A stretch of 64,000 nt of DNA, taken from the NCBI RefSeq assembly GCF_000143415.4, contig NW_003314266.1, forward strand, positions 1,138,463 through 1,202,462. Reading direction: 5' to 3'. Below the pieces are notes generated by a model, which saw only the letters and a program-made list of their open reading frames with translations, was not told the DNA's origin and did no database searches. The DNA is from Selaginella moellendorffii. Its lineage: Eukaryota > Plantae > Lycopodiophyta. Both the position numbers and the translations under genes were made by a program. This document shows, in pieces, positions 1 through 64,000 of the stretch (its first letter is position 1; every line of letters begins with the position of its first letter).

Positions 1-1526
1 CAAACTGAGCCTTGGTACTTCCCTTTTTTAAATTTCCATGTGCAAGTCTTAACTTGTAGCTGAACAGGAGTGTTTGCCATCCCCATAGTGGCTACAGCAG
101 TGCTCGCTATAGTAGTGTTCATAGTAGTTATAGCAGCAGTAACCACAGCAGTAGTAGTAGATGTAGCAGTAGCAGTAGATGTAGCAGCAGCAGCAGCAGG
201 AGCAACAGCAGTAGTAATAGCACCAACAGCAGTACCTGTAGTCAAAGCTATCTTTGGTGCTTGCGGTAGTTTTGCAGGGACATCTTCATGTGCAGCAACA
301 ACATTGTTTGCAGCATAATGTATTCGCGCTATCAAATAGTTGCATGCAACATTCCGCAGATGCTTGCAAAGAACATGTGAAGCTCCTCCATAATTGAAAA
401 CACATCCCGTGCTTGCACCAAATGGGACGATATGTTCACTCTTCGCACCCGAAATGACGTTCATGAATTTTCTCACTTGACTACAGTCTAGCGTCGAAAT
501 GAAAGCCACTAGTCGGTCTTCATAGCTGTCCATTACTTCATGTAGATCTGTCTCATTATCTATCATCAGGAATTTGATGCATTTTCCACACATCTCAGAG
601 TTCACAGCATTTAGACCAAAATGCCGGACTAAACAAGTGTACTCATTATCAGAGAGCTCAGGGCGGGCACAAATGTGGGGGATTCTACCAGACGCCTCTG
701 GTGGCTGTATCTCGGTTAAATCTGTCACAAAGAGACTGATATGCAGAGAAAGGATTGGTCTTAACGCTTTGTCCATAACTCCTCCACCGTCAATAATGAA
801 AATAATAGTCTCCGACAGATCTGTCACCCATTCGGCTATTTTCTCCATGTCCCTTCCAATTCTAGCAAGGGACTCAAGCTTGATAGGATCATGGAGGAAT
901 GTAAAGACAAGAGATGCGTAGAAAACATCAGCTGGGATGAGCTTATATTCCTGATATGGTATCAGGCATACAGGTTTTCTAGCATCAAGGCCATCTTTCA
1001 CAGCTTCTGTCCCGTCAGGGCTTAAATGCCTACCTCTGGCATTTGTACCTTCTGAAGAAGAAGAAGCACCGACTTCTTCAATTTGGCATACATTAACAGC
1101 GTCTTTCTGCAAAGACATGGCACCGACTCCATGCAGGTTAGTGTCCGTGTTCTCTACTCGTTCTGCATCTTCTGGAGCTTTTAGCTTGTCATTTGTAGCA
1201 TCAGGGCCTGAATGCCCGGTCCGAGCATGTGCTGCAGGGCAGCCTAAATGCCACAAGTGGCAAAACAATACAACTCCTAGAACCCGTTTGCCACACCCGG
1301 ACGGGCCTCCAAGAACGAGTTTCTCTCTAGTTTGCATTTTTGAGACCCTTTCTGCAACTTCTACAAATTGTTCTCGCCCCATGTATCGCACCTGACCCAC
1401 AAGATGAAATGCCGGGTATGGGAACTCAATGGGCTTGCCCGAGGGATCTGCCAGATTCTTGCCCCAGAACAAGCTGCAAATCAGATCTCCTGTCTCCCTG
1501 GAGAAGTTTAGGATCTTTTGATTCAT
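1..1526 (-). CDS. Crinkler (CR)-like P-loop NTPase protein, 3' end outside window
   Basis: Hand translation gives an uninterrupted frame from ATG 1526 to the window edge (>500 aa). Motifs: RYMGREQF (1365-1385), KLVLGGPSGCGKR Walker A-like (1284-1310), FYASLVFTFLHD, TIIFIIDG Walker B-like (789-809), CVFNYGGASHVLCKHLRNVAC, then a Thr/Ala tract. Absent from the ORF track because no stop lies in the window. Confidence 0.7.
   Translation of the reverse strand, partial: MNQKILNFSRETGDLICSLFWGKNLADPSGKPIEFPYPAFHLVGQVRYMGREQFVEVAERVSKMQTREKLVLGGPSGCGKRVLGVVLFCHLWHLGCPAAHARTGHSGPDATNDKLKAPEDAERVENTDTNLHGVGAMSLQKDAVNVCQIEEVGASSSSEGTNARGRHLSPDGTEAVKDGLDARKPVCLIPYQEYKLIPADVFYASLVFTFLHDPIKLESLARIGRDMEKIAEWVTDLSETIIFIIDGGGVMDKALRPILSLHISLFVTDLTEIQPPEASGRIPHICARPELSDNEYTCLVRHFGLNAVNSEMCGKCIKFLMIDNETDLHEVMDSYEDRLVAFISTLDCSQVRKFMNVISGAKSEHIVPFGASTGCVFNYGGASHVLCKHLRNVACNYLIARIHYAANNVVAAHEDVPAKLPQAPKIALTTGTAVGAITTAVAPAAAAATSTATATSTTTAVVTAAITTMNTTIASTAVATMGMANTPVQLQVKTCTWKFKKGKYQGSV
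70..250 (-). repeat. Trinucleotide-like (gta/gca) low-complexity repeat encoding a Thr/Ala-rich tract
   Basis: gtagcagcagcagcagca, gtagtagtag etc. Minus-strand reading: TTAVAPAAAAATSTATATSTTTAVVTAAITT. Confidence 0.85.
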
Positions 1527-1529
1527 GGA

Positions 1530-1760
1530 AGAGAAGCCTATGCGGAGTGGCCAAGCAGCAGCACCTGTCCTGTGTCGCACCCTAAGCCCTAAACCCTCTC
1601 GGTGGTGTCAAGAGGAGAGCACCTAAATCAACTTCATGGGCTCCGTGACACTGCCGCCTTTGTCACAAGCCTAGCACCTGCCGTGGATGCATCAACGGCA
1701 CGGACGCCACACTCGTTGCCCTCCTCACGACGCAAAAGCGATGCAAGGTAAGTCGTAGGG
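1530..1760 (+). pseudogene. Deleted fragment of the CR-like NTPase gene at 15.3-15.6 kb (inverted copy)
   Basis: Direct DNA similarity: ttcatgggc..ccgtgac..gccgcctttgtc..gccgtggatgcatca..cgccacactcg..ctcacgacgcaaaa.cgatgcaag|gtaagtcg matches the reverse complement of 15320-15560, including the intron donor. The Walker A codons are deleted. Confidence 0.8.
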
Positions 1761-1817
1761 TAACCCCCCAGTCCAACTTGGCCGTGGCTTGCCGTCGTGA
1801 ACGAGACCACCTCAAGT

Positions 1818-2310
1818 CTAGCAAGAACCACCCTGAGAAGCTAGCTCCTGCACGACACCTTCTCGCGACACAAATAGCCTGACCTGACCTGTAAGTATTG
1901 TTCTTTTAAGGACAAAAAGCAAAAATAACGACAAACAAGCCCTGGAATTGCGCAGCAACTTAACCCCCTGACTCACTGGTGATTCTCCCGGAAGAGTGTA
2001 GGAAAGATGGAAGCTGGCCAAGTTCCACAACTGGGCCACAACTAGGGCGGGGATGAGTACTTGGCCAGCGAGTGAATCACACCCGGACACAAAGCCACCA
2101 CCGTTCCACTCCTCGCTATCCGCTCCAGAAATAATCCTTACACATCTCTCAACTTGATTGTCTATTCTCTCTCTTGTTTCCTCTCGCTCCCGCAGAGCGA
2201 ACATGGGTTGACTTCCGAGTCTTTGAGATGGAGTGAAAATCCCAGCTGGTTCTTCAGCTCGTCGATATCGTAGTTTCCCAGCGAGGCTGTTGCTGGAGGA
2301 CCTGTGCTGC
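1818..2310 (-). pseudogene. Coding-like fragment, possibly a degenerate PD-(D/E)xK/REase-like domain
   Basis: Splice-acceptor-like ttttgcag near 2308. Frames read LGNYDIDELKNQLGF / QPMFAL..CDSLAGQVLIPALVVA..LSYTLPGE..GQVRLFV. Weak pattern match only. Confidence 0.25.
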
Positions 2311-4505
2311 AAAACAAGCTCAAGAACATCACCCAAAAAAAGAAAAAAAAAAATGGAGATCGAAAGAGAAAAAAATCACCTAAGAGTTTCTGGACTTCGA
2401 TGTCTGGGCTTGCTCTTGGTCACTGCGAATGCGAGCCCGCTGGGCCTCTTAAATCCCTCCTCGAGCGATTTTTTTCTGTCAAGAGCGACTGCAGGTCGTT
2501 CGTATACCTGGTACCGTCCTCCCTAGCTGCTCGATCCTGAAACAGCCGCTGTAAAAAGCAGATGCTGGGAATAAGTTCTCATGACGTGGCAAAGTTCTGC
2601 CACATCACTATGTAAACTAGATTGTGTCAAAGTTTTAGAAGTAGAAGCTCACTCTTCTAAGCTTCTACTTCTATATCTACTTCTAAACTTCTAAAATGAA
2701 GCACCATTCCAAAATGAAAATGTGAGGTGGAATATATAATTTTTTATGACTTTACCAGAAGTGAATGAAAGCATTGGTTTCCAAGAACTTGATGTGAGCA
2801 GTGTGACCAATGAAGGAGTTGTAGGTCCTGGCTTGCAAGGAGATGTCAAAGTTAACATCATAATATATTACAATTGTAATATATGATCATGAGATGAGTA
2901 CTACCATTGTGGATATTTAAAATTTTAGGGAATAAATAAAGATAAAATAGTTATTAAGGGCTTTTTTTACCAAACAATTGCCTTTTTCAATTAACTTAAA
3001 GGGGTGTTATATATATAGTATTAAAAAAAATGGCATAAATTTGATTTCTATTGATTAGTGGTTCCATATTGGATATCCATACGTACATCTTTCTTTTTGT
3101 GGAGTATCTATAAACAAAGGTATTCACCATAGGACTCCAATACCTATGCATATGTCCTTCTTCTTGTGCAGTATTCACAAACGAAGATATTCACTATGGA
3201 ATTCTAATAATTATTAATATGTCCAAATGTGCACTTTAGAATGTTTGGGAGAACACTCTAATCCATACAAATCTTGAATTTAAACTTTGAAAAAAGTCAA
3301 TATTTTTCAAAGTAAAAAACAATTAACCTCAATATTAACTAATTGAAAAAAAGGATGCACTCTTATTCATAGGCCCTTTTTATTTATTTATTTTTCTATA
3401 TTTGAACCCTTATAAATTGCTTTTTAGTTGTTTACACTATTATACCACTGTTATGCCATCCTTTAAAAACATGTGAAAAACTCACATAGACATTGGGCAT
3501 CATTCCAAAAATAATAGTGTAAGAAACCAAAGAAAATAACTTGAAAAACAATCTATGGAAATTCATATATAAAAGGAAAGGGTTTATGAACAAAAATGCA
3601 CTTTTTTTTCTAATTTGTTAAAGGTTTTGAAATACTTGGGGTTAAGTGTCTTTGGGTTTAAATAGCATTGGGTTAAGTGACCTCTTAAGAAGTTCAAATT
3701 CAAGAGTTTACAAATAGCTGGCAATTATTGTAAATTGATAAAACCAATGATATACATCATCCCTAAATCTTTAGAGCAATTAAACATTGCTCTTCACTTG
3801 CAACTCTAATAGCTTCTTTAGCACCAATAATAGCTTCTTACTTCTTCACTAAAGATTAGTACTCCAATAAAGCTTGATGACTTTTGATTGTTATGCAATC
3901 TAATTGATATCCATTGGACTTTTCGTGTGGGTCTGATTAGATCTCTTTTTATTTGGGGATGCCTTTTTCTTGATTCTCTATAATTGTATTTGAATTTAGA
4001 CCTTTGCACTATGAAATGGGGGAGAAGAACATATTTAAATAGCTTACAAGCACTAATCCCTATATCCAGCATTTACATGCAAAATAGTGTTAAACAAAGT
4101 TTTATAAGTTTAGTTCTAACATAAGGAGATGAGTATTGCATTGACTAGTATCAAATGGAAATTGGGCTAAGAAGTTTTGCTACAAATATACAAAAAGGTA
4201 AAGTATAACTGAGTCTATTCATACATGATACTTTAAGTTAAGTGGTAAAAATAAAAGCATAAAAAAATTTATAATACAAAAGAAAACATTATTGAAGCTT
4301 AAAATTTTATTTATATAAAAGTTATACAAGACTTTGTATGTACATTTGCTCTAGCCAAAGAGGCCCTAGATCTATCTAACACTTACCAAAAATTAAGGTA
4401 ATTTATTTTCCATAATGTCCTTTGGCTAACTCAAAGTTACAAGATATTGCCTCTTCCACTTGTAGCTACACATGCTTTAACTTCCCCTCCTATGAAGGAT
4501 GGTCT

Positions 4506-4764
4506 TGTCAAGAATCCCCCAATTCTTGCCCCATATGATTTTTGATTCTCAAACCACATTCCTAATGATGACATGGTGCCTCCTCGACTTTAGTTATATT
4601 TAGGCTATCCTAGATCTAAGAGTGGTGGAGTTTCATCAACCTATAATATATATAGGCTGGCTTTGTTCTATTTCTCCACAATCTAAATTAAGGCTAGTCC
4701 AAAGCCTCTTGTTCGTCTCTACTAGTTTTTCTCTTTGTCTCTGATCTTGTTGAGGATCTTGACA
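4506..4764 (+). repeat. 5' LTR
   Basis: tgtcaagaatccccc...tcttgaca (TG..CA), TATA-like ctataatatata at ~4641. Aligns to 9626-9872. Confidence 0.92.
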
Positions 4765-6839
4765 GTTTGATTCAGATTGTGCTTTTTTCTTTTGCTTTAG
4801 CTTGTTTTGATTGTTTGATTGCCTTTGCCTTTTTCCCCCTTTTCTTTCTTCTTTGCCGATGGAGTCTCCAAGCCATCCTGATTTCTTCACCAAAGTCCTT
4901 GCAAAAATCCAATTTGAGAATACTAAGTTGAAGGCAGCCTTTCTTCATATGTAATAGGAGCTTGCTTCACTTTCGGCTCAAGGATCAAGCAAAGTTCCTA
5001 AACCGAAGTTGAGTTTCCCGGCGAAGTTCTTAGGTAAGTGTTTGGAGCTTCACGGATTCCTGAACTAGATGGAGCTGATCTTCGCACTTCAATATTGGCA
5101 GTACCCCACTCTCAAGTCTCAAATTGGCGCAATCAAAACATTGCTCGAAGGTGTAACTTTGTCATGGTTTTCTCCTCTTCTGGAGAAGAGCATGAAAGTG
5201 GTCGTGGTTCCAAAGCTGATGGATCTTTAGTTGTTCAAAGAGAAGCTCAAAGCATGTTTTGGTGAGACAGATCGGGTTCAAGCTACCACCACAAAGATGA
5301 GACGTCTCTCTTAGGGGTCTCGTTTTGCCTCAATCTATGTTGCGGAGTTTCAACTCCTTGCCTTAGACACTTAATGGGATGAGCGGGCTCTGATTGATCA
5401 ATTTCGTTTCGGTCTCAACAACAGTGTCAAGGATTTGTTGCTCACCATGGAGGATCTAATGAACCTGTCAGATGCCATCAACAAAGTTGTTCGATGTGAC
5501 AATCGTCTTTTTGAACCTCGTCAGGAAAGTTGCCATGCCACCATTTTCCTGTCCCAGACTCAGGAATCCCAACTTGAGTTTTCGGGGCATACTCTTGAAC
5601 CTACAGCTCCGGTCTTGATGGATATTTCTGGTACTCCCCAACTTATTAGAGGGAAGCTAAGTCCTACTGAGAAGCAACATCGAGTATCTCAGAATCTTTG
5701 CCTCTACTATGCTCATCTTAATCAAAGTAGTTGTGTATCCCAAGAAGCCTTCCTGACTGCTCGAGTTCACTTTGCCTTAAGGTCCACCACTATTGCAGTC
5801 GGGAAACGACCCTGTCCAAACAGAGTAGGAGCTGTCTGTTTGGACTCCCTGAATAAAAATCACTTTTCTTCTTTATCAAGCTCCTCACCACCTTTTATCA
5901 AAGCCACCACCAATTCCTGCAACTTCTGCATCCCATGTCTCCTTTCTTTCACTGGATAATCAAGACTTAAGGTTCTGGCGCTATTAGACTCGGGTGCAAC
6001 TTCCTTCTTCATGGACACGGAATTTGCTGCCTGACATCACGTTCCTCTTTCTCCTACCATACAGGATCTGAGGGTTGAAGGCATCGGCGGGCATTTTGTG
6101 TTTCCATCTTCTGGACTTAGGGAAATGTTGCCCGTTTGAGTATACATTGGGTCCACCGTCACCAATATCGCCTTCAACATCATCAATAACAAATCCTCTT
6201 TTGTGGTGCTCGGCCTTCCTTGGTTCCAACTGCACCAACCTTAGATCTGTTGGAAGGAATTACAACTCATCTCTCCCACATCACCATCTCCCATGTTTTC
6301 CTCTACTGTTCATCGAGTCCAAATCAGGAAAAGTTCACTAAACTCAAATCAAGGTTCTGTTCCTGACTCTATGAAGTTTTCACCCTCTTTGCTCCCTATC
6401 CCTCAATAGTCTTTTCCCTCTCTTCCATCTTACACTGGACAGTATCCTTGTCCCATCATTCCATTCAGTCGTACGCCTCCTCCTATCTCCACAATCATTA
6501 TGAAATAACTCCTTCATGAAGAACTTGTTTTCCTTTTTGCTTTGCATGTTTCTTCTGTCAGTCTTCCTAAGAAGTATCATGATTTGGGGATGTGTTTGAC
6601 AAGAAAAAAGCTAGTGTACTATCTATTCATCGGCCTTACAACTGTCCCATTGATTTACAGGAAGGAGCATCACCTCCGTGGGGGCCTATCTACGGGTTAT
6701 CCCCATATGAGCTTAAGGCCCTCAAAGAGTACGTGGACAAGAACCTTGCATCGGGGTACATTCAGCATTCGCTGTCCCTGGTTTGAGCACTTGTCTTCTT
6801 TGTCAAGAGAGTTTGTGGCTAGTTATCAACTACTAAGGT

Positions 6840-7946
6840 TTGAACAAGGTGACTGTTCGGAACTGTTATCCGCTGCCCCTAATCTCGGAGCTGTTGGAAC
6901 GCCTCAATGGTGCCCGCTTCTTCACCAAGATTGACCTCCATGGAGCATACAACCTAATCCGGATCTGGCTTGGTGATGAATGGAAGATTGCATTCCGAAC
7001 CTGCTATGGCCACTTCGAGTACACTGTCATGCTATTTGGCATAACAAATGTTCTAGCAGTTTTCCAACACATGGCAAACGACGTCTTTCGGGAGTTTCTT
7101 GATCAGATGATGATCGTCTACCTCAACGACATCCTCATCTACTCAAAAACTCAGGAGGAGCACAATGAGCATGTGCGCAAGGTGCTGGTGAAGCTGCGGG
7201 AACACGGCCTATACGCGAAGCTTGAGAAATGTTCCTTTGATCAGGAGTTTGTGGAGTTCCTTGGGTACATTGTCACTTTTGAGGATATCACGATAGATCT
7301 TGCCAAAATCAAGACTATTCTCGAATGGGAGCCTCCACAATCAATGTTGGTCATTCAAGTTTTCCTTGGCTTCACCATTGATCACTACTTCGACATTATC
7401 CTTCCTCTCACGCATCTCACTCGCAAGGATGTTCCCTTCTTTTGGTCTGCTGCTGCCCAGCAGGCCTTCGACACACTCAAGGCGGCCTTCAATTCTGCTC
7501 CCGTCTTGATCCACGCTGATCCCTCACAACCTTTCTTCATCGAGGCAGACGCCTCTGACTTTGCCATTGGTGCTGTGCTGTCTCAACTCGAAGCGGATTG
7601 GGAATTTCATTCGATCACTTTCCATTCTCAGAAATTCCAGCCTGCAGAGATCAATTACAAAATCCACGACAAGGAGCTCCTTACCATCGTGGATTCCTTT
7701 GGAGAGTGGTGTCGTTTCTTGGAGGGGGCAAGCCATCAAACAGTGGTCCAGACAGATCACAAAAATCTCGAGTACTTTGCCACTTCCCGAGTTTTAAGCC
7801 GTCGTCAAGCAAGGTGGGCACAATTTTTGAGTCGGTTTGACTTTGTTATCAAGTATAAACCTGGAAAGCTTCAGGGCCTTCTTGATACTCTTTCAAGGCG
7901 CTCCTATCTCAGTCTCAGGCTTGGTAATCTTGCTTTCGATCAATAG
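6840..7946 (+). pseudogene. pol RT/RNaseH segment of the chromovirus
   Basis: RT and RNaseH motifs. Catalytic YLDD is mutated to YLND and the segment is flanked by stops. Confidence 0.92.
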
Positions 7947-9625
7947 GATTAGGTTATCCTCGGTCCTAATCAGCTTCAAGTTATGGCAATTTCCCTGGCC
8001 CCTCAGGACTCCTCCTTGATGGACGTGATCAGAAATGATCTTCAATCCGACAACCTCGCTAGTGACATTTTCCCCCATCTTCAGGCTGGACACCCAGTGA
8101 CTTCCGATTGCTGGCGATTTGATGAGTTCGAGTTCTTAGATGGTTTGTTATACCGTAAGGAGTAGCTTTATGTTCTTGAAGGTGATGCTCGAAAGTTGGT
8201 CCTGATGGCATGCCACAATAGCCCGACTGCTGGTCACTTCAGCATTGCGAAAACCTATGAGCTGGTTGCATGGGAATTTTGATGGCCTCACATGGACAAC
8301 TATATCAAAGCTTTTGTTGGTAATAGTTTTGTCTTTGATTATACAAATTATCATCACATTGATAATAATTGTTATATCTTGGAGGTTGATTTCGTGGTGG
8401 TCGCGTCTCCTTCAGGTTTGCTTCGTTCCCTCCTGGTCCCTTCAAGTCCTTGGGAATCCATCTCCATGGATTTCTTGAGTGATCTTTTGAGTTTTGGAGG
8501 CTTCAATAACATTTTAGTCGTGGTGGATTGCTTCACAAAGATGGTATACTTCCTACCGTGTACCAAGGAGTTTTCGGGCAAGGACATGGCAAAATTGGTA
8601 TTCAGGGAAATTTTCTGACTTCATAGGATTCCTGCAGATGTGGTTTCAGATCAGGGGCCTCAATTCATCTCTTATTTCTGGCAACAATTCTTGCAGCTGC
8701 TTGGAGTGAAGGCTAACCTCTCTTCGGTGTATCATCCTTAAACTAATGGATAGTCCAAACGAACAATTCAGACATTGGAATAATTCCTAAGGTGCTTCAT
8801 CAACTATCATTAGGATGACTGTTTTGATATCCTTCCCCTTGTTGAGTTCTCTTATAACAACTCCATTCACTCCTCCTTTCGAATTTCCCCTTTCTTTGCA
8901 AACTCTAGCCAAAATCCCCGATTCAATCTCTCACTCCCTTCTCTATCTAAATCCTCTCGTTCAAATCCCCGCTCTGAAGCATTTGTCTCCAACCTCTGGG
9001 AAATCCACAACTCTATCTCCTTCCATCTCCATTGTGCTCAGGAATCTTACAAAACATTTGCTAATGTCCATTGTCAAAATTGTCCCTCTTACAATATTGG
9101 GGATAAAGTTTGGCTCCTCAGGCAAAATATCTCCACCACCAGGCCATGTCCCAAATTTGATTTCAAATGCCTCAATCCTTTCTCTATCATTGCCATCATT
9201 AATCCTGTCACTTATCACCTTGCACTTCCCTCCTCATATCAAATTCACCCCATTTTTCACTCCTCTTTCCTTGAGCTTTATATTCTTAATCTTATTCCAA
9301 ATCGAGTCATTCCTCCACCTTCACCAGTGCAGCTCGAGGATAGGTTTGAGTGCGAGGTTCATGACATCCTTGATTCCAAGATCTCATGATCTAAACTCTA
9401 CTATCTAGTAGACTTGAAGAGTTACGGACCTGAGGAATGCACTTGGGAACCTACGGACAATTTGATTCATTCTCCTGACCTTGTTCAGAATTTCTACTAC
9501 TGCTATCCTTCTCGTCCCAGTCTTCATTCTTTTCATTCTCCATCTCCTGTCCCTCGACACCCATCTCATTCTCCTCTTCGTTCTCATTCACGTCCTCGTT
9601 CTACTCGTTCTTGAGGAGGGGGTGC

Positions 9626-9872
9626 TATCAGGAATCCCCCAATTCTTGCCCCATACGATTCCTGATTCTCGAACCACATTCCTGATGATGATGTAGTGCC
9701 TCCTTAACCTCAGCTATATTTAGGCCGTCTTCAAGGAGCTTCATCAACCTATAGTATATATAGGTTAGTTTTGTTCCATTTCTCCACAATCTAAATCAAC
9801 GCTAGTTCAAGGCCTCTTGTTCGTCTCCACTAGCTTTTCTCTTTGTCTCTGATCTTGTTGGGGGTCTTGACA
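9626..9872 (+). repeat. 3' LTR
   Basis: tatcaggaatccccc...tcttgaca directly after the PPT. Aligns to 4506-4764 with a 12-nt length difference. Confidence 0.92.
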
Positions 9873-10187
9873 GTCTTGTCCCAATGGCAATTAATGCTAC
9901 TGTTGCTTGTGTATGAGGATAAGGATAAGGATATTGTCATGGCTATAATGTTCGTTATTAGGTGTGTGATGAAGCTGGCCACACATATCAACAATATTAG
10001 TGTTTTCTAGATTGTTATCTTTTATTTTTGGGTGGAAGCATTAGTATCAACAATGTTTAATTAATGCTGCTATAATGGAAGCATTCGATATGAAAATCCT
10101 TTGAAGAAACAAAGAGTCATGCGATTAATGGAGGGCTCTTGTATGATTAAGTTAATAAGCCCTTCATCCTTCTTTCAACAGTACCAT

Positions 10188-10305
10188 AGCTCCGATACCA
10201 ATGTTAGGATCCTATCCCTTACACCCTAAGCTAACTAGCTAAAGGGGTGATCACTTGATTGTAAGGCCCTTTCCTTATCCTATTATCCTGACCTGGTGCC
10301 TAACA
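10188..10305 (-). mobile_element. Short (~104 bp) 5' LTR plus tRNA-Met PBS of an older minus-strand LTR element (probably Copia-like), whose decayed body extends leftward and hosts the chromovirus
   Basis: 10202-10305 is bounded by tgttagg...cctaaca. Immediately adjacent is tggtatcggagct on the minus strand (10188-10200), matching the Met-i PBS consensus TGGTATCAGAGC. Weak Copia-like remnants at ~3750-4200. Confidence 0.6.
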
Positions 10306-10779
10306 ATATAAAGGGTTTATTTTAGCCTATTATAATTATTTTTCATTCTTTATAACAATAGCTGTACACATGTATGTGTGTAAGATAAAACAAACCTAAT
10401 TATGCATATGGGTGATCATGATCTTGAGCTTCAATCATTAAAGGTAGTGTTAAATTATGTATTTGATTTCACCTTAGTATAGATTGATCGTAGTGCAGTC
10501 ATGTAAACGTGATTTTAAGGTTTCTTCCCCTTCTCTTATATTCTTTTATATCTCTTATTCTATTTTATCTTTTTATTTCTACCTCCACTTCCATCATATT
10601 TATTTCCCTATTACTTTTTGTTATATTTCTTATTTGCTCTTTTGTTCCCTCTCATATTTCAGATGGTCTTTATGTTATGGTAATTGATCAACTCAAGAAG
10701 GAGTATATTGATTGCTTCAACTTCAACCTCTCTTCTCAAGCCAAGATTGCGATATATCATCCTATTCTAATTATTTAAT

Positions 10780-12910
10780 TGTCAAAATTCTTATTTAGTG
10801 TTGATCACCAAAAGAGATTAAGATTTTACAAATTAATATTAAGGAGATGTTAGAGAAGGATGTTATCAAGAAGTTTGGGAATCTTTGCATGTGTGAACTT
10901 TATATTATGATAAATTTTGATGGGAGTATTTGGTTTTAGATTGATTATCATTATTGAATAATATAACTATTCCAGATGTGTGTTTGCTTCCTCACAATAT
11001 CGATCTTTGGGCAAAGTTGTTGATTCACTAAGTTGGATTTTTCTTCTTGGTACTGGTAGATTCTTGTAGCCAAGAAGGATATTCTTAAGACTATGTTCTG
11101 TACATTGTTTAGATATAACAATCTTTTGGTGATGTTATTTGGTTTGAATAATGCTTTAACGACTTTTCAATAGATATAAACAAAATTCTCTATAATATTT
11201 CAAACATGATTACTAATTTTATTGATCATGTCTTGCCCACTCAAAGGGGATATGGGAAGAATATATTTATAATATTTAAGGACACATGACCCACTCAAAG
11301 GGGATATGGGAAGAATATATTTATAATATTTAAGGGTTGGTTGTGGTTTAAAGTTGAAATAGCCTAAATGCATATTTAGGTCTAAAGAAACAACTTATCT
11401 TATATACTATATTTCCAACAAATATTTTCAAATTAATCTTGACAAAGTTTCTAGAGTGAATTCTCTATGTCAAAGTGTGGGAAGGATATATAACACTTCT
11501 TTTACAAGATGCAATATTTCAGCCATTTTGTTGATCATCAAAAGTTTTTAATCACATTGCACTATTGCAAGCATTGTTGAAATTGTTAACATATTTTTTT
11601 TTATAGTTTGAAGATTGTCAGAGGGCATTTGCAAATCTCAAGGTGTTGACAGTTCACGCAACACTTCATTTTACACATGGATGCAAATAATATCAATTTT
11701 GGTAGAGTGTTGTTGTAGGAGAGAACAAGTGTTCTTAGATAGTGTCATTCGATTGTATATATTATTTATATTTTGCAGCCAACTAAGATGAACTACTTTA
11801 CGATAAAGGAGTGTTTAGTAGTGGTGTGGGGTTTTAAAAAGTTTTATATATATTTCCATGGTTTTTAAATTCTATTAAAGGGTGATCATATTGTAATCAC
11901 TTTGTTGCTTAAGTGAAAGAAAGTAATTGGTTGTATTGCACAGTCAGCATTGAAACTTTTCTCCCTCCTCTCTCTTTTCTTATTCTTGAAGAGTTTGTTA
12001 TTTTAGTGTGAGTGAATTTTTTGGATGAAAATTTTATACTCTATCTTCTTTGGATAAGGCTTAAAATGTTGAGTTGTATGGATTTGAAGGCTTCTGATAG
12101 CTTATATCACTTGTCAATAACTTATCATTCTAGCATTTATATTTTTAATATCAATTTATACAGTTAATTTTTAGCAATAAATATGTTATCATCGTTTTTT
12201 ATTACTTGATTTATTAAGTAGAAGTTGGTGTGTTTATTAGTCCATTTATGATGGCTATTAGATACTTCCTCCTTAATTAAGTGGTGTTTTAGCATTTTTG
12301 TTTAGAATGAATCCTCTCAAACAATAATCTTACATTCATGGCTAATGCATTTCATATCTTGACATCTCGATTAAGGATATTGCACAACTTTACAAGTGTT
12401 TATCATCCACGGATTGATAATTTGGTGTTAAGACTTATTAGGACTTTCAAGGAGATAATTGCAAAGTATGCAAACTTTCAACATATGGATTAAGATGGTT
12501 ATTTGCCATCTCTTTTGTATATATATATCATGAGGGTGTGCCTTTTGTTCTTTCTCACACATTTCCTCTTGATTTTTTAAGCACAACAATCACAACCATA
12601 TGTGTCATCTTCAATATTACCCTTCAAACTAAAAAGTTTTATTAGCATGTCACCACATGCTGCTAAGTGAGCTGAGTTTACCTTTGTAAACAGTACATGG
12701 CATTAATATTAAGTTTTAGGATCAATATTTAACAAGCATTCTTTTAGTAGTCCAAATAAAGTTTAGACCACATACATATGGGACAAGGTTATAACTCTTA
12801 ATATCATTCATTTATAATATACACAATGGATGATTTAGTGTTGGTTTATTTTTCCAATCTTACAGTATATGGTTTGTCCAAACAGCTCTTTGCTCAGTGG
12901 ATGGAATTTA
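10780..12910 (+). mobile_element. Heavily decayed Gypsy pol relic of the same family as 55696-60500
   Basis: Colinear similarity, e.g. aaggagatgttagagaaggatgttat vs 57646 aaggagatgttaggaaagggtgttat, and gtgatgttatttggtttgaataatgct vs 57945 gtgatgctatttggtttgaacaatgct. RNaseH and integrase remnants. Confidence 0.8.
11236..11335 (+). repeat. Perfect 46-bp direct duplication with 8-bp spacer
   Basis: cccactcaaaggggatatgggaagaatatatttataatatttaagg at 11236-11281 and 11290-11335. Confidence 0.9.
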
Positions 12911-13499
12911 GAATTATGCATATATTCTATGAACTCATAAGTTTAAAAAAGAAAACCATTCATTGCTATTTCTTAATAATATATTTTGTATTCTATAAAT
13001 TTTTTAACTAGAACTTTCTGTTTTTTATGGATAAAATAATGAAAAATCTAAAATATATATTTCATATATTGAGAGAACCCTAAGGGCAAAAGAGAGATAT
13101 CTTTAGATTACTAATAGCAATGACAATTGCATTATGAAGTGTGGTGGGGTGACATCCATAAACAAAAGTTCTAATAAGACCACACTAGAATTACTCCAAT
13201 TTGAGGGGTTTAAACATATTAAAATCCATATGTGCCAACAAGTTCTTATGCAAACTCTAAATTAAGACTATTAAACACTAAGCTGAGTAGTACCTTTGGG
13301 ACAGAACTGCAAGATTGACAAACCAAAGCAAAACATAGGAGAGGTTCTCATGGATCAAATATTATATTGATCATACACTTGAGCTTTAGCCAACATTATA
13401 GCAAGTGTTCATGCCAACCTGATCTTGAGCAAACTACATAAACATGCAAGGGAAAAAAATCACTCCCGCTACTTTCCATGCAATAAAAAATCATGTCAA

Positions 13500-14140
13500 T
13501 AAGAGAATCCTAAATATGGCAAAAGAGAGGTATCAATCAACCATTTAGGGTGGCCATCTAGATTAGCCACACTAATATAAATGACCACTAGGTAATTGGA
13601 ATCAAATGTAGGGCTTGTAGGTACTATTGTTGTGCATCGAACGCTTCCACAACCTGGATCTTTGGCAACGAGGGTAAGCAAAATGCATTCCTCTCCTCGA
13701 AATTCTTCAAGATTTCAGCTAGAAATCCCTCTGTAGATCCTTTGAAAAATTCCTTGCATCTGCCATGGTCACATACAATCACAACGGCACTTGCATGCAA
13801 ATCATGAGAGACTATAACATAGATTAGCAACAGGAATAAAGAATTCCTTGACCACACAATATTGAGGGAGTGAGACTTGGTGTCTCACTTTTAAAGAGCT
13901 AGGTGTTTCCCAGTTGTCATCCTCTGCAGCCCCCTCCATCCAGATGGTAGGCATTGAAGGTCACTTGTGCTTGGGAGGGAAGGTGCGAGTGATGGACATA
14001 TAAATGACACCGTTTTGCCCTCGCCCTTTTAAAATTAAGTATGCTCGCCAAGACATCTGCCCAGTGCTTCTCCTAAGTGACCATCAATCGTTCTTTGGTA
14101 AATTCATAAAAGTTCATGTGTTTCATCTCACAATAGGACT
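13500..14140 (-). pseudogene. Possible fourth, highly degenerate CR-like NTPase copy
   Basis: Across shifting frames: SYCGDETHELL, TKERLMVT*..STGQMSWRAYLILKG..GVIYM, SAVVIVCDHG (Walker B-like), VEAFDAQQ, NLDGHPKWL. Same motif order as copies A and B. Confidence 0.3.
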
Positions 14141-14499
14141 GTAACCATCATCATGCCAAAGACAGATTCAGTGTAGCTCTTTACCTTTTAATTTCTGTAA
14201 TTTTATTCTTTCACTCCTCCTCTAGGTACGATTGCAGCTCCTATTGCAGCTACTGTGCTTGGAACATAAAATGCTATTAGCCATAGCAAGAGCAGAACAC
14301 TTACATTTGCCAACCATGGAATGACATTCAAGAGTCAGCAGGTTTTTGGAACTTGGTTTCGAGAGGGGATAATAGCGGATCTAGTTGCCCATAGTTAACA
14401 AACACATCTGCATGATTGTCATAGCGGATCACCACCCCATCACTCACACAATTTCCAAAGCAACCAATCCAAGGTGTAGTAAGGCTTCACTCCCTTGAA

Positions 14500-15598
14500 T
14501 AAAAAAGGCTCCTTTTCCTTGACTTTGAGCAGAAACTTCTTGTTATCATGGTTAAGGTCATCCAGGATACTGGCTTGTAGCACAAATGCTTTGCAATACA
14601 TGGCAACACTGATCACCGGCCAAGTAGACCTTCAAATCCATGAAGTCGTCCACCATCTATGGCGTGCGCTCACCATTTCTGCCACAATCGTTTCTCCCAC
14701 AGGAGCTAGCCACACGGACTCCCGCAGCCTCAGCACCGTTGCGACTGCAAAATTGCAATTCCAGGGCGCCACGACGGGGGGTTCACCATAGTACTCTTCT
14801 GCGAGAAGAGGTGCCAGCCCGATCTCGAGGACCTCTTCCATGCCGAGTGTGGCACCCTGGATTGCTCGAAGGCAAGCGTGCCTCCTAAGGGGCTCGCACA
14901 GGCAAGCGCATCTCCAATCTTTGTTCTTGTATAAAAAGTGCCCATTCCCGGCATTGTTGAGCTCTTTCAACTGGGACTCACCGCTTTTAAGCTCAGAGCC
15001 GGCCAAAGCCTCCAATGCCGGCCTCCATGCACTGGCCGGGCCTTTCTCGAGCTTGCCAAGGGCATCGTCAACCCCATCGGCATACAAGAGGGAGATCACC
15101 ACCGTAGTAGAACTTCAGGAGCAGCGGCGAGAACCCGGTGAGGTGCCGGACAGTGTCGTCCACCGGCGGCTTACCGGCGTGCTGCGCAAACCAGTTGACC
15201 TCCTCGCCATCGAAGGTTTCTGGCATGTCAAAGAAGGCATTTGCAGCACCAGGGTCCGCAGAGATACACCGCCTGGGGAGGGGAGTTGTGCGTTAGAACT
15301 GAGCAGGAGGATGCTATCGACTTACCTTGCATCGGTTTTGCGTCGTGAGAAAGGCAGCGAGTGTGGCGAGTTTGCCACAGCCGGGTAGCCCCCTGATGCA
15401 TCCACGGCTGCCGGGCGCGACAAAGGCGGCGTCACGGAAGCAGGCCCGGCCCATGAAGGCGATCCAGATGGTCTCCTCTAGGAAGTCCGAGGGCAGCCGC
15501 ACACGAGTGAGAGAGCGCTCGCTGCACAGCTGCTGCTCGGCCACCCCGCACAGGTTCTTCTGCATCTCCTGCCAGCTTTCGATGCACCTCCAAGCCAT
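14500..15598 (-). pseudogene. CR-like NTPase(-REase) gene, internally deleted and frameshifted
   Basis: IAFMGRACF..CIRGLPGCGKLATLAAFL, then a 53-nt GT-AG intron (15273-15325), AVYL, a frameshift to TFDGEEVNWFAQH..VRHLTGFSPLLLK, then GHFLYK..CACLCEPLRRHAC and VVAPWNCNFAVA. Confidence 0.65.
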
Positions 15599-17451
15599 CT
15601 AAATCCTTGAAAACATTGCTAGGTTTTTTGCCTCCAAGCGCCAACAAGGCGTGCGACGCAATTTTGATATTGGAGAGCCCACGAAAGATCTCGAACCTCA
15701 TCCGCCGTGGTCGACGGCAACACGACGGAGGTTGTGAAAACTCTTTCCAGACAGCTTATTATCACCAAAGAGCTTATATTCTTGAAAAAAACCTGCCTAT
15801 TAATATAGAAATAAAATATAAAGTATTAAAGATCAAACAGAACTTGATATAATTTGAGATTCAATAGGAAAAAATACATTTTCTCTGTGGCGCAGTATGG
15901 ATTTCTTAACTAGAAAGAACACAATGCAGCCTTAATATAGCTCTTCTGTAAGCTTCATTCGTAAGCTTCATATTTCTTTTCTTTTTTTCTTTTAACATTT
16001 TCTATCCCATTAAAGCATCTTCAATTATTTAGTCCATCCTTGCTATTATTTATGTATACATGCTGTATATTTAGAATACAAAATATAATGGTTAATATTA
16101 AATTAATTTAATCTTGTGTTTATAAACGCTAAATCAGTTTATAATTTATGAACTTTGAAATAAATAAAGAGTAGAAATTATTGTAATACTATGGTAAATC
16201 TATTTTTCACTATAAAGCAAATCAATTATTTTTTCAAAATTTAAGTATATAAGTTTTTAGTAATAAATAGTTTTAAGTGATTTGTTTAGCACTTAGTAGA
16301 AAAAATATTATTTCATAGAATTTTAATAGAGTTAAATTAAATATAAGGATATGGTATATAAATATGTGATTAAGAAAATATCAACAGATATAATATATCT
16401 ATATAAAGTATATAAAGGCTAATTTATTATTTATTTTTATATTTTATAACTGAATATATTTTTAGGATTTTATTCAGTCTTTGAATGGTCAATAATTAAT
16501 ATGTTTGCAAATTCTATAGAAAATTAAACTATGAAAAAAAAAGTCCTATACACTATGAGTGAAAGTGTTTTTTTAATCTATAAAAATATACTGTGTTCAA
16601 AAAAATTAAAGAAATTTATATAAGTTTAATTAAAATACATTGTTGCACATCCTTTTTTTTAAATAAAGTTTTGTATTATAACACTTATTATAATTAATAC
16701 ATTATAAGGAAGTGTTTTTACTAAGTAAAGTGGCTAATATAAACCAACCATTCCATCGTATTTAAGAATATTTTCATCATAAACAAGATGGATGAATAAT
16801 GTAGAATATACTAGGAGAGGTTTATAAATTTTAAAAATGTTTATAACTATAAACACAAAATTAATCTAAACGAACCAGAAGATTCATAACTCGTTAACCA
16901 AATCAGAACTATTAACAAATCTGAGAGAATTCACAGGCTGATCAGAAACTCAGATTCATGATCCCTCAGTCAATCTTAATCGACAAGCTGTTACTATGCT
17001 AGCTGTTGCTATGATATTCTCATCCTTGAGATCAACTCTTTCACTTCACTCACTGTTGACAATGTCAGCAGTTTTTGGCACTTTCACAATGAAAAATTCA
17101 ACTCGGGACTGGCCCACCTGGCAAGAGGAAAAATTAAACTTTTGCTTTGGTTTCCATAAACTACAGCTGACCGTCATGTGCCACGATACAGTCTTATCGT
17201 CACCTTGTGTCTTCACACAAAAAGTCCAAAAAGATGAGAGCTTGTGATAAACGAGCGTAAAATAAAGACGGAAAACGCACCAAGAGAGGATGAGATGAGA
17301 AAGTTCCCGACCCGTGACCACGAGAAACACGCTCCAATTCTCCACTACATACGCTTCTCTCTGGCTCCTTATAAGCAACGTACACCGTGCGAAAGTACTT
17401 CTCTTCAATCGCTCGTTTTCACAATCCCCACCTGCCTCCCAAACGCAATCC

Positions 17452-20437
17452 ATGGCTCCCACCCAAGTCCTTCTCAAAGGCCTCATCCTCCTCCAGAAGA
17501 AGCACGTCCTGGATCTCACGGACGTTAGAGCGGATCTCTGGGACGACGCCAACGACTTGTTTGGAAACAAAGTCAAACTCCAGCTGATAAGCGAGCTCGT
17601 CGATCCTGGTAAGCAGCAGCCGCAGCAGGGACTCTGAACGAAATCTCTTGCTTTTGCAGCCACTGGAAGCGGGAAGACGAGCCCCGAGGTCGCAATTAGC
17701 GGATGGTTTCTGTCGTTCGACGGTCTGTCTGCTGGAGATGTCAAGTATGAGATCCAGTTCTCGGTGGACAGTGACTTTGGCACTCCCGGGGCGTTTCTCA
17801 TCCGGAACCACCATCCCAACCAGTTCTTCCTCAAGTCCTTGACACTGAGCGCCCCGGACGGCTCTACGATCCACTTTCCCTGCGAGTCGTGGGTGCACAA
17901 CACCTCCAAGTACAGCAGCCCCCGCGTGTTCTTCAGGAACCAGGTACAGATCTGTTCAAAATCGGATTTTGCATTAGCAGCAGTCGAGCGAGAATTCTAA
18001 TCCAACTTTACCTCTTGCAGGTGTACTTGCCTGACTCTACACCCCCGGGACTGAAGACCATCCGCGAGAACGAGCTCAAGTGCATTCGCGGAACTGGAGA
18101 AGGCACGCGTGTCCCAGGCGACAGGATTTACGACTATGATGTCTACAACGATCTTGGAAATCCCGATGCCAAGCCGGAACTCAAAAGACCGGTCTTGGGA
18201 GGTGCGAAGCTTCAGTATCCTCGAAGGATTCGGACTGGACGCAAGCCTGCAAGAACTGGTAAGGAGTTTAGATTTAGCAGCAGCAGCGTACTGACCTGCT
18301 CTACTCTTCTCCGTATTTTAGATAGCTTATCCGAGAGCTGGTCATCCGACGACATGTATCTTCCACCCGACGAGAAAACTGCCAAGATCAGGAGTTCCAG
18401 TGTTTTGGGAGACTCCATCAAAGCGTTTGCTCACAAAATTGTCCCAGCAATCAAGACCTTCTATGCTGACCGGGCAGCCAGCTTCGAGAGCCTCGACGAG
18501 ATCAAGGCTCTGTACGAAGAAGGTATCGACTTGGGAACCTGTGTCAACCCGTTAACCGACGAAGAAGCCAAGAAGAAAGTGCGAAATCCGTTTACCTTGA
18601 TAAACGAGCTGACTACCACGGACGACGCCAACGCGGGGCTGCTCAAGTATCCACTGCCACAGATCTTACAAGGTTCTAGTCTTTCGCTCACAGGTTTGTG
18701 TAGAGACGATCGCTGACGGAGATCTTTTGTGCCAGGTGATGACGATACATGGATGTCCAACGATGAGTTCGCTAGACAGACTATCGCCGGATTGAACCCC
18801 ATGCTGATCACGAAGCTCGAAACTTTTCCTCCCACAAGTTCTTTGGATCCAGCTGTATTTGGAGCACAGGCCACTGCATTGACAAACGAGCACATTCAGA
18901 CCCAGCTTCAAGGTCTCACAGTAGAACAGGTAACGTACATCTTCTAGACAAGGAAAACCAAAAGAGACTTACGTGAAAAAACTTTCAGGCGCTTGAGAAG
19001 AACAGGCTATTCATTGTAGACTACCACGATGTTTTCCTGCCATACTTAAACATCATCAATGCTCAGAAGAACAAAAGAACATACGGAACACGCACCATAC
19101 TTTTCCTCTCGAACGAAGGAACTCTGAAGATTGTCGCCATCGAGCTGAGCCTTCCAGCACCAGGAGAGAAGGGTCAGAGGAGCAATCGAGTTTTCCTACC
19201 TCCAACTAACAAAAAGGACTGGCTTTGGGAGCTTGCCAAAGCTCACGTCTCAGTTAATGACGCTGGATACCATCAACTCGTCAGTCACTGGTAAGTTTCA
19301 TTGAAGTTTTTCTTTCTTTCCCTGTACAAACAAAGAACACGTTCCATGATCAGGCTGAAGACTCACGCTATCATGGAGCCAATCATCATAGCCACTTACA
19401 GGCAGCTCAGCGCTCTCCATCCGATCCTCCTCTTACTTCAGCCACATTACAAGAACACAATGTCAATCAACGCGAGAGCTCGCAAGGCACTGATCAACGC
19501 CGGGGGCATCATCGAGGACTGCTTCACAACCGGACGATACTCCATTGAGATGAGCGCCGTTGTCTATGGACTCTCATGGAGATTCGACCAGGAAGGACTC
19601 CCAGCGGACTTGATCAAGAGGTAACCAAAGCAGGAAAAAACCAATAAAGATCGAGTTTTGTTCTAACGAAAAACTGCTATGATCAGGAAAATGGCTGTTC
19701 CGGATCCAAACGCAAAGCACGGACTGGAACTTATCATCAAGGACTACCCCTACGCGGTCGACGGCCTCAACATCTGGGACGCTATCAAAAACTGGGTGAC
19801 GGACTACACGGACATCTTCTACAAGGAGGACGCGTCAGTAGCGGCGGACACCGAGCTCCAGAGCTGGTGGCACGAGATCCGCTACGTCGGTCACGCAGAC
19901 AAGAAGGACGCCGACTGGTGGCTCAAGCTCGACTCCAAGAAGAACCTGGTAGAGTTGCTTACCACGGTGATCTGGTTGGCCTCGGCACACCACGCCGCCG
20001 TCAACTTCGGACAGTACGCTTACGCCGGCTACCCGGCAAACCGCCCGACCATCGCGCACCGCTTCGTCCCGGAGCCCGGCACCAAGGAGCACGAGGAGTT
20101 CCTGCAAAACCCCGAGAAGTTTTATCTGTCAGCAATCTCGTCCAGAGTGGAAGCTACAACTGTGATGACAACGATAGAGATCCTGTCAACTCACACGGCA
20201 GACGAGGAGTACCTGGGCGAGCGCAAGAGCGAGAACTGGACCGGGGACGCTCGAGTCCTCGCCGCCTTTAGCAACTTCACGGCCGCCATGCGAGAGGTGG
20301 AGCACCAGGTGATGGCCAACAACAAGAACCCGAGCCTCAAGAACCGGCACGGAGCTGTCGATGGCTACACGCTGCTGTGTATTAACTCCAAGCCCGGCCT
20401 CACTGGAAGAGGAGTCCCAAACAGCATTTCCATCTAA
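17452..20437 (+). CDS. LOX: Lipoxygenase (multi-exon; PLAT plus catalytic domain)
   Basis: Motifs [61 protein letters not shown] and C-terminal RGVPNSISI*. Short GT-AG introns (e.g. 17609-17659, 17944-18020, 18259-18321). Confidence 0.97.
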
Positions 20438-21049
20438 AAAACGCGAAAGCTTTCCACTCTTCCCCGTTTGTACTTCGAGAATCAACCAAGTCACCCATTC
20501 CAAAAGCTCGCGACAGGAGCTGGCTTGTTCCAAAAAACTCTTACAATATTACACCTATGCATTGTCGTGCTGCTGCGAACATTCTATATTGAATAGTCTT
20601 GTACAGCTCCCTGGACCAAAAAAAATCAAGCTTTAGCTGTCATGGGTCCACACATAGCTGTTGTATCTTGTACCTTGGAATGAAAAACCAAACTTTTTGG
20701 TACTCGGGCCGTGACAAAGCCAAAAGATCGGGTCAATTCTATCCTCCCTGTTCCATCTTCCATCCTCTTTTCTTCAACTTCTTCTCCCATCTTTGTCGAA
20801 TCGCCACTGTAGTGTGCACTGTAATCGTTGTTGGCTGTGTGGAGCAGCGCTCTCTCTATACACTTCGCGGCTGGCTGGATCGCTCGCTTGATTCTCTTGC
20901 TGCTCCCTGGAAACCATACAGCGACAAGCGCGGTCTCGAGCAAAAGATATAGTCGGTCACCCCGGAAAACAATCTCCAAAACGAATGTACAAGACGACGT
21001 AGCGAGCGCAAACTGTGTAGTGTGTTCTTTGTGTATGTGTATGTGTGTG

Positions 21050-22324
21050 TCAATGGCTGCTGGTTGGAAAGAGCGTCAAAATTCGCCTGGGAGGCGACGA
21101 GCCGGGCTGTCCTTGATTCTCCATCACCATCTCCCTGTGATCCCCCGGACCGCCACCCATCCTCTGAGGCACAGACCTCCCCAAAGTCCCGTAAGGATGG
21201 TGCTCGAAGCCCGAGTAAGGAGGCCGGGGACCAAACGCGGCACCGACGTGAGGAGCTCCAAGCCCGGCAATCGGCACAGGCACCACCGGCGAGAATGGAA
21301 GAGCTACGACGTCGTCGCGATGGCCGGGGATGAAATGAGCAGCGGCGGCGGCGAGGCCCGGAGGAACCGGCGTGGAGGCAAAGAGATGATCTGAGGCCGA
21401 CGGCCCCTCGCTCGAGAGCCCCTGCATCCTCTTAAGATAGAGACGGTACTTCTGGAGATGGCTGGCGACGTTCTCTCGCGTGAGACCCTCTACGTTCATC
21501 AGCTGCATGATCGTCTTTGGCACCGCGTTCTTGATCCCCAGGTGCGCCACCGCGTCCACGAATCGCTTGTGGAGCTGTGGAGTCCAAACCAGCCTCGGCC
21601 TCTTGAGAGTTCTAGCGGCCGGCTCCTCGCCGGAGTTCTCGGGACCCCCGCCAGAGTCGGCCTCCTCCTCCTCGCCCAGATCCGACGATTGCTTCCTCAA
21701 TTTCTTGGCGGTGTTGCTGCTGTCCTCGGCCCCCATTCCACCACCAGAGCTCGTCTCTGGCCGCCGCTCGTAGGGGCTGTAGGGGAGATTGCTCATCATC
21801 GGCGCGCTGGCGACGCCAACCTCACCTCTCCTGGCCGGATCAAAGCCCTGCGTACCTTGAAACTGGAAAGAATTCCCCGCTTGCCCCGGCTGGAGCGAGG
21901 AATTCGCAGCCGCCCCAGCTCCAGCTCCCGCCCCAGCGCCAGCGTCCGCGAAACCCCCAATCCCGTTCCCCGCCGCGGCATTCTTGTCAATCTCCTCCTC
22001 TGCCGCGACTGGAAACGCGGGGATCGACTCGAACACGCCTCCGGGCGACGACGATGGCTGGCGCCGCAGCGCCGTGACCGTGGCGATCGAGGCGTGCAGC
22101 ACGTCCGACGAGGATTTGGCCGCCTCCTGCGAGATGCTAAATGCACTGGCCAGCTCCGGCGTGATCAAGCTCTGATTCAAGGGCGTCAGCTCCTCCGGCG
22201 TCGGCAGGCCCTCCTCCCACTCCTCGACGCGATCGTTCTCCTTCACCGCTGCTGCCATCGCGCGCGCCCCTGCCTGCCCTAACCCTAACCCTAATCCGCC
22301 ATAGCCCAGATCTCCCTGATCCAT
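21050..22324 (-). CDS. LUX: LUX ARRHYTHMO/BOA(PCL1)-like GARP-Myb transcription factor, intronless
   Basis: N-terminal [33 protein letters not shown] and GARP domain [64 protein letters not shown]. First ATG at 22324. Confidence 0.93.
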
Positions 22325-22433
22325 TATCTTTTGGTCGGCCGGACATGTGATTTCCCACGGCGCATTCCATTGGCCCACGTACTCTGCGGTTGTTTAAGTA
22401 AGAGAATCTCGATCCATCGTAAAAAGATCTGGC

Positions 22434-22441
22434 AGATATTT
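22434..22441 (-). promoter_or_regulatory. Evening element (AAATATCT) upstream of the LUX-like gene
   Basis: agatattt on +, 110 bp upstream of the ATG. ACGT cores at ~22377 and ~22467. Confidence 0.55.
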
Positions 22442-22584
22442 GCGATTTGGTGAGCAATGGGGGGTCACGTTTCTATTTTCTGGCCCCCACCTACCCGGGA
22501 TTAAAATCGAACTAACTAGTGGCATAGTGGAATCTTTTAAAGCCTAGACTAGGGCGGGAAATTCAAGCTTTTTAAAATTTTAAA

Positions 22585-25124
22585 TTACACGGATGGACGG
22601 CCGAGATGCTCCGCGATGAAGGGGACCAGCCCCGCGAGCAGGGCTCCAGGGCATTCTTCCGGCGGGAGGTGGCCGCAGCGAGGAAGCGCGATGAATTTCT
22701 AGATGGGCGACGATCGATCGATCGATAAGTGGAGGAAAGGCAGAGAAATTGATTGATGCTTACCGATTTGGAGAGCCGGGACGCGAGATCTTGGACGGCT
22801 TGGAGAGGGACGAGCATGTCTTGCATCCCGGCCACCAGCAAAGCCGGGAGGTTTTGCACGGCACGAAGGAGCTCGGGAGTGACTTGCTCGCTGCTGGATG
22901 AGAACTTTTGCGATTCCAGTGCTTGGCGATCCCATCCCTCGACACGGAGGGGTACCTGGATCGATGTATACAATCATGGAAATCTTTTGATCAAGTTCGA
23001 ATTTTTCCTCATACCTTGTAAAGTTCCATCACTTCGGAGGTAAGCTTGGAAGCATCGTGCCAGGCATGGCGACTCGCCATCTCCGAGCACAGCAATGGCC
23101 GGAGTATGTGCCGTCCCAAAGAAGTGTGGAGCAAAACTCGAGCAAATGGCGATATCACCTCTCTGGAGGAGCTCACCGCGATCAAAACCACACCTTTGAT
23201 CACCACCTTCATCGCAGAAATGAAAATCCATGAGATGATCCAACTATAGTGGCTTGAAGCTTACCCGCGTTGAGCTTGGAGATTTCAAGATCTTGGCAGC
23301 TGCCATAAGAGCGAGCAATCCACCGTCGTCGTGACCAACGAGCACGACCGATGAGAATTTTAGTTGCTGGCAAAAGCTCAGCAGCAAATCCACCTGCGAG
23401 CTCTCATCAGAGAAATCAAACAAGCAAGAACAACAGAACAAACTCTTTTTTTTTTTTCTAGACGACGATGAATAGAACACTCACTTGTGACTGGAGCTCG
23501 TAAGGATTGGGAAGACCATCTTTGTCACGGCCACCATTTTTGCCCGGCCGGCTCGTCAGTCCCCAGCCAGGCCGATCAAACGCAGCAACACTGTGGCCGG
23601 TTTGTCGAGCTAGCGGAGCCATTACATGCCTCCACGAGAAGACACCACCTCCAAAACCATGCACCAAAACTATTCCTTTGGAGCTCGAATCTCCCGGATC
23701 AATGTCCACAATATGTTCTTCTCCTCCTCGATCACACCATCCAGAAACTTTGGACGGCAGGCTCAACGAAGAGCTTAGAAACAGTGGCTTTGATCCTGGA
23801 AATGGTAAGCTTGCACTCCTCGACAGCGATTTCGATCGAAAACTTCTCTGGTCTCTCGGCCATCCCTCGCAAAGTCTGAAGTGCAAGTGCAAGCCTTTGC
23901 AGAGCATGAACTTGCTGTTAACGAGCAGCGGCGACTGCTCGTCATCCTCGTCGCTCTTCCCGAGCTTTTGGAAGATCGCCGTGGATCGAAAGCGCTTGCC
24001 GCGCCTGAGCTTGACGATATATTTACAAAAGAAATTCTGCCAGGATCAAGGAAAGAACTTTAGATCATGGAGAAGAGAACTTAGAGAAAAGCTGGAAAAA
24101 GAGGAAGATGTGATCAACAGAAAACTTACAGATTCTTCATCTCCCTGGGGAAATGATTTTTTCTTTGCCTGGCAGCTTGTCCTGTATGCTGAAACTCCAT
24201 GCCCCAAGGCACACGCGAATGATGAAGCGAAGAGCATCACCACTCCAAATCTAGCGCTGCTAGTAGTGCTGCTCCAGAGTGATCCTGCTGGTGGTGTTCT
24301 TCTTGGTGTGGAAGACGATGATGAGAACACGGCGAAAAAGAGGCACGCCTTGACAGCCACAAGCGCTGCCGAGCTCAGTCCCAGCAGCGCGGCGATCATG
24401 AAGTAGGCCTCGCATCGCACTCCTCCAAGAGCGTACGCGGCTGGCGGAGGAAGAACACCAAGGGAATGATTTGTTAGCGATAATCGACATGAAGAACACG
24501 AAAGAGAGGACTGACTGACAAGACGAGGAGCACAAATCGTAAGGACACAAGGACGCCACTGACACAAACACGGCCGAGAAAAGCGAGAATTTATATACAA
24601 AGCCTCGCCAAAGAAAGAAGTTCCAGAGATGGAGATGATCCACGCGAGAAGTTGACAAGAGCACGAAATCCCACGCAAAAGTCGGAAGAACAGACACTCG
24701 GACAAACGCAAACGCTAAGAAAACTTGGATGAAAAAAATCGCCAACTTTACTAGACAAGCACGGTCGAAGAACAAAGAAGTGCGAGTTAAAACACGCGAC
24801 ACCGACAAAAAACTAGAAACCAACAACGAAAGGGACCGAGAGAAAGGTGGAAGACTTACAGATTATAGCGAAGGATCTGGCAATGGAAACGATCAAAATG
24901 TCGAGGAGCGACGAGCGAAAATCGTAGGATCCAAAGGATGATCGCTTCTCCAAGTCGAGCGTGGAGAGGATCACGCACGGGATCCCTACGTCGAGCAGCG
25001 CCAGCAGCAGTGGAGTGGAGGAATGTAGCAGCAGCGATCCGACCATGCTTGTCATGAAGAACAGCGTTTTCACTCCTCGCTTCCATCCTTCCAGACGTCT
25101 CCGGAGAAAAGCCATACCTTTCAT
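22585..25124 (-). CDS. Membrane-anchored alpha/beta-hydrolase (plant family with GHDDG elbow), multi-exon
   Basis: N-terminal KTLFFMTSMVGSLL..YDFRSSLLDI; IVLVHGFGGGVFSWRHVM, AFDRPGWGLTSRP, VVLVGHDDGGLLAL, CGHLPPEECP. GT-AG introns. Confidence 0.9.
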
Positions 25125-26303
25125 TGGATCGCGAAAGCTCTCTGCGTCGAGTAGCCACCTTTTACGGAGAATCCTCCTCCATAGCCACACTTTGCTCCTT
25201 TCGATCGAATTCCTGGCTCCGAATCTTCCTGTCCAAATCGATGTCTCTTGGAAGCGTGATCGTTTTCGAGCAAAGAGAGAAGATGGTGGAAGGAGGAGAC
25301 AATGTAGGCAAGGCCAGGCGAAAAACAAAGAAAAAGAAGAAAGAGAGGAAGTGGTTTTGTGACAAGTACACTGTGAGGAGGATCGATCCAGTAGCACGAA
25401 AGAGGTCGCTCGCTATCGAGCCACAAAGTGGGGAGGGAAAGAAAAAGGGCAGAAAGAAAGAACTAAGAACAACGGCCTAGCCTATACCTCATAAGATCGA
25501 TCAAATCGGCGAAGTGGGCTCCTCGGACTAGCGCTCAAGCTAGGATTTTGGATCGATTCTCGGGGACCCAATGTGGGGCGACGCCGATCCGACGCGACCC
25601 AAGAGCGCGATTCGGGCCGATCCGCCCGGATCGAAGCAGCTGCCAGAGCTCCTCTCTCGGTTACTGCGTAGCTCTTCACTCAAGCCTTCCATTTCTCGTC
25701 TTTTCACTGGGCGCTTCTCCAGATTTTCCAAAAACTTGGAACGTTTGCTACGCAACAAAAGCGAGAGAGCCTGGCACCAAAAATCGAGGAATGGGGGAGG
25801 AAAGATTCGCCCCCAAAAACAGAGGTCTTCCCCTCAGCTGGGAATGGCAAGATTCGCTCAAACAGCCATATTCCTTTCACACAAAAGGAGCAAAAGAGAA
25901 TGGAAAAGGGGAAAGATCGCACTGGACGCCATAGCCGAGAGCTGCTAGCTAGGTGCAAGAGCTTCGATTTCTTCTTTTTTTGTTTAGTCTTGGTGGATAT
26001 GATCGTGTACTTGGTGGATCGCGCTGGCTGGAGCTTCCACTCACTCACAGCGTCGAAAATCTCTTCCTCCTCTTTTTTAATCGCAGTAGCCTCCAATTCC
26101 AAAATCCCTGCAGTGTGGATTCGCGGACACGATCATGAGGCAAAACATGCCCCAAATGATTGGAGCCAAAACAACCGCCCTGCGCTGGACACGATTCGAT
26201 CACACGACCAAAGTGTTTTTAAATAACACGAATATTTTGGAATCTTATTGGACAGAATATGCTCCCGCATCTTTTGCTGGGTTTGAAAAAAGCAGGCAAT
26301 TCG

Positions 26304-27527
26304 CTAGCTTGCTGCTTCTTCGTCTTCGTCGTCTTCGTTCTTCGGCGGCGCCACCGCCGCCCCCGCCATCCCCGCCAGCGGCGTAAGCTCCACCGAGATC
26401 TCCGTGATGAGCGATCGATTGTCCTCGTCCACGCTGAGCGAGAGCTGATCCACCGGGATCGCCCCCCACGAATTGAGCCGCCCGACCACCTTCATCGATC
26501 CGCCCCGCCGCAGCGCCGCCTCGAGCACGCCGATGGCGTCTTTGATCGGCCGGACCACCAGCATCCACTCGCCCACGCTCACGCAGCAGGCCGTGACCAG
26601 GAACCGCAAGAACGCCACCACTTCGTGCTTGCCACTCCGGTGCTCCGCCAGCGCCGAGGACGAGAGGCCGAGCAGCAGGACGTGGAGAGGGACGAGCACC
26701 ATCACCACCGTCAGGAGGCCATAGACACGGATCTGGAGCCTCCTGTTGATGACGAGCAGCACCATCTTCCAGCCCAGGAACAAGAAATACGCGACGTAGC
26801 ACACGCTGAAGATGCTCGTCGCCACCGTGCTGAGGAGTGGAACCCGGCAAGCCGCCACGAATCTCGTCGCCGTGATCGTCGTCGTGGAACCGCCACCATC
26901 GCCGCCGCTGCTGCTTGTAGTCCTTGTTCTCGTCTCGTTCACGAACGCCATGGTGAACGACTTTGGAATGGCGCCTCGGAATCCTTCGTCCTGCTCCGCA
27001 AAACTTGAAAAGCTCGAGTACTCGATCGCCGGGACGATGAACACCAGGAAGAGCTGGACCAGGACCGCTGGCAAAGCGAGGAGAGCGATGAAGACCACGG
27101 AGCGGTGCCGCCACCTTCGTCGCCCCATGAAGCTGAATGGATCACTGCGGAGCGACTGGCGGATCAGGAAGAGCGCTGCTAGGAAGAAGCCCGGCTCTGC
27201 AAATCCCAGCGTCAAAAGCACGTAGCTCCGGCAGACGTTGGCTTGTTCTTGAAAATCGAGGCCATGGAAAGCCCAGCCTCGGTTCCGGAGAATCGGGAGT
27301 CTCAGTAGCTCCAGCAGCAGCCACAGTGCTCCCAGGCTGCTCAGCAAAACTCTCAGCAGCCACGGGGAGTTGAACTCCCGGAGATGACGAACGTTGAAGC
27401 CTCGACCATGGATGATCTTGCGTCGAAAGCTGAATACGTAGACTATACATGCAACCCCCAATCCGGAGAGACAAACCAGCAGCACCAAAGTCACGATCTG
27501 GAGGGCTTCCTCGCTGCTCAGGGGCAT
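26304..27527 (-). CDS. Conserved plant multi-pass (~7 TM) membrane protein of unknown function, intronless
   Basis: 407-aa ORF from ATG 27527 with about 7 hydrophobic segments. Motifs FNSPWLLR, LGFAEPGFF, CRVPLLST, VINRRLQIRVY, LVVRPIKDA. Confidence 0.85.
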   Translation of the reverse strand: MPLSSEEALQIVTLVLLVCLSGLGVACIVYVFSFRRKIIHGRGFNVRHLREFNSPWLLRVLLSSLGALWLLLELLRLPILRNRGWAFHGLDFQEQANVCRSYVLLTLGFAEPGFFLAALFLIRQSLRSDPFSFMGRRRWRHRSVVFIALLALPAVLVQLFLVFIVPAIEYSSFSSFAEQDEGFRGAIPKSFTMAFVNETRTRTTSSSGGDGGGSTTTITATRFVAACRVPLLSTVATSIFSVCYVAYFLFLGWKMVLLVINRRLQIRVYGLLTVVMVLVPLHVLLLGLSSSALAEHRSGKHEVVAFLRFLVTACCVSVGEWMLVVRPIKDAIGVLEAALRRGGSMKVVGRLNSWGAIPVDQLSLSVDEDNRSLITEISVELTPLAGMAGAAVAPPKNEDDEDEEAAS

Positions 27528-28644
27528 CACCCGATTGATATCTCTCGCGAATTCTACACTGCATGCTGTTGTGACCACCGCAAAGTCGTCGTCCTACTAG
27601 CACTGCCGCCGCCGATGACGATACCACCAACACCACCGCTGCTGATACCACCACTGCTGCTACTGCCTGTTCTTCTCCTCCAAAAAATCCTCCTGGCTGC
27701 TCCAATTCTTCCCAGCTTCATTCGTTTCTAATCCATAGCCTCGCTTGCTTCTACCTCGGCCGACGAAGAACTCGAACTAACTATGCTTGTCCTTTGCGGA
27801 AATTCCCAGCCAGCGCTTGTCGAGCTGCCTTAAATGTGACGAGCGAGAGAACGAACTCCTGTGAGATCCTTATCCGGAAAACTGCTCCAATTTCCCCCTC
27901 TCTTCAATCCTCCCGGCCAAAGAAATCTTTCTTCTCTTCTCTCTCTCTCTCTCTTCCTCGCTCTCTCTCACCTCGCGAAGAAATAAATCCCTGGGCGCGC
28001 GAATTCCACCGCTCTCTCGCCTGGAAACGGGACCCTGGATATGGATTGAGCCGCTTACCCGCACCGATAGGGAGGGAGACGACGATTCTTGCTCGATCGA
28101 TTGCGGCGGCGCGAGCGCCGAGAATGCAATCGCAGCGCGCAGCTCCCTGGATTGACAAGAATGATCGGCGCCGCTGTGTGGAGCTCTTCTAGCCCTCGTC
28201 AAGCTCCAGCTAGTTGTTCGTCGTGGTCGTCTTTGCTGTGAATCCGTGCATACTTCGTGGGGAGTATCGCAGAAAACCGATGGAGGCCGTCCGGCCGTAC
28301 CGCGGGTGACCGGCTCACTGCCTACCTGGGCAAATGAACCGGTGGCTAGTGTACGGCACTACCGGCTACAGCCCGTGGGACCCGCCTGGGTGGCGGACAG
28401 GCTGGCGACAGACGTGGTCGTGCCGTACGCGCGCTTTTTTCGTACTCGCGAGCATCGGCCGCCGGCAAGACGGAATGTGCTGCCGGCAGAATATGCTTTG
28501 CCGCCATTGAATATGCTTGTCGTGATCAGGCGGTATCACGAGAAGCACAAGTTTCGTCGCTGTCTTGATCGATCGAGACGATCGCTTTGATACTTTTGCT
28601 AGTTGCCTGCAGCGATTGAGTCGATCGTGAAGCACAGGAGGAGA

Positions 28645-30469
28645 ATGCTGGACGAGGAGGAGGGAGATTTTGAGCTTGCGGTGCCTCAACGCCCTCGGCA
28701 AGGGAGAGGCGGAGGAGGAGAAGAAATGGCGAAGAGCGACGCCACTCCATCGCGGTGGAAAGCCGCATTGCTGCTCGTCTTGGCAGTGGCGGGTTTAGGG
28801 TTCTTCGCAGCTGCTACTAGCACGGCGGGAAGAATCGGCAGCCGGCGGTCCCTCTTGGCAAGGCCTGGCGATAATCGCGACGTCGATCCCTTCATCGTCT
28901 CGGCCTGCCACGGCACGCGCTATCCGGAGGTATGCGTCTCATCCATCGCCGCGGATCCCCGGTCCAGGCAGGGATTCACCTCTCCCGACCAGATAATCTC
29001 GCTCGCGATCGATCTGGCGTTGCAATCGTCCTCTCGCAGCTTCAATCTCACAGCCGGGATCCGTGATCGCGCCGGGGGCAACAAGAATCTCACGGCGGCA
29101 TCGAGCGATTGCGTCCAGGTCCTTGGTTTTGCGATCAATCGCTACGAGAAGCTCCGGCGATTGGGGCTATCGATCGCGGTGGTGAAGGATTTCGAGGCCT
29201 GGTTGAGCGGCATTCTAGCCTATCAGTACGATTGCTTCTCGGCTCTTGGCTACGTGAATTCCAGCACAGAGGTCCAGAGGGTGATGCTCCAGGTGAACGC
29301 CGGAATGGATTTGATCAGCAATGCCCTCTCCATGGCCGATGCTTGGGCTCTCTATGGAGACAACGTTTCAAGCTGGAAGCCACCTCCTTCCAAGCGAGAG
29401 CTCTCGCTTGGAAGAACTCGAGGAGGAGAAGTTCCAGTGGAAGATTTGCGTCCATCAAGCTGGATCCAGCTTGAGCAGCAGCGTAAATTCTCGGTGGTGG
29501 TTGGCAAGAGTGGAAGTTTCAAGACGATCCAGGAGGCCATCGACAGCGCTCCAAGCAATAGCAAGGAGAGATTTTCCATCTACATTCAAGAGGGGATTTA
29601 CGACGAGCGCATTTACGTCTCTGACTCCAAGACCATGATCATGCTCGTGGGTGCCGGTGCGAGGAAAACGATCATCTCCGGCAACAATTACGTCCGCGAA
29701 GGCGTGACAACCATGGATACTGCCACAGTGTGTAAGTTCCTTTACAGACATTTTGTTCTTCTTTTATGAGCTGATTTTTCTCGTTGTTTCGTTCTCTTTT
29801 CTAGTGGTTGCTGGAGATGGATTTGTTGCTCGGGACCTGACAATTCGGAACACAGCCGGTCCCGAGCTTCATCAAGCGGTGGCACTCCGGATCAATTCAG
29901 ACAAGGCAGTCATCCAGTCGTGCACCCTCGAAGGCTACCAGGACACGCTCTACTCTCACACAAACAGGCACTACTTCGAGAATTGCACCATAACTGGCAC
30001 CGTCGACTTCATCTTTGGCAATGCCGCGGCCTTCTTCTCCAACTGTAAGCTCGTTGTCCGTCCTGGACGAACGGGTGTCTATACCAGCATGGTCACCGCT
30101 CATGGAAGGATCGATCCCGCTCAAACAATTGGATTCGTGTTCCACAAGTGCTCCGTCGAGACCTCGGAAGAATTTTCGGGTGGAGCACCGAAGAAACTGC
30201 ACGTGTACTTGGGGAGGCCTTGGAAAATGTTCTCGAGAGCGGTCTTCCTCGACTGCTACCTCTCAAGCTCTGTGGATCCGCAAGGCTGGCTGGCCTGGAA
30301 GGGAGACTTCGCTCTTGATACACTGCTCTTCGCCGAGTACGAAAGCTATGGTCCTGGTGCTGATGCGAGCCACAGAGTTCCCTGGTCGACACAGCTAAAT
30401 CCTTCACAAACTTCGGCATACTCCGCTCAAGAATTCATCCAGGGCGATGGCTGGATTCCCAAGCCATGA
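28645..30469 (+). CDS. PME: Type I pectin methylesterase with PMEI pro-domain (one intron 29732-29804)
   Basis: TM anchor, PMEI (ACHGTRYPEVC, AWLSG..QYDC), PME motifs GSFKTIQEAI, HQAVALR, GYQDTLY, GTVDFIFG, YLGRPWK. Confidence 0.96.
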
Positions 30470-30747
30470 AGGATTCATATTGGAAGTCTCGAAATATCGG
30501 CTTGTTGGAGCTGCAAAAAGGTACTTCGGCCGATAGTTTTTTCTAAAGATTCCTTTGAGATTTGCAAGCTATCGTCTTTGGCTGGATCGTGCTGCTGCTT
30601 TAGGGACAGAGAGACAGCCACCTTATGCGAGCACGGCTCGCCACTTCCACCCGAAGTTCCACGTACTTGATGCCGAGAAGAAGAAGCTCATGGAAACTTT
30701 GGAAACTCATGCATCGAGTTTCCGAAAGAATGTATTGCCTGGACTTA

Positions 30748-31893
30748 CTAGAGAATTTTTTCTTGCACCAAGCCTTCAAAGATGGGGAGATCCTTCATCT
30801 CCTCGAACGAATCGTTCCGGCAGCAAAACTTCTGCGGGACTAGCGCTGAACTGGCTGCAACTTCTTCAAATGCTTGAACCATCTTCACGAAGTAGCTATG
30901 CCTGCAATACAGCCATCAAGCAAAAAGAAGAAGAAGAAACAATCTCTTGAAACTGTTCTTACCATCGAGTATCCGATGTTAGCTCCGGATGAAACGCAGT
31001 GCCTAAAAAGTTTCCTTGTCTCACCGCGACCGCGACCCTTCTTCTCGTAAACATTTCTCCCTGTGAAAGTTCCATGCGAAGAAAGAGATCTTTCAGCTTC
31101 TAAGGCAATGGAAATTTTGTACCTCGAGCGAAGGTGGAGCGCTGAAAGACGGCACTTCACAGTCCGCTATCTGTTCTACGGAAGATCCAAACTCAACGAT
31201 GGCAGGAGCACGAATAAAAACTGCACGGCACCTTGGAGGACCGCCTTCGCTCGCCGCCAGAGCCGGAACAGCGAGCTCCGTCTCAAAACTATTCACCTGG
31301 ATTGATTTTTGAAGAGCTCAAGGATCAAAACTATGCGTCTAAGAGAGAAAAAAAACTAGTACCTGGCTTCCAAAGAAATTCCTATGAACTGTACAGTCTA
31401 GTCCGCCCAGAAGCTCTTGTCCTCCATCCTTTAGCCCTGTGGAGAGAAAGTTACAGAAAGCCTTGATAGTCAGAGAACGAAGAACAAAAGTACCGGTAGC
31501 TCGGTCTGCTAGAAAAATAAGTCCAGCGCAAGTCCCCCACATCGGCTTTCCAGACGTCGAGAAATCCTTAAGCGCTGGAAACTACAAAGCAAGCAAGCAA
31601 AGCAAATATTTCCTTTTGTTCTCTAGAACTGGTTTAGAAGCGATGGAAGAACTCACGAGATTGTATTGATTGGCGAGCTTGGCCATTGTGGTGCTCTCGC
31701 CGCCGGGAATTATCAGCCCCGCGAGCCCTTCCAGCTGATCCGCCTTTCTCACTTCGATCGCATGCACGCCCAATCTCCGCAGCGCTGCGCCGCGCAATCG
31801 ATAAGAGCGAGCGGCATTTTGGAACTAGAGATGCTACAAACCTAGAACGTGTTCGTGGAAGGAGCCCTGGAGAGCGAGCACGCCAATAGCCAT
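30748..31893 (-). CDS. PDX2: Pyridoxal 5'-phosphate synthase glutaminase subunit (7 exons)
   Basis: Spliced exons read [15 protein letters not shown] / [11 protein letters not shown] / MWGTCAGLI / VHRNFFGSQ / AVFIRAPAI / [14 protein letters not shown] / HSYF..DLPIFE..*. Cys-His-Glu triad intact. Confidence 0.95.
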
Positions 31894-32187
31894 AGGTCAC
31901 GGTGACCTAAACAAATTCCTAAATGTAAAGAATTTTGCCGTCTATTTGCCTTTTGAAATTGCAAAAAAGCCCCAAGAGCATTTCAAATGAATATTCTGTT
32001 TGTAAGGAAAATTTTGAGTTTGCCTTGTTTTAGGGGTAAGGCATGATTCAATTGATAAAGCAATAGTAAAAGTGTACCTATAAGTAAGCATTTTGAGTTG
32101 ATTGTGACCATCTAAGAGTTTTGAGTTGATTTGATGATCGGAGATTAAACAATACATAATATGTTATTGCAGGGTCGAGACAATAGT

Positions 32188-32272
32188 GCCACGTCAGGAC
32201 CACGTAGAATGTCACCGGGCAGGTATTGTGCCACGTGGAATATTTTTATATTTGTAATTTTCTTTAGGGTTT
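32188..32272. promoter_or_regulatory. Three ACGT/G-box elements and a telo-box in the divergent PDX2/CSA intergenic region
   Basis: gccacgtca 32188, ccacgta 32200, gccacgtgg 32230, ttagggttt 32264. Confidence 0.5.
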
Positions 32273-32286
32273 ATGGTGTGGCGCCA

Positions 32287-33855
32287 ATGTGGAGTGGTCT
32301 TCGAGAGCGCGAGCTCGGGGCACCGCCATGGCGCTACGCTGCTTCTGTTCGCCGGATGAGATCTCGCGCATTGGAGCTGTGCAAGACCAAGGATGTGATT
32401 TCGTCTGGCAGAGGCGCTGTGAACAGCTTGCAGGTATTTCTTTCACAGTTTGAAAATTACTGTGTAAATCTTGTGCTAGATTGATCCCGTGGAAGCTAGA
32501 TATATGCTTGCTGGCAATGGAAATGGATCGATCAGTGTCTATGACATATCACAGCCAACGACGGTGGAGCATTACTCTCAAAAGCACGAAGCTCTCTTTT
32601 CTATGGACAAAGCCCATAGGTACTGCGTTTCATCAGTTCGATGGTATCCAGTGGACACTGGAATTTTTATCTCTGGCTCGTTCGACAAGCATATAAATGT
32701 TTGGGATGCAAACACTCTCGAGGTTGGAGACCTTTTCTTTGTTGGTATCTGATTCACTGAATCGTTCTTTTGTAGGTGCTGATGCAATCCAAAATGCCAG
32801 GAAGGTTTTCGGTGTAAGCATGTCACCCGTTTCTACGACTCACATGCTTATAGCTACAGGCACGGAGGACTATCGCATAAGGCTTTGCGATATATCTTCT
32901 GGTGCTTTCACCCATGCCCTTAGCGCTCACCGAGGTATTCGAGATTGTGTTTGTCCCTGCAAAACGTTTCCTGTACTTGCAGATGCTGTTTGGGCGGTGA
33001 AATGGTCTGCATCTTCCGAATGGATTTTAATTTCCGGAGGTTGTGACGGTGCGATCCGGTTGTGGGACATAAGACGTGCGGGTTGCTTCTATGTTCTTGA
33101 CCAGCATCGTTCTTCTGCTTCTCAGGAAGGCAATTGTTTCCTTCTCGTTCTCTTTTGTTCTGTCTTTTTTTTTAAGCCACTGAACTTCGGCTAGACTTCG
33201 GCTCTGGACCGTTCCACGGCGCACTATGGCACAGTGACATCGCTCCAGACGGACACTACCTTCTTAGTGCGGGTACGGCTTCGTTTGTTTTGTTTCTTTA
33301 CTTTCGAAAATCATAAGAACAAAATGTGCCAGGCAGTGATTCCAGAGTCAAGCTATGGGACATAGAAATACTCTTGTGAATTACGAGCCAACAAACATAA
33401 ACGGAAATCTGACGTGCGAACTTGAGGTCTCTGGAGACAAGCCACTGGTGTTCGTTCCATGTCTAACCTCGATACAGGTACGACGTATCCTATCCTTCTA
33501 TTCGGAATAATTCTCTATTCTCAGGTGTACGATATGTTGAGCGGTCGCTTGCTTTCCACCTTAAAAGGACACTACGAACTTGTAAACTGTTGTGCTTATC
33601 ACAGTCAATCACAGGTATGATATCGTCTCTCTGTTTCCTCGAGAAGCTATACTTTTGTTTCTCCCAGGAACTCTACAGTGGAAGCAATGATCGTAGAATA
33701 CTCGTCTGGTCTCCAAAACAGTCGGCTTTCCAGGTGAGCGCAGCATCTTTGTGGTGAAAAACAGGAGATATGGATGCGATTTTGTCTTTCAGGACGAAGC
33801 TCTAGGAACTATTGCGGCTCAAGTGCAAGCCGACGAGGACAATTGGAGCGATTGA
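32287..33855 (+). pseudogene. CSA: CSA/ERCC8-like WD40 gene with apparent frameshifts
   Basis: MWSGLREREL..AVNSLQ|IDPVEARYML, WYPVDTGIFISGSFD, THMLIATG..RLCDISSGAFTH, GCDGAIRLWDIRRAG, ELYSGSNDR, C-terminal DEDNWSD*. Frame breaks near 32800, 33245 and 33366. Confidence 0.8.
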
Positions 33856-33905
33856 CTAAAACTACATTGAATTCAACTCTTATTTGGCCTCTCGTTTTAG
33901 GTCTC

Positions 33906-35084
33906 ATGGAAGAAGAAGTCGTGTACTACTCCAAGGATTTTGATTGGAATGATCTGCACGAAGAGGTGGAAAGCGCACAGGTTGGGCTTACATTATATCG
34001 TTTCCTAATGGCTTGTTCTCTTTGCCTTTGGCTAGGATTTGGCTCGCGTAGCGATTTCTAGCGAGCATACCTGTACTGCAGCCTTGGCATGGGAGAAGTT
34101 TCACAGCCGACACTGTCAAGGCATCTTCTTTAAAGTAAGCATCAGCACTGCACTGTTGCCTTACGGGCTTTCCACATTGCAGGAACGTAGGTATCTTCTC
34201 AAAGAGTTCCCTGAGCTTGGAAGATCTAATCAAGAGTTCACTGCTCTGGAGGTTGGATGTGGAGCTGGAAGTTCGGCCATTCCGATCCTGAGGTTTGATG
34301 TTGTTTGCTATTCCCTCTTACTGAAGGACGTATTTTGTTCCAGAGCAACAACAACCGCTAGAGTGTATGCTTGCGACCTCAGTGAGGCTGCCGTGAGCCT
34401 CACAAACAAAATGGGAGATAAAGCTTTGAATGAGCAAGCAACGTCGAGGCTGCGGACTTTTGTTTGCGATCCTTCCTGTGAGGCACTTCCGGCGTGGCTG
34501 GCTTGTGACGCCTGTCGAGCCTCCGACTTTGGTATCAAGAGCTTCCTTGTAAGCTGCTGCGAAGGCGGAGCAGATTTCATCACGCTGGTAAGCCTGAAAT
34601 TGTCTTGCAATTAAAACTGATTTGTCTTTTCAGATTTTCGCTCTTTCCGCGCTGGCAGATCTGGATCAAATGAGCAACCTTCTCAAAGAATGTTGCTCTG
34701 TACTCCGACCCGGTGGAATGCTTCTCTTTCGAGATTATGGTATGCTATTTCTCCGTGAAGTAAGACTCACAGTGGCAAGCTTACAGGCTTGTATGACATG
34801 ACGATGTTGAGATTTCCAGCAGACCAAAAAGTAGCTGCTAATTGCTATCGCCGTCTCGATGGTACTTTGTCGTATTTCTTCTCGTGCGAAGCCGTGCGTG
34901 ATCTCGTTACGAGTGCTGGATTGCTCGAGGTAAAACGAGGCTTGTTTCCTTGTTATTATTATTCTGTCTGTTCTTTTTCCAGGTTGAACTGGAGTACTGC
35001 TGCATTAAGCTGAATCACAAAACTAAAGTTCCTATGAAGCGAGTCTGGGTTCACGCAAAGTTCATGAAGCCCGACCATACGTAA
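33906..35084 (+). CDS. METTL6/Trm140-like tRNA m3C methyltransferase (multi-exon)
   Basis: YYSKDFDW, AWEKFHSRH..FFK|ERRYLLKEFPEL, LEVGCGAG, LRPGGMLLFRDYG|LYDMTMLRF, YRRLDGTLSYFF, MKRVWVHAKF. Confidence 0.9.
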
Positions 35085-35180
35085 GCAACTCCAGTTTCTA
35101 AGAATTCACTCCTTGATCTGAACGACTTGCTCTTTCAGTAAGAACCTCTGAATCGAGTTAATCAGTTCCTGCTGGCCGGG

Positions 35181-35564
35181 ATGGACACAACTGCTCCTGG
35201 TTCTTCTGGCGAAGGTAAATTCTCTTACGACGAGCTCTACACTTGTGAGGCTGTATCCTCCCATATGATACTACAGTCGTCAGATAATGTTAGTGTGGGA
35301 ACTGCCTCGAGTTTGATGGATCAGTGCGAGTTCATTCAAGTTTCGAGTCAAGACATGTCTACAGACGAAGCAACTCTGGTTCCAAAAGTTAAGTTTCGGG
35401 TGGTGGAAACAGAGCGGTCTCAACAGAAAACATGGGTCATTCCAAACTTCAACAAGGTACTAGAAATCTAGATTTCTTTTGTAATGACTTGACTTGGTGA
35501 CTTTCAGATCCACTGGTACGAGCCTCTACACCGTCTCAAGTGCGTGCCGTGTCTCTTCTCGTAA
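35181..35564 (+). other. Orphan spliced coding-like fragment
   Basis: ORF ending WVIPNFNK, GT-AG intron (35457-35507), IHWYEPLHRLKCVPCLFS*. Family not recognised. Confidence 0.3.
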
Positions 35565-35673
35565 GGGAGCTTCTTCGAATCTTTTCCTTTGGCTGGCTTT
35601 TCTTCCCTCGTGACTTGGGTTTTTAACTGGTCAGGGCGACTGACATGCGTCACTCCTTTTCTGGGCTTTCAGC

Positions 35674-37158
35674 ATGAACCAAGGTATGTTGTGGAGCTTG
35701 AGCTTTGTTCTTGCGGCAGCGGTGGGCTGGATAGTCCGGAGGACGATTCAATCAAGAGCCGACTCGCAACGAACAGGTGGTCCAGTACTTTATCCAGTGG
35801 TTGGGAATGTATTCGATTTCCTTCGCAACAGCCACAGGTTTCTCGAGTGGTCGACAGAGTATGTGATCAACTCTCCCTCCAATACTTTCACCACTGGGAG
35901 GTTTGGCAGCACTTTCAAAATCACTGGCAATCCCGCAACTGTGGAGCACATCTTGAAGACCAACTTCGAGAATTATCCCAAGGGAGAACACCTGAGGCAG
36001 AGCCTGACCGACTTGCTGGGAGATGGTATTTTCAATGTCGACGGGGAGCTGTGGAAGATTCAGAGGAGACTTGCGAGCTTCGAGTTCACAACGAGGTCAC
36101 TGAGGGAGTTCCTCATGGATTCCCTGGCGGACGAAGTTCACAGCCGGTTACTGCCAACTCTTGCCAGTGTTTCCCGGGATGGGAAGGAGATCGACTTACA
36201 GGACTTGTTCATGAGGTTTAACTTCGACAACATTTGCAAGCTCTCTTTCGGTGTTGATCCGGCGTGCTTGGATCCATCGTTTCCGGAGGTGAAGTTCGCG
36301 CAGGCATTTGACAAGGCAACGACGCTTAGCACGCTGCGGTTCCAAAAGATCCATCCTCTGGTGTGGAAATTAATGCGAGCTCTCAACGTTGGACCGGAAA
36401 GAGAACTCAAGGAGGTGCTGGATGTGGTGAACGAGTTTGCAGTGTCAGTGGTCCAGAAGCGGCGAGAAGAAAAAGGAAGGGTCAACCAGGACTTGCTCTC
36501 GAGGTTCATTGGACTCGACTCGACGAGCTTCTCTGACGAGTTTTTGCGGGATATCATCATAAGTTTCGTGCTCGCCGGCAAGGACACAACAGCGGTGTCA
36601 CTCTCGTGGTTCTTCTGGCTGCTCTCGAATCATCCAGGCGTTCAGCAGGAAATCATCAGGGAAGTCGGGAGTATAGTCGCGAAAGGGTCAGACAGGCCAT
36701 TCACTTACGAAGAGCTTCGGGACATGGTCTACTTGCAAGCAGCTCTGTGCGAATCAATGAGGCTCTATCCCCCAGTACCGATTGACACAAAGGTCGTGAA
36801 GAACTCGGACGTTCTCCCGGATGGTAATTCTGTGGAGAAGGGGATGAAGGTATCGTATCACGTCTACGCTATGGGAAGGATGGAGAGCTTGTGGGGGAAG
36901 GACTGCCTCGAGTTTAAGCCCGAGAGATGGATCCAGGATGGCCAGTTCGTCGCGGTCAGTCCATTCAAGTTTCCGGTATTTCAAGCCGGGCCGAGAGTGT
37001 GTCTGGGCAAAGAGATGGCCATGCTACAGATGAAGTATGTGGTGGCGGCTCTGGTACCAAAGTTTGAGCTGGTGGTGGGAAAAGAAGAGCCTTGCTACGG
37101 TATCAACATGACGCTGATCATGAAAGATGGACTTCCCGTTGTTCCCAAGCTTCGTTAG
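35674..37158 (+). CDS. CYP94: Cytochrome P450, CYP86 clan, CYP94-like, intronless
   Basis: NPATVEHILKTNFENYPKG, DLLGDGIFNVDGELWK.QR, AGKDTT, ESMRLYPPVP, FKPERW, FQAGPRVCLG heme motif. Confidence 0.93.
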   Translation: MNQGMLWSLSFVLAAAVGWIVRRTIQSRADSQRTGGPVLYPVVGNVFDFLRNSHRFLEWSTEYVINSPSNTFTTGRFGSTFKITGNPATVEHILKTNFENYPKGEHLRQSLTDLLGDGIFNVDGELWKIQRRLASFEFTTRSLREFLMDSLADEVHSRLLPTLASVSRDGKEIDLQDLFMRFNFDNICKLSFGVDPACLDPSFPEVKFAQAFDKATTLSTLRFQKIHPLVWKLMRALNVGPERELKEVLDVVNEFAVSVVQKRREEKGRVNQDLLSRFIGLDSTSFSDEFLRDIIISFVLAGKDTTAVSLSWFFWLLSNHPGVQQEIIREVGSIVAKGSDRPFTYEELRDMVYLQAALCESMRLYPPVPIDTKVVKNSDVLPDGNSVEKGMKVSYHVYAMGRMESLWGKDCLEFKPERWIQDGQFVAVSPFKFPVFQAGPRVCLGKEMAMLQMKYVVAALVPKFELVVGKEEPCYGINMTLIMKDGLPVVPKLR

Positions 37159-37757
37159 TCTGAAATTTGGTGCCAATATTCCAAATCTTTAGACATGAAA
37201 TTTTTTTATAATTCAACATTTTCAAAGTTCAGCAAACAGTCAAACATATGGGGAGTCAACTGAAGGAAAGAAGTTTTGAACAACTTAATTCCGGAGCTCG
37301 GAGCCCGTGAATGATGTGTACCATTTTGGAAACTGGTGAATAATGCAATATTTGTTTAAGGGGAACTTGCCACTGAACAAAAATTCACGACTTCAACACG
37401 TCTCTAATGCACTCGTATATGTTGAGGGTGGTCACTCCGTCACAGTAACCTATGCAAATTGTCTTTAGATTTAGATGGAACAAGATGCATGCAACTGGGA
37501 ACGTACCTAGCATGACTGACCAAATTTTAGCTGGATTTCTTCTGAGTGATTTTGGGTTCCCAGGGCTAGAGTTAGAACACAACACCAGATCGTCTCCTAT
37601 TGCAGCAACAATCGTAGCAGAATAAGTTGTGTGCTTTCAATACGTGTTTTATTTAAAAGATAAGTTCTAGAGTGATCGAATGCTACGAGCAAGAAAAGGG
37701 TTAGGAACATTTCATCCGCTTTGCTGTTTACGGCTTTGACTATGTTTGACTTTCGCA

Positions 37758-38030
37758 GAACTGGGAGACTGGATCTTCAACGCTGGTGGACACCGGATGC
37801 AGAGAAAACTAGTGTTTAGACTTGCAGGACGTGTTCTTGCGGTTTGCATTTGACAGCATCCATCCGGTGTCTGAAAGCTCAAGAGGGGCTCCGAGAAGCA
37901 AGGCGTTGGAAGTTGTCAATGGCGTATGTGACTGCTGTATAGGTGGTAAGTAGCAGGTTAGAAAAACAGGATGGCAGTCCTGGTAAGTCCTGACTTTCAG
38001 CCAGGATTTACTTTGTCGCTTCATCTTACA
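37758..38030 (+). pseudogene. Collapsed CYP94 relic
   Basis: Pieces LGD.IFNA, LDLQDVFLRFAFDSI, LEVVNG and QDLLCRF in correct order, with large deletions. Confidence 0.7.
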
Positions 38031-38306
38031 TTCGTCCTCGTTCTTGGGGATATGATGGTGGCGCGATGGGTTCTTCTGGCTCTTGTCAAAGCATAACGAA
38101 GTAACATTGTTCTCGGTATAACGTTAACGATGAAGGCTGGGTCTAAGAGAGTTGGTAGCCTGCAAATAGTAGAACATAGAGGAAAAAGAAAAGTATGAAG
38201 CATATACCGCATTTGCCGGCCCTATCTACTTCCAAACAAACCAAGAGGCTCTTGTATCGAGAGGAGGTGAGGAGACGCTTATTTTTCGGTGCTGCGGCAG
38301 CGAGAT

Positions 38307-38995
38307 ATGGAGCAAGGTACTTTAGCTGCTGCTTTGCTGATTTCCTGTGTTGGTTTCTTCGTCTGGTTCTACCTGAAAAGTCGACATGGTAATGGTGAGT
38401 TTGTTCCCCGAATGTATCCTCTTCTGGGAACAATGCCTCAGCTGCTGAAAAACAAGGACAGGATTCTCAAATGGACTACTGAGTACCTTGTCAAGTCTCC
38501 CGGACACACCACCACGTTGAAGCGAGGAGCGAAGCCCTTCAAGCTCACGTCCAACGCTCAGAACGTAGAGTACATCCTCAAGACCAACGTCGACAAGTAT
38601 CCAAAGGGAGACTATGTGTGTGACACGCTGAGAGATCTTCTTGGAGATGGTATCTTCAATGCTGACGCTGGCCTGTGGAAGCTGCAGAGAAAACTTGCGA
38701 GTTACGAGGTCTCTACACGACTACCTCATGGATTCTGTGGCCGAGAAGATTGAAAAGAGGCTGCTTCCAACGATTGCAAGCGTTTGTGGCCGACGAGTCG
38801 ACTTGCAAGACGTGTTCATGCGGTTCGCCTTCGACAGCATTTGCAAGCTCGCATTCGGAGTCGATCCTATGTGCTTGGATCCGTCGTTTCCCACGATTGC
38901 GTTATTCGACGAGTCCACGAGGTTAAGCACTGAAAGGTTTTACCAAGTGCATTCCTTACTCTGGAAGATCAAGAGGTACTTCAACGTTGGCAGCG
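38307..38995 (+). pseudogene. 5' half of a CYP94 paralog, frameshifted and truncated
   Basis: MEQGTL..NVEYILKTN..DLLGDGIFNAD..QRKLASYE, frameshift at ~38706, DLQDVFMRFAFDSICKLAFGVDP..WKIKRYFNVGS, then an abrupt end. Confidence 0.9.
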
Positions 38996-39590
38996 CTGGC
39001 CCCCCGACTTCTCGCGATACAACTGGAGGTCAGCTTCACACCAACTTTACCAACGGGCATTTCAGTGCATCACCAATCATTGGCTGTACGTAAAATGCAA
39101 AACCAAATGTCGAAATAGCTTGAGTGATAGAGCCTAAATCCACTGATATGTCTCAGATAACAAGAATGACTAAATACAATCGAAACTTGCCTATAGTTGT
39201 GAAGCCGACAGTTTCCGTTTTTCACCGCAGGAAGCTTGAACCTGATAGCACCTATGACCCTTATGACGAGCAGCCAGATGACAATCGATGCTCCTAGAGT
39301 TGCAAAAAATTCAAGCTGCATTGGAGAAGTTAAATCACAATGAAAAATATTGTGAAATCTATACCTGTCTCATTCTTTCCACCAGGGAAAGTGGAGCAAC
39401 AATGAAGACAACGGACAGGATCATAAGCACATGCCCACTACCTGTTAGCCAGGAAGGAGCATTGGAAGTGATGTTTTCAATGCCAATGACAGCAACTTCA
39501 CTGGCTTGCCTATAATGGTCCCAATGAGCAGAACCACTATTCTAATTTCTGTAGCACTGTGTCAAGCCTGGAGGATGCGTTGGGTACGTG
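38996..39590 (-). pseudogene. Amino-acid transporter (Aa_trans/AVT-like) internal fragment
   Basis: Spliced pieces MILSVVFIVAPLSLVERMRQ|LEFFATLGASIVIWLL and AISTFGFAFYVQPM. Confidence 0.55.
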
Positions 39591-40398
39591 ACACAGAAGT
39601 CTACATCGAGAGAAAAGAAATCCATGGAGATTAGACCAATGTTCCCATGTGAAGCGGCCACTAAGAGATATTCCATGACGCCTCCAGGGAAAATCTTCTA
39701 AGGCTTCACTGGATGAGCCTGTATGAATTTGCCTTCTGTAGTTTGTGACATTGAGTGGTCTCGACTTGCCATTTCGGCATTTACATTTTTAGTATTGTTT
39801 TGATGTAGGATATCTAAAAAAGAAATGTATTCACACTAAAGAAAATTTTATTATATATTGTGGTGTAGATCTTTTTTGAGCTCTTAAAAACACTAAAAAA
39901 TAAATCTATATACATTTTGTTTTATTACTAAGAAAATAATCCACAAAAAATAATAGTATTTTCCATTGGTCTTTATTTATAATAATTTTTTTCCTTTGCT
40001 AGATATACAACTAAAGAAAATAAAAATTATAAAATAGCAACATACTATAATTAAAAATATAGTGAAATACATAAATAAATAGTTTTTAATGATTCAAAAA
40101 ATGAACAGGGATTTAATAAACTTAAAGAAATTATTTTAAGTTTCTTAAGAGTTTATAAAGGTCATTAATTTTTAAAAATTAACTTTTCTGTTGAGAGATA
40201 ACTAATTTTTTATTATATGTTAAAACATTATTTAAGTTTGAAATAATAAACTCATAAAGTCATGAATATATATATATATTATTTTTGTTTTCTTTCCATT
40301 TATTTTCTAAGTTGTAGATTATAATAATAATATACACTATTTTCATTAACTAAACTAGATAAAACAGAAGAATTTTAAAATTTGTAAATAGAAGTGCA

Positions 40399-40424
40399 CT
40401 AGCAGGGAACCCAGCTCCGCTGGG
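40399..40424 (-). mobile_element. Helitron-type 3' terminus (hairpin + CTAG|T)
   Basis: Minus strand: cccagc-gga-gctggg ttccctg CTAG t. Confidence 0.7.
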
Positions 40425-41349
40425 ATAGTTAGATGCTAATTCTAAAAAGAGAACAATTTATTAAAACTTGCTTAAGTTCAATATGTAACAAGCACTTGGT
40501 TTATTTAGTTTTTACTTAGTGATTGCAACCAAACACTATTTCTTAAATGGTTTACTGGAATAGAATAATACAAGCTTGGACTCAAAGCTTAAAAGAATTA
40601 TTCAACACATGAAGAGGTGGCTTAATCATATTCCTCAATTTGGTATATTATTTAGGCATTCTAGATCAGGTTCATCACCTTCTATAAGCTCATTGGGGTT
40701 GAGCAATAGACTACTAAGCATTTTCCATCTCAAGGTATTTTTAATTTATGCCCATGTGAATAAGGAGTAATTCCCTTAGGGTGGGGTTCTATGCTCCACC
40801 CACCTGGAAATTTCTCCTCACCCCCTCCCCCCCCCCAAAAATAACTTTCCCCTCCTTATTTTTTTAATGGTTACATTACATGTAACCCTCTTTTTTATAT
40901 GCCACATAAGGTTACATATTAGCTTCTTTTTTTCCACATCATAATGGATTAGGGTGCCATTTTTTATTACCCTAAATTGAGTGCATAGCATGCCATAGCT
41001 TGGCAATTCTTCCTTGGCAATCATTTCCCATGCTGTAGAGATTGTGATGAGGTACTTAAATTTGGTAGAGTTGTTCTTTCTGGAGGAGGACATAATCTTA
41101 GTTCCAGTTTCAAGAAAGTTTTTGTTCATTCGAATGGTGGAGGAAGCGATTGCTATAGTACTTTCTATGCCATGTCCTACTACAACTTCATTTATTGAAA
41201 GAGTGATCACTAAAAAGGAGTTTCTAGGGCTATTGATCAGTGTGGATTACATCAAGCCAAGAAGTTTCCACTAGTAGTATCAAACAGAGCTTCAGGTTCT
41301 CCATATTTTGTGGAAACCCACAAAGATTCAGAGAAGTTTTTTAGTATCT

Positions 41350-42000
41350 ACATTCACTTTTTTTTGTGACCAGCTTGCTCCAAAATTGGCTAGGAGGCCT
41401 TCTCCAGGTTTGGCAAAAATACCAAAGTAGCACTTAGCTATTTCAAAGCAAGTAGTTATTGCTTTGAAACGCTTGGCATTCGGGGATACATGGCAAATAA
41501 TTGGTGATGCATTTAGAGTGGCTTCATGCACTCAAGCTTGTCTATGCTAATTCAGGTATTCATTGCTTGAGCATGAAGGACTAATGATCCATTGGTAGAT
41601 GAGGAGGGAATAAATGAAGTTATAGCATGATTTTAGAGATTGCATGGATTACCAAATTGTTGTGGTGATATGGCAATTGAGCTCCTAGGATCAGAGGATG
41701 CAATAGATTGGTATGCTAGGGCAAAAAAGTACTACTCAATGGTAATTCAAATTGTGCTGACAAAGGATAAAAGTGTGCTTTACTGGTTTTGGTCTTATAT
41801 CCAAACAAATTTCATGGCAAAGAGCAATACAACTTTCTTCATTCTTCTATGAGGATTGTTGTCAAGCAATCTTTTGGAATTTTAAAGAGGCAATGGAAAT
41901 TGCTTGGTTAGAAGGGATTTAGAGGACATCTAGGCATCCTTGCGAACAACATCATGTCTTGCTGTGTGCTGCATACCTTGATGATCACAAGGAATGACAG
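41350..42000 (+). mobile_element. PIF/Harbinger DDE transposase relic
   Basis: IGDAF, HGLPNCCG..WYARAKKYYSMVIQ, VVKQSFGILKRQWKLL, IMSCCVLH. Confidence 0.8.
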
Positions 42001-43959
42001 GTTCATGGAAAATTTTGACCCTAATAGATCTAACTACAATGTAGACTACCTTCCATAGATTTTATTGTGAGAATGAAGTGGTCAGTTATATGGATCTCCA
42101 AAAAGTTTTAATACCACATTAAACTCTTAAGGGCATTCATGTATAAGCTAAACACAATGGACATCCTTATTTAATGCAAATAGTGCATTCAATCTATTTA
42201 ACTCCTTGATAGTCTGCAAGAATAATGACATATTTATTCAATGACTACTAATGGTGTGTTAATTTGTTGTAGCTATTGAAATAATTTATCATAGGAAACT
42301 GTGTTGACTAAGTTTTATATATCAAGACAATCCCCTATACCATATTTTTGAATTGTCCATGAAGTTGTGAGTTTCATTGCTACAGTTATCATGTGTCATT
42401 CTGTTTTTTTAAATGCTATTAGAAAAGGGAGGGATTCCTTTGGCTTCAAAAAGTGCTAGTAACTATGCTAAGTTGGTACTTGAACGTATATAAAACACCT
42501 ATTGTTATAGGATAAAATGTGATGAGCACATAGTGCATTAGGAAGTCATTATTTGTTACTGAATATTTGTTTCATTCCTCTCTAAGAAGGAACACTTGTC
42601 CCATCAACTACACCCTTTTACTCTTTATAGTTGCAAATCTAAAAGAATGCCCTCTTGTGCCAATGATTCCTTCTTCCAATTAATACATCATTTTAGCAAC
42701 ACACTTGTGAGATATGTTTACCCTCTATCATAGGTTCACTTTAGTAAAAAAGAATACCTTTCCAAAGTAGTTTATCAAACTATTAAGCTTAATTCCAGAA
42801 AGTAAAGCCAAATTGAAAAACTGTTACCAAGAATATATATTTTGAAATAGGGGCTAGATTAAAGTAAAGTAAGGAAACTTCATATGAGAAAAATATCCTT
42901 GAGAAAATTAAAAAAAACTGTAAGTATTTGAGTTTTGATTTCTTATTTACCCATCCCTCAAGTTAGTGACATGACTTTCTAGATGCCCAAAGTTAAATAT
43001 CTTCTTGAAAACCCTATCATGCAAATACGTTAGCCAAGTAAATTCTATGGGACTTTCTTTTGGATTTCTTTTGTTTCCAAGGTCAAATAGTAGGAACATC
43101 AAGAATACACTTCAGGAATGAGACTTCTTCAAAAGAGCATATAATTTTTACTACAACTTACTAATGATCCATCCAAGCTAATAATTTGAAATATATGTTA
43201 TTCATTTTTATTCATATTTTGGGTTTGTGTTTAATATATGTTATTTTATTAAAACTGACTAATTTATTTTAATGAAACATTAAAACCATAATTACATCTA
43301 TCCATAAAGTAAATTATATTAATCATGTAGCTTAATTTATAGTTGTAATAAATAATATAAAATTGTAAGTTTAAAGCTGATTAATTTAACTTTTAAATCG
43401 ATTGTAAGAATTTCATTAGAAATATTAAATCAAGCTAAACAATATTATGCAGAAGATAATAAAATATTGTTTTTTATTCTTTGAATTTACTCTCACAGAC
43501 AATTCACCTAAAATCATAATTATTTTCTATTTTTTAAATATTTATTTTCAGATATAACTATTTGATTTTGGTTTGATTTGTTTATTGATTTAGTATATAT
43601 AAAAAAATTTTAATGTACTCTTAAATATCTCTTCTTTCTTTACAAATCCACAATAATAGTAGAATATGTTCTTATGAATATTTTTAATATAATATAATTT
43701 TTATCAAACATCACAAAACTATGTAAGACAATGCATATGGCTTTTACCTTCAAGGCTTTGTTGTAAGCAGTGTTGGGGAAGTTGATGGGGAAAGCCTGAA
43801 TGCCTTGGTTGACAATGTAGTACAAGGAGAAAATCTCATCCACATCGAGACTGGAGTCTTTCCTATATAAAATGTAGAGGACAGTTAGAGTACGTGAACT
43901 GTCATATCAGAAAAAACCAGTATCAAAGAGAAAATAAGACAGAGAGGAAGTAAACATCA

Positions 43960-44470
43960 CTTACCCTTCTCATCTCAGTAAGAAGAACAATCTTATGCTC
44001 TGTAGGCCACCTTGCAAGGCATGCTGTTGTAGGGGCACGTACTGCTTAAGAGCTTTGGGATTGTTCACAGTGACTCAGTAAGCTTCTGGAGCTTCAAGTA
44101 GCTCTCTTCAGTTAATCTCGCAAAACAGATTTCGTCCAATGAGCACAACAGCGCTCTTTGGCCATCCTGTCTCAAAGCTGTCTTTGGAGAGCACGAATTT
44201 GCATGCCTCTGGTGTGGCAACCAGGACGGTGGGCTGCTAGAACAGAAATGCCTTGTAAAACCCACTCGATTATACCTGAAACCAAGAAGTGACCCATGAA
44301 AGAGTATGGTAATCCAGACTTGAAGGCTCTGAGAAAAGCAGCCATGTTGATAAAGACGGGCCATCCAAGCGGACCCAGTGGAAGTGGAGGCTGTCCCGGC
44401 TTTAGCACCGGCTCATAGTACCACTTGTGTAAAAATCTCGAGAATGTCGGCAAAGCAGTCACTGCCATGT
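43960..44470 (-). pseudogene. CYP88 (ent-kaurenoic acid oxidase-like) 5' fragment
   Basis: WYYEPVLKPGQPPLPLGPLGWPVFINMAAFLRAFKSG.P.SF; RYNRVGFYKAFLF*QPTVLVATPEACKFVL..FETGWPKS..LIGR. Contains stops and frameshifts. Confidence 0.8.
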
Positions 44471-44984
44471 TGCTTTCCAGTGATAGAGGAGGAAGAACCC
44501 CATAATGGTACAGCGTTGGCACTCAACTATGGCGTCTGATTAATTGAGCAGCCAGTCACGTTCATATTAGTGGCTCCAGTGACGATAACTCGAGAGCACC
44601 ACTGCTGTATTGGCAGTGCATTCCTCGTTGGGAAATTTCAAGCAAATACTGGATATTTTGATCGGCTCCAAAACTGTAAACACAAAATTTCAGGATTGTA
44701 TCCCCAGGCAACCATAAATTCTCTGCCTTTCATTATTAGAGCTCAACACTGAATCTCAGTAGTTTCCAATCAAAAGAACCAAAATAAATAAATCCCAGCC
44801 TTTCTGCCACTCCTGGGAATAAGAAGGGAGACCTGCAATAGGAAAACCAGGCTGTAAAACACACAAGAACCTCCAAAAGCTCATTCATTGGAAATAAGAA
44901 CAACTACTTTTTCTAGAATTCGACATATTCTACTTTACCATAAATTACCTGGACACAGTGTCATGAGTTTAAGGTTGATTAAAC

Positions 44985-45862
44985 CTGCAATCCTTAAACT
45001 CATGGTCTCATCCCCGACTTCTGTAGCAATAGCTCCTCCCATGGATATGCTTAGAGTGTCCGAATGTCTACTTCAATGCCATAATTTCTCGCAAAGACAA
45101 TGAAACTATGAAACGATAGCAATGAAACTATAACTCTGATATCATGTCCTGCAGAAATAAGTTTCTTGCCAATAAGGTCTGTCCGCAGAAAGAAAACCGA
45201 TGAATGACATGATCACCTGTGTCGCATTGAAGGCACGTTTTAAATATTTCAACGTCCAGGCAAGTATCACTAATCCGCATAGTGGAAGCTAGCAAGGAAA
45301 GAAAACCACAGTTTGTCTGACCTGATAAAAAAATTGGGCCAGTGCAAAACCTCCTAGACGACCTTTGCCAGTCCCAACAAAAGAACAACTTCCTCTCCAA
45401 TCTGGAAGAAGCAAGTAATCAGATTTGAATGAAAGGATATGAATTTCAGTACCTTCAAATCAGGGGTGACGATGAGTGTAATGTCTGGACAAGTTACATA
45501 CGACTAATGACGAGATTCGCAAGTGCCTTGACAGTTTCACCACCTGCTTGAACAGCCATTGACAAGCTGTCCTTTCCACCTTCTATTGCAACCTCAAGCT
45601 CGATCACAGTGTCACGAAGAGCAACAGCAGGATTGTACATATATTTCGGAATCAAGTTCAACCTGCAAAGTTAAACAGATCATAAGGTGTGTAAACACAA
45701 TTAAGATGAGAGTACCTTAGCCCAAACAAGATTCGTCAAAGCTTCTCCAAGCGCCAGCCTAGCCATAGCTGCAGCATTCAGCAGTCCCTGCAAATTGTCT
45801 TCAGAAAAAAGTAAAGAATTTTAAATCTACCTTGATCGGTTGTTCACCAATAGCGCATGCAG
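44985..45862 (-). pseudogene. FGAM synthase (PurL) internal multi-exon fragment
   Basis: ACAIGEQPIK|GLLNAAAMARLALGEALTNLVWAK|..AIEGGKDSLSMA..GETVKA..YVTCPDITLIVTPDLK|..LGGFALAQ..ISAGHDI. Introns retained. Confidence 0.88.
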
Positions 45863-45899
45863 CATGTTGCACTTAGCAAGCTTGGACACATCCTTGACA

Positions 45900-46470
45900 T
45901 GTTCATGGAGTCACATGAAACCATGGAGTTTGTGGATGCGTCGCTTCTTCCACCTCACAGCCAGCTCCTGGAGAACGTTTGTGGCTTGCAGAGACTTTGG
46001 AATCTGGCCGGATGGGAAATACAGGGGCGAGGATCCGGCCAGCACACAGCAAAAATGTTTAGAGACAAACCAATGACAAAGGTTTTTTTGCACCTTGGGT
46101 TTGCAATAATCTATGAAAGACCATCGCAGTCTCTTGATCTTCCAAAGTCATTTCAAACAATGACATGACCACTGAGTGAGTATAAATATCCTTCCTTCAA
46201 CAAGACTGTATGGCACAGAAAATGTGGCGAACAGGAGTGGTTGCCAGTGGGGAAGTCGTCATGGAGCTGGAGCTTATGTTCTTCAGACTGTCCACCTTTG
46301 ACCTGTCCCAGGCAAGGTGCGTGTGTCGCGAATAGCGATGAGCAATCCACGATCCTGGCTTTCGCAAATGGTATGCACACGCCCACCAAAGGCAGCTTGT
46401 CCTGTATGAATTTGCCCGATTGCCCTAAAAAATTTCACTTGATTTGGAGCGTCATTAATTGAAGCGTTGC
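45900..46470 (-). pseudogene. Unidentified coding-like fragment (F-box-associated-like)
   Basis: Higher-GC block reading KFIQDKLPLVG..ARIVDC and EGYLYSLSG; weak. Confidence 0.2.
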
Positions 46471-46618
46471 CACTCCTTTAGCACTTCATCCATGCCATCT
46501 ATTTGAAGTTTTTGAATTTCAGCCATTAGATTATAAGCATATTCAGAAATAATATTCTAAAAATGGAATAAAAGACGCCGGATGCCATATGCCAATAGCA
46601 TGTTTAAATAAGGGAGTA

Positions 46619-46645
46619 CTAGCAAAAGTCCCAGCTACGCTGGGA
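46619..46645 (-). mobile_element. Helitron-type 3' terminus (hairpin + CTAG|T)
   Basis: Minus strand: tcccagc-gta-gctggga cttttg CTAG t. Confidence 0.72.
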
Positions 46646-47827
46646 GCATCGTGTTTATTCTTGATATTTTAGTATTTCAAAAAGTTGAAATCATAATTAT
46701 AATTTTAATATAATCATAATTATAACATACATAGTTAACATAACATAACATAATATTTATATTCAAAATCCCTTCTACAAATATAACATAATAAATAATA
46801 TAATAAATTTAACTTATAACATAATATAACATTTAAAACTCTTAGTGCTGCATGATCTTCTATAAATGGAATATTTTGCTGTGGGATTCCATGGCCAGAT
46901 GAGTCAATTAAATATTGAGGCTTGGTAACTATTTTTTTATTTGAAATCTCCATATAATTGATCTACAATTTTTCCTCTTAATAAAAAATGTGTTTCTTAA
47001 GGACACTAAAGTATAATGATTTCAAAAATAAAGATTTAAAACTCACTTAAACTATATACATCTTATAAAATTAAAAAAATATAACAATTTTTATGGAGTT
47101 TTATTTTTCATCTCTTTAGATTGAAAGTTTTGGAATTTCATGATACTAAGTGATAAAAATTACCTTTATGTGCTATATTTTTTAGAATAATTTCAAAATT
47201 ATACATATTTATCTTTGATATTCCCTTATTCCTAATACTTATATTCTCACATTTTGAGAGTAATATTTAATATTAGAAGTATTCTACTTTATATCATTAG
47301 CATTATTTCTGTATGTGTTTTTTAATAGAGAGAATGCTAATGTAAAATAAGTTATTATCTCTCTATTTCATGGATTTATATTTAAAATTAAGGCTTTATT
47401 ACAATATTTTAAAGGCTGATATTTTATAATGATAAATGAATGGCAAGGTTTTACTCTATATTGAGGTAATAATGATATATAAACTTTTTCTTTATTCTAA
47501 AAATATAAAATACCAGAAAATTCATAAATGGTATATAGATAGATTTAATATAATTAAATTTCAATTGATGGTGAATCACATTTCTTTAGATGGTTCTTGT
47601 ACTGATGTTGTCTCAATGATATTTATACCTTATTATTTTTGTCATGTATAATTACAATGTAAGAAAAAATGTTAGAAAATTTATGATATTACATAAATCT
47701 TAGACTACATTTGAGCCAATTGAAATCTCAATATGTTTAATCATTGATGATTGTATTAATAGTCATATAAATTTGTATACTTTTGTTGATAATATGAAAA
47801 AAGAGAAATCTCAGTCTAAGAAGTGAA

Positions 47828-50800
47828 GCTGGGAGTGTCATATACATTTTAGTTGTTTAGTAATTTGGAAAAGTTCCTTATTCGGCTTTTCATTTCTATT
47901 GTTTCTTTATATTTAAAAAGTTAAGAAACATATATATAAGATATTCAAGCATAAGACTTAATAGGTTGTATGTTGAAAGTTTTGAAAGTGAAGGTATGGC
48001 AAAGCACACCTGATTGTAAGAACAACTTGAGCCTTTTCTGTACCATGATATTTTAATACATATTCTATAATTATATTAACCTTGAAGGACATTTCATTGG
48101 TATTTACCAATAGCACATCAAGATTGTAAACATCTATCACTTTGGTTCAATGCTATTATCTTGAATCACTGACACAACTTTGCAATTTCTTGAGATTGCC
48201 CAGATGTTCTTCTAGCAGCTTGTTGAGTAGAGCATTAGCTTGTAGTTATCTGCTTGAGAAGTGTTCACCACATTGAGCTAATGTCCACATGTTATTGCCT
48301 CAACAATCCATACATGTTGGGCTTGTAGAATTGTTTGAAGTATACAAAGCAGTGTCGCCCATGCAATGCAATTATATTCATCTCTTTCCAAGACAAATCT
48401 TGTGCTAATAAAACAAATGTTGATCTGAAGAAGCAACCACTATCTTTCATAATTATTTTATTGTCATTGATGACAAGGGTAGGATAAAATCAGCAATGGT
48501 AGAGGATTCTATTGATCATCCACTGGATTGCGTATCTTGGCTATTGGATGCATCCCCATATAAGCACCATCCACTACATAGAGTTGGCCATCCATAACCA
48601 TATATGCACACAACTTTCAAGGACACAACATTGATGCCAAAGAACTCCATCGATTCATGTGTAGATCAATATAGAACTTTCTGTCAAGAACTTGACACAC
48701 AAATTCTCCTATGTACTATAATCATCCACACTTTCTTGGCACTTCTAGGATTGAATGATCAAGACCTCTTTCCCATGTTTGAGAAACATTGTTACCACCA
48801 GTACACCTTCAATCAATCCTTATACAGAACAATTGTCATAAAACTTGGCATTGGAGACAAGATTCCTCCACACTCTGTTCATTTTATGCATTTGCCCGTG
48901 GGTTGATAATGGCACTCACAAGAGGCACCGGTACCCAGCATCATCATCTAATACAGGAATTAGTGTTGTTGTTGCCATGGTTGAGGGACCTATTTGCCCT
49001 GAATTCAAGAGGCAGACTGTTCATCTCATCACCATTGCTGCCCATTACACACTTTATTATGGATCATTCCATGTACTATTAACCTCAAAGAAAAGTTACC
49101 TACCTGATCATTGCCCTAGCTTTCTTGACATTGATTTGCTCCTGGCCATGACATACCTTCCTCTTGCTATAGCAATTCTCTAGCATTGCCTACCTCTATT
49201 CAATGTATCTCTCACATTCTCCTTGATGCCCATACCCAAGAATCAATAGTGCAAGTTCAACACCTAAAATAGGTTTTCTTTGTCATGTTACTGAATAAAA
49301 AAGGGCCATAACATGTATAAAGTTTTTTTTTTTATTTCCTACAACATTCACAGCTCCAATGGTTTTATATTGGACATTTGATTCTTATACAAGGAAAATA
49401 TGTGGTTGAGGGAGATTAAATTTTATATTAGTTTTTTATTTTATTTTATTTTATTTTATTAGTGAGCTGTATTGGATTGAGTCTTTATAAAGTTTACAAC
49501 ATGTTTGAGATAACTATTTATCATGACACTTATATGAGCTTGGTTTACAAAGGTTATAGCCAATGAAATATAGAGGATTATAATTAAAGTTTGAACCTGC
49601 ATAAAATTAACCATACCATTTGTTAACCATTTGTTAACTTGCATGGTTATGCTAATGTTATGTTAAATATTCTTGAGCAAGCCTGCCTTAGAGGATACTC
49701 ATTTTCCACAAGAATTGTATTATATGCTAGATTATGCTATTTCCAGAAATCCTGCCAAGAGAGAAAAAGAAAAATTATCAAAGAATCTGATAATTGACTA
49801 ACAAAGAGAAAGGTACTGACTACTTGTAGTGAGTTGTCACAGAAACTTGTGATCTAGCAACCCTAGAATGCATGGTCAATAGAGATATCTGAAACAAACC
49901 CTACATGCTAAAATGACTGCTATTGGCAATATATTCAATCACACTCATCCAAGGCACAAGTCCCAGCTTTGCTGGGAGTGTCATGTACATTTTTGTTATT
50001 TAGTAATTCTGAAAAGTTCATATTCATCTTTATATTTGAAAAGTTCATACTAATCATAACATACATAACAATTCTAATATAAAAACACACATCAGAGATA
50101 TTTAGCACCTTTAGTGGTTTGGACAAGACTGCCAATTTGGGATATATCATCATTCATCATACAAGTGTAATTAACTTTTATAATGTAGTATCAGAAATTA
50201 GATGGAGATATAGAAATATAAGTAGCTTTACATATGACAATTCATTTTCTTGACATGACAAGCCAGTTCCCATGTGTTCTTAACCAAACTCTAGTTAAAA
50301 AATCAAATGAGAATATCTATTAGATATCAACTACTATTGTACAAATTATGTGTAGTACTGAACATCCAAGAGCAGCATTAACAACACCGATGCTAAGTGG
50401 TGGCAGAATTAGGAATGTCATATAACTTTGGTAAATAACCATAAATCATCATGGTAAATCACCATAGGATAAAGGGTGAAAACCACGTATGCTACAATAA
50501 TTTCTCATACACAAGATAAATGCTAAATTGGTCAACTCATTATATTGAGAACTAACTTTTTATGTGTCATGAATCTATTATAGAGAATTAATTATCACTA
50601 TATAAGATCACAGTTACCATTAATAATAATTTTTGTGATTGAGTTACTCTAGAGTAAATATATATTTACAAACACTTCTTGATGCATCATAGTTATTTAT
50701 AGTTAGATACAGAACTTTTAGCTATAAAAATTTCCAAATATATATTTTCTGGGAGTGTCATGTACATTTCTGTTATTTAGTAATTTCTAAAATTTTATAT

Positions 50801-50850
50801 TCATCTTTATATATAAAATGTTCATATTAATCTTAACATGCATAACAAAC
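47828..50850 (-). repeat. Three further copies of the Helitron-like subterminal sequence (47828, 49961 with intact hairpin, 50749)
   Basis: ctgggagtgtcat(g/a)tacatt..tttagtaatt.. is shared. 49974-50085 and 50749-50850 align over ~100 bp. Confidence 0.75.
47960..49260 (-). mobile_element. Second PIF/Harbinger-like transposase relic
   Basis: QLYVVDGAY; MFTILMCYW*IPMK (resembles FGILKARW.IL); QVVLTIRCAL..LHFQNF. Heavily decayed. Confidence 0.45.
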
Positions 50851-53189
50851 TTTTCTGAAACCTTTATCGAAAGGCTAACACTATTAGTCATAGTTTTTAA
50901 AAAAATAGTCTACTTTTGTAATAATATGCAAAAAGGAGAAAATTAATGGATGAATCATGAGCTAAAAACCCCACTTTTATTAAATAATTAAATTAATAAT
51001 TAATTAATCATAAATTATATAGTATTTATTAATACATTATCATTCTTGTCAGAAACTATATAATAGTGCAATAATGATTTGGAAATATTTAATTAATTTA
51101 ATAATTTTAAATGAAAATAACAAATAATATATTATTATATTCTTTGTTGATAATATTCTACTTAAATATTTTATTTTAATATTATAAATATTCTTTTATG
51201 AATAAATATACTTTAAATGATTTTATAATTCTTCACTTTACTTTCTTATTAAATTTTCAAGTTTTAATAGAATTGGGCTTTCAAAGAATTCTTTCTTTAT
51301 ATTTAGTAAATTTTAGTCAAGCTGATATAGAAATATTATATTATCATTTATATTTTGTTACTTTAGTGGTGTTAGTAGTGTTTCAATAACATTTTTGGAA
51401 TTATTTTAAAAAAGACCAACCGTCTATGGTCAGAGACAATTATACAATTACATGGTTATTTGATCAAAGAAAAGCTAGAATGTTTTATATGGAGTTTCTT
51501 ATATTCCTGTTTGATATATAAATAGAAATACTATAATTATAAAATGTTTTTGGTTTTCTTATGTAAACAAATTGGGTAGTTGATGTACCTAGATTATACT
51601 TAGGTATTTGGGATATTCTACTATCTAATAGTTGTTATTCATTATGATTAGTCTTTTATTTATAATTTTGAAATGTGTTTAGAATTTATAGACTTTCCCA
51701 GATACATATTGTATACTCTAGTTTATTCTACCATCTAATAATTGATATACAATAAGATTAATCTTGCAAACTAAGTGTTTCTCTATGTAACACACTGTTA
51801 TTTCATGTTATATATCTGTGTTTGCCATAACAGTTTTTTAGTAACATAATTATCACAATGAAGGTTGAAACTCATATTCTTTACTGTTCATATATACTTT
51901 TTTGATATTTCATAGGGCTTGATCTTCAGAGATGCCAAGTAGCATTGGATACCATTCCATTGCATGTCCCACAACCAGAGCAAAATCACCATAAGACAAT
52001 AACCAGCCTCAGCCTACTTTGGTCATATTATAGCAATAGATCATGGTGGTTCGATAATAGATCATTGTTCCCAGCAATCTCCTAATGTTTTGCATTACTA
52101 TAACGTTTATCAGTGGGTTCTGTTAAAGCTAGAAAACAGAGCAAGGACTTAAATCCATTAGCTGTAAATGAATTGTTACCTTCTTTTATAATATTGCAGC
52201 TCTAGGCAATGTGATATCTTCAAAATTGGGAAAAATAAAAAAGAACTACATCAAGGGCCTAAAGCTTCCATCTACTGCTCTATACTTCCTTGGAGATTCC
52301 CTTCCTTGTATAATTTCCTATGCTCTACTCTAACAGCTAAGAAGACCTCCCCTAGTGAGCACATGTTTCCTTCAGAAGCTCGCTTTTGTTACTGCTGCTC
52401 TTACCAAAAGGACAAGAAGAGGTAAAAAAAACAATAAGAGGCCAGGTGAGCAATGAGGCCGTGGTTGTGAAGTGGAGGTGATAGGCTCTGTAGAAGTGGA
52501 AGATTGCTTCCTGGGGTTTTCAAGGCTGCAGAACTTAAGCCTCTAGTTGGAGACGTGACTCTGACTTGTGAACTCTCTTGGGTAGGTCAGCTTTATAAAT
52601 CTGTGAAACAAAGAGCTAAACTTCCACTTTGGATTAACAATAAAACTGGAAAAACAGGAACTTTAATGAACCGGAAAGCATGAGAGTGAGGCACTCACTA
52701 CTTAGCACGTCGCTTGGATTACCTCGTTGAGCTGGGTGTGAAGATATTTGGAATTCACCAGTGGACATCTTGAGCAGAGGCTGCCAGAGCAATTGTAGTC
52801 GGGTCTTTGGCAACTGGAGAGCTCAATCAATCTCTTTGGCTGAAGTTACTCTAGATTATTTTTCAGTGGCTCCTCGATATTGATATCGATAAGATCGTTT
52901 GCTGGAAGGATCTCCTCAAGATCTTTGCGGACCAGTGATCGAACAGAGAGGGGTGCTCGGCTGTGATGTGTTACCACCACCACATTCTGCATAAACCCTA
53001 GCCTTAACCATTCCATCTCGTGGCCACTCTAGTCTCTGGGACAAAGGATCTAGCTCGCGGCCACTCTGGTCTCCAGGACAAAGGATCCAGCTCCCAATCC
53101 GTGGTGGAGTCCATTCCATCCTCTTCTGTGACAACTGCCTAGAGTTAACAACTATTGTATTAAAACCATGCACAACGTGTCTAACAGCC

Positions 53190-53640
53190 TCACTCTTGTC
53201 GAGACCCATTCTGATGAGTGCATCCAACAGCTAATCTGATCCATTGTGGAGGCAACAGCACAAGGAACTCCCGCTGAATAAAGAGCTGCCAGCCATTCTC
53301 GTGGGCCAGCACTTGCAAAACAAGTTTCATGACAAACTGTAAACCTTGGATAGCTCTGTATATTTCTGATAGCCAATTCATCAATCCATACTCCGCCCAA
53401 GCTAGCTGGGAAAACAAAGTTACATTTCACTCTAACCTCTTCAGACTAACCACCCTTTTCAGGTCATGCTTGGAGGTACTACAAACGATCAATTGCCACT
53501 TCTCCTTATCCAGATCATCTCCAATAATTTTTTCTGCAAAAATGGTGAAAACAAAAAATCGATATAAAAAAGAGACCTTCCTCCAACGATGTCCCAGTCT
53601 CTGCAGTTCCTGGGACTTTGTCAAGTCGGGAGTGGACTTG
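53190..53640 (-). pseudogene. HAD-superfamily (CbbY/ARPP-phosphatase-like) fragment in a chimeric coding-like block
   Basis: LSEIYRAIQG..PREWLAALYSAGVPCAVASTMD..DALIRMGLDK. Confidence 0.6.
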
Positions 53641-54691
53641 TACACGTCCATGGCTGTAACGCTTGAAAGCTGATGCCAGTCGGCACTCATGGCAAGATCT
53701 AAAACAAAAGGGACCTCAGCAGTAGTGATCTCGTCCAGGAGGGTGCCAAGAGCTGGTCGAGAGTGATCGGCAGCCTGTTGTCGCGGCCTGGGACTCTTGT
53801 GAGCCAGATTGTGCACGATAATTACCAAGTCAAGGCTTTATATGGATCTGCTCTCAACAAACCATTCTTCAGCTGCTCTTCTTCATATGATAGGTCCTAT
53901 ATAGAACCAATTGGTAAACCAATCAAAGCAGAGTAAGGAAGAAATTTTTACCTGAAAGTTAACGCCTACTGAATCTATGTATCCTACACTGCATGAAACG
54001 CTTTCATGACACTTGATGTCTGGAAAAAAAATTGTTGATATCAGTGTTCATGCTATGCCACCACAGTGCATAATATGGAGGTCTTTCCAGCACCCTGCCA
54101 TGCCACTTGATTAGTAACATACGTGATTAATTAAAAAAAGTGATTTACCTCCAAACAAGAAGTCGTACCCATTTTTAGTTTCATAGACACGCTCTTCGTC
54201 ACAGAGTTAGTGCTACATAGTATAGTAGCTTGACTTAGACCTTCCACAGAAATATTAAGACTCTTCACACCCTCACTGTCCACAAAACCTTTTCTACATG
54301 AGTTTTCAAGATTGTAGCACACCTGCACATTACCTGACGGGAATGAGCAACAAGACCTTGAGCAGCTCATCGTCTGAGGAACCAGAGGAGATGACTCAGA
54401 TGCTGGAGCTGGTTGTCGTTCCAGATTGGTTCTTCACTTCTCTGGAATTTTTTCTGGGCTACGAGAAGAGTGCCTCCATGGTTTATAGTCAGGTATATTG
54501 AGTTGCCTCCCATTAATCGATGAGAAGTTCTACTGCTAACCTCTTCCAGAGTTTTGGTGTGGCTCCTTGAGAATCACTGGAGGATAATAACCGGAGGATG
54601 CAGCACCGTCTTCTTCTTCTCCTTGCTCTTGGCTGGAGGTGCTAAGAAAAGAAGCATTCATAATTCCAGATTTACCTACCAATCCGTGGAA

Positions 54692-54791
54692 NNNNNNNNN
54701 NNNNNNNNNNNNNNNNNNNNNNNNNNNNNNNNNNNNNNNNNNNNNNNNNNNNNNNNNNNNNNNNNNNNNNNNNNNNNNNNNNNNNNNNNNN
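54692..54791. other. Assembly gap (100 N)
   Basis: Run of exactly 100 N. Confidence 1.
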
Positions 54792-55695
54792 CAAACCGCG
54801 AAGAATCGGGCATCGAATTCTGACCTCTAGTGGAAAATATAAGTAGTCTGCAAGAACAGAATCCAGGAGAGAGTACATCTGCCCGCTGCCTCTCCCGTCG
54901 CTGAATGCATTTTTTCCAGCCCTAAAAAGCCACATAAAATTTTTCTCTGATTTGAAACGACATGACCTTCGACAATTAGATCTTGGCCGTTAGATCTCAG
55001 CATATGCCCAGAATAAGTGTCGCCAGTATATGCTATTATTATACGGGCTCTTTTGTTTAAATATATGAGTATATGATGATGATGATGTGGGGCATTGTGG
55101 CAACTTAAGGATAACTACAATAATGTATATTAACTTTATATTTTTCCTTGATCATAATTAATTTATTACTTATTTTTGTAAATAATGGAGTTAATAAATA
55201 ACAAAGATTTTTTTAATTTAAAAATGTTTTACATAGGACTACATTGTCTAAAATGTTTATAAACTTAAAAAAACTCAATATAAAAATCTAAATAAACTTT
55301 ATGACTAATGTATCACAATGTTTTTTATTAACTTGGCATTCTAATTATTTTCATAATCCAAGGGCATAAAAAATAAACAAATTATATAAAATAGGTTTTT
55401 TTCTAATATTTTTTGGAATTAATTATTTATTTCCATATTTAAGTTGCATATTTTTGAATTACAGATATCCTTTTGTAAAGTAATTCAAATGAGATAACTT
55501 AAATTTTAAAATTATCGTCAAGTGGAATTAATTAGATATACTATGATGTTTTTGAGTATGACATACTATAGCTTAAAATTAAATTTTTTATTTTATTTTT
55601 ATGTGATTTAAAATAAAATTTTCACTATGAATAATAGTTTAAATTATAGAAGTTATAGTGATATTAATTAGTCATAACTATAACAAATTTGCCAC

Positions 55696-58600
55696 TGTGA
55701 GGGCTAAGTGTACAGCTACGATACCATATACTAATATTAGCATATTGGGATTTTGGTAGCCATTGGATTGGTTTCAATTTGGACCACTCGCTTTTGTATA
55801 TAAACTAGGGTTTTTGGGTTAATTGATATGCACATTTTTTGTATTCTCTTTCCATATTCTAAGCACTTATATTGATGGAGATGAGAGGCACCTTTGTTTG
55901 TCCCTAAAGAGTGTTTGGATTTAGGATTTTGATTTAGATCTAGCTTTTGCATTGTCTAAATCTAGCTTTTTCCATTTCATTTCCTTTATTTTTTCCTTTC
56001 AGAATTTGGCTTAAATTTAACTTTTGCATTGCCTAGATCTCCCTTTCCTTCTAACTTTTTTTCATTTCATTTCTTTTACTCTTTCTTTTTCATTTATCTT
56101 CATGGTAGAGCAACAATCTCTTCCTCCTCTAACTTTGGAGTAGTAGTTGGTGCAATTGCTTGATACTATATGATTGCAATTGAACAACAAAACTTAGTTG
56201 ATGACAACATTCATGACACGTGGTACAACTCCTTTTGCTCTTGGTGCTAATCCTCGTGTTCGGCCGAAGTTCTTTTGCGAGAATCTTAGGGGTGATGTGT
56301 ACTATTAGTTCGATCACTTCACGGTGATTGCCACATATCATTCTTGGGATGATGCTTAACGTTTGCGTGAGTTTCCCACGTGTCTCCAAGGGCTAGCATT
56401 GTAGTGGTACAATAGTTTGAGCATAGCCACTCGTGGGGATTGGAGTGTTCTCCCGAACGTTTTCAAACGTGCCTTTAGACATGCTGACGACTGTGATGAT
56501 GCCTTCTAACAATTCGTCTTCATCAAGGGCCATCTGAGTCGATGATGCAATTTGGTGTTCGTTTCCGAAGTCTTTTGCTTCGTGCGGAGCCAAATATGTC
56601 AGAGTGGAATGTTGTGGCTAGCAAGATTTTGTCAGACTTGTGCATGCACTTACTCCTGCCACTCTTGACAATGCTCTTTGCTTGGCACAATGTTATAAGA
56701 CATCACCTCTTCCACTTCTCGCTGCACGTTCTTCAACTCCACTTCCTATGGGTGATGGTCATGTTCCAATGGAGCGGCCCTATTGGTGTTTACCGGATTG
56801 GCAACTTCCATTTCCTGGGTAGAGACTTTGGCGTCCACAACATCCCGTTGGTGCTGCTACAGTGGAAGGTTTGGACACTGAGATGCATTCAAGAAATGAG
56901 GAGTCACGCAAGTAATGGAGGGACCTTGCATGAATAAGTCAATGACCCCTCCATCTTTCTTTCGGGAGTATCATCAAGGGGTTCATTCAGCATCGGTTCA
57001 TCCAGTATTTACTTTCCAAGCTCATTTTTATAACAAAAGGTCTTCTATTATTCTCTCTATGTTGGTTGATACAGGTTCGAGTTTATCTTCTATTGCTCGA
57101 CCTGTTACCACACACACATTACCGTCTACACTTGTGTCGTGCGGCAGAACTAGTTTTCATTCTTTATGGCAATGGTTGTACACATACATGTGCACGGGAT
57201 TGAGTTGCAGTCATTGCAAGTGGTGCCAAGTCAACCTTTTGACCTCATTCTTAGTATGGATTAGTTGCAACACAATTATGCCAAGTGTGACTTTGAGGCT
57301 TCTCCCCCCTGTCTCATATTTCCTTATGTTTGATCCATTCCTTTCACTTTCATACCTCTTTGTCCCTCTACTTTTACCTTTGCTTCCATTACTTTTGTTC
57401 CCCCATTATTTCCTCTTATGTTTCCATTTTGTTCTACTCTTCCCTTTTCCGATCCCTCCGACAATCTTTGTATTGCAGCAGTTGACCAGCTCATGAAGGA
57501 GTATTCTGATCTCTTTGAATTTGACCTATCATTTGGGGCCAAGATTGCCACATGTCATCCGATTCCAACCGGGGATGCTCATCCAATCAAGGTTTCTGTT
57601 CGTCGTTGGTCACCTAAGGAAGTCAAGATTTTACATACAAACATCAAGGAGATGTTAGGAAAGGGTGTTATTCGGAAATCGTGGACTCCTTGGGCATGTG
57701 AACCTCATCTTGTAATGAATCCTGATGGGAGTATTCATTCTACATCGACTATCGTCCATTAAACGAAGTGGTGATCCCAAATGTGTACCCTCTTCTTCAC
57801 ACTGCTGATCTCCTAGATCGTTTGGGGTGAAGTCATTGGTTCACCAAGTTAGATCTTGCTTCTGGGTAATGGCAAGTACCAATGGCTGAAGCAGATATTC
57901 CTAAGATTATTTTTCATACACCATTTGGTTTGTATAAGTTCTTAGTGATGCTATTTGGTTTGAACAATGCTCTAGCAACTTTCTAGCAGATGATGGATGA
58001 GGTTCTTTGCAATATGTTGAAAGTGACTACTGACTTCATTGATGATGTCTTGATTCATTCGGAGGGGACATGGGAGGAGCATGTTTGTGATGTTTGTAAA
58101 GTGTTTGATTGGCTACGTGACATTTGTTTAAAGCTAAAGCGGTTGAAGTGCATGTTTGGGTCCAACGACACAACTTATCTTGGGTACCGTATTTCTCATG
58201 AGGGTTTGCAAATTGATCTTGACAAACTTGTGGCTATTATAAAGTTCCTTACTTCGAAGTGTGTAAATAATGTGCAACACTTCTTGGGCAAGGTGTAGTA
58301 TCTCGGTCGTTTTGTGGATTATCTTTTTGATCGCACTTCACCATTGCGAGCGTTGCTGAAGTCATCAACGTCATCTTTCATTTAGTCTCCGGATTGTGAA
58401 CAGGCGTTTGTGGATCTCAAAGAGCTATTAACAATTCCTCCGATTTTGGCATATTTTGATTACACTCAACCTTTTATTTTGTGCATACATGTTTCTGACA
58501 TTGGTCTTGGAGGTGTGTTGATGCAAGAGAGCTCGAGTGTGCCTGGTCAGCACCATCCCATTGCATATAGAAGCTGTATGTTACAACCGACGGAGATGAA

Positions 58601-60500
58601 CTACTCTACAACAAAGAAGGAGTGTTTAGCAGTAGTCTAGGTTTCGAGAAACTTTATGCATATCTATATGGTTCTCGAGCGTTACTTGAAAGTAACCATG
58701 CTACTGTTACTTCATTATTGAAGTGGAAGAACTTAATTGGTCGTACTGCTTGATGGGCTTTGAAGCTTCAGATATATGATTTTGATATTGTTCATCGCTA
58801 AGGGAGTTCTATGGCTAATGTTGATGCCCTTTTTCGAGCTCCTCTTCCTTCTCCACTCTCTTCTCATGTTTCTGATGAGCCTGTTGTTTCAGCATCTGTG
58901 GATATTCTAGACGAGGATTTTGTGCCGTCTGCAGTTGTTGTACTTGATGTTCAGTGTCCACAATGCGTAGAGCAAGATCTACCTTCTTTTGATGAGGTTC
59001 GCGAGGCTCAAAAGATTGAGCCATGGATTCAAAGGCTTCGAGATGGGTTTGAGAATCTTGCATCACTTGCTGATGATTTGCCTTTTTGGCATTTACATTT
59101 TCAATATCGCTTTGAAGATGGCCTTCTTTATTTTGTAGGGACGGATCCTAATGATCATTTACGGTTGGTGGTGCCTTCTGTCTTTATTCTATGGTTTTTC
59201 CATGCCTACCATGATTTTCTTGTTCTAGGTGGGCATATAGGATATCGTCATGTAACCGAGAAGTTGTGCAGATCTTTCTATTAGCCGGAGATGTGACATG
59301 ATATTATTCGGTATGTGCGTAGCTGCATTTGGTGCCAAGCTCGTAATACTCCCCCTTGTGCTGCAGAAGGACGGTTGGAATCAATTGCAATTTCCCGTCC
59401 GTTTGAGTTGGTAGCATTTGATCTTATGGGACCTTTTTCCATAATCGGCTATTGGCAATGAGTATGTTATTATTGCTTCTAACTACTTGACTCATTGGGT
59501 GGAAGTTGGTGCTTTTGCTAACTCTTTTGTAACTGTTGTTAGATACTTCCTCCTCAATCGAGTGGTGTTCTAGTATTCTTGTCTAGAGCGGATTCTTTTG
59601 GATAATGGTCCCATATTTATGGCTGAGGCATTTTATGTTTTGACATCTCAGTTGGGGATATGCCACACTTTCACAAGTGCTTATCATCCACAATCAGACA
59701 GTCTAGTGGAATGGCTCGTTCGGACATTCAAAAGGATGATTACGAAGTATGTGAACTTTCAGCATTCGGATTGGGATGGTTATTTGTTGTCTCTTCGGTA
59801 TGCATATGTCACAAAGGTGTAGAGTTCTATTGGTGCTTCACTATATAAACTTCTATATGGTCATGATCCAATATTACCAACGGAATTGAGTTTACCTTCC
59901 GCGATTGTTACGAAGTTGCTAATGCTAAGTTGTGGGATCAGTATTTCACAAGCATTCTTCCATTTGTCCAAACAGAGTCTGCCGAACACTTAGGCCGTGT
60001 ATAAATGGGAAAAGAACACGCTACAACTCCCATCATCGTCCATTTGTGGAATACAAAGTGGATAATTTGGTGTTAGTCTGTTTTCCCTATCTTACGGTAT
60101 GTGGTTTATATAAGGGGCTCCTTACGCGGTGGAAAGGACTATATCAAGTGTTGCGGCAAGTTGGACCACAAGTTTATGAGGTTTGGCATGACGTCCAGCA
60201 AGCCGATCCTCCAGAGATTGTGCATGTGTAGCGGTTGAAACGTTTCATATAAAGGGATCAAAAGTAGTTAATACCACCTATAGATCCGCCAATGCCTCCT
60301 TCTGATGTTCCTCTAGATCCCAACCCATCTATAAGAGAACTCTAATGGTCTTCCATTATTCTGAGAGGAGGGGATGATGTGAGGGCCAAGTGTACAGCTA
60401 CGATGCCGTATACTAATATTAGCATAGTGGGATTTTGGTAGCTGTTAGATTGGTTTCAATCCAAACCACTCGCTTCTGTATATAAACTAGGGTTTTTGGA
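55696..60500 (+). mobile_element. Ty3/Gypsy LTR retrotransposon (non-chromo), decayed; 3' LTR appears truncated
   Basis: LTR starts tgtgaggg..gtgtacagctacgat at 55696 and 60378, after PPT gagaggaggggatga. Protease LVDTGSS, RT FTKLDLASG..FIDDVLI, RNaseH GLGGVL..NYSTTKKECLAVV, integrase DNGP..SAYHPQSD. Possible degenerate tRNA-Ala PBS tgatggagatgagagg at ~55872. Confidence 0.92.
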
Positions 60501-61311
60501 ATCAATTCTTCTATTCTTCTAACAATTAAATTAATTGTGAAAACTATTATAAGTATTTATAATAATGTAATCATGTTTATACCAAGTTGACAAAAATTTT
60601 ATAAACATTAGTGTAAAGATTGAGAAGATATTTAACATAAATTAATAACAAAGCTACTCTTAAGAAATAGAATAATTGTAATCATTTGTATCAGTAATCT
60701 CATTGGTGACTTTTTCCCATTGTTTCCAGCTATGGAAGTGAAAAATACAAGAAATAATAACATTTTGGACAACAATTGTACTAAATAAATTTGATTGATC
60801 TGATAATGTTAAATTGGTAATAACTTAAGACAATACTAATATGGATAATCAAGTATTGTTTCTTATTTCCAGCTCTATAAATTCACCTTTGTTTCATGCA
60901 TTGATTGTTTCTTTGGCAAGTTTGGATGATGTAAAAATATGATGAGGAGTGGCCTGGGTTGATGCTTCTTGGCAGGGATGGATGTATTCCCTGGCTTACT
61001 TCCACTATATGCTCCAGAATCTTAGCTCATTTGTGTGGAACATAGTCACAATCATGCTAGGATGCATACTGGGTGAGGCAATGGGACAGGTGGCTGAATG
61101 AGCTATCTAGTCAACACTGGCAGGCTGGTTCGGCTTGCCATAACCAAGAACTCAATCAGTCAGTAGCCTGTTCTTTTGTTCTTTCTTCTTGACATTTCTT
61201 CTAAAATAAATTATTTGTAACACAAAGTATATGTCTTCTCTTCTTTTTTTTCCCTCCAGAATGGAAGTTTGCATGAATGAAGCTTTTCTTCGTTTGACGA
61301 TCCATTTACTT

Positions 61312-62379
61312 TTATTTATCAGAACTTGTCAAGAGATGGACCAAGTCATCCTTTTTGAGCCTCGAGTAGCCAGACAATCCCCTCGACTTGGCCATGCCTC
61401 TCAGCGTCGGCACTGTCAACTTGGCCAGATCGCTGATCTCCTCCACCTCAGATTTCCTGCTAAACACCCCTTCTTCCTCACTCGACTCTTCTTCTATCCT
61501 TGCTGCCGATCCTCCCGACTCTGATGTTTCCGATCCGTCCTCTTCGCTTCCAAGCTCCTCCACCACCTTTGTTGATCTCTCGAACTCTTGCCCCAATCTC
61601 GATCGCTGCTCCGGCTTGGGCGACGACACCGACTGGAGCTTCTTGAGGATGGACGCGAATGGAACCGGATCCACCACGCCGCCGCCTTCCACTGGCAGCT
61701 GCCGGATCTTGCTGGGCTTGTTCTTGCGGGCCGGCGGAGGCGGATTCTTCGTCGCCACGCCCAGCGTCTTCACCAGGGACTGGAGCTGCTGGATCGACTT
61801 CTCCTGCTGGGCGCTCAGCTTGGAGGACGAAGGGGTGGAAGCTCCTCCGGCCGGGTTCTTCGGGAAGATCTTATCGAACCAAGCATCGGTGTTGTTGTTG
61901 GTCTCGGCGGTGGCGGTGCTGGACGAGCTGGATCCATTCGCGGCCTCGAACAAGCTCGCCCATTTGGAGACCCTGTCGGATTTTTTTCTCACCTGGACTG
62001 GCTCGGGCTTCTTCGCCTTCGCTAGACGGCCACCATCGATTTCTTCCTTCTCTAGAAGATCTTCTTCTTCTTCTTCTTCTTCCTCGTCTCCTTCGGGATT
62101 GTTGGTGGAGATGCTTGACAAAGGAATGTAGCGGAGAGGCCTCCTCGCCGGGACTGGCGATCGCTTCACGAAAAGAGACGCTGGCCTTGTCACCGCTGAG
62201 CATCCATCGCCCTGCTTCCTCCTCGACGCCAAAATCTCGAGCGAGAGGTGTGCTCTACAATGCCCATCGCCGCCGCCGTTGCCGAGGAGCGACGAGACAG
62301 GCCCTCCGAGCATCGAGCTGTGGGGAAATTGTGGGCGGTGAGCGTCATTGGAGCACGCCACAGACCTGGCAAGGTACAT
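61312..62379 (-). CDS. Rho termination factor N-terminal (Rho_N) domain protein, probably organelle-targeted
   Basis: Long low-complexity ORF ending DLAKLTVPTLRGMAKSRGLSGYSRLKKDDLVHLL. Ser/Arg-rich N-terminus; first ATG at 62379. Confidence 0.85.
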   Translation of the reverse strand: MYLARSVACSNDAHRPQFPHSSMLGGPVSSLLGNGGGDGHCRAHLSLEILASRRKQGDGCSAVTRPASLFVKRSPVPARRPLRYIPLSSISTNNPEGDEEEEEEEEDLLEKEEIDGGRLAKAKKPEPVQVRKKSDRVSKWASLFEAANGSSSSSTATAETNNNTDAWFDKIFPKNPAGGASTPSSSKLSAQQEKSIQQLQSLVKTLGVATKNPPPPARKNKPSKIRQLPVEGGGVVDPVPFASILKKLQSVSSPKPEQRSRLGQEFERSTKVVEELGSEEDGSETSESGGSAARIEEESSEEEGVFSRKSEVEEISDLAKLTVPTLRGMAKSRGLSGYSRLKKDDLVHLLTSSDK

Positions 62380-63136
62380 TGGGATGAAAATCTCTACCCT
62401 GGATTGGATTGAGAGAAGAGAAACCGTGCAGAACCTGGATTCGCGATTACAATGCCCAAGGAACCCTAAAAATAAAATGTGATAACCAAAGATAAGACTT
62501 AAATGAGCTTCCAGTTCCAGCCAAGTTCCACATATTTTTGATAAAATCATGAATCTCTTCTCTTGAACTTCTGGCTACTCCTACTCCTCCCTCATACTTT
62601 TCTATCTTGTGTGGAAGGAGGCATGTTTTCCACACCCAAAAGGTTAGCACCACTCACGATACTTCTCTTCCCTGACTATCATCCAAGCCTGACAAGCGTA
62701 TGATCAAGTAGGCAATCATGGAAGAGGAATAGAAGTCGAAGGTCTTGAAAGAACACATTTGAACGCTGTCAAGGTTTGAGGCGGGGGTGCTCAAGGTCGC
62801 AAACGTGCTCAATCTTTTTTGCAAAGCAGTCACTTACCACCTTTGTTCATTTATCATTTACAGCACTATATTCTAACAGCGATGCCAATCACCACGCTGC
62901 TGTGTCCTGAATCATCTTCCAGAAGAACTCCCGGTTCATTCAGCACCACAATGTCCTTCGTCTTCGAGAAGAAACTTCTCTTGAGTTTGCAGCAGTACTT
63001 CAGATGGTGAGGAAACCTTTTAGCAATCCTGCTCTGGATGATGATACCAGATCCAATTTCTGGATCCTGGAGAGAAAAAAAATAGCTTTATCTTGGGAAA
63101 AAAAAAAAAAAAACCGAAGACATGAAGAACTTGCTT

Positions 63137-64000
63137 TTAACAAGAGAACCAAGCAAGCTCCCCCCAGGCTTCTGTCAGAGCATCGGGCGCCTCCACCACT
63201 GACCAGCTCTTGGAATCAACTCCAAAGTGCACAATGCGCGAGCTGGCCCAATCAACCAACCATATACTGTTTCTCCCATCAGTGCACGTCGAGTTCACGT
63301 CAAACTCCTTGTCATGGCACAAAACAATCTCCCACTTCTCTCCCTGCCTCTTCCCTCCCCGCCCCCCAATTTCTAAATCACTCACCACCAAAAGCCGGTC
63401 CTGATCCAGCTGAAGGAAGCACAAGTTATTTGCCCCCATCTCGCTGGGATCAACCTCCAAAATTCGCCAGCAACCATCCCACAAGTTGTATCTCGCAATC
63501 TTCTGAGAACCAGTGCAAAACACCACCACCTCACCATGATCCAGGACCGGATAGAAGCCATTCATGCGAAACGTGTGCCATGGTTCTGGGCATTCTTGTT
63601 TGTGCCTCGACCACTTGCCCCGAGGCGAGTCGTAAATGTATAGCGAGACCCATGGCATGACGAAGATAGCGACACAAAACTCTCGTGTTGATCGATCCCT
63701 CTCGCGGTTGTACACCACTATGTGCATTTGCTCACTGTCCGCCGCCGGCAAAGGAACTCTTGCCGGCGAGGAGTTGAGATCGCTGTAGCGCCACACGAAG
63801 ATGGAAGAGGTCTGCCCAAATTTCTCAAACGTGGCCAGGCACAGCAAGCCGACGTCGCTGCTGACGATCCTCATACCCTTGGGGAGCGTCTGGAAGAGGC
63901 GCCACTCGCTGCGCAGGGAACTCTCGACTGGCCTCACGAAGATGGATTTATCTTCGTCATCGGCGATACAAAGGCAGAGATGAGGGATGCAGTCGTGGGA
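63137..64000 (-). CDS. F-box-associated/kelch-like beta-propeller protein, 5' end outside window
   Basis: Frame open to the right edge: IVSSDVGLLCL, LYIYDSPRGKWS, IARYNLWDGCW, FGVDSKSWSVV. A small last exon near 63000-63068 is possible. Confidence 0.6.
   Translation of the reverse strand, partial: SHDCIPHLCLCIADDEDKSIFVRPVESSLRSEWRLFQTLPKGMRIVSSDVGLLCLATFEKFGQTSSIFVWRYSDLNSSPARVPLPAADSEQMHIVVYNRERDRSTREFCVAIFVMPWVSLYIYDSPRGKWSRHKQECPEPWHTFRMNGFYPVLDHGEVVVFCTGSQKIARYNLWDGCWRILEVDPSEMGANNLCFLQLDQDRLLVVSDLEIGGRGGKRQGEKWEIVLCHDKEFDVNSTCTDGRNSIWLVDWASSRIVHFGVDSKSWSVVEAPDALTEAWGELAWFSC

Follow-up and report, generated by a model that had tools for sequence, protein, structure and literature searches.

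STAND NTPases are marked by a series of motifs: h-x-GR ahead of the P-loop strand, an hhhhDG Walker B in NACHT, a strand-helix of the form h-x-h-x-x-L/F-s-x-x-E-...-h-F, and GxP. Crinkler-type (CR) effectors join a header to a P-loop NTPase, an HTH and an REase domain (Zhang et al. 2016 via PMC5289972). CR proteins are reported there from land plants, free-living eukaryotes and pathogens.

An earlier note on a 64,000-nt stretch of Selaginella moellendorffii DNA (the window) proposed a local birth-and-death array of three to four CR-like NTPase-REase paralogues, copies A to D. We favor a different reading, with a probability of about 0.6. The region holds three real things, A, B and C, which do not form one demonstrable family, and it is best read as an orphan gene (A) that lies next to an old pair of duplicates (B and C), inverted and dead on arrival, with no birth-and-death array. 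The motifs and coordinates described for A, B and C are all present, while the one-family array does not stand. The earlier observation is thus partly confirmed and its interpretation partly supported.

Comparison with Crinkler/RHS and STAND proteins

The likeness of A and B to CR proteins lies in their layout. In each, a short N-terminal region leads to a P-loop and then to a longer C-terminal part. However, for neither was a match to a CR or RHS protein found by sequence or profile, and neither has a recognizable Ub-like header. Pfam includes a Crinkler header model; no Pfam match was obtained, and a divergent header may be present. The RHSP model likewise matched no copy, there being no Pfam match of any kind. 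Walker A lacks Ser/Thr in both A and B, and a canonical PD-(D/E)xK is absent from both C-terminal parts. The VAPWNCNFAVA motif of B, described earlier as REase-like, contains no acidic or Lys catalytic residues. The sequence and profile searches link no copy with Crinkler/RHS proteins or with a restriction-endonuclease fold, and the labels "Crinkler-like" and "REase-like" could be confirmed for none of them.

With STAND proteins (NACHT/NB-ARC/AAA_16-like) the likeness is one of motif order, from h-x-GR through the P-loop and an hhhhDG Walker B to the strand-helix. TGFSPLLL of B also resembles GxP, and neighbors of A in the ESM Atlas bear NACHT, NPHP3_N and IstB matches. The differences are that no Pfam STAND model matches at E ≤ 1, that repeat and sensor domains are absent, and that A carries an insert of ~100 residues past the Walker A helix. 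As for the P-loop motifs themselves, A has GPSGCGK-R and IIFIIDG with weak PADLOC/NCBIfam matches, B has GLPGCGK-L alone, and C has lost its P-loop.

Gene A

Copy A (1-1526, reverse strand) is intact, as the earlier note had it. Its frame runs uninterrupted for 508 codons, and the other two frames are rich in stops. The first ATG is at 1526, and 32 codons ahead of it the same frame has a stop; the final 49 codons fall outside the window, past its start. An annotated model, P0001 (514 aa), matches the A query over its entire length, so A had previously been annotated. Comparison of P0001 with the window translation shows that a 129-nt in-frame GT..AG stretch of Thr/Ala-rich, low-complexity sequence (107-235, reverse strand) is removed by splicing in the model.

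The motifs of A follow in the order YMGRxxF, a strand and GPSGCGK, the hydrophilic insert, IIFIIDG and PELSDNEYxxLVRHFG. As read from the translation, the Walker A-like loop GPSGCGK occupies residues 73-80 (1287-1310, reverse strand) and the Walker B-like strand TIIFIIDG residues 240-247 (786-809, reverse strand). Directly after GPSGCGK there is an Arg, where Ser/Thr is usual. Because the Mg-binding Ser/Thr is missing from its Walker A, we infer that A would act as a nucleotide-binding switch or scaffold rather than as a fast hydrolase. The stretch D467...Q500-x-K502 is the only one in A that could, speculatively, be taken for a PD-(D/E)xK-like remnant.

A has no detectable relative among annotated proteins. 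A phmmer search with P0001 against 1.84 billion representative proteins returned P0001 itself and one repeat-protein artefact. The latter, P0002, is a tandem-repeat protein in which eleven 40-residue matches sum to a spurious score, and it was rejected. Among annotated proteins, as distinct from the genome's own unannotated DNA, nothing else exceeded ~41 bits, annotated Selaginella NTPase genes included. A word-index search with A found only its own model. Sequence scans of Pfam, PDB and NCBIfam with A gave no significant match; no Pfam family was matched by A or B piece 1 at E ≤ 1, or by P0001 at E ≤ 10. A is an intact, annotated orphan gene of S. moellendorffii, probably present in a single copy.

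The P-loop reading of A draws on its motifs and on weak PADLOC matches at both Walker regions. Csx3-AAA matched residues 65-93 (Walker A region, E = 0.045) and residues 228-260 (Walker B region, E = 0.0065). A further weak match, to TraD, covers residues 210-286 (E = 0.022). In the ESM Atlas, all ten of the best named clusters for A are P-loop NTPases (IstB, NACHT, NPHP3_N, DAP3 and KAP); the top score of 0.90, with 165 shared features, is a lead only. Neighbors with NACHT or NPHP3_N matches scored 0.86-0.90 and shared 154-168 features with A, fewer than the 170 that are typical within one family. The neighbors belong to small P-loop clusters of fungi, from Mucoromycota and Basidiomycota, both of them lineages with Crinkler-like genes. 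Single-sequence AlphaFold models, made without an alignment, were unusable (pLDDT 35 for A, 34 for B piece 3). Taken together, the motifs and the language-model look-up indicate no more than a divergent P-loop NTPase of STAND-like type, and the core of the A product is most likely a P-loop NTPase that is STAND/NACHT-like but very divergent.

In a bolder proposal, A would be a functional STAND/Crinkler-like NTPase, specific to lycophytes and extremely diverged, whose tail may be a degenerate REase (D467...QxK502), and A, B and C together would mark a fast-turnover conflict or immunity locus. We regard this as quite improbable. If true, the locus would be a plant-side counterpart of Crinkler/RHS arrays whose members have diverged past sequence recognition.

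Gene B and fragment C

The five motifs listed earlier for B (FMGRACF, GLPGCGK, FDGEEVNWF, HLTGFSPLLL and VAPWNCNFAVA) are all present, spread over three reading frames of the reverse strand. Piece 1 (15326-15598, reverse strand) is a first exon of 91 codons. It carries FMGRACF and GLPGCGK, the latter followed by Leu, and ends in a splice donor (AAG/GTAAGT). A 53-nt GT..AG intron follows (15273-15325, reverse strand). Past the intron the frame stays open for 14 codons and then meets a stop. FDGEEVNWF and HLTGFSPLLL lie in piece 2 (15071-15272 of an open piece 15071-15292, reverse strand). PETFDGEEVNWF and HLTGFSPLLL are read in a different frame, which places a frame change within about 15235-15272. 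Piece 3 (14635-15102, reverse strand; 156 codons) contains VAPWNCNFAVA, and only by changing frame once more, at about 15071-15105, does the reading enter it. B was also said to lack Walker B, and it does: no such segment separates the P-loop from the PETFDGEE motif, and piece 2 contains neither a Walker B nor a sensor-1 segment. B (14.6-15.6 kb, reverse strand) is a dead gene: it has one 53-nt intron, its frame changes at least twice, and the Walker B/sensor-1 segment has been lost from its interior.

The frame changes could in principle be assembly errors. On that account, or with introns that went unrecognized, B would be a live gene for a shortened P-loop protein. The GC content of the B island (57-63%) is high and coding-like, the language model scores its largest piece as protein-like (recognition 3566), and the intron is clean with a conserved donor. 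However, the two frame changes are separate, neither lies in a stretch long enough to hold an intron, B lacks the Walker B and sensor-1 core, and no annotated protein of 0.55-1.75 times the piece length was found to contain the words of B. We consider a live B extremely unlikely.

The pieces of B were searched separately, with stops replaced by X in the scripts. Sequence scans of Pfam, NCBIfam, PADLOC and PDB returned nothing significant. Word searches with piece 3 and the B1 exon, whose reach was proteins within the same length range, were empty, and piece 3 had no usable match in the ESM Atlas. The gene that decayed into B would be a P-loop gene different from A, or one that has diverged past recognition.

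C had been called a DNA-level relative of B, and this is borne out. C (1537-1755, forward strand; 219 bp) aligns to B 15554-15318, with 70.6% identity over 170 bp by blastn (E = 7e-18) and E = 7e-9 by tblastn. B and C, significantly similar in DNA and protein, belong to one paralogous family. A 51-nt core, 92% identical, takes in the splice donor. C is nonetheless decayed: it has two in-frame stops, and the 15 nt encoding the P-loop are gone. It is also cut at both ends, lacking the first 14 codons of B and stopping 8 nt inside the intron. B-C substitutions fall evenly across codon positions (23/26/24, about 70 sites each), which indicates neutral divergence. C is a dead piece of a first exon of the B type; its orientation is opposite to that of B, and it lies directly against the start codon of A.

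In their frame changes, stops, internal deletions, neutral substitutions and truncated homology, B and C resemble ordinary plant pseudogenes and duplication fragments. The sole oddity against such debris is the position of C, which begins 10 nt from the ATG of A in a head-to-head arrangement and so abuts an intact gene that looks unrelated to it. The description "copies at different stages of decay" holds in part, B and C being two decayed copies of one gene type.

The pair probably goes back to an old local duplication in inverted orientation or to fragment capture. In its specific form, the latter would make C no leftover of a formerly complete gene but a short exon fragment moved to the 5' end of A by Pack-MULE- or Helitron-like capture or as double-strand-break filler, with B as the decayed donor or a sibling. 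C is just 219 bp long and cut at both ends, blastn and tblastn found nothing B-like downstream of it in the window, and its divergence from B is neutral, all of which would suit such a move. Against it, the surroundings of C and B showed no TIRs, TSDs or element ends. A later deletion that cut C short would account for the picture equally, since an identity of 66-71% leaves the intron and flanks unalignable. We consider this specific form of capture very unlikely.

A decayed Ty3/Gypsy chromovirus lies between C and B (4508-9874, forward strand), with LTRs at 4508-4766 and 9628-9874, an RT-RNaseH, a trace of integrase and a chromodomain. The array had been described as embedded among retroelements; this old element is the only one among the copies. 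Its LTRs are 82.6% identical, compared with 66-71% for B and C; the lower B-C identity suggests that the B/C duplication is older than the retroelement insertion. After their origin, B and C would have drifted neutrally, and the chromovirus and AT-rich DNA would later have been inserted between them. The copies had also been suggested to be relics of a mobile NTPase-REase element, for which we found no sign. A search for shared termini and inverted ends around A/C and B revealed no terminal repeats, TIRs, TSDs or further ends of an element. The sole homology between copies is the 219-bp exon piece.

A, B and the candidate copy D

That A and B share motifs, as the earlier note put it, is literally true, but their similarity is at chance level and only a generic motif order is common to them. 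A tblastn search of the window with A gave no match in B at E ≤ 10. Smith-Waterman local alignments gave z-scores of 0.5, -0.16 and 0.44. Global alignment of the N-terminal parts gave z = 1.0 with BLOSUM62 and z = 1.8 with BLOSUM45; the observed score was reached by 325 and 128 of 2000 shuffles, respectively. Some shared features escape local-alignment statistics. Both proteins have an aromatic-MGR-x-x-F at the same offset from the first Met (residue 46-47), the unusual Walker A G-x-x-G-C-G-K in which the next residue is not Ser/Thr, and PE(L/F)-x-x-x-E-...-H-x-G downstream. By these features, A and B could be very old paralogues from a single fast-evolving, lineage-specific family.

Copy D, proposed as possible at 13500-14140, showed no similarity to A or to the B pieces above chance. 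In this region, tblastn of A and of the B pieces was blank at E ≤ 10, and across 24 Smith-Waterman tests z did not exceed 2.2. The DNA is moderately AT-rich (41-45% GC) with stops in every frame, and D is noise.

These results bear on the fuller form of the array, which counts A, B, C and perhaps D as paralogues of a fast-evolving Crinkler/RHS-like NTPase(-REase) family in a local birth-and-death cluster, with A the survivor. Consistent with it are the motif order and odd Walker A that A and B share at a nearly equal distance from the N-terminus, the head-to-head layout of A and C, as expected from inverted duplication, the fungal ESM neighbors of A, from Crinkler-carrying lineages, and the Crinkler-type proteins of land plants reported by Zhang et al. 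2016 (via PMC5289972). However, A and B are not significantly similar by tblastn, Smith-Waterman or global alignment, and with D at chance level the core claim of an array including A fails the refutation test that the earlier note had set for it. A has no match above ~41 bits to annotated proteins, Selaginella NTPases included; no Pfam match was obtained, hence none to header, RHSP or REase models; and neither A nor B has a canonical PD-(D/E)xK. The two genes also differ strongly in GC content (42-45% in the body of A, 57-63% in B). We judge the family cluster unlikely, and prefer an orphan gene beside a dead B/C pair.

Read as an orphan beside a dead pair, the locus matters little as it stands: ordinary pseudogene and gene-fragment debris near an annotated orphan in a transposon-rich Selaginella region. 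It serves mainly as a caution, in that a P-loop and generic STAND motifs were taken for paralogy and for a "Crinkler-like NTPase-REase", and neither claim passed the statistical or database tests run here.

A 412-aa frame with a Rho_N domain (61312-62550), considered as a further copy, was set aside as an unrelated acidic, Ser-rich protein.

A related pair: pseudogene B and fragment C

The locus is an annotated orphan gene, copy A (window 1-1526, minus strand), beside an old pseudogene, copy B (~14.6-15.6 kb, minus strand), and copy C (1537-1755, plus strand), a dead piece of a B-type gene that is inverted relative to B. The earlier note had described an array of three to four copies. One pair, B and C, is demonstrable; A is not detectably related to it, and the fourth candidate, copy D, is a chance resemblance.

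All five motifs previously quoted for copy B are present, spread over three different frames. Piece 1, the first exon (15326-15598, minus strand), contains FMGRACF and a Walker A loop (15371-15391, minus strand) reading GLPGCGK and then Leu, and ends in an AAG/GTAAGT donor. A 53-nt GT..AG intron follows (15273-15325, minus strand). Past the acceptor, the frame is open for 14 codons and then meets a stop. The stretch PETFDGEEVNWF ... HLTGFSPLLL (to 15071) lies in another frame, which places the first frame change at ~15235-15272. Piece 3 (156 codons, 14635-15102, minus strand) holds VAPWNCNFAVA in a third frame, placing a second change at ~15071-15105. From the strand after the P-loop helix to the PETF motif, B has ~13 residues where A has ~200. 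B thus has neither Walker B nor sensor-1 in its core, in agreement with the proposed loss of Walker B. Barring assembly error, copy B is a pseudogene on this reading.

The B pieces were searched separately and unjoined, with stops replaced by X in the scripts. Pfam, NCBIfam, PADLOC and PDB gave no relatives of any piece, and ESM Atlas gave no neighbour. Word searches with piece 3 and exon 1 were blank among proteins 0.55-1.75x the piece length, the only ones visible to them, so longer kin may exist. A single-sequence model of piece 3 (pLDDT 34) was unusable.

Judged by alignment, B and C form the one solid relationship among the copies. C had been called a DNA-level relative of B, and blastn (70.6% over 170 bp, E=7e-18) and tblastn of B exon 1 against the window (E=7e-9) both bear this out. 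The alignment pairs 1537-1755 (plus strand) with 15554-15318 (minus strand), so that C lacks the first 14 codons of B and ends 8 nt inside the intron. C carries two in-frame stops, and the 15 nt coding for the P-loop are gone. Downstream of C, blastn and tblastn found nothing like the later B pieces. C starts 10 nt from the ATG of A, on the opposite strand.

B and C differ at 23, 26 and 24 sites in the three codon positions, each of ~70. This even spread indicates that the two have drifted neutrally since they separated, and that B is decaying neutrally. A 51-nt patch covering the end of exon 1 and the splice donor (1705-1755 versus 15318-15368) is 92% identical, far better kept than its ~70% surroundings; this could reflect gene conversion or chance. 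B and C are kept apart by AT-rich DNA and an old Ty3/Gypsy chromovirus with broken frames (4508-9874, plus strand), which retains RT-RNaseH (6840-7946), an integrase trace (8292-8618) and a chromodomain (9414-9614). Its LTRs (4508-4766 and 9628-9874) are 82.6% identical. Since B-C identity is lower (66-71%), the B-C duplication probably predates the chromovirus insertion.

Copy A, an orphan with a probable P-loop core

Copy A was described as intact, and it is. Minus-strand frame 1 runs from 1526 to the window start for 508 codons without a stop, while the other two minus-strand frames have stops throughout. At 1526 stands the first ATG, and 32 codons 5' of it the same frame has a stop. A word-index search with A returned one cluster, P0001, the genome's own annotated 514-aa model of A, so the gene is not hidden. 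The first 430 residues of P0001 are identical to the window translation, and its 3' end lies 49 codons past the window edge. P0001 splices out a 129-nt GT..AG stretch (107-235, minus strand). This stretch is in frame, open and codes for a Thr/Ala-rich low-complexity run; intron and coding sequence both fit.

In all sequence tests run, copy A behaves as an orphan. Pfam gave no family for A at E<=1 or for P0001 at E<=10, PDB chains gave no match to A at E<=10, and NCBIfam and PADLOC scans gave marginal matches only. Exhaustive phmmer against 1.84 billion representatives found only A itself and P0002, and so no annotated Selaginella NTPase gene. P0002 was rejected as a relative, because this protein is built of tandem repeats and reaches its spurious score by summing many weak 40-residue matches.

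The NTPase reading of A is motif-based. YMGREQF (residues 47-53) is followed by a strand, KLVLG, and the Walker A loop GPSGCGK (73-80; 1287-1310, minus strand), with Arg next in place of Ser/Thr. A hydrophilic insert of ~100 residues separates this loop from TIIFIIDG (240-247), and ARPELSDNEYTCLVRHFG lies at 287-304. This motif order is typical of STAND/NACHT-type NTPases. Weak matches to PADLOC Csx3-AAA, on both Walker regions, and to TraD, over residues 210-286, are in line with this reading. The best ten named ESM Atlas clusters are all P-loop families. The highest-scoring one (0.90, 165 shared features) counts as a lead only by the tool's own calibration. A single-sequence AlphaFold model (pLDDT 35) was unusable. 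A probably has a divergent P-loop core. It holds no canonical PD-(D/E)xK motif; near the C-terminus, D467 ... Q500-x-K502 is the sole candidate, and a speculative one.

Kinship of A, B and D, and the Crinkler label

A and B had been proposed as old divergent paralogs. By the tests available they do not appear to be kin. Whole-window tblastn of A found no match in B, and Smith-Waterman comparison of A with the three B pieces gave z=0.5, -0.16 and 0.44. When the first 95 residues were aligned globally, z was 1.0 (BLOSUM62) and 1.8 (BLOSUM45), scores reached by 325/2000 and 128/2000 shuffles, respectively. GC content is 42-45% in the A body versus 57-63% in B. Three likenesses speak for kinship: an aromatic-MGR-x-x-F motif at equal offset from the first Met, an unusual Walker A in which G-x-x-G-C-G-K precedes a residue that is not Ser/Thr, and a PE(L/F)xxxE...HxG motif. 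These are post-hoc and suggestive, on motifs common to STAND NTPases, and we think it unlikely that a proper family profile would unite A and B. Ser/Thr is near-universal after the Walker A GK. Should the substitutions by Arg (A) and Leu (B) be real, poor binding of Mg-nucleotide would be expected of the two products.

For copy D (13500-14140), tblastn of A and the B pieces against the window found no match in this stretch at E<=10. Smith-Waterman comparison was run on 13400-14640 in six frames, and the best of its 24 tests reached z=2.2 (A 313-351 versus 13651-13764, 38 residues). This is chance level for 24 tests, so D is no copy.

The copies had also been labelled Crinkler (CR)-like NTPase-REases or relics of a mobile element. 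In the summary of Zhang et al. 2016 given by PMC5289972, CR proteins have a Ub-like header and C-terminal modules, mostly P-loop NTPase, HTH and REase, and occur also in land plants and free-living eukaryotes. A 2026 paper (PMC12957317) reports that, in free-living eukaryotes, a Crinkler-like protein behaves as a selfish element. The locus genes resemble CR proteins in layout only, and "Crinkler-like" remains a layout resemblance: of the defining CR features the locus yielded none, with no recognisable header, no similarity to CR or RHS proteins, and neither an REase motif nor an REase fold, the structure models being unusable. Against the mobile-element reading, the flanks of A/C and B have no termini in common and show no TIRs or target-site duplications. 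The 219-bp exon piece is the only homology between the two loci.

Setting of the locus

The window is plant DNA, with ordinary genes at 17-37 kb: a lipoxygenase (17889-20437, plus strand; Pfam PF00305), a Myb-domain protein (21050-22378, minus strand), a PMEI-pectinesterase (28603-30469, plus strand) and a cytochrome P450 (35674-37158, plus strand). The lipoxygenase gene contains introns, since the frame of its N-terminal part differs from that of its C-terminal part. A 287-aa frame (17046-17909, minus strand) may be an antisense shadow of upstream lipoxygenase exons. A 412-aa acidic/Ser-rich frame (61312-62550, minus strand) ends in a Rho_N (SAP/HeH-like) domain; it lacks a P-loop and is unrelated to A and B. 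Over the first 16 kb, islands richer in GC (1-2700, 4500-9900 and 14400-15700) are separated by AT-rich spacers, where GC content is 25-35%. Within one spacer, at 11236-11335, lies a perfect 46-nt direct repeat whose copies start 54 nt apart.
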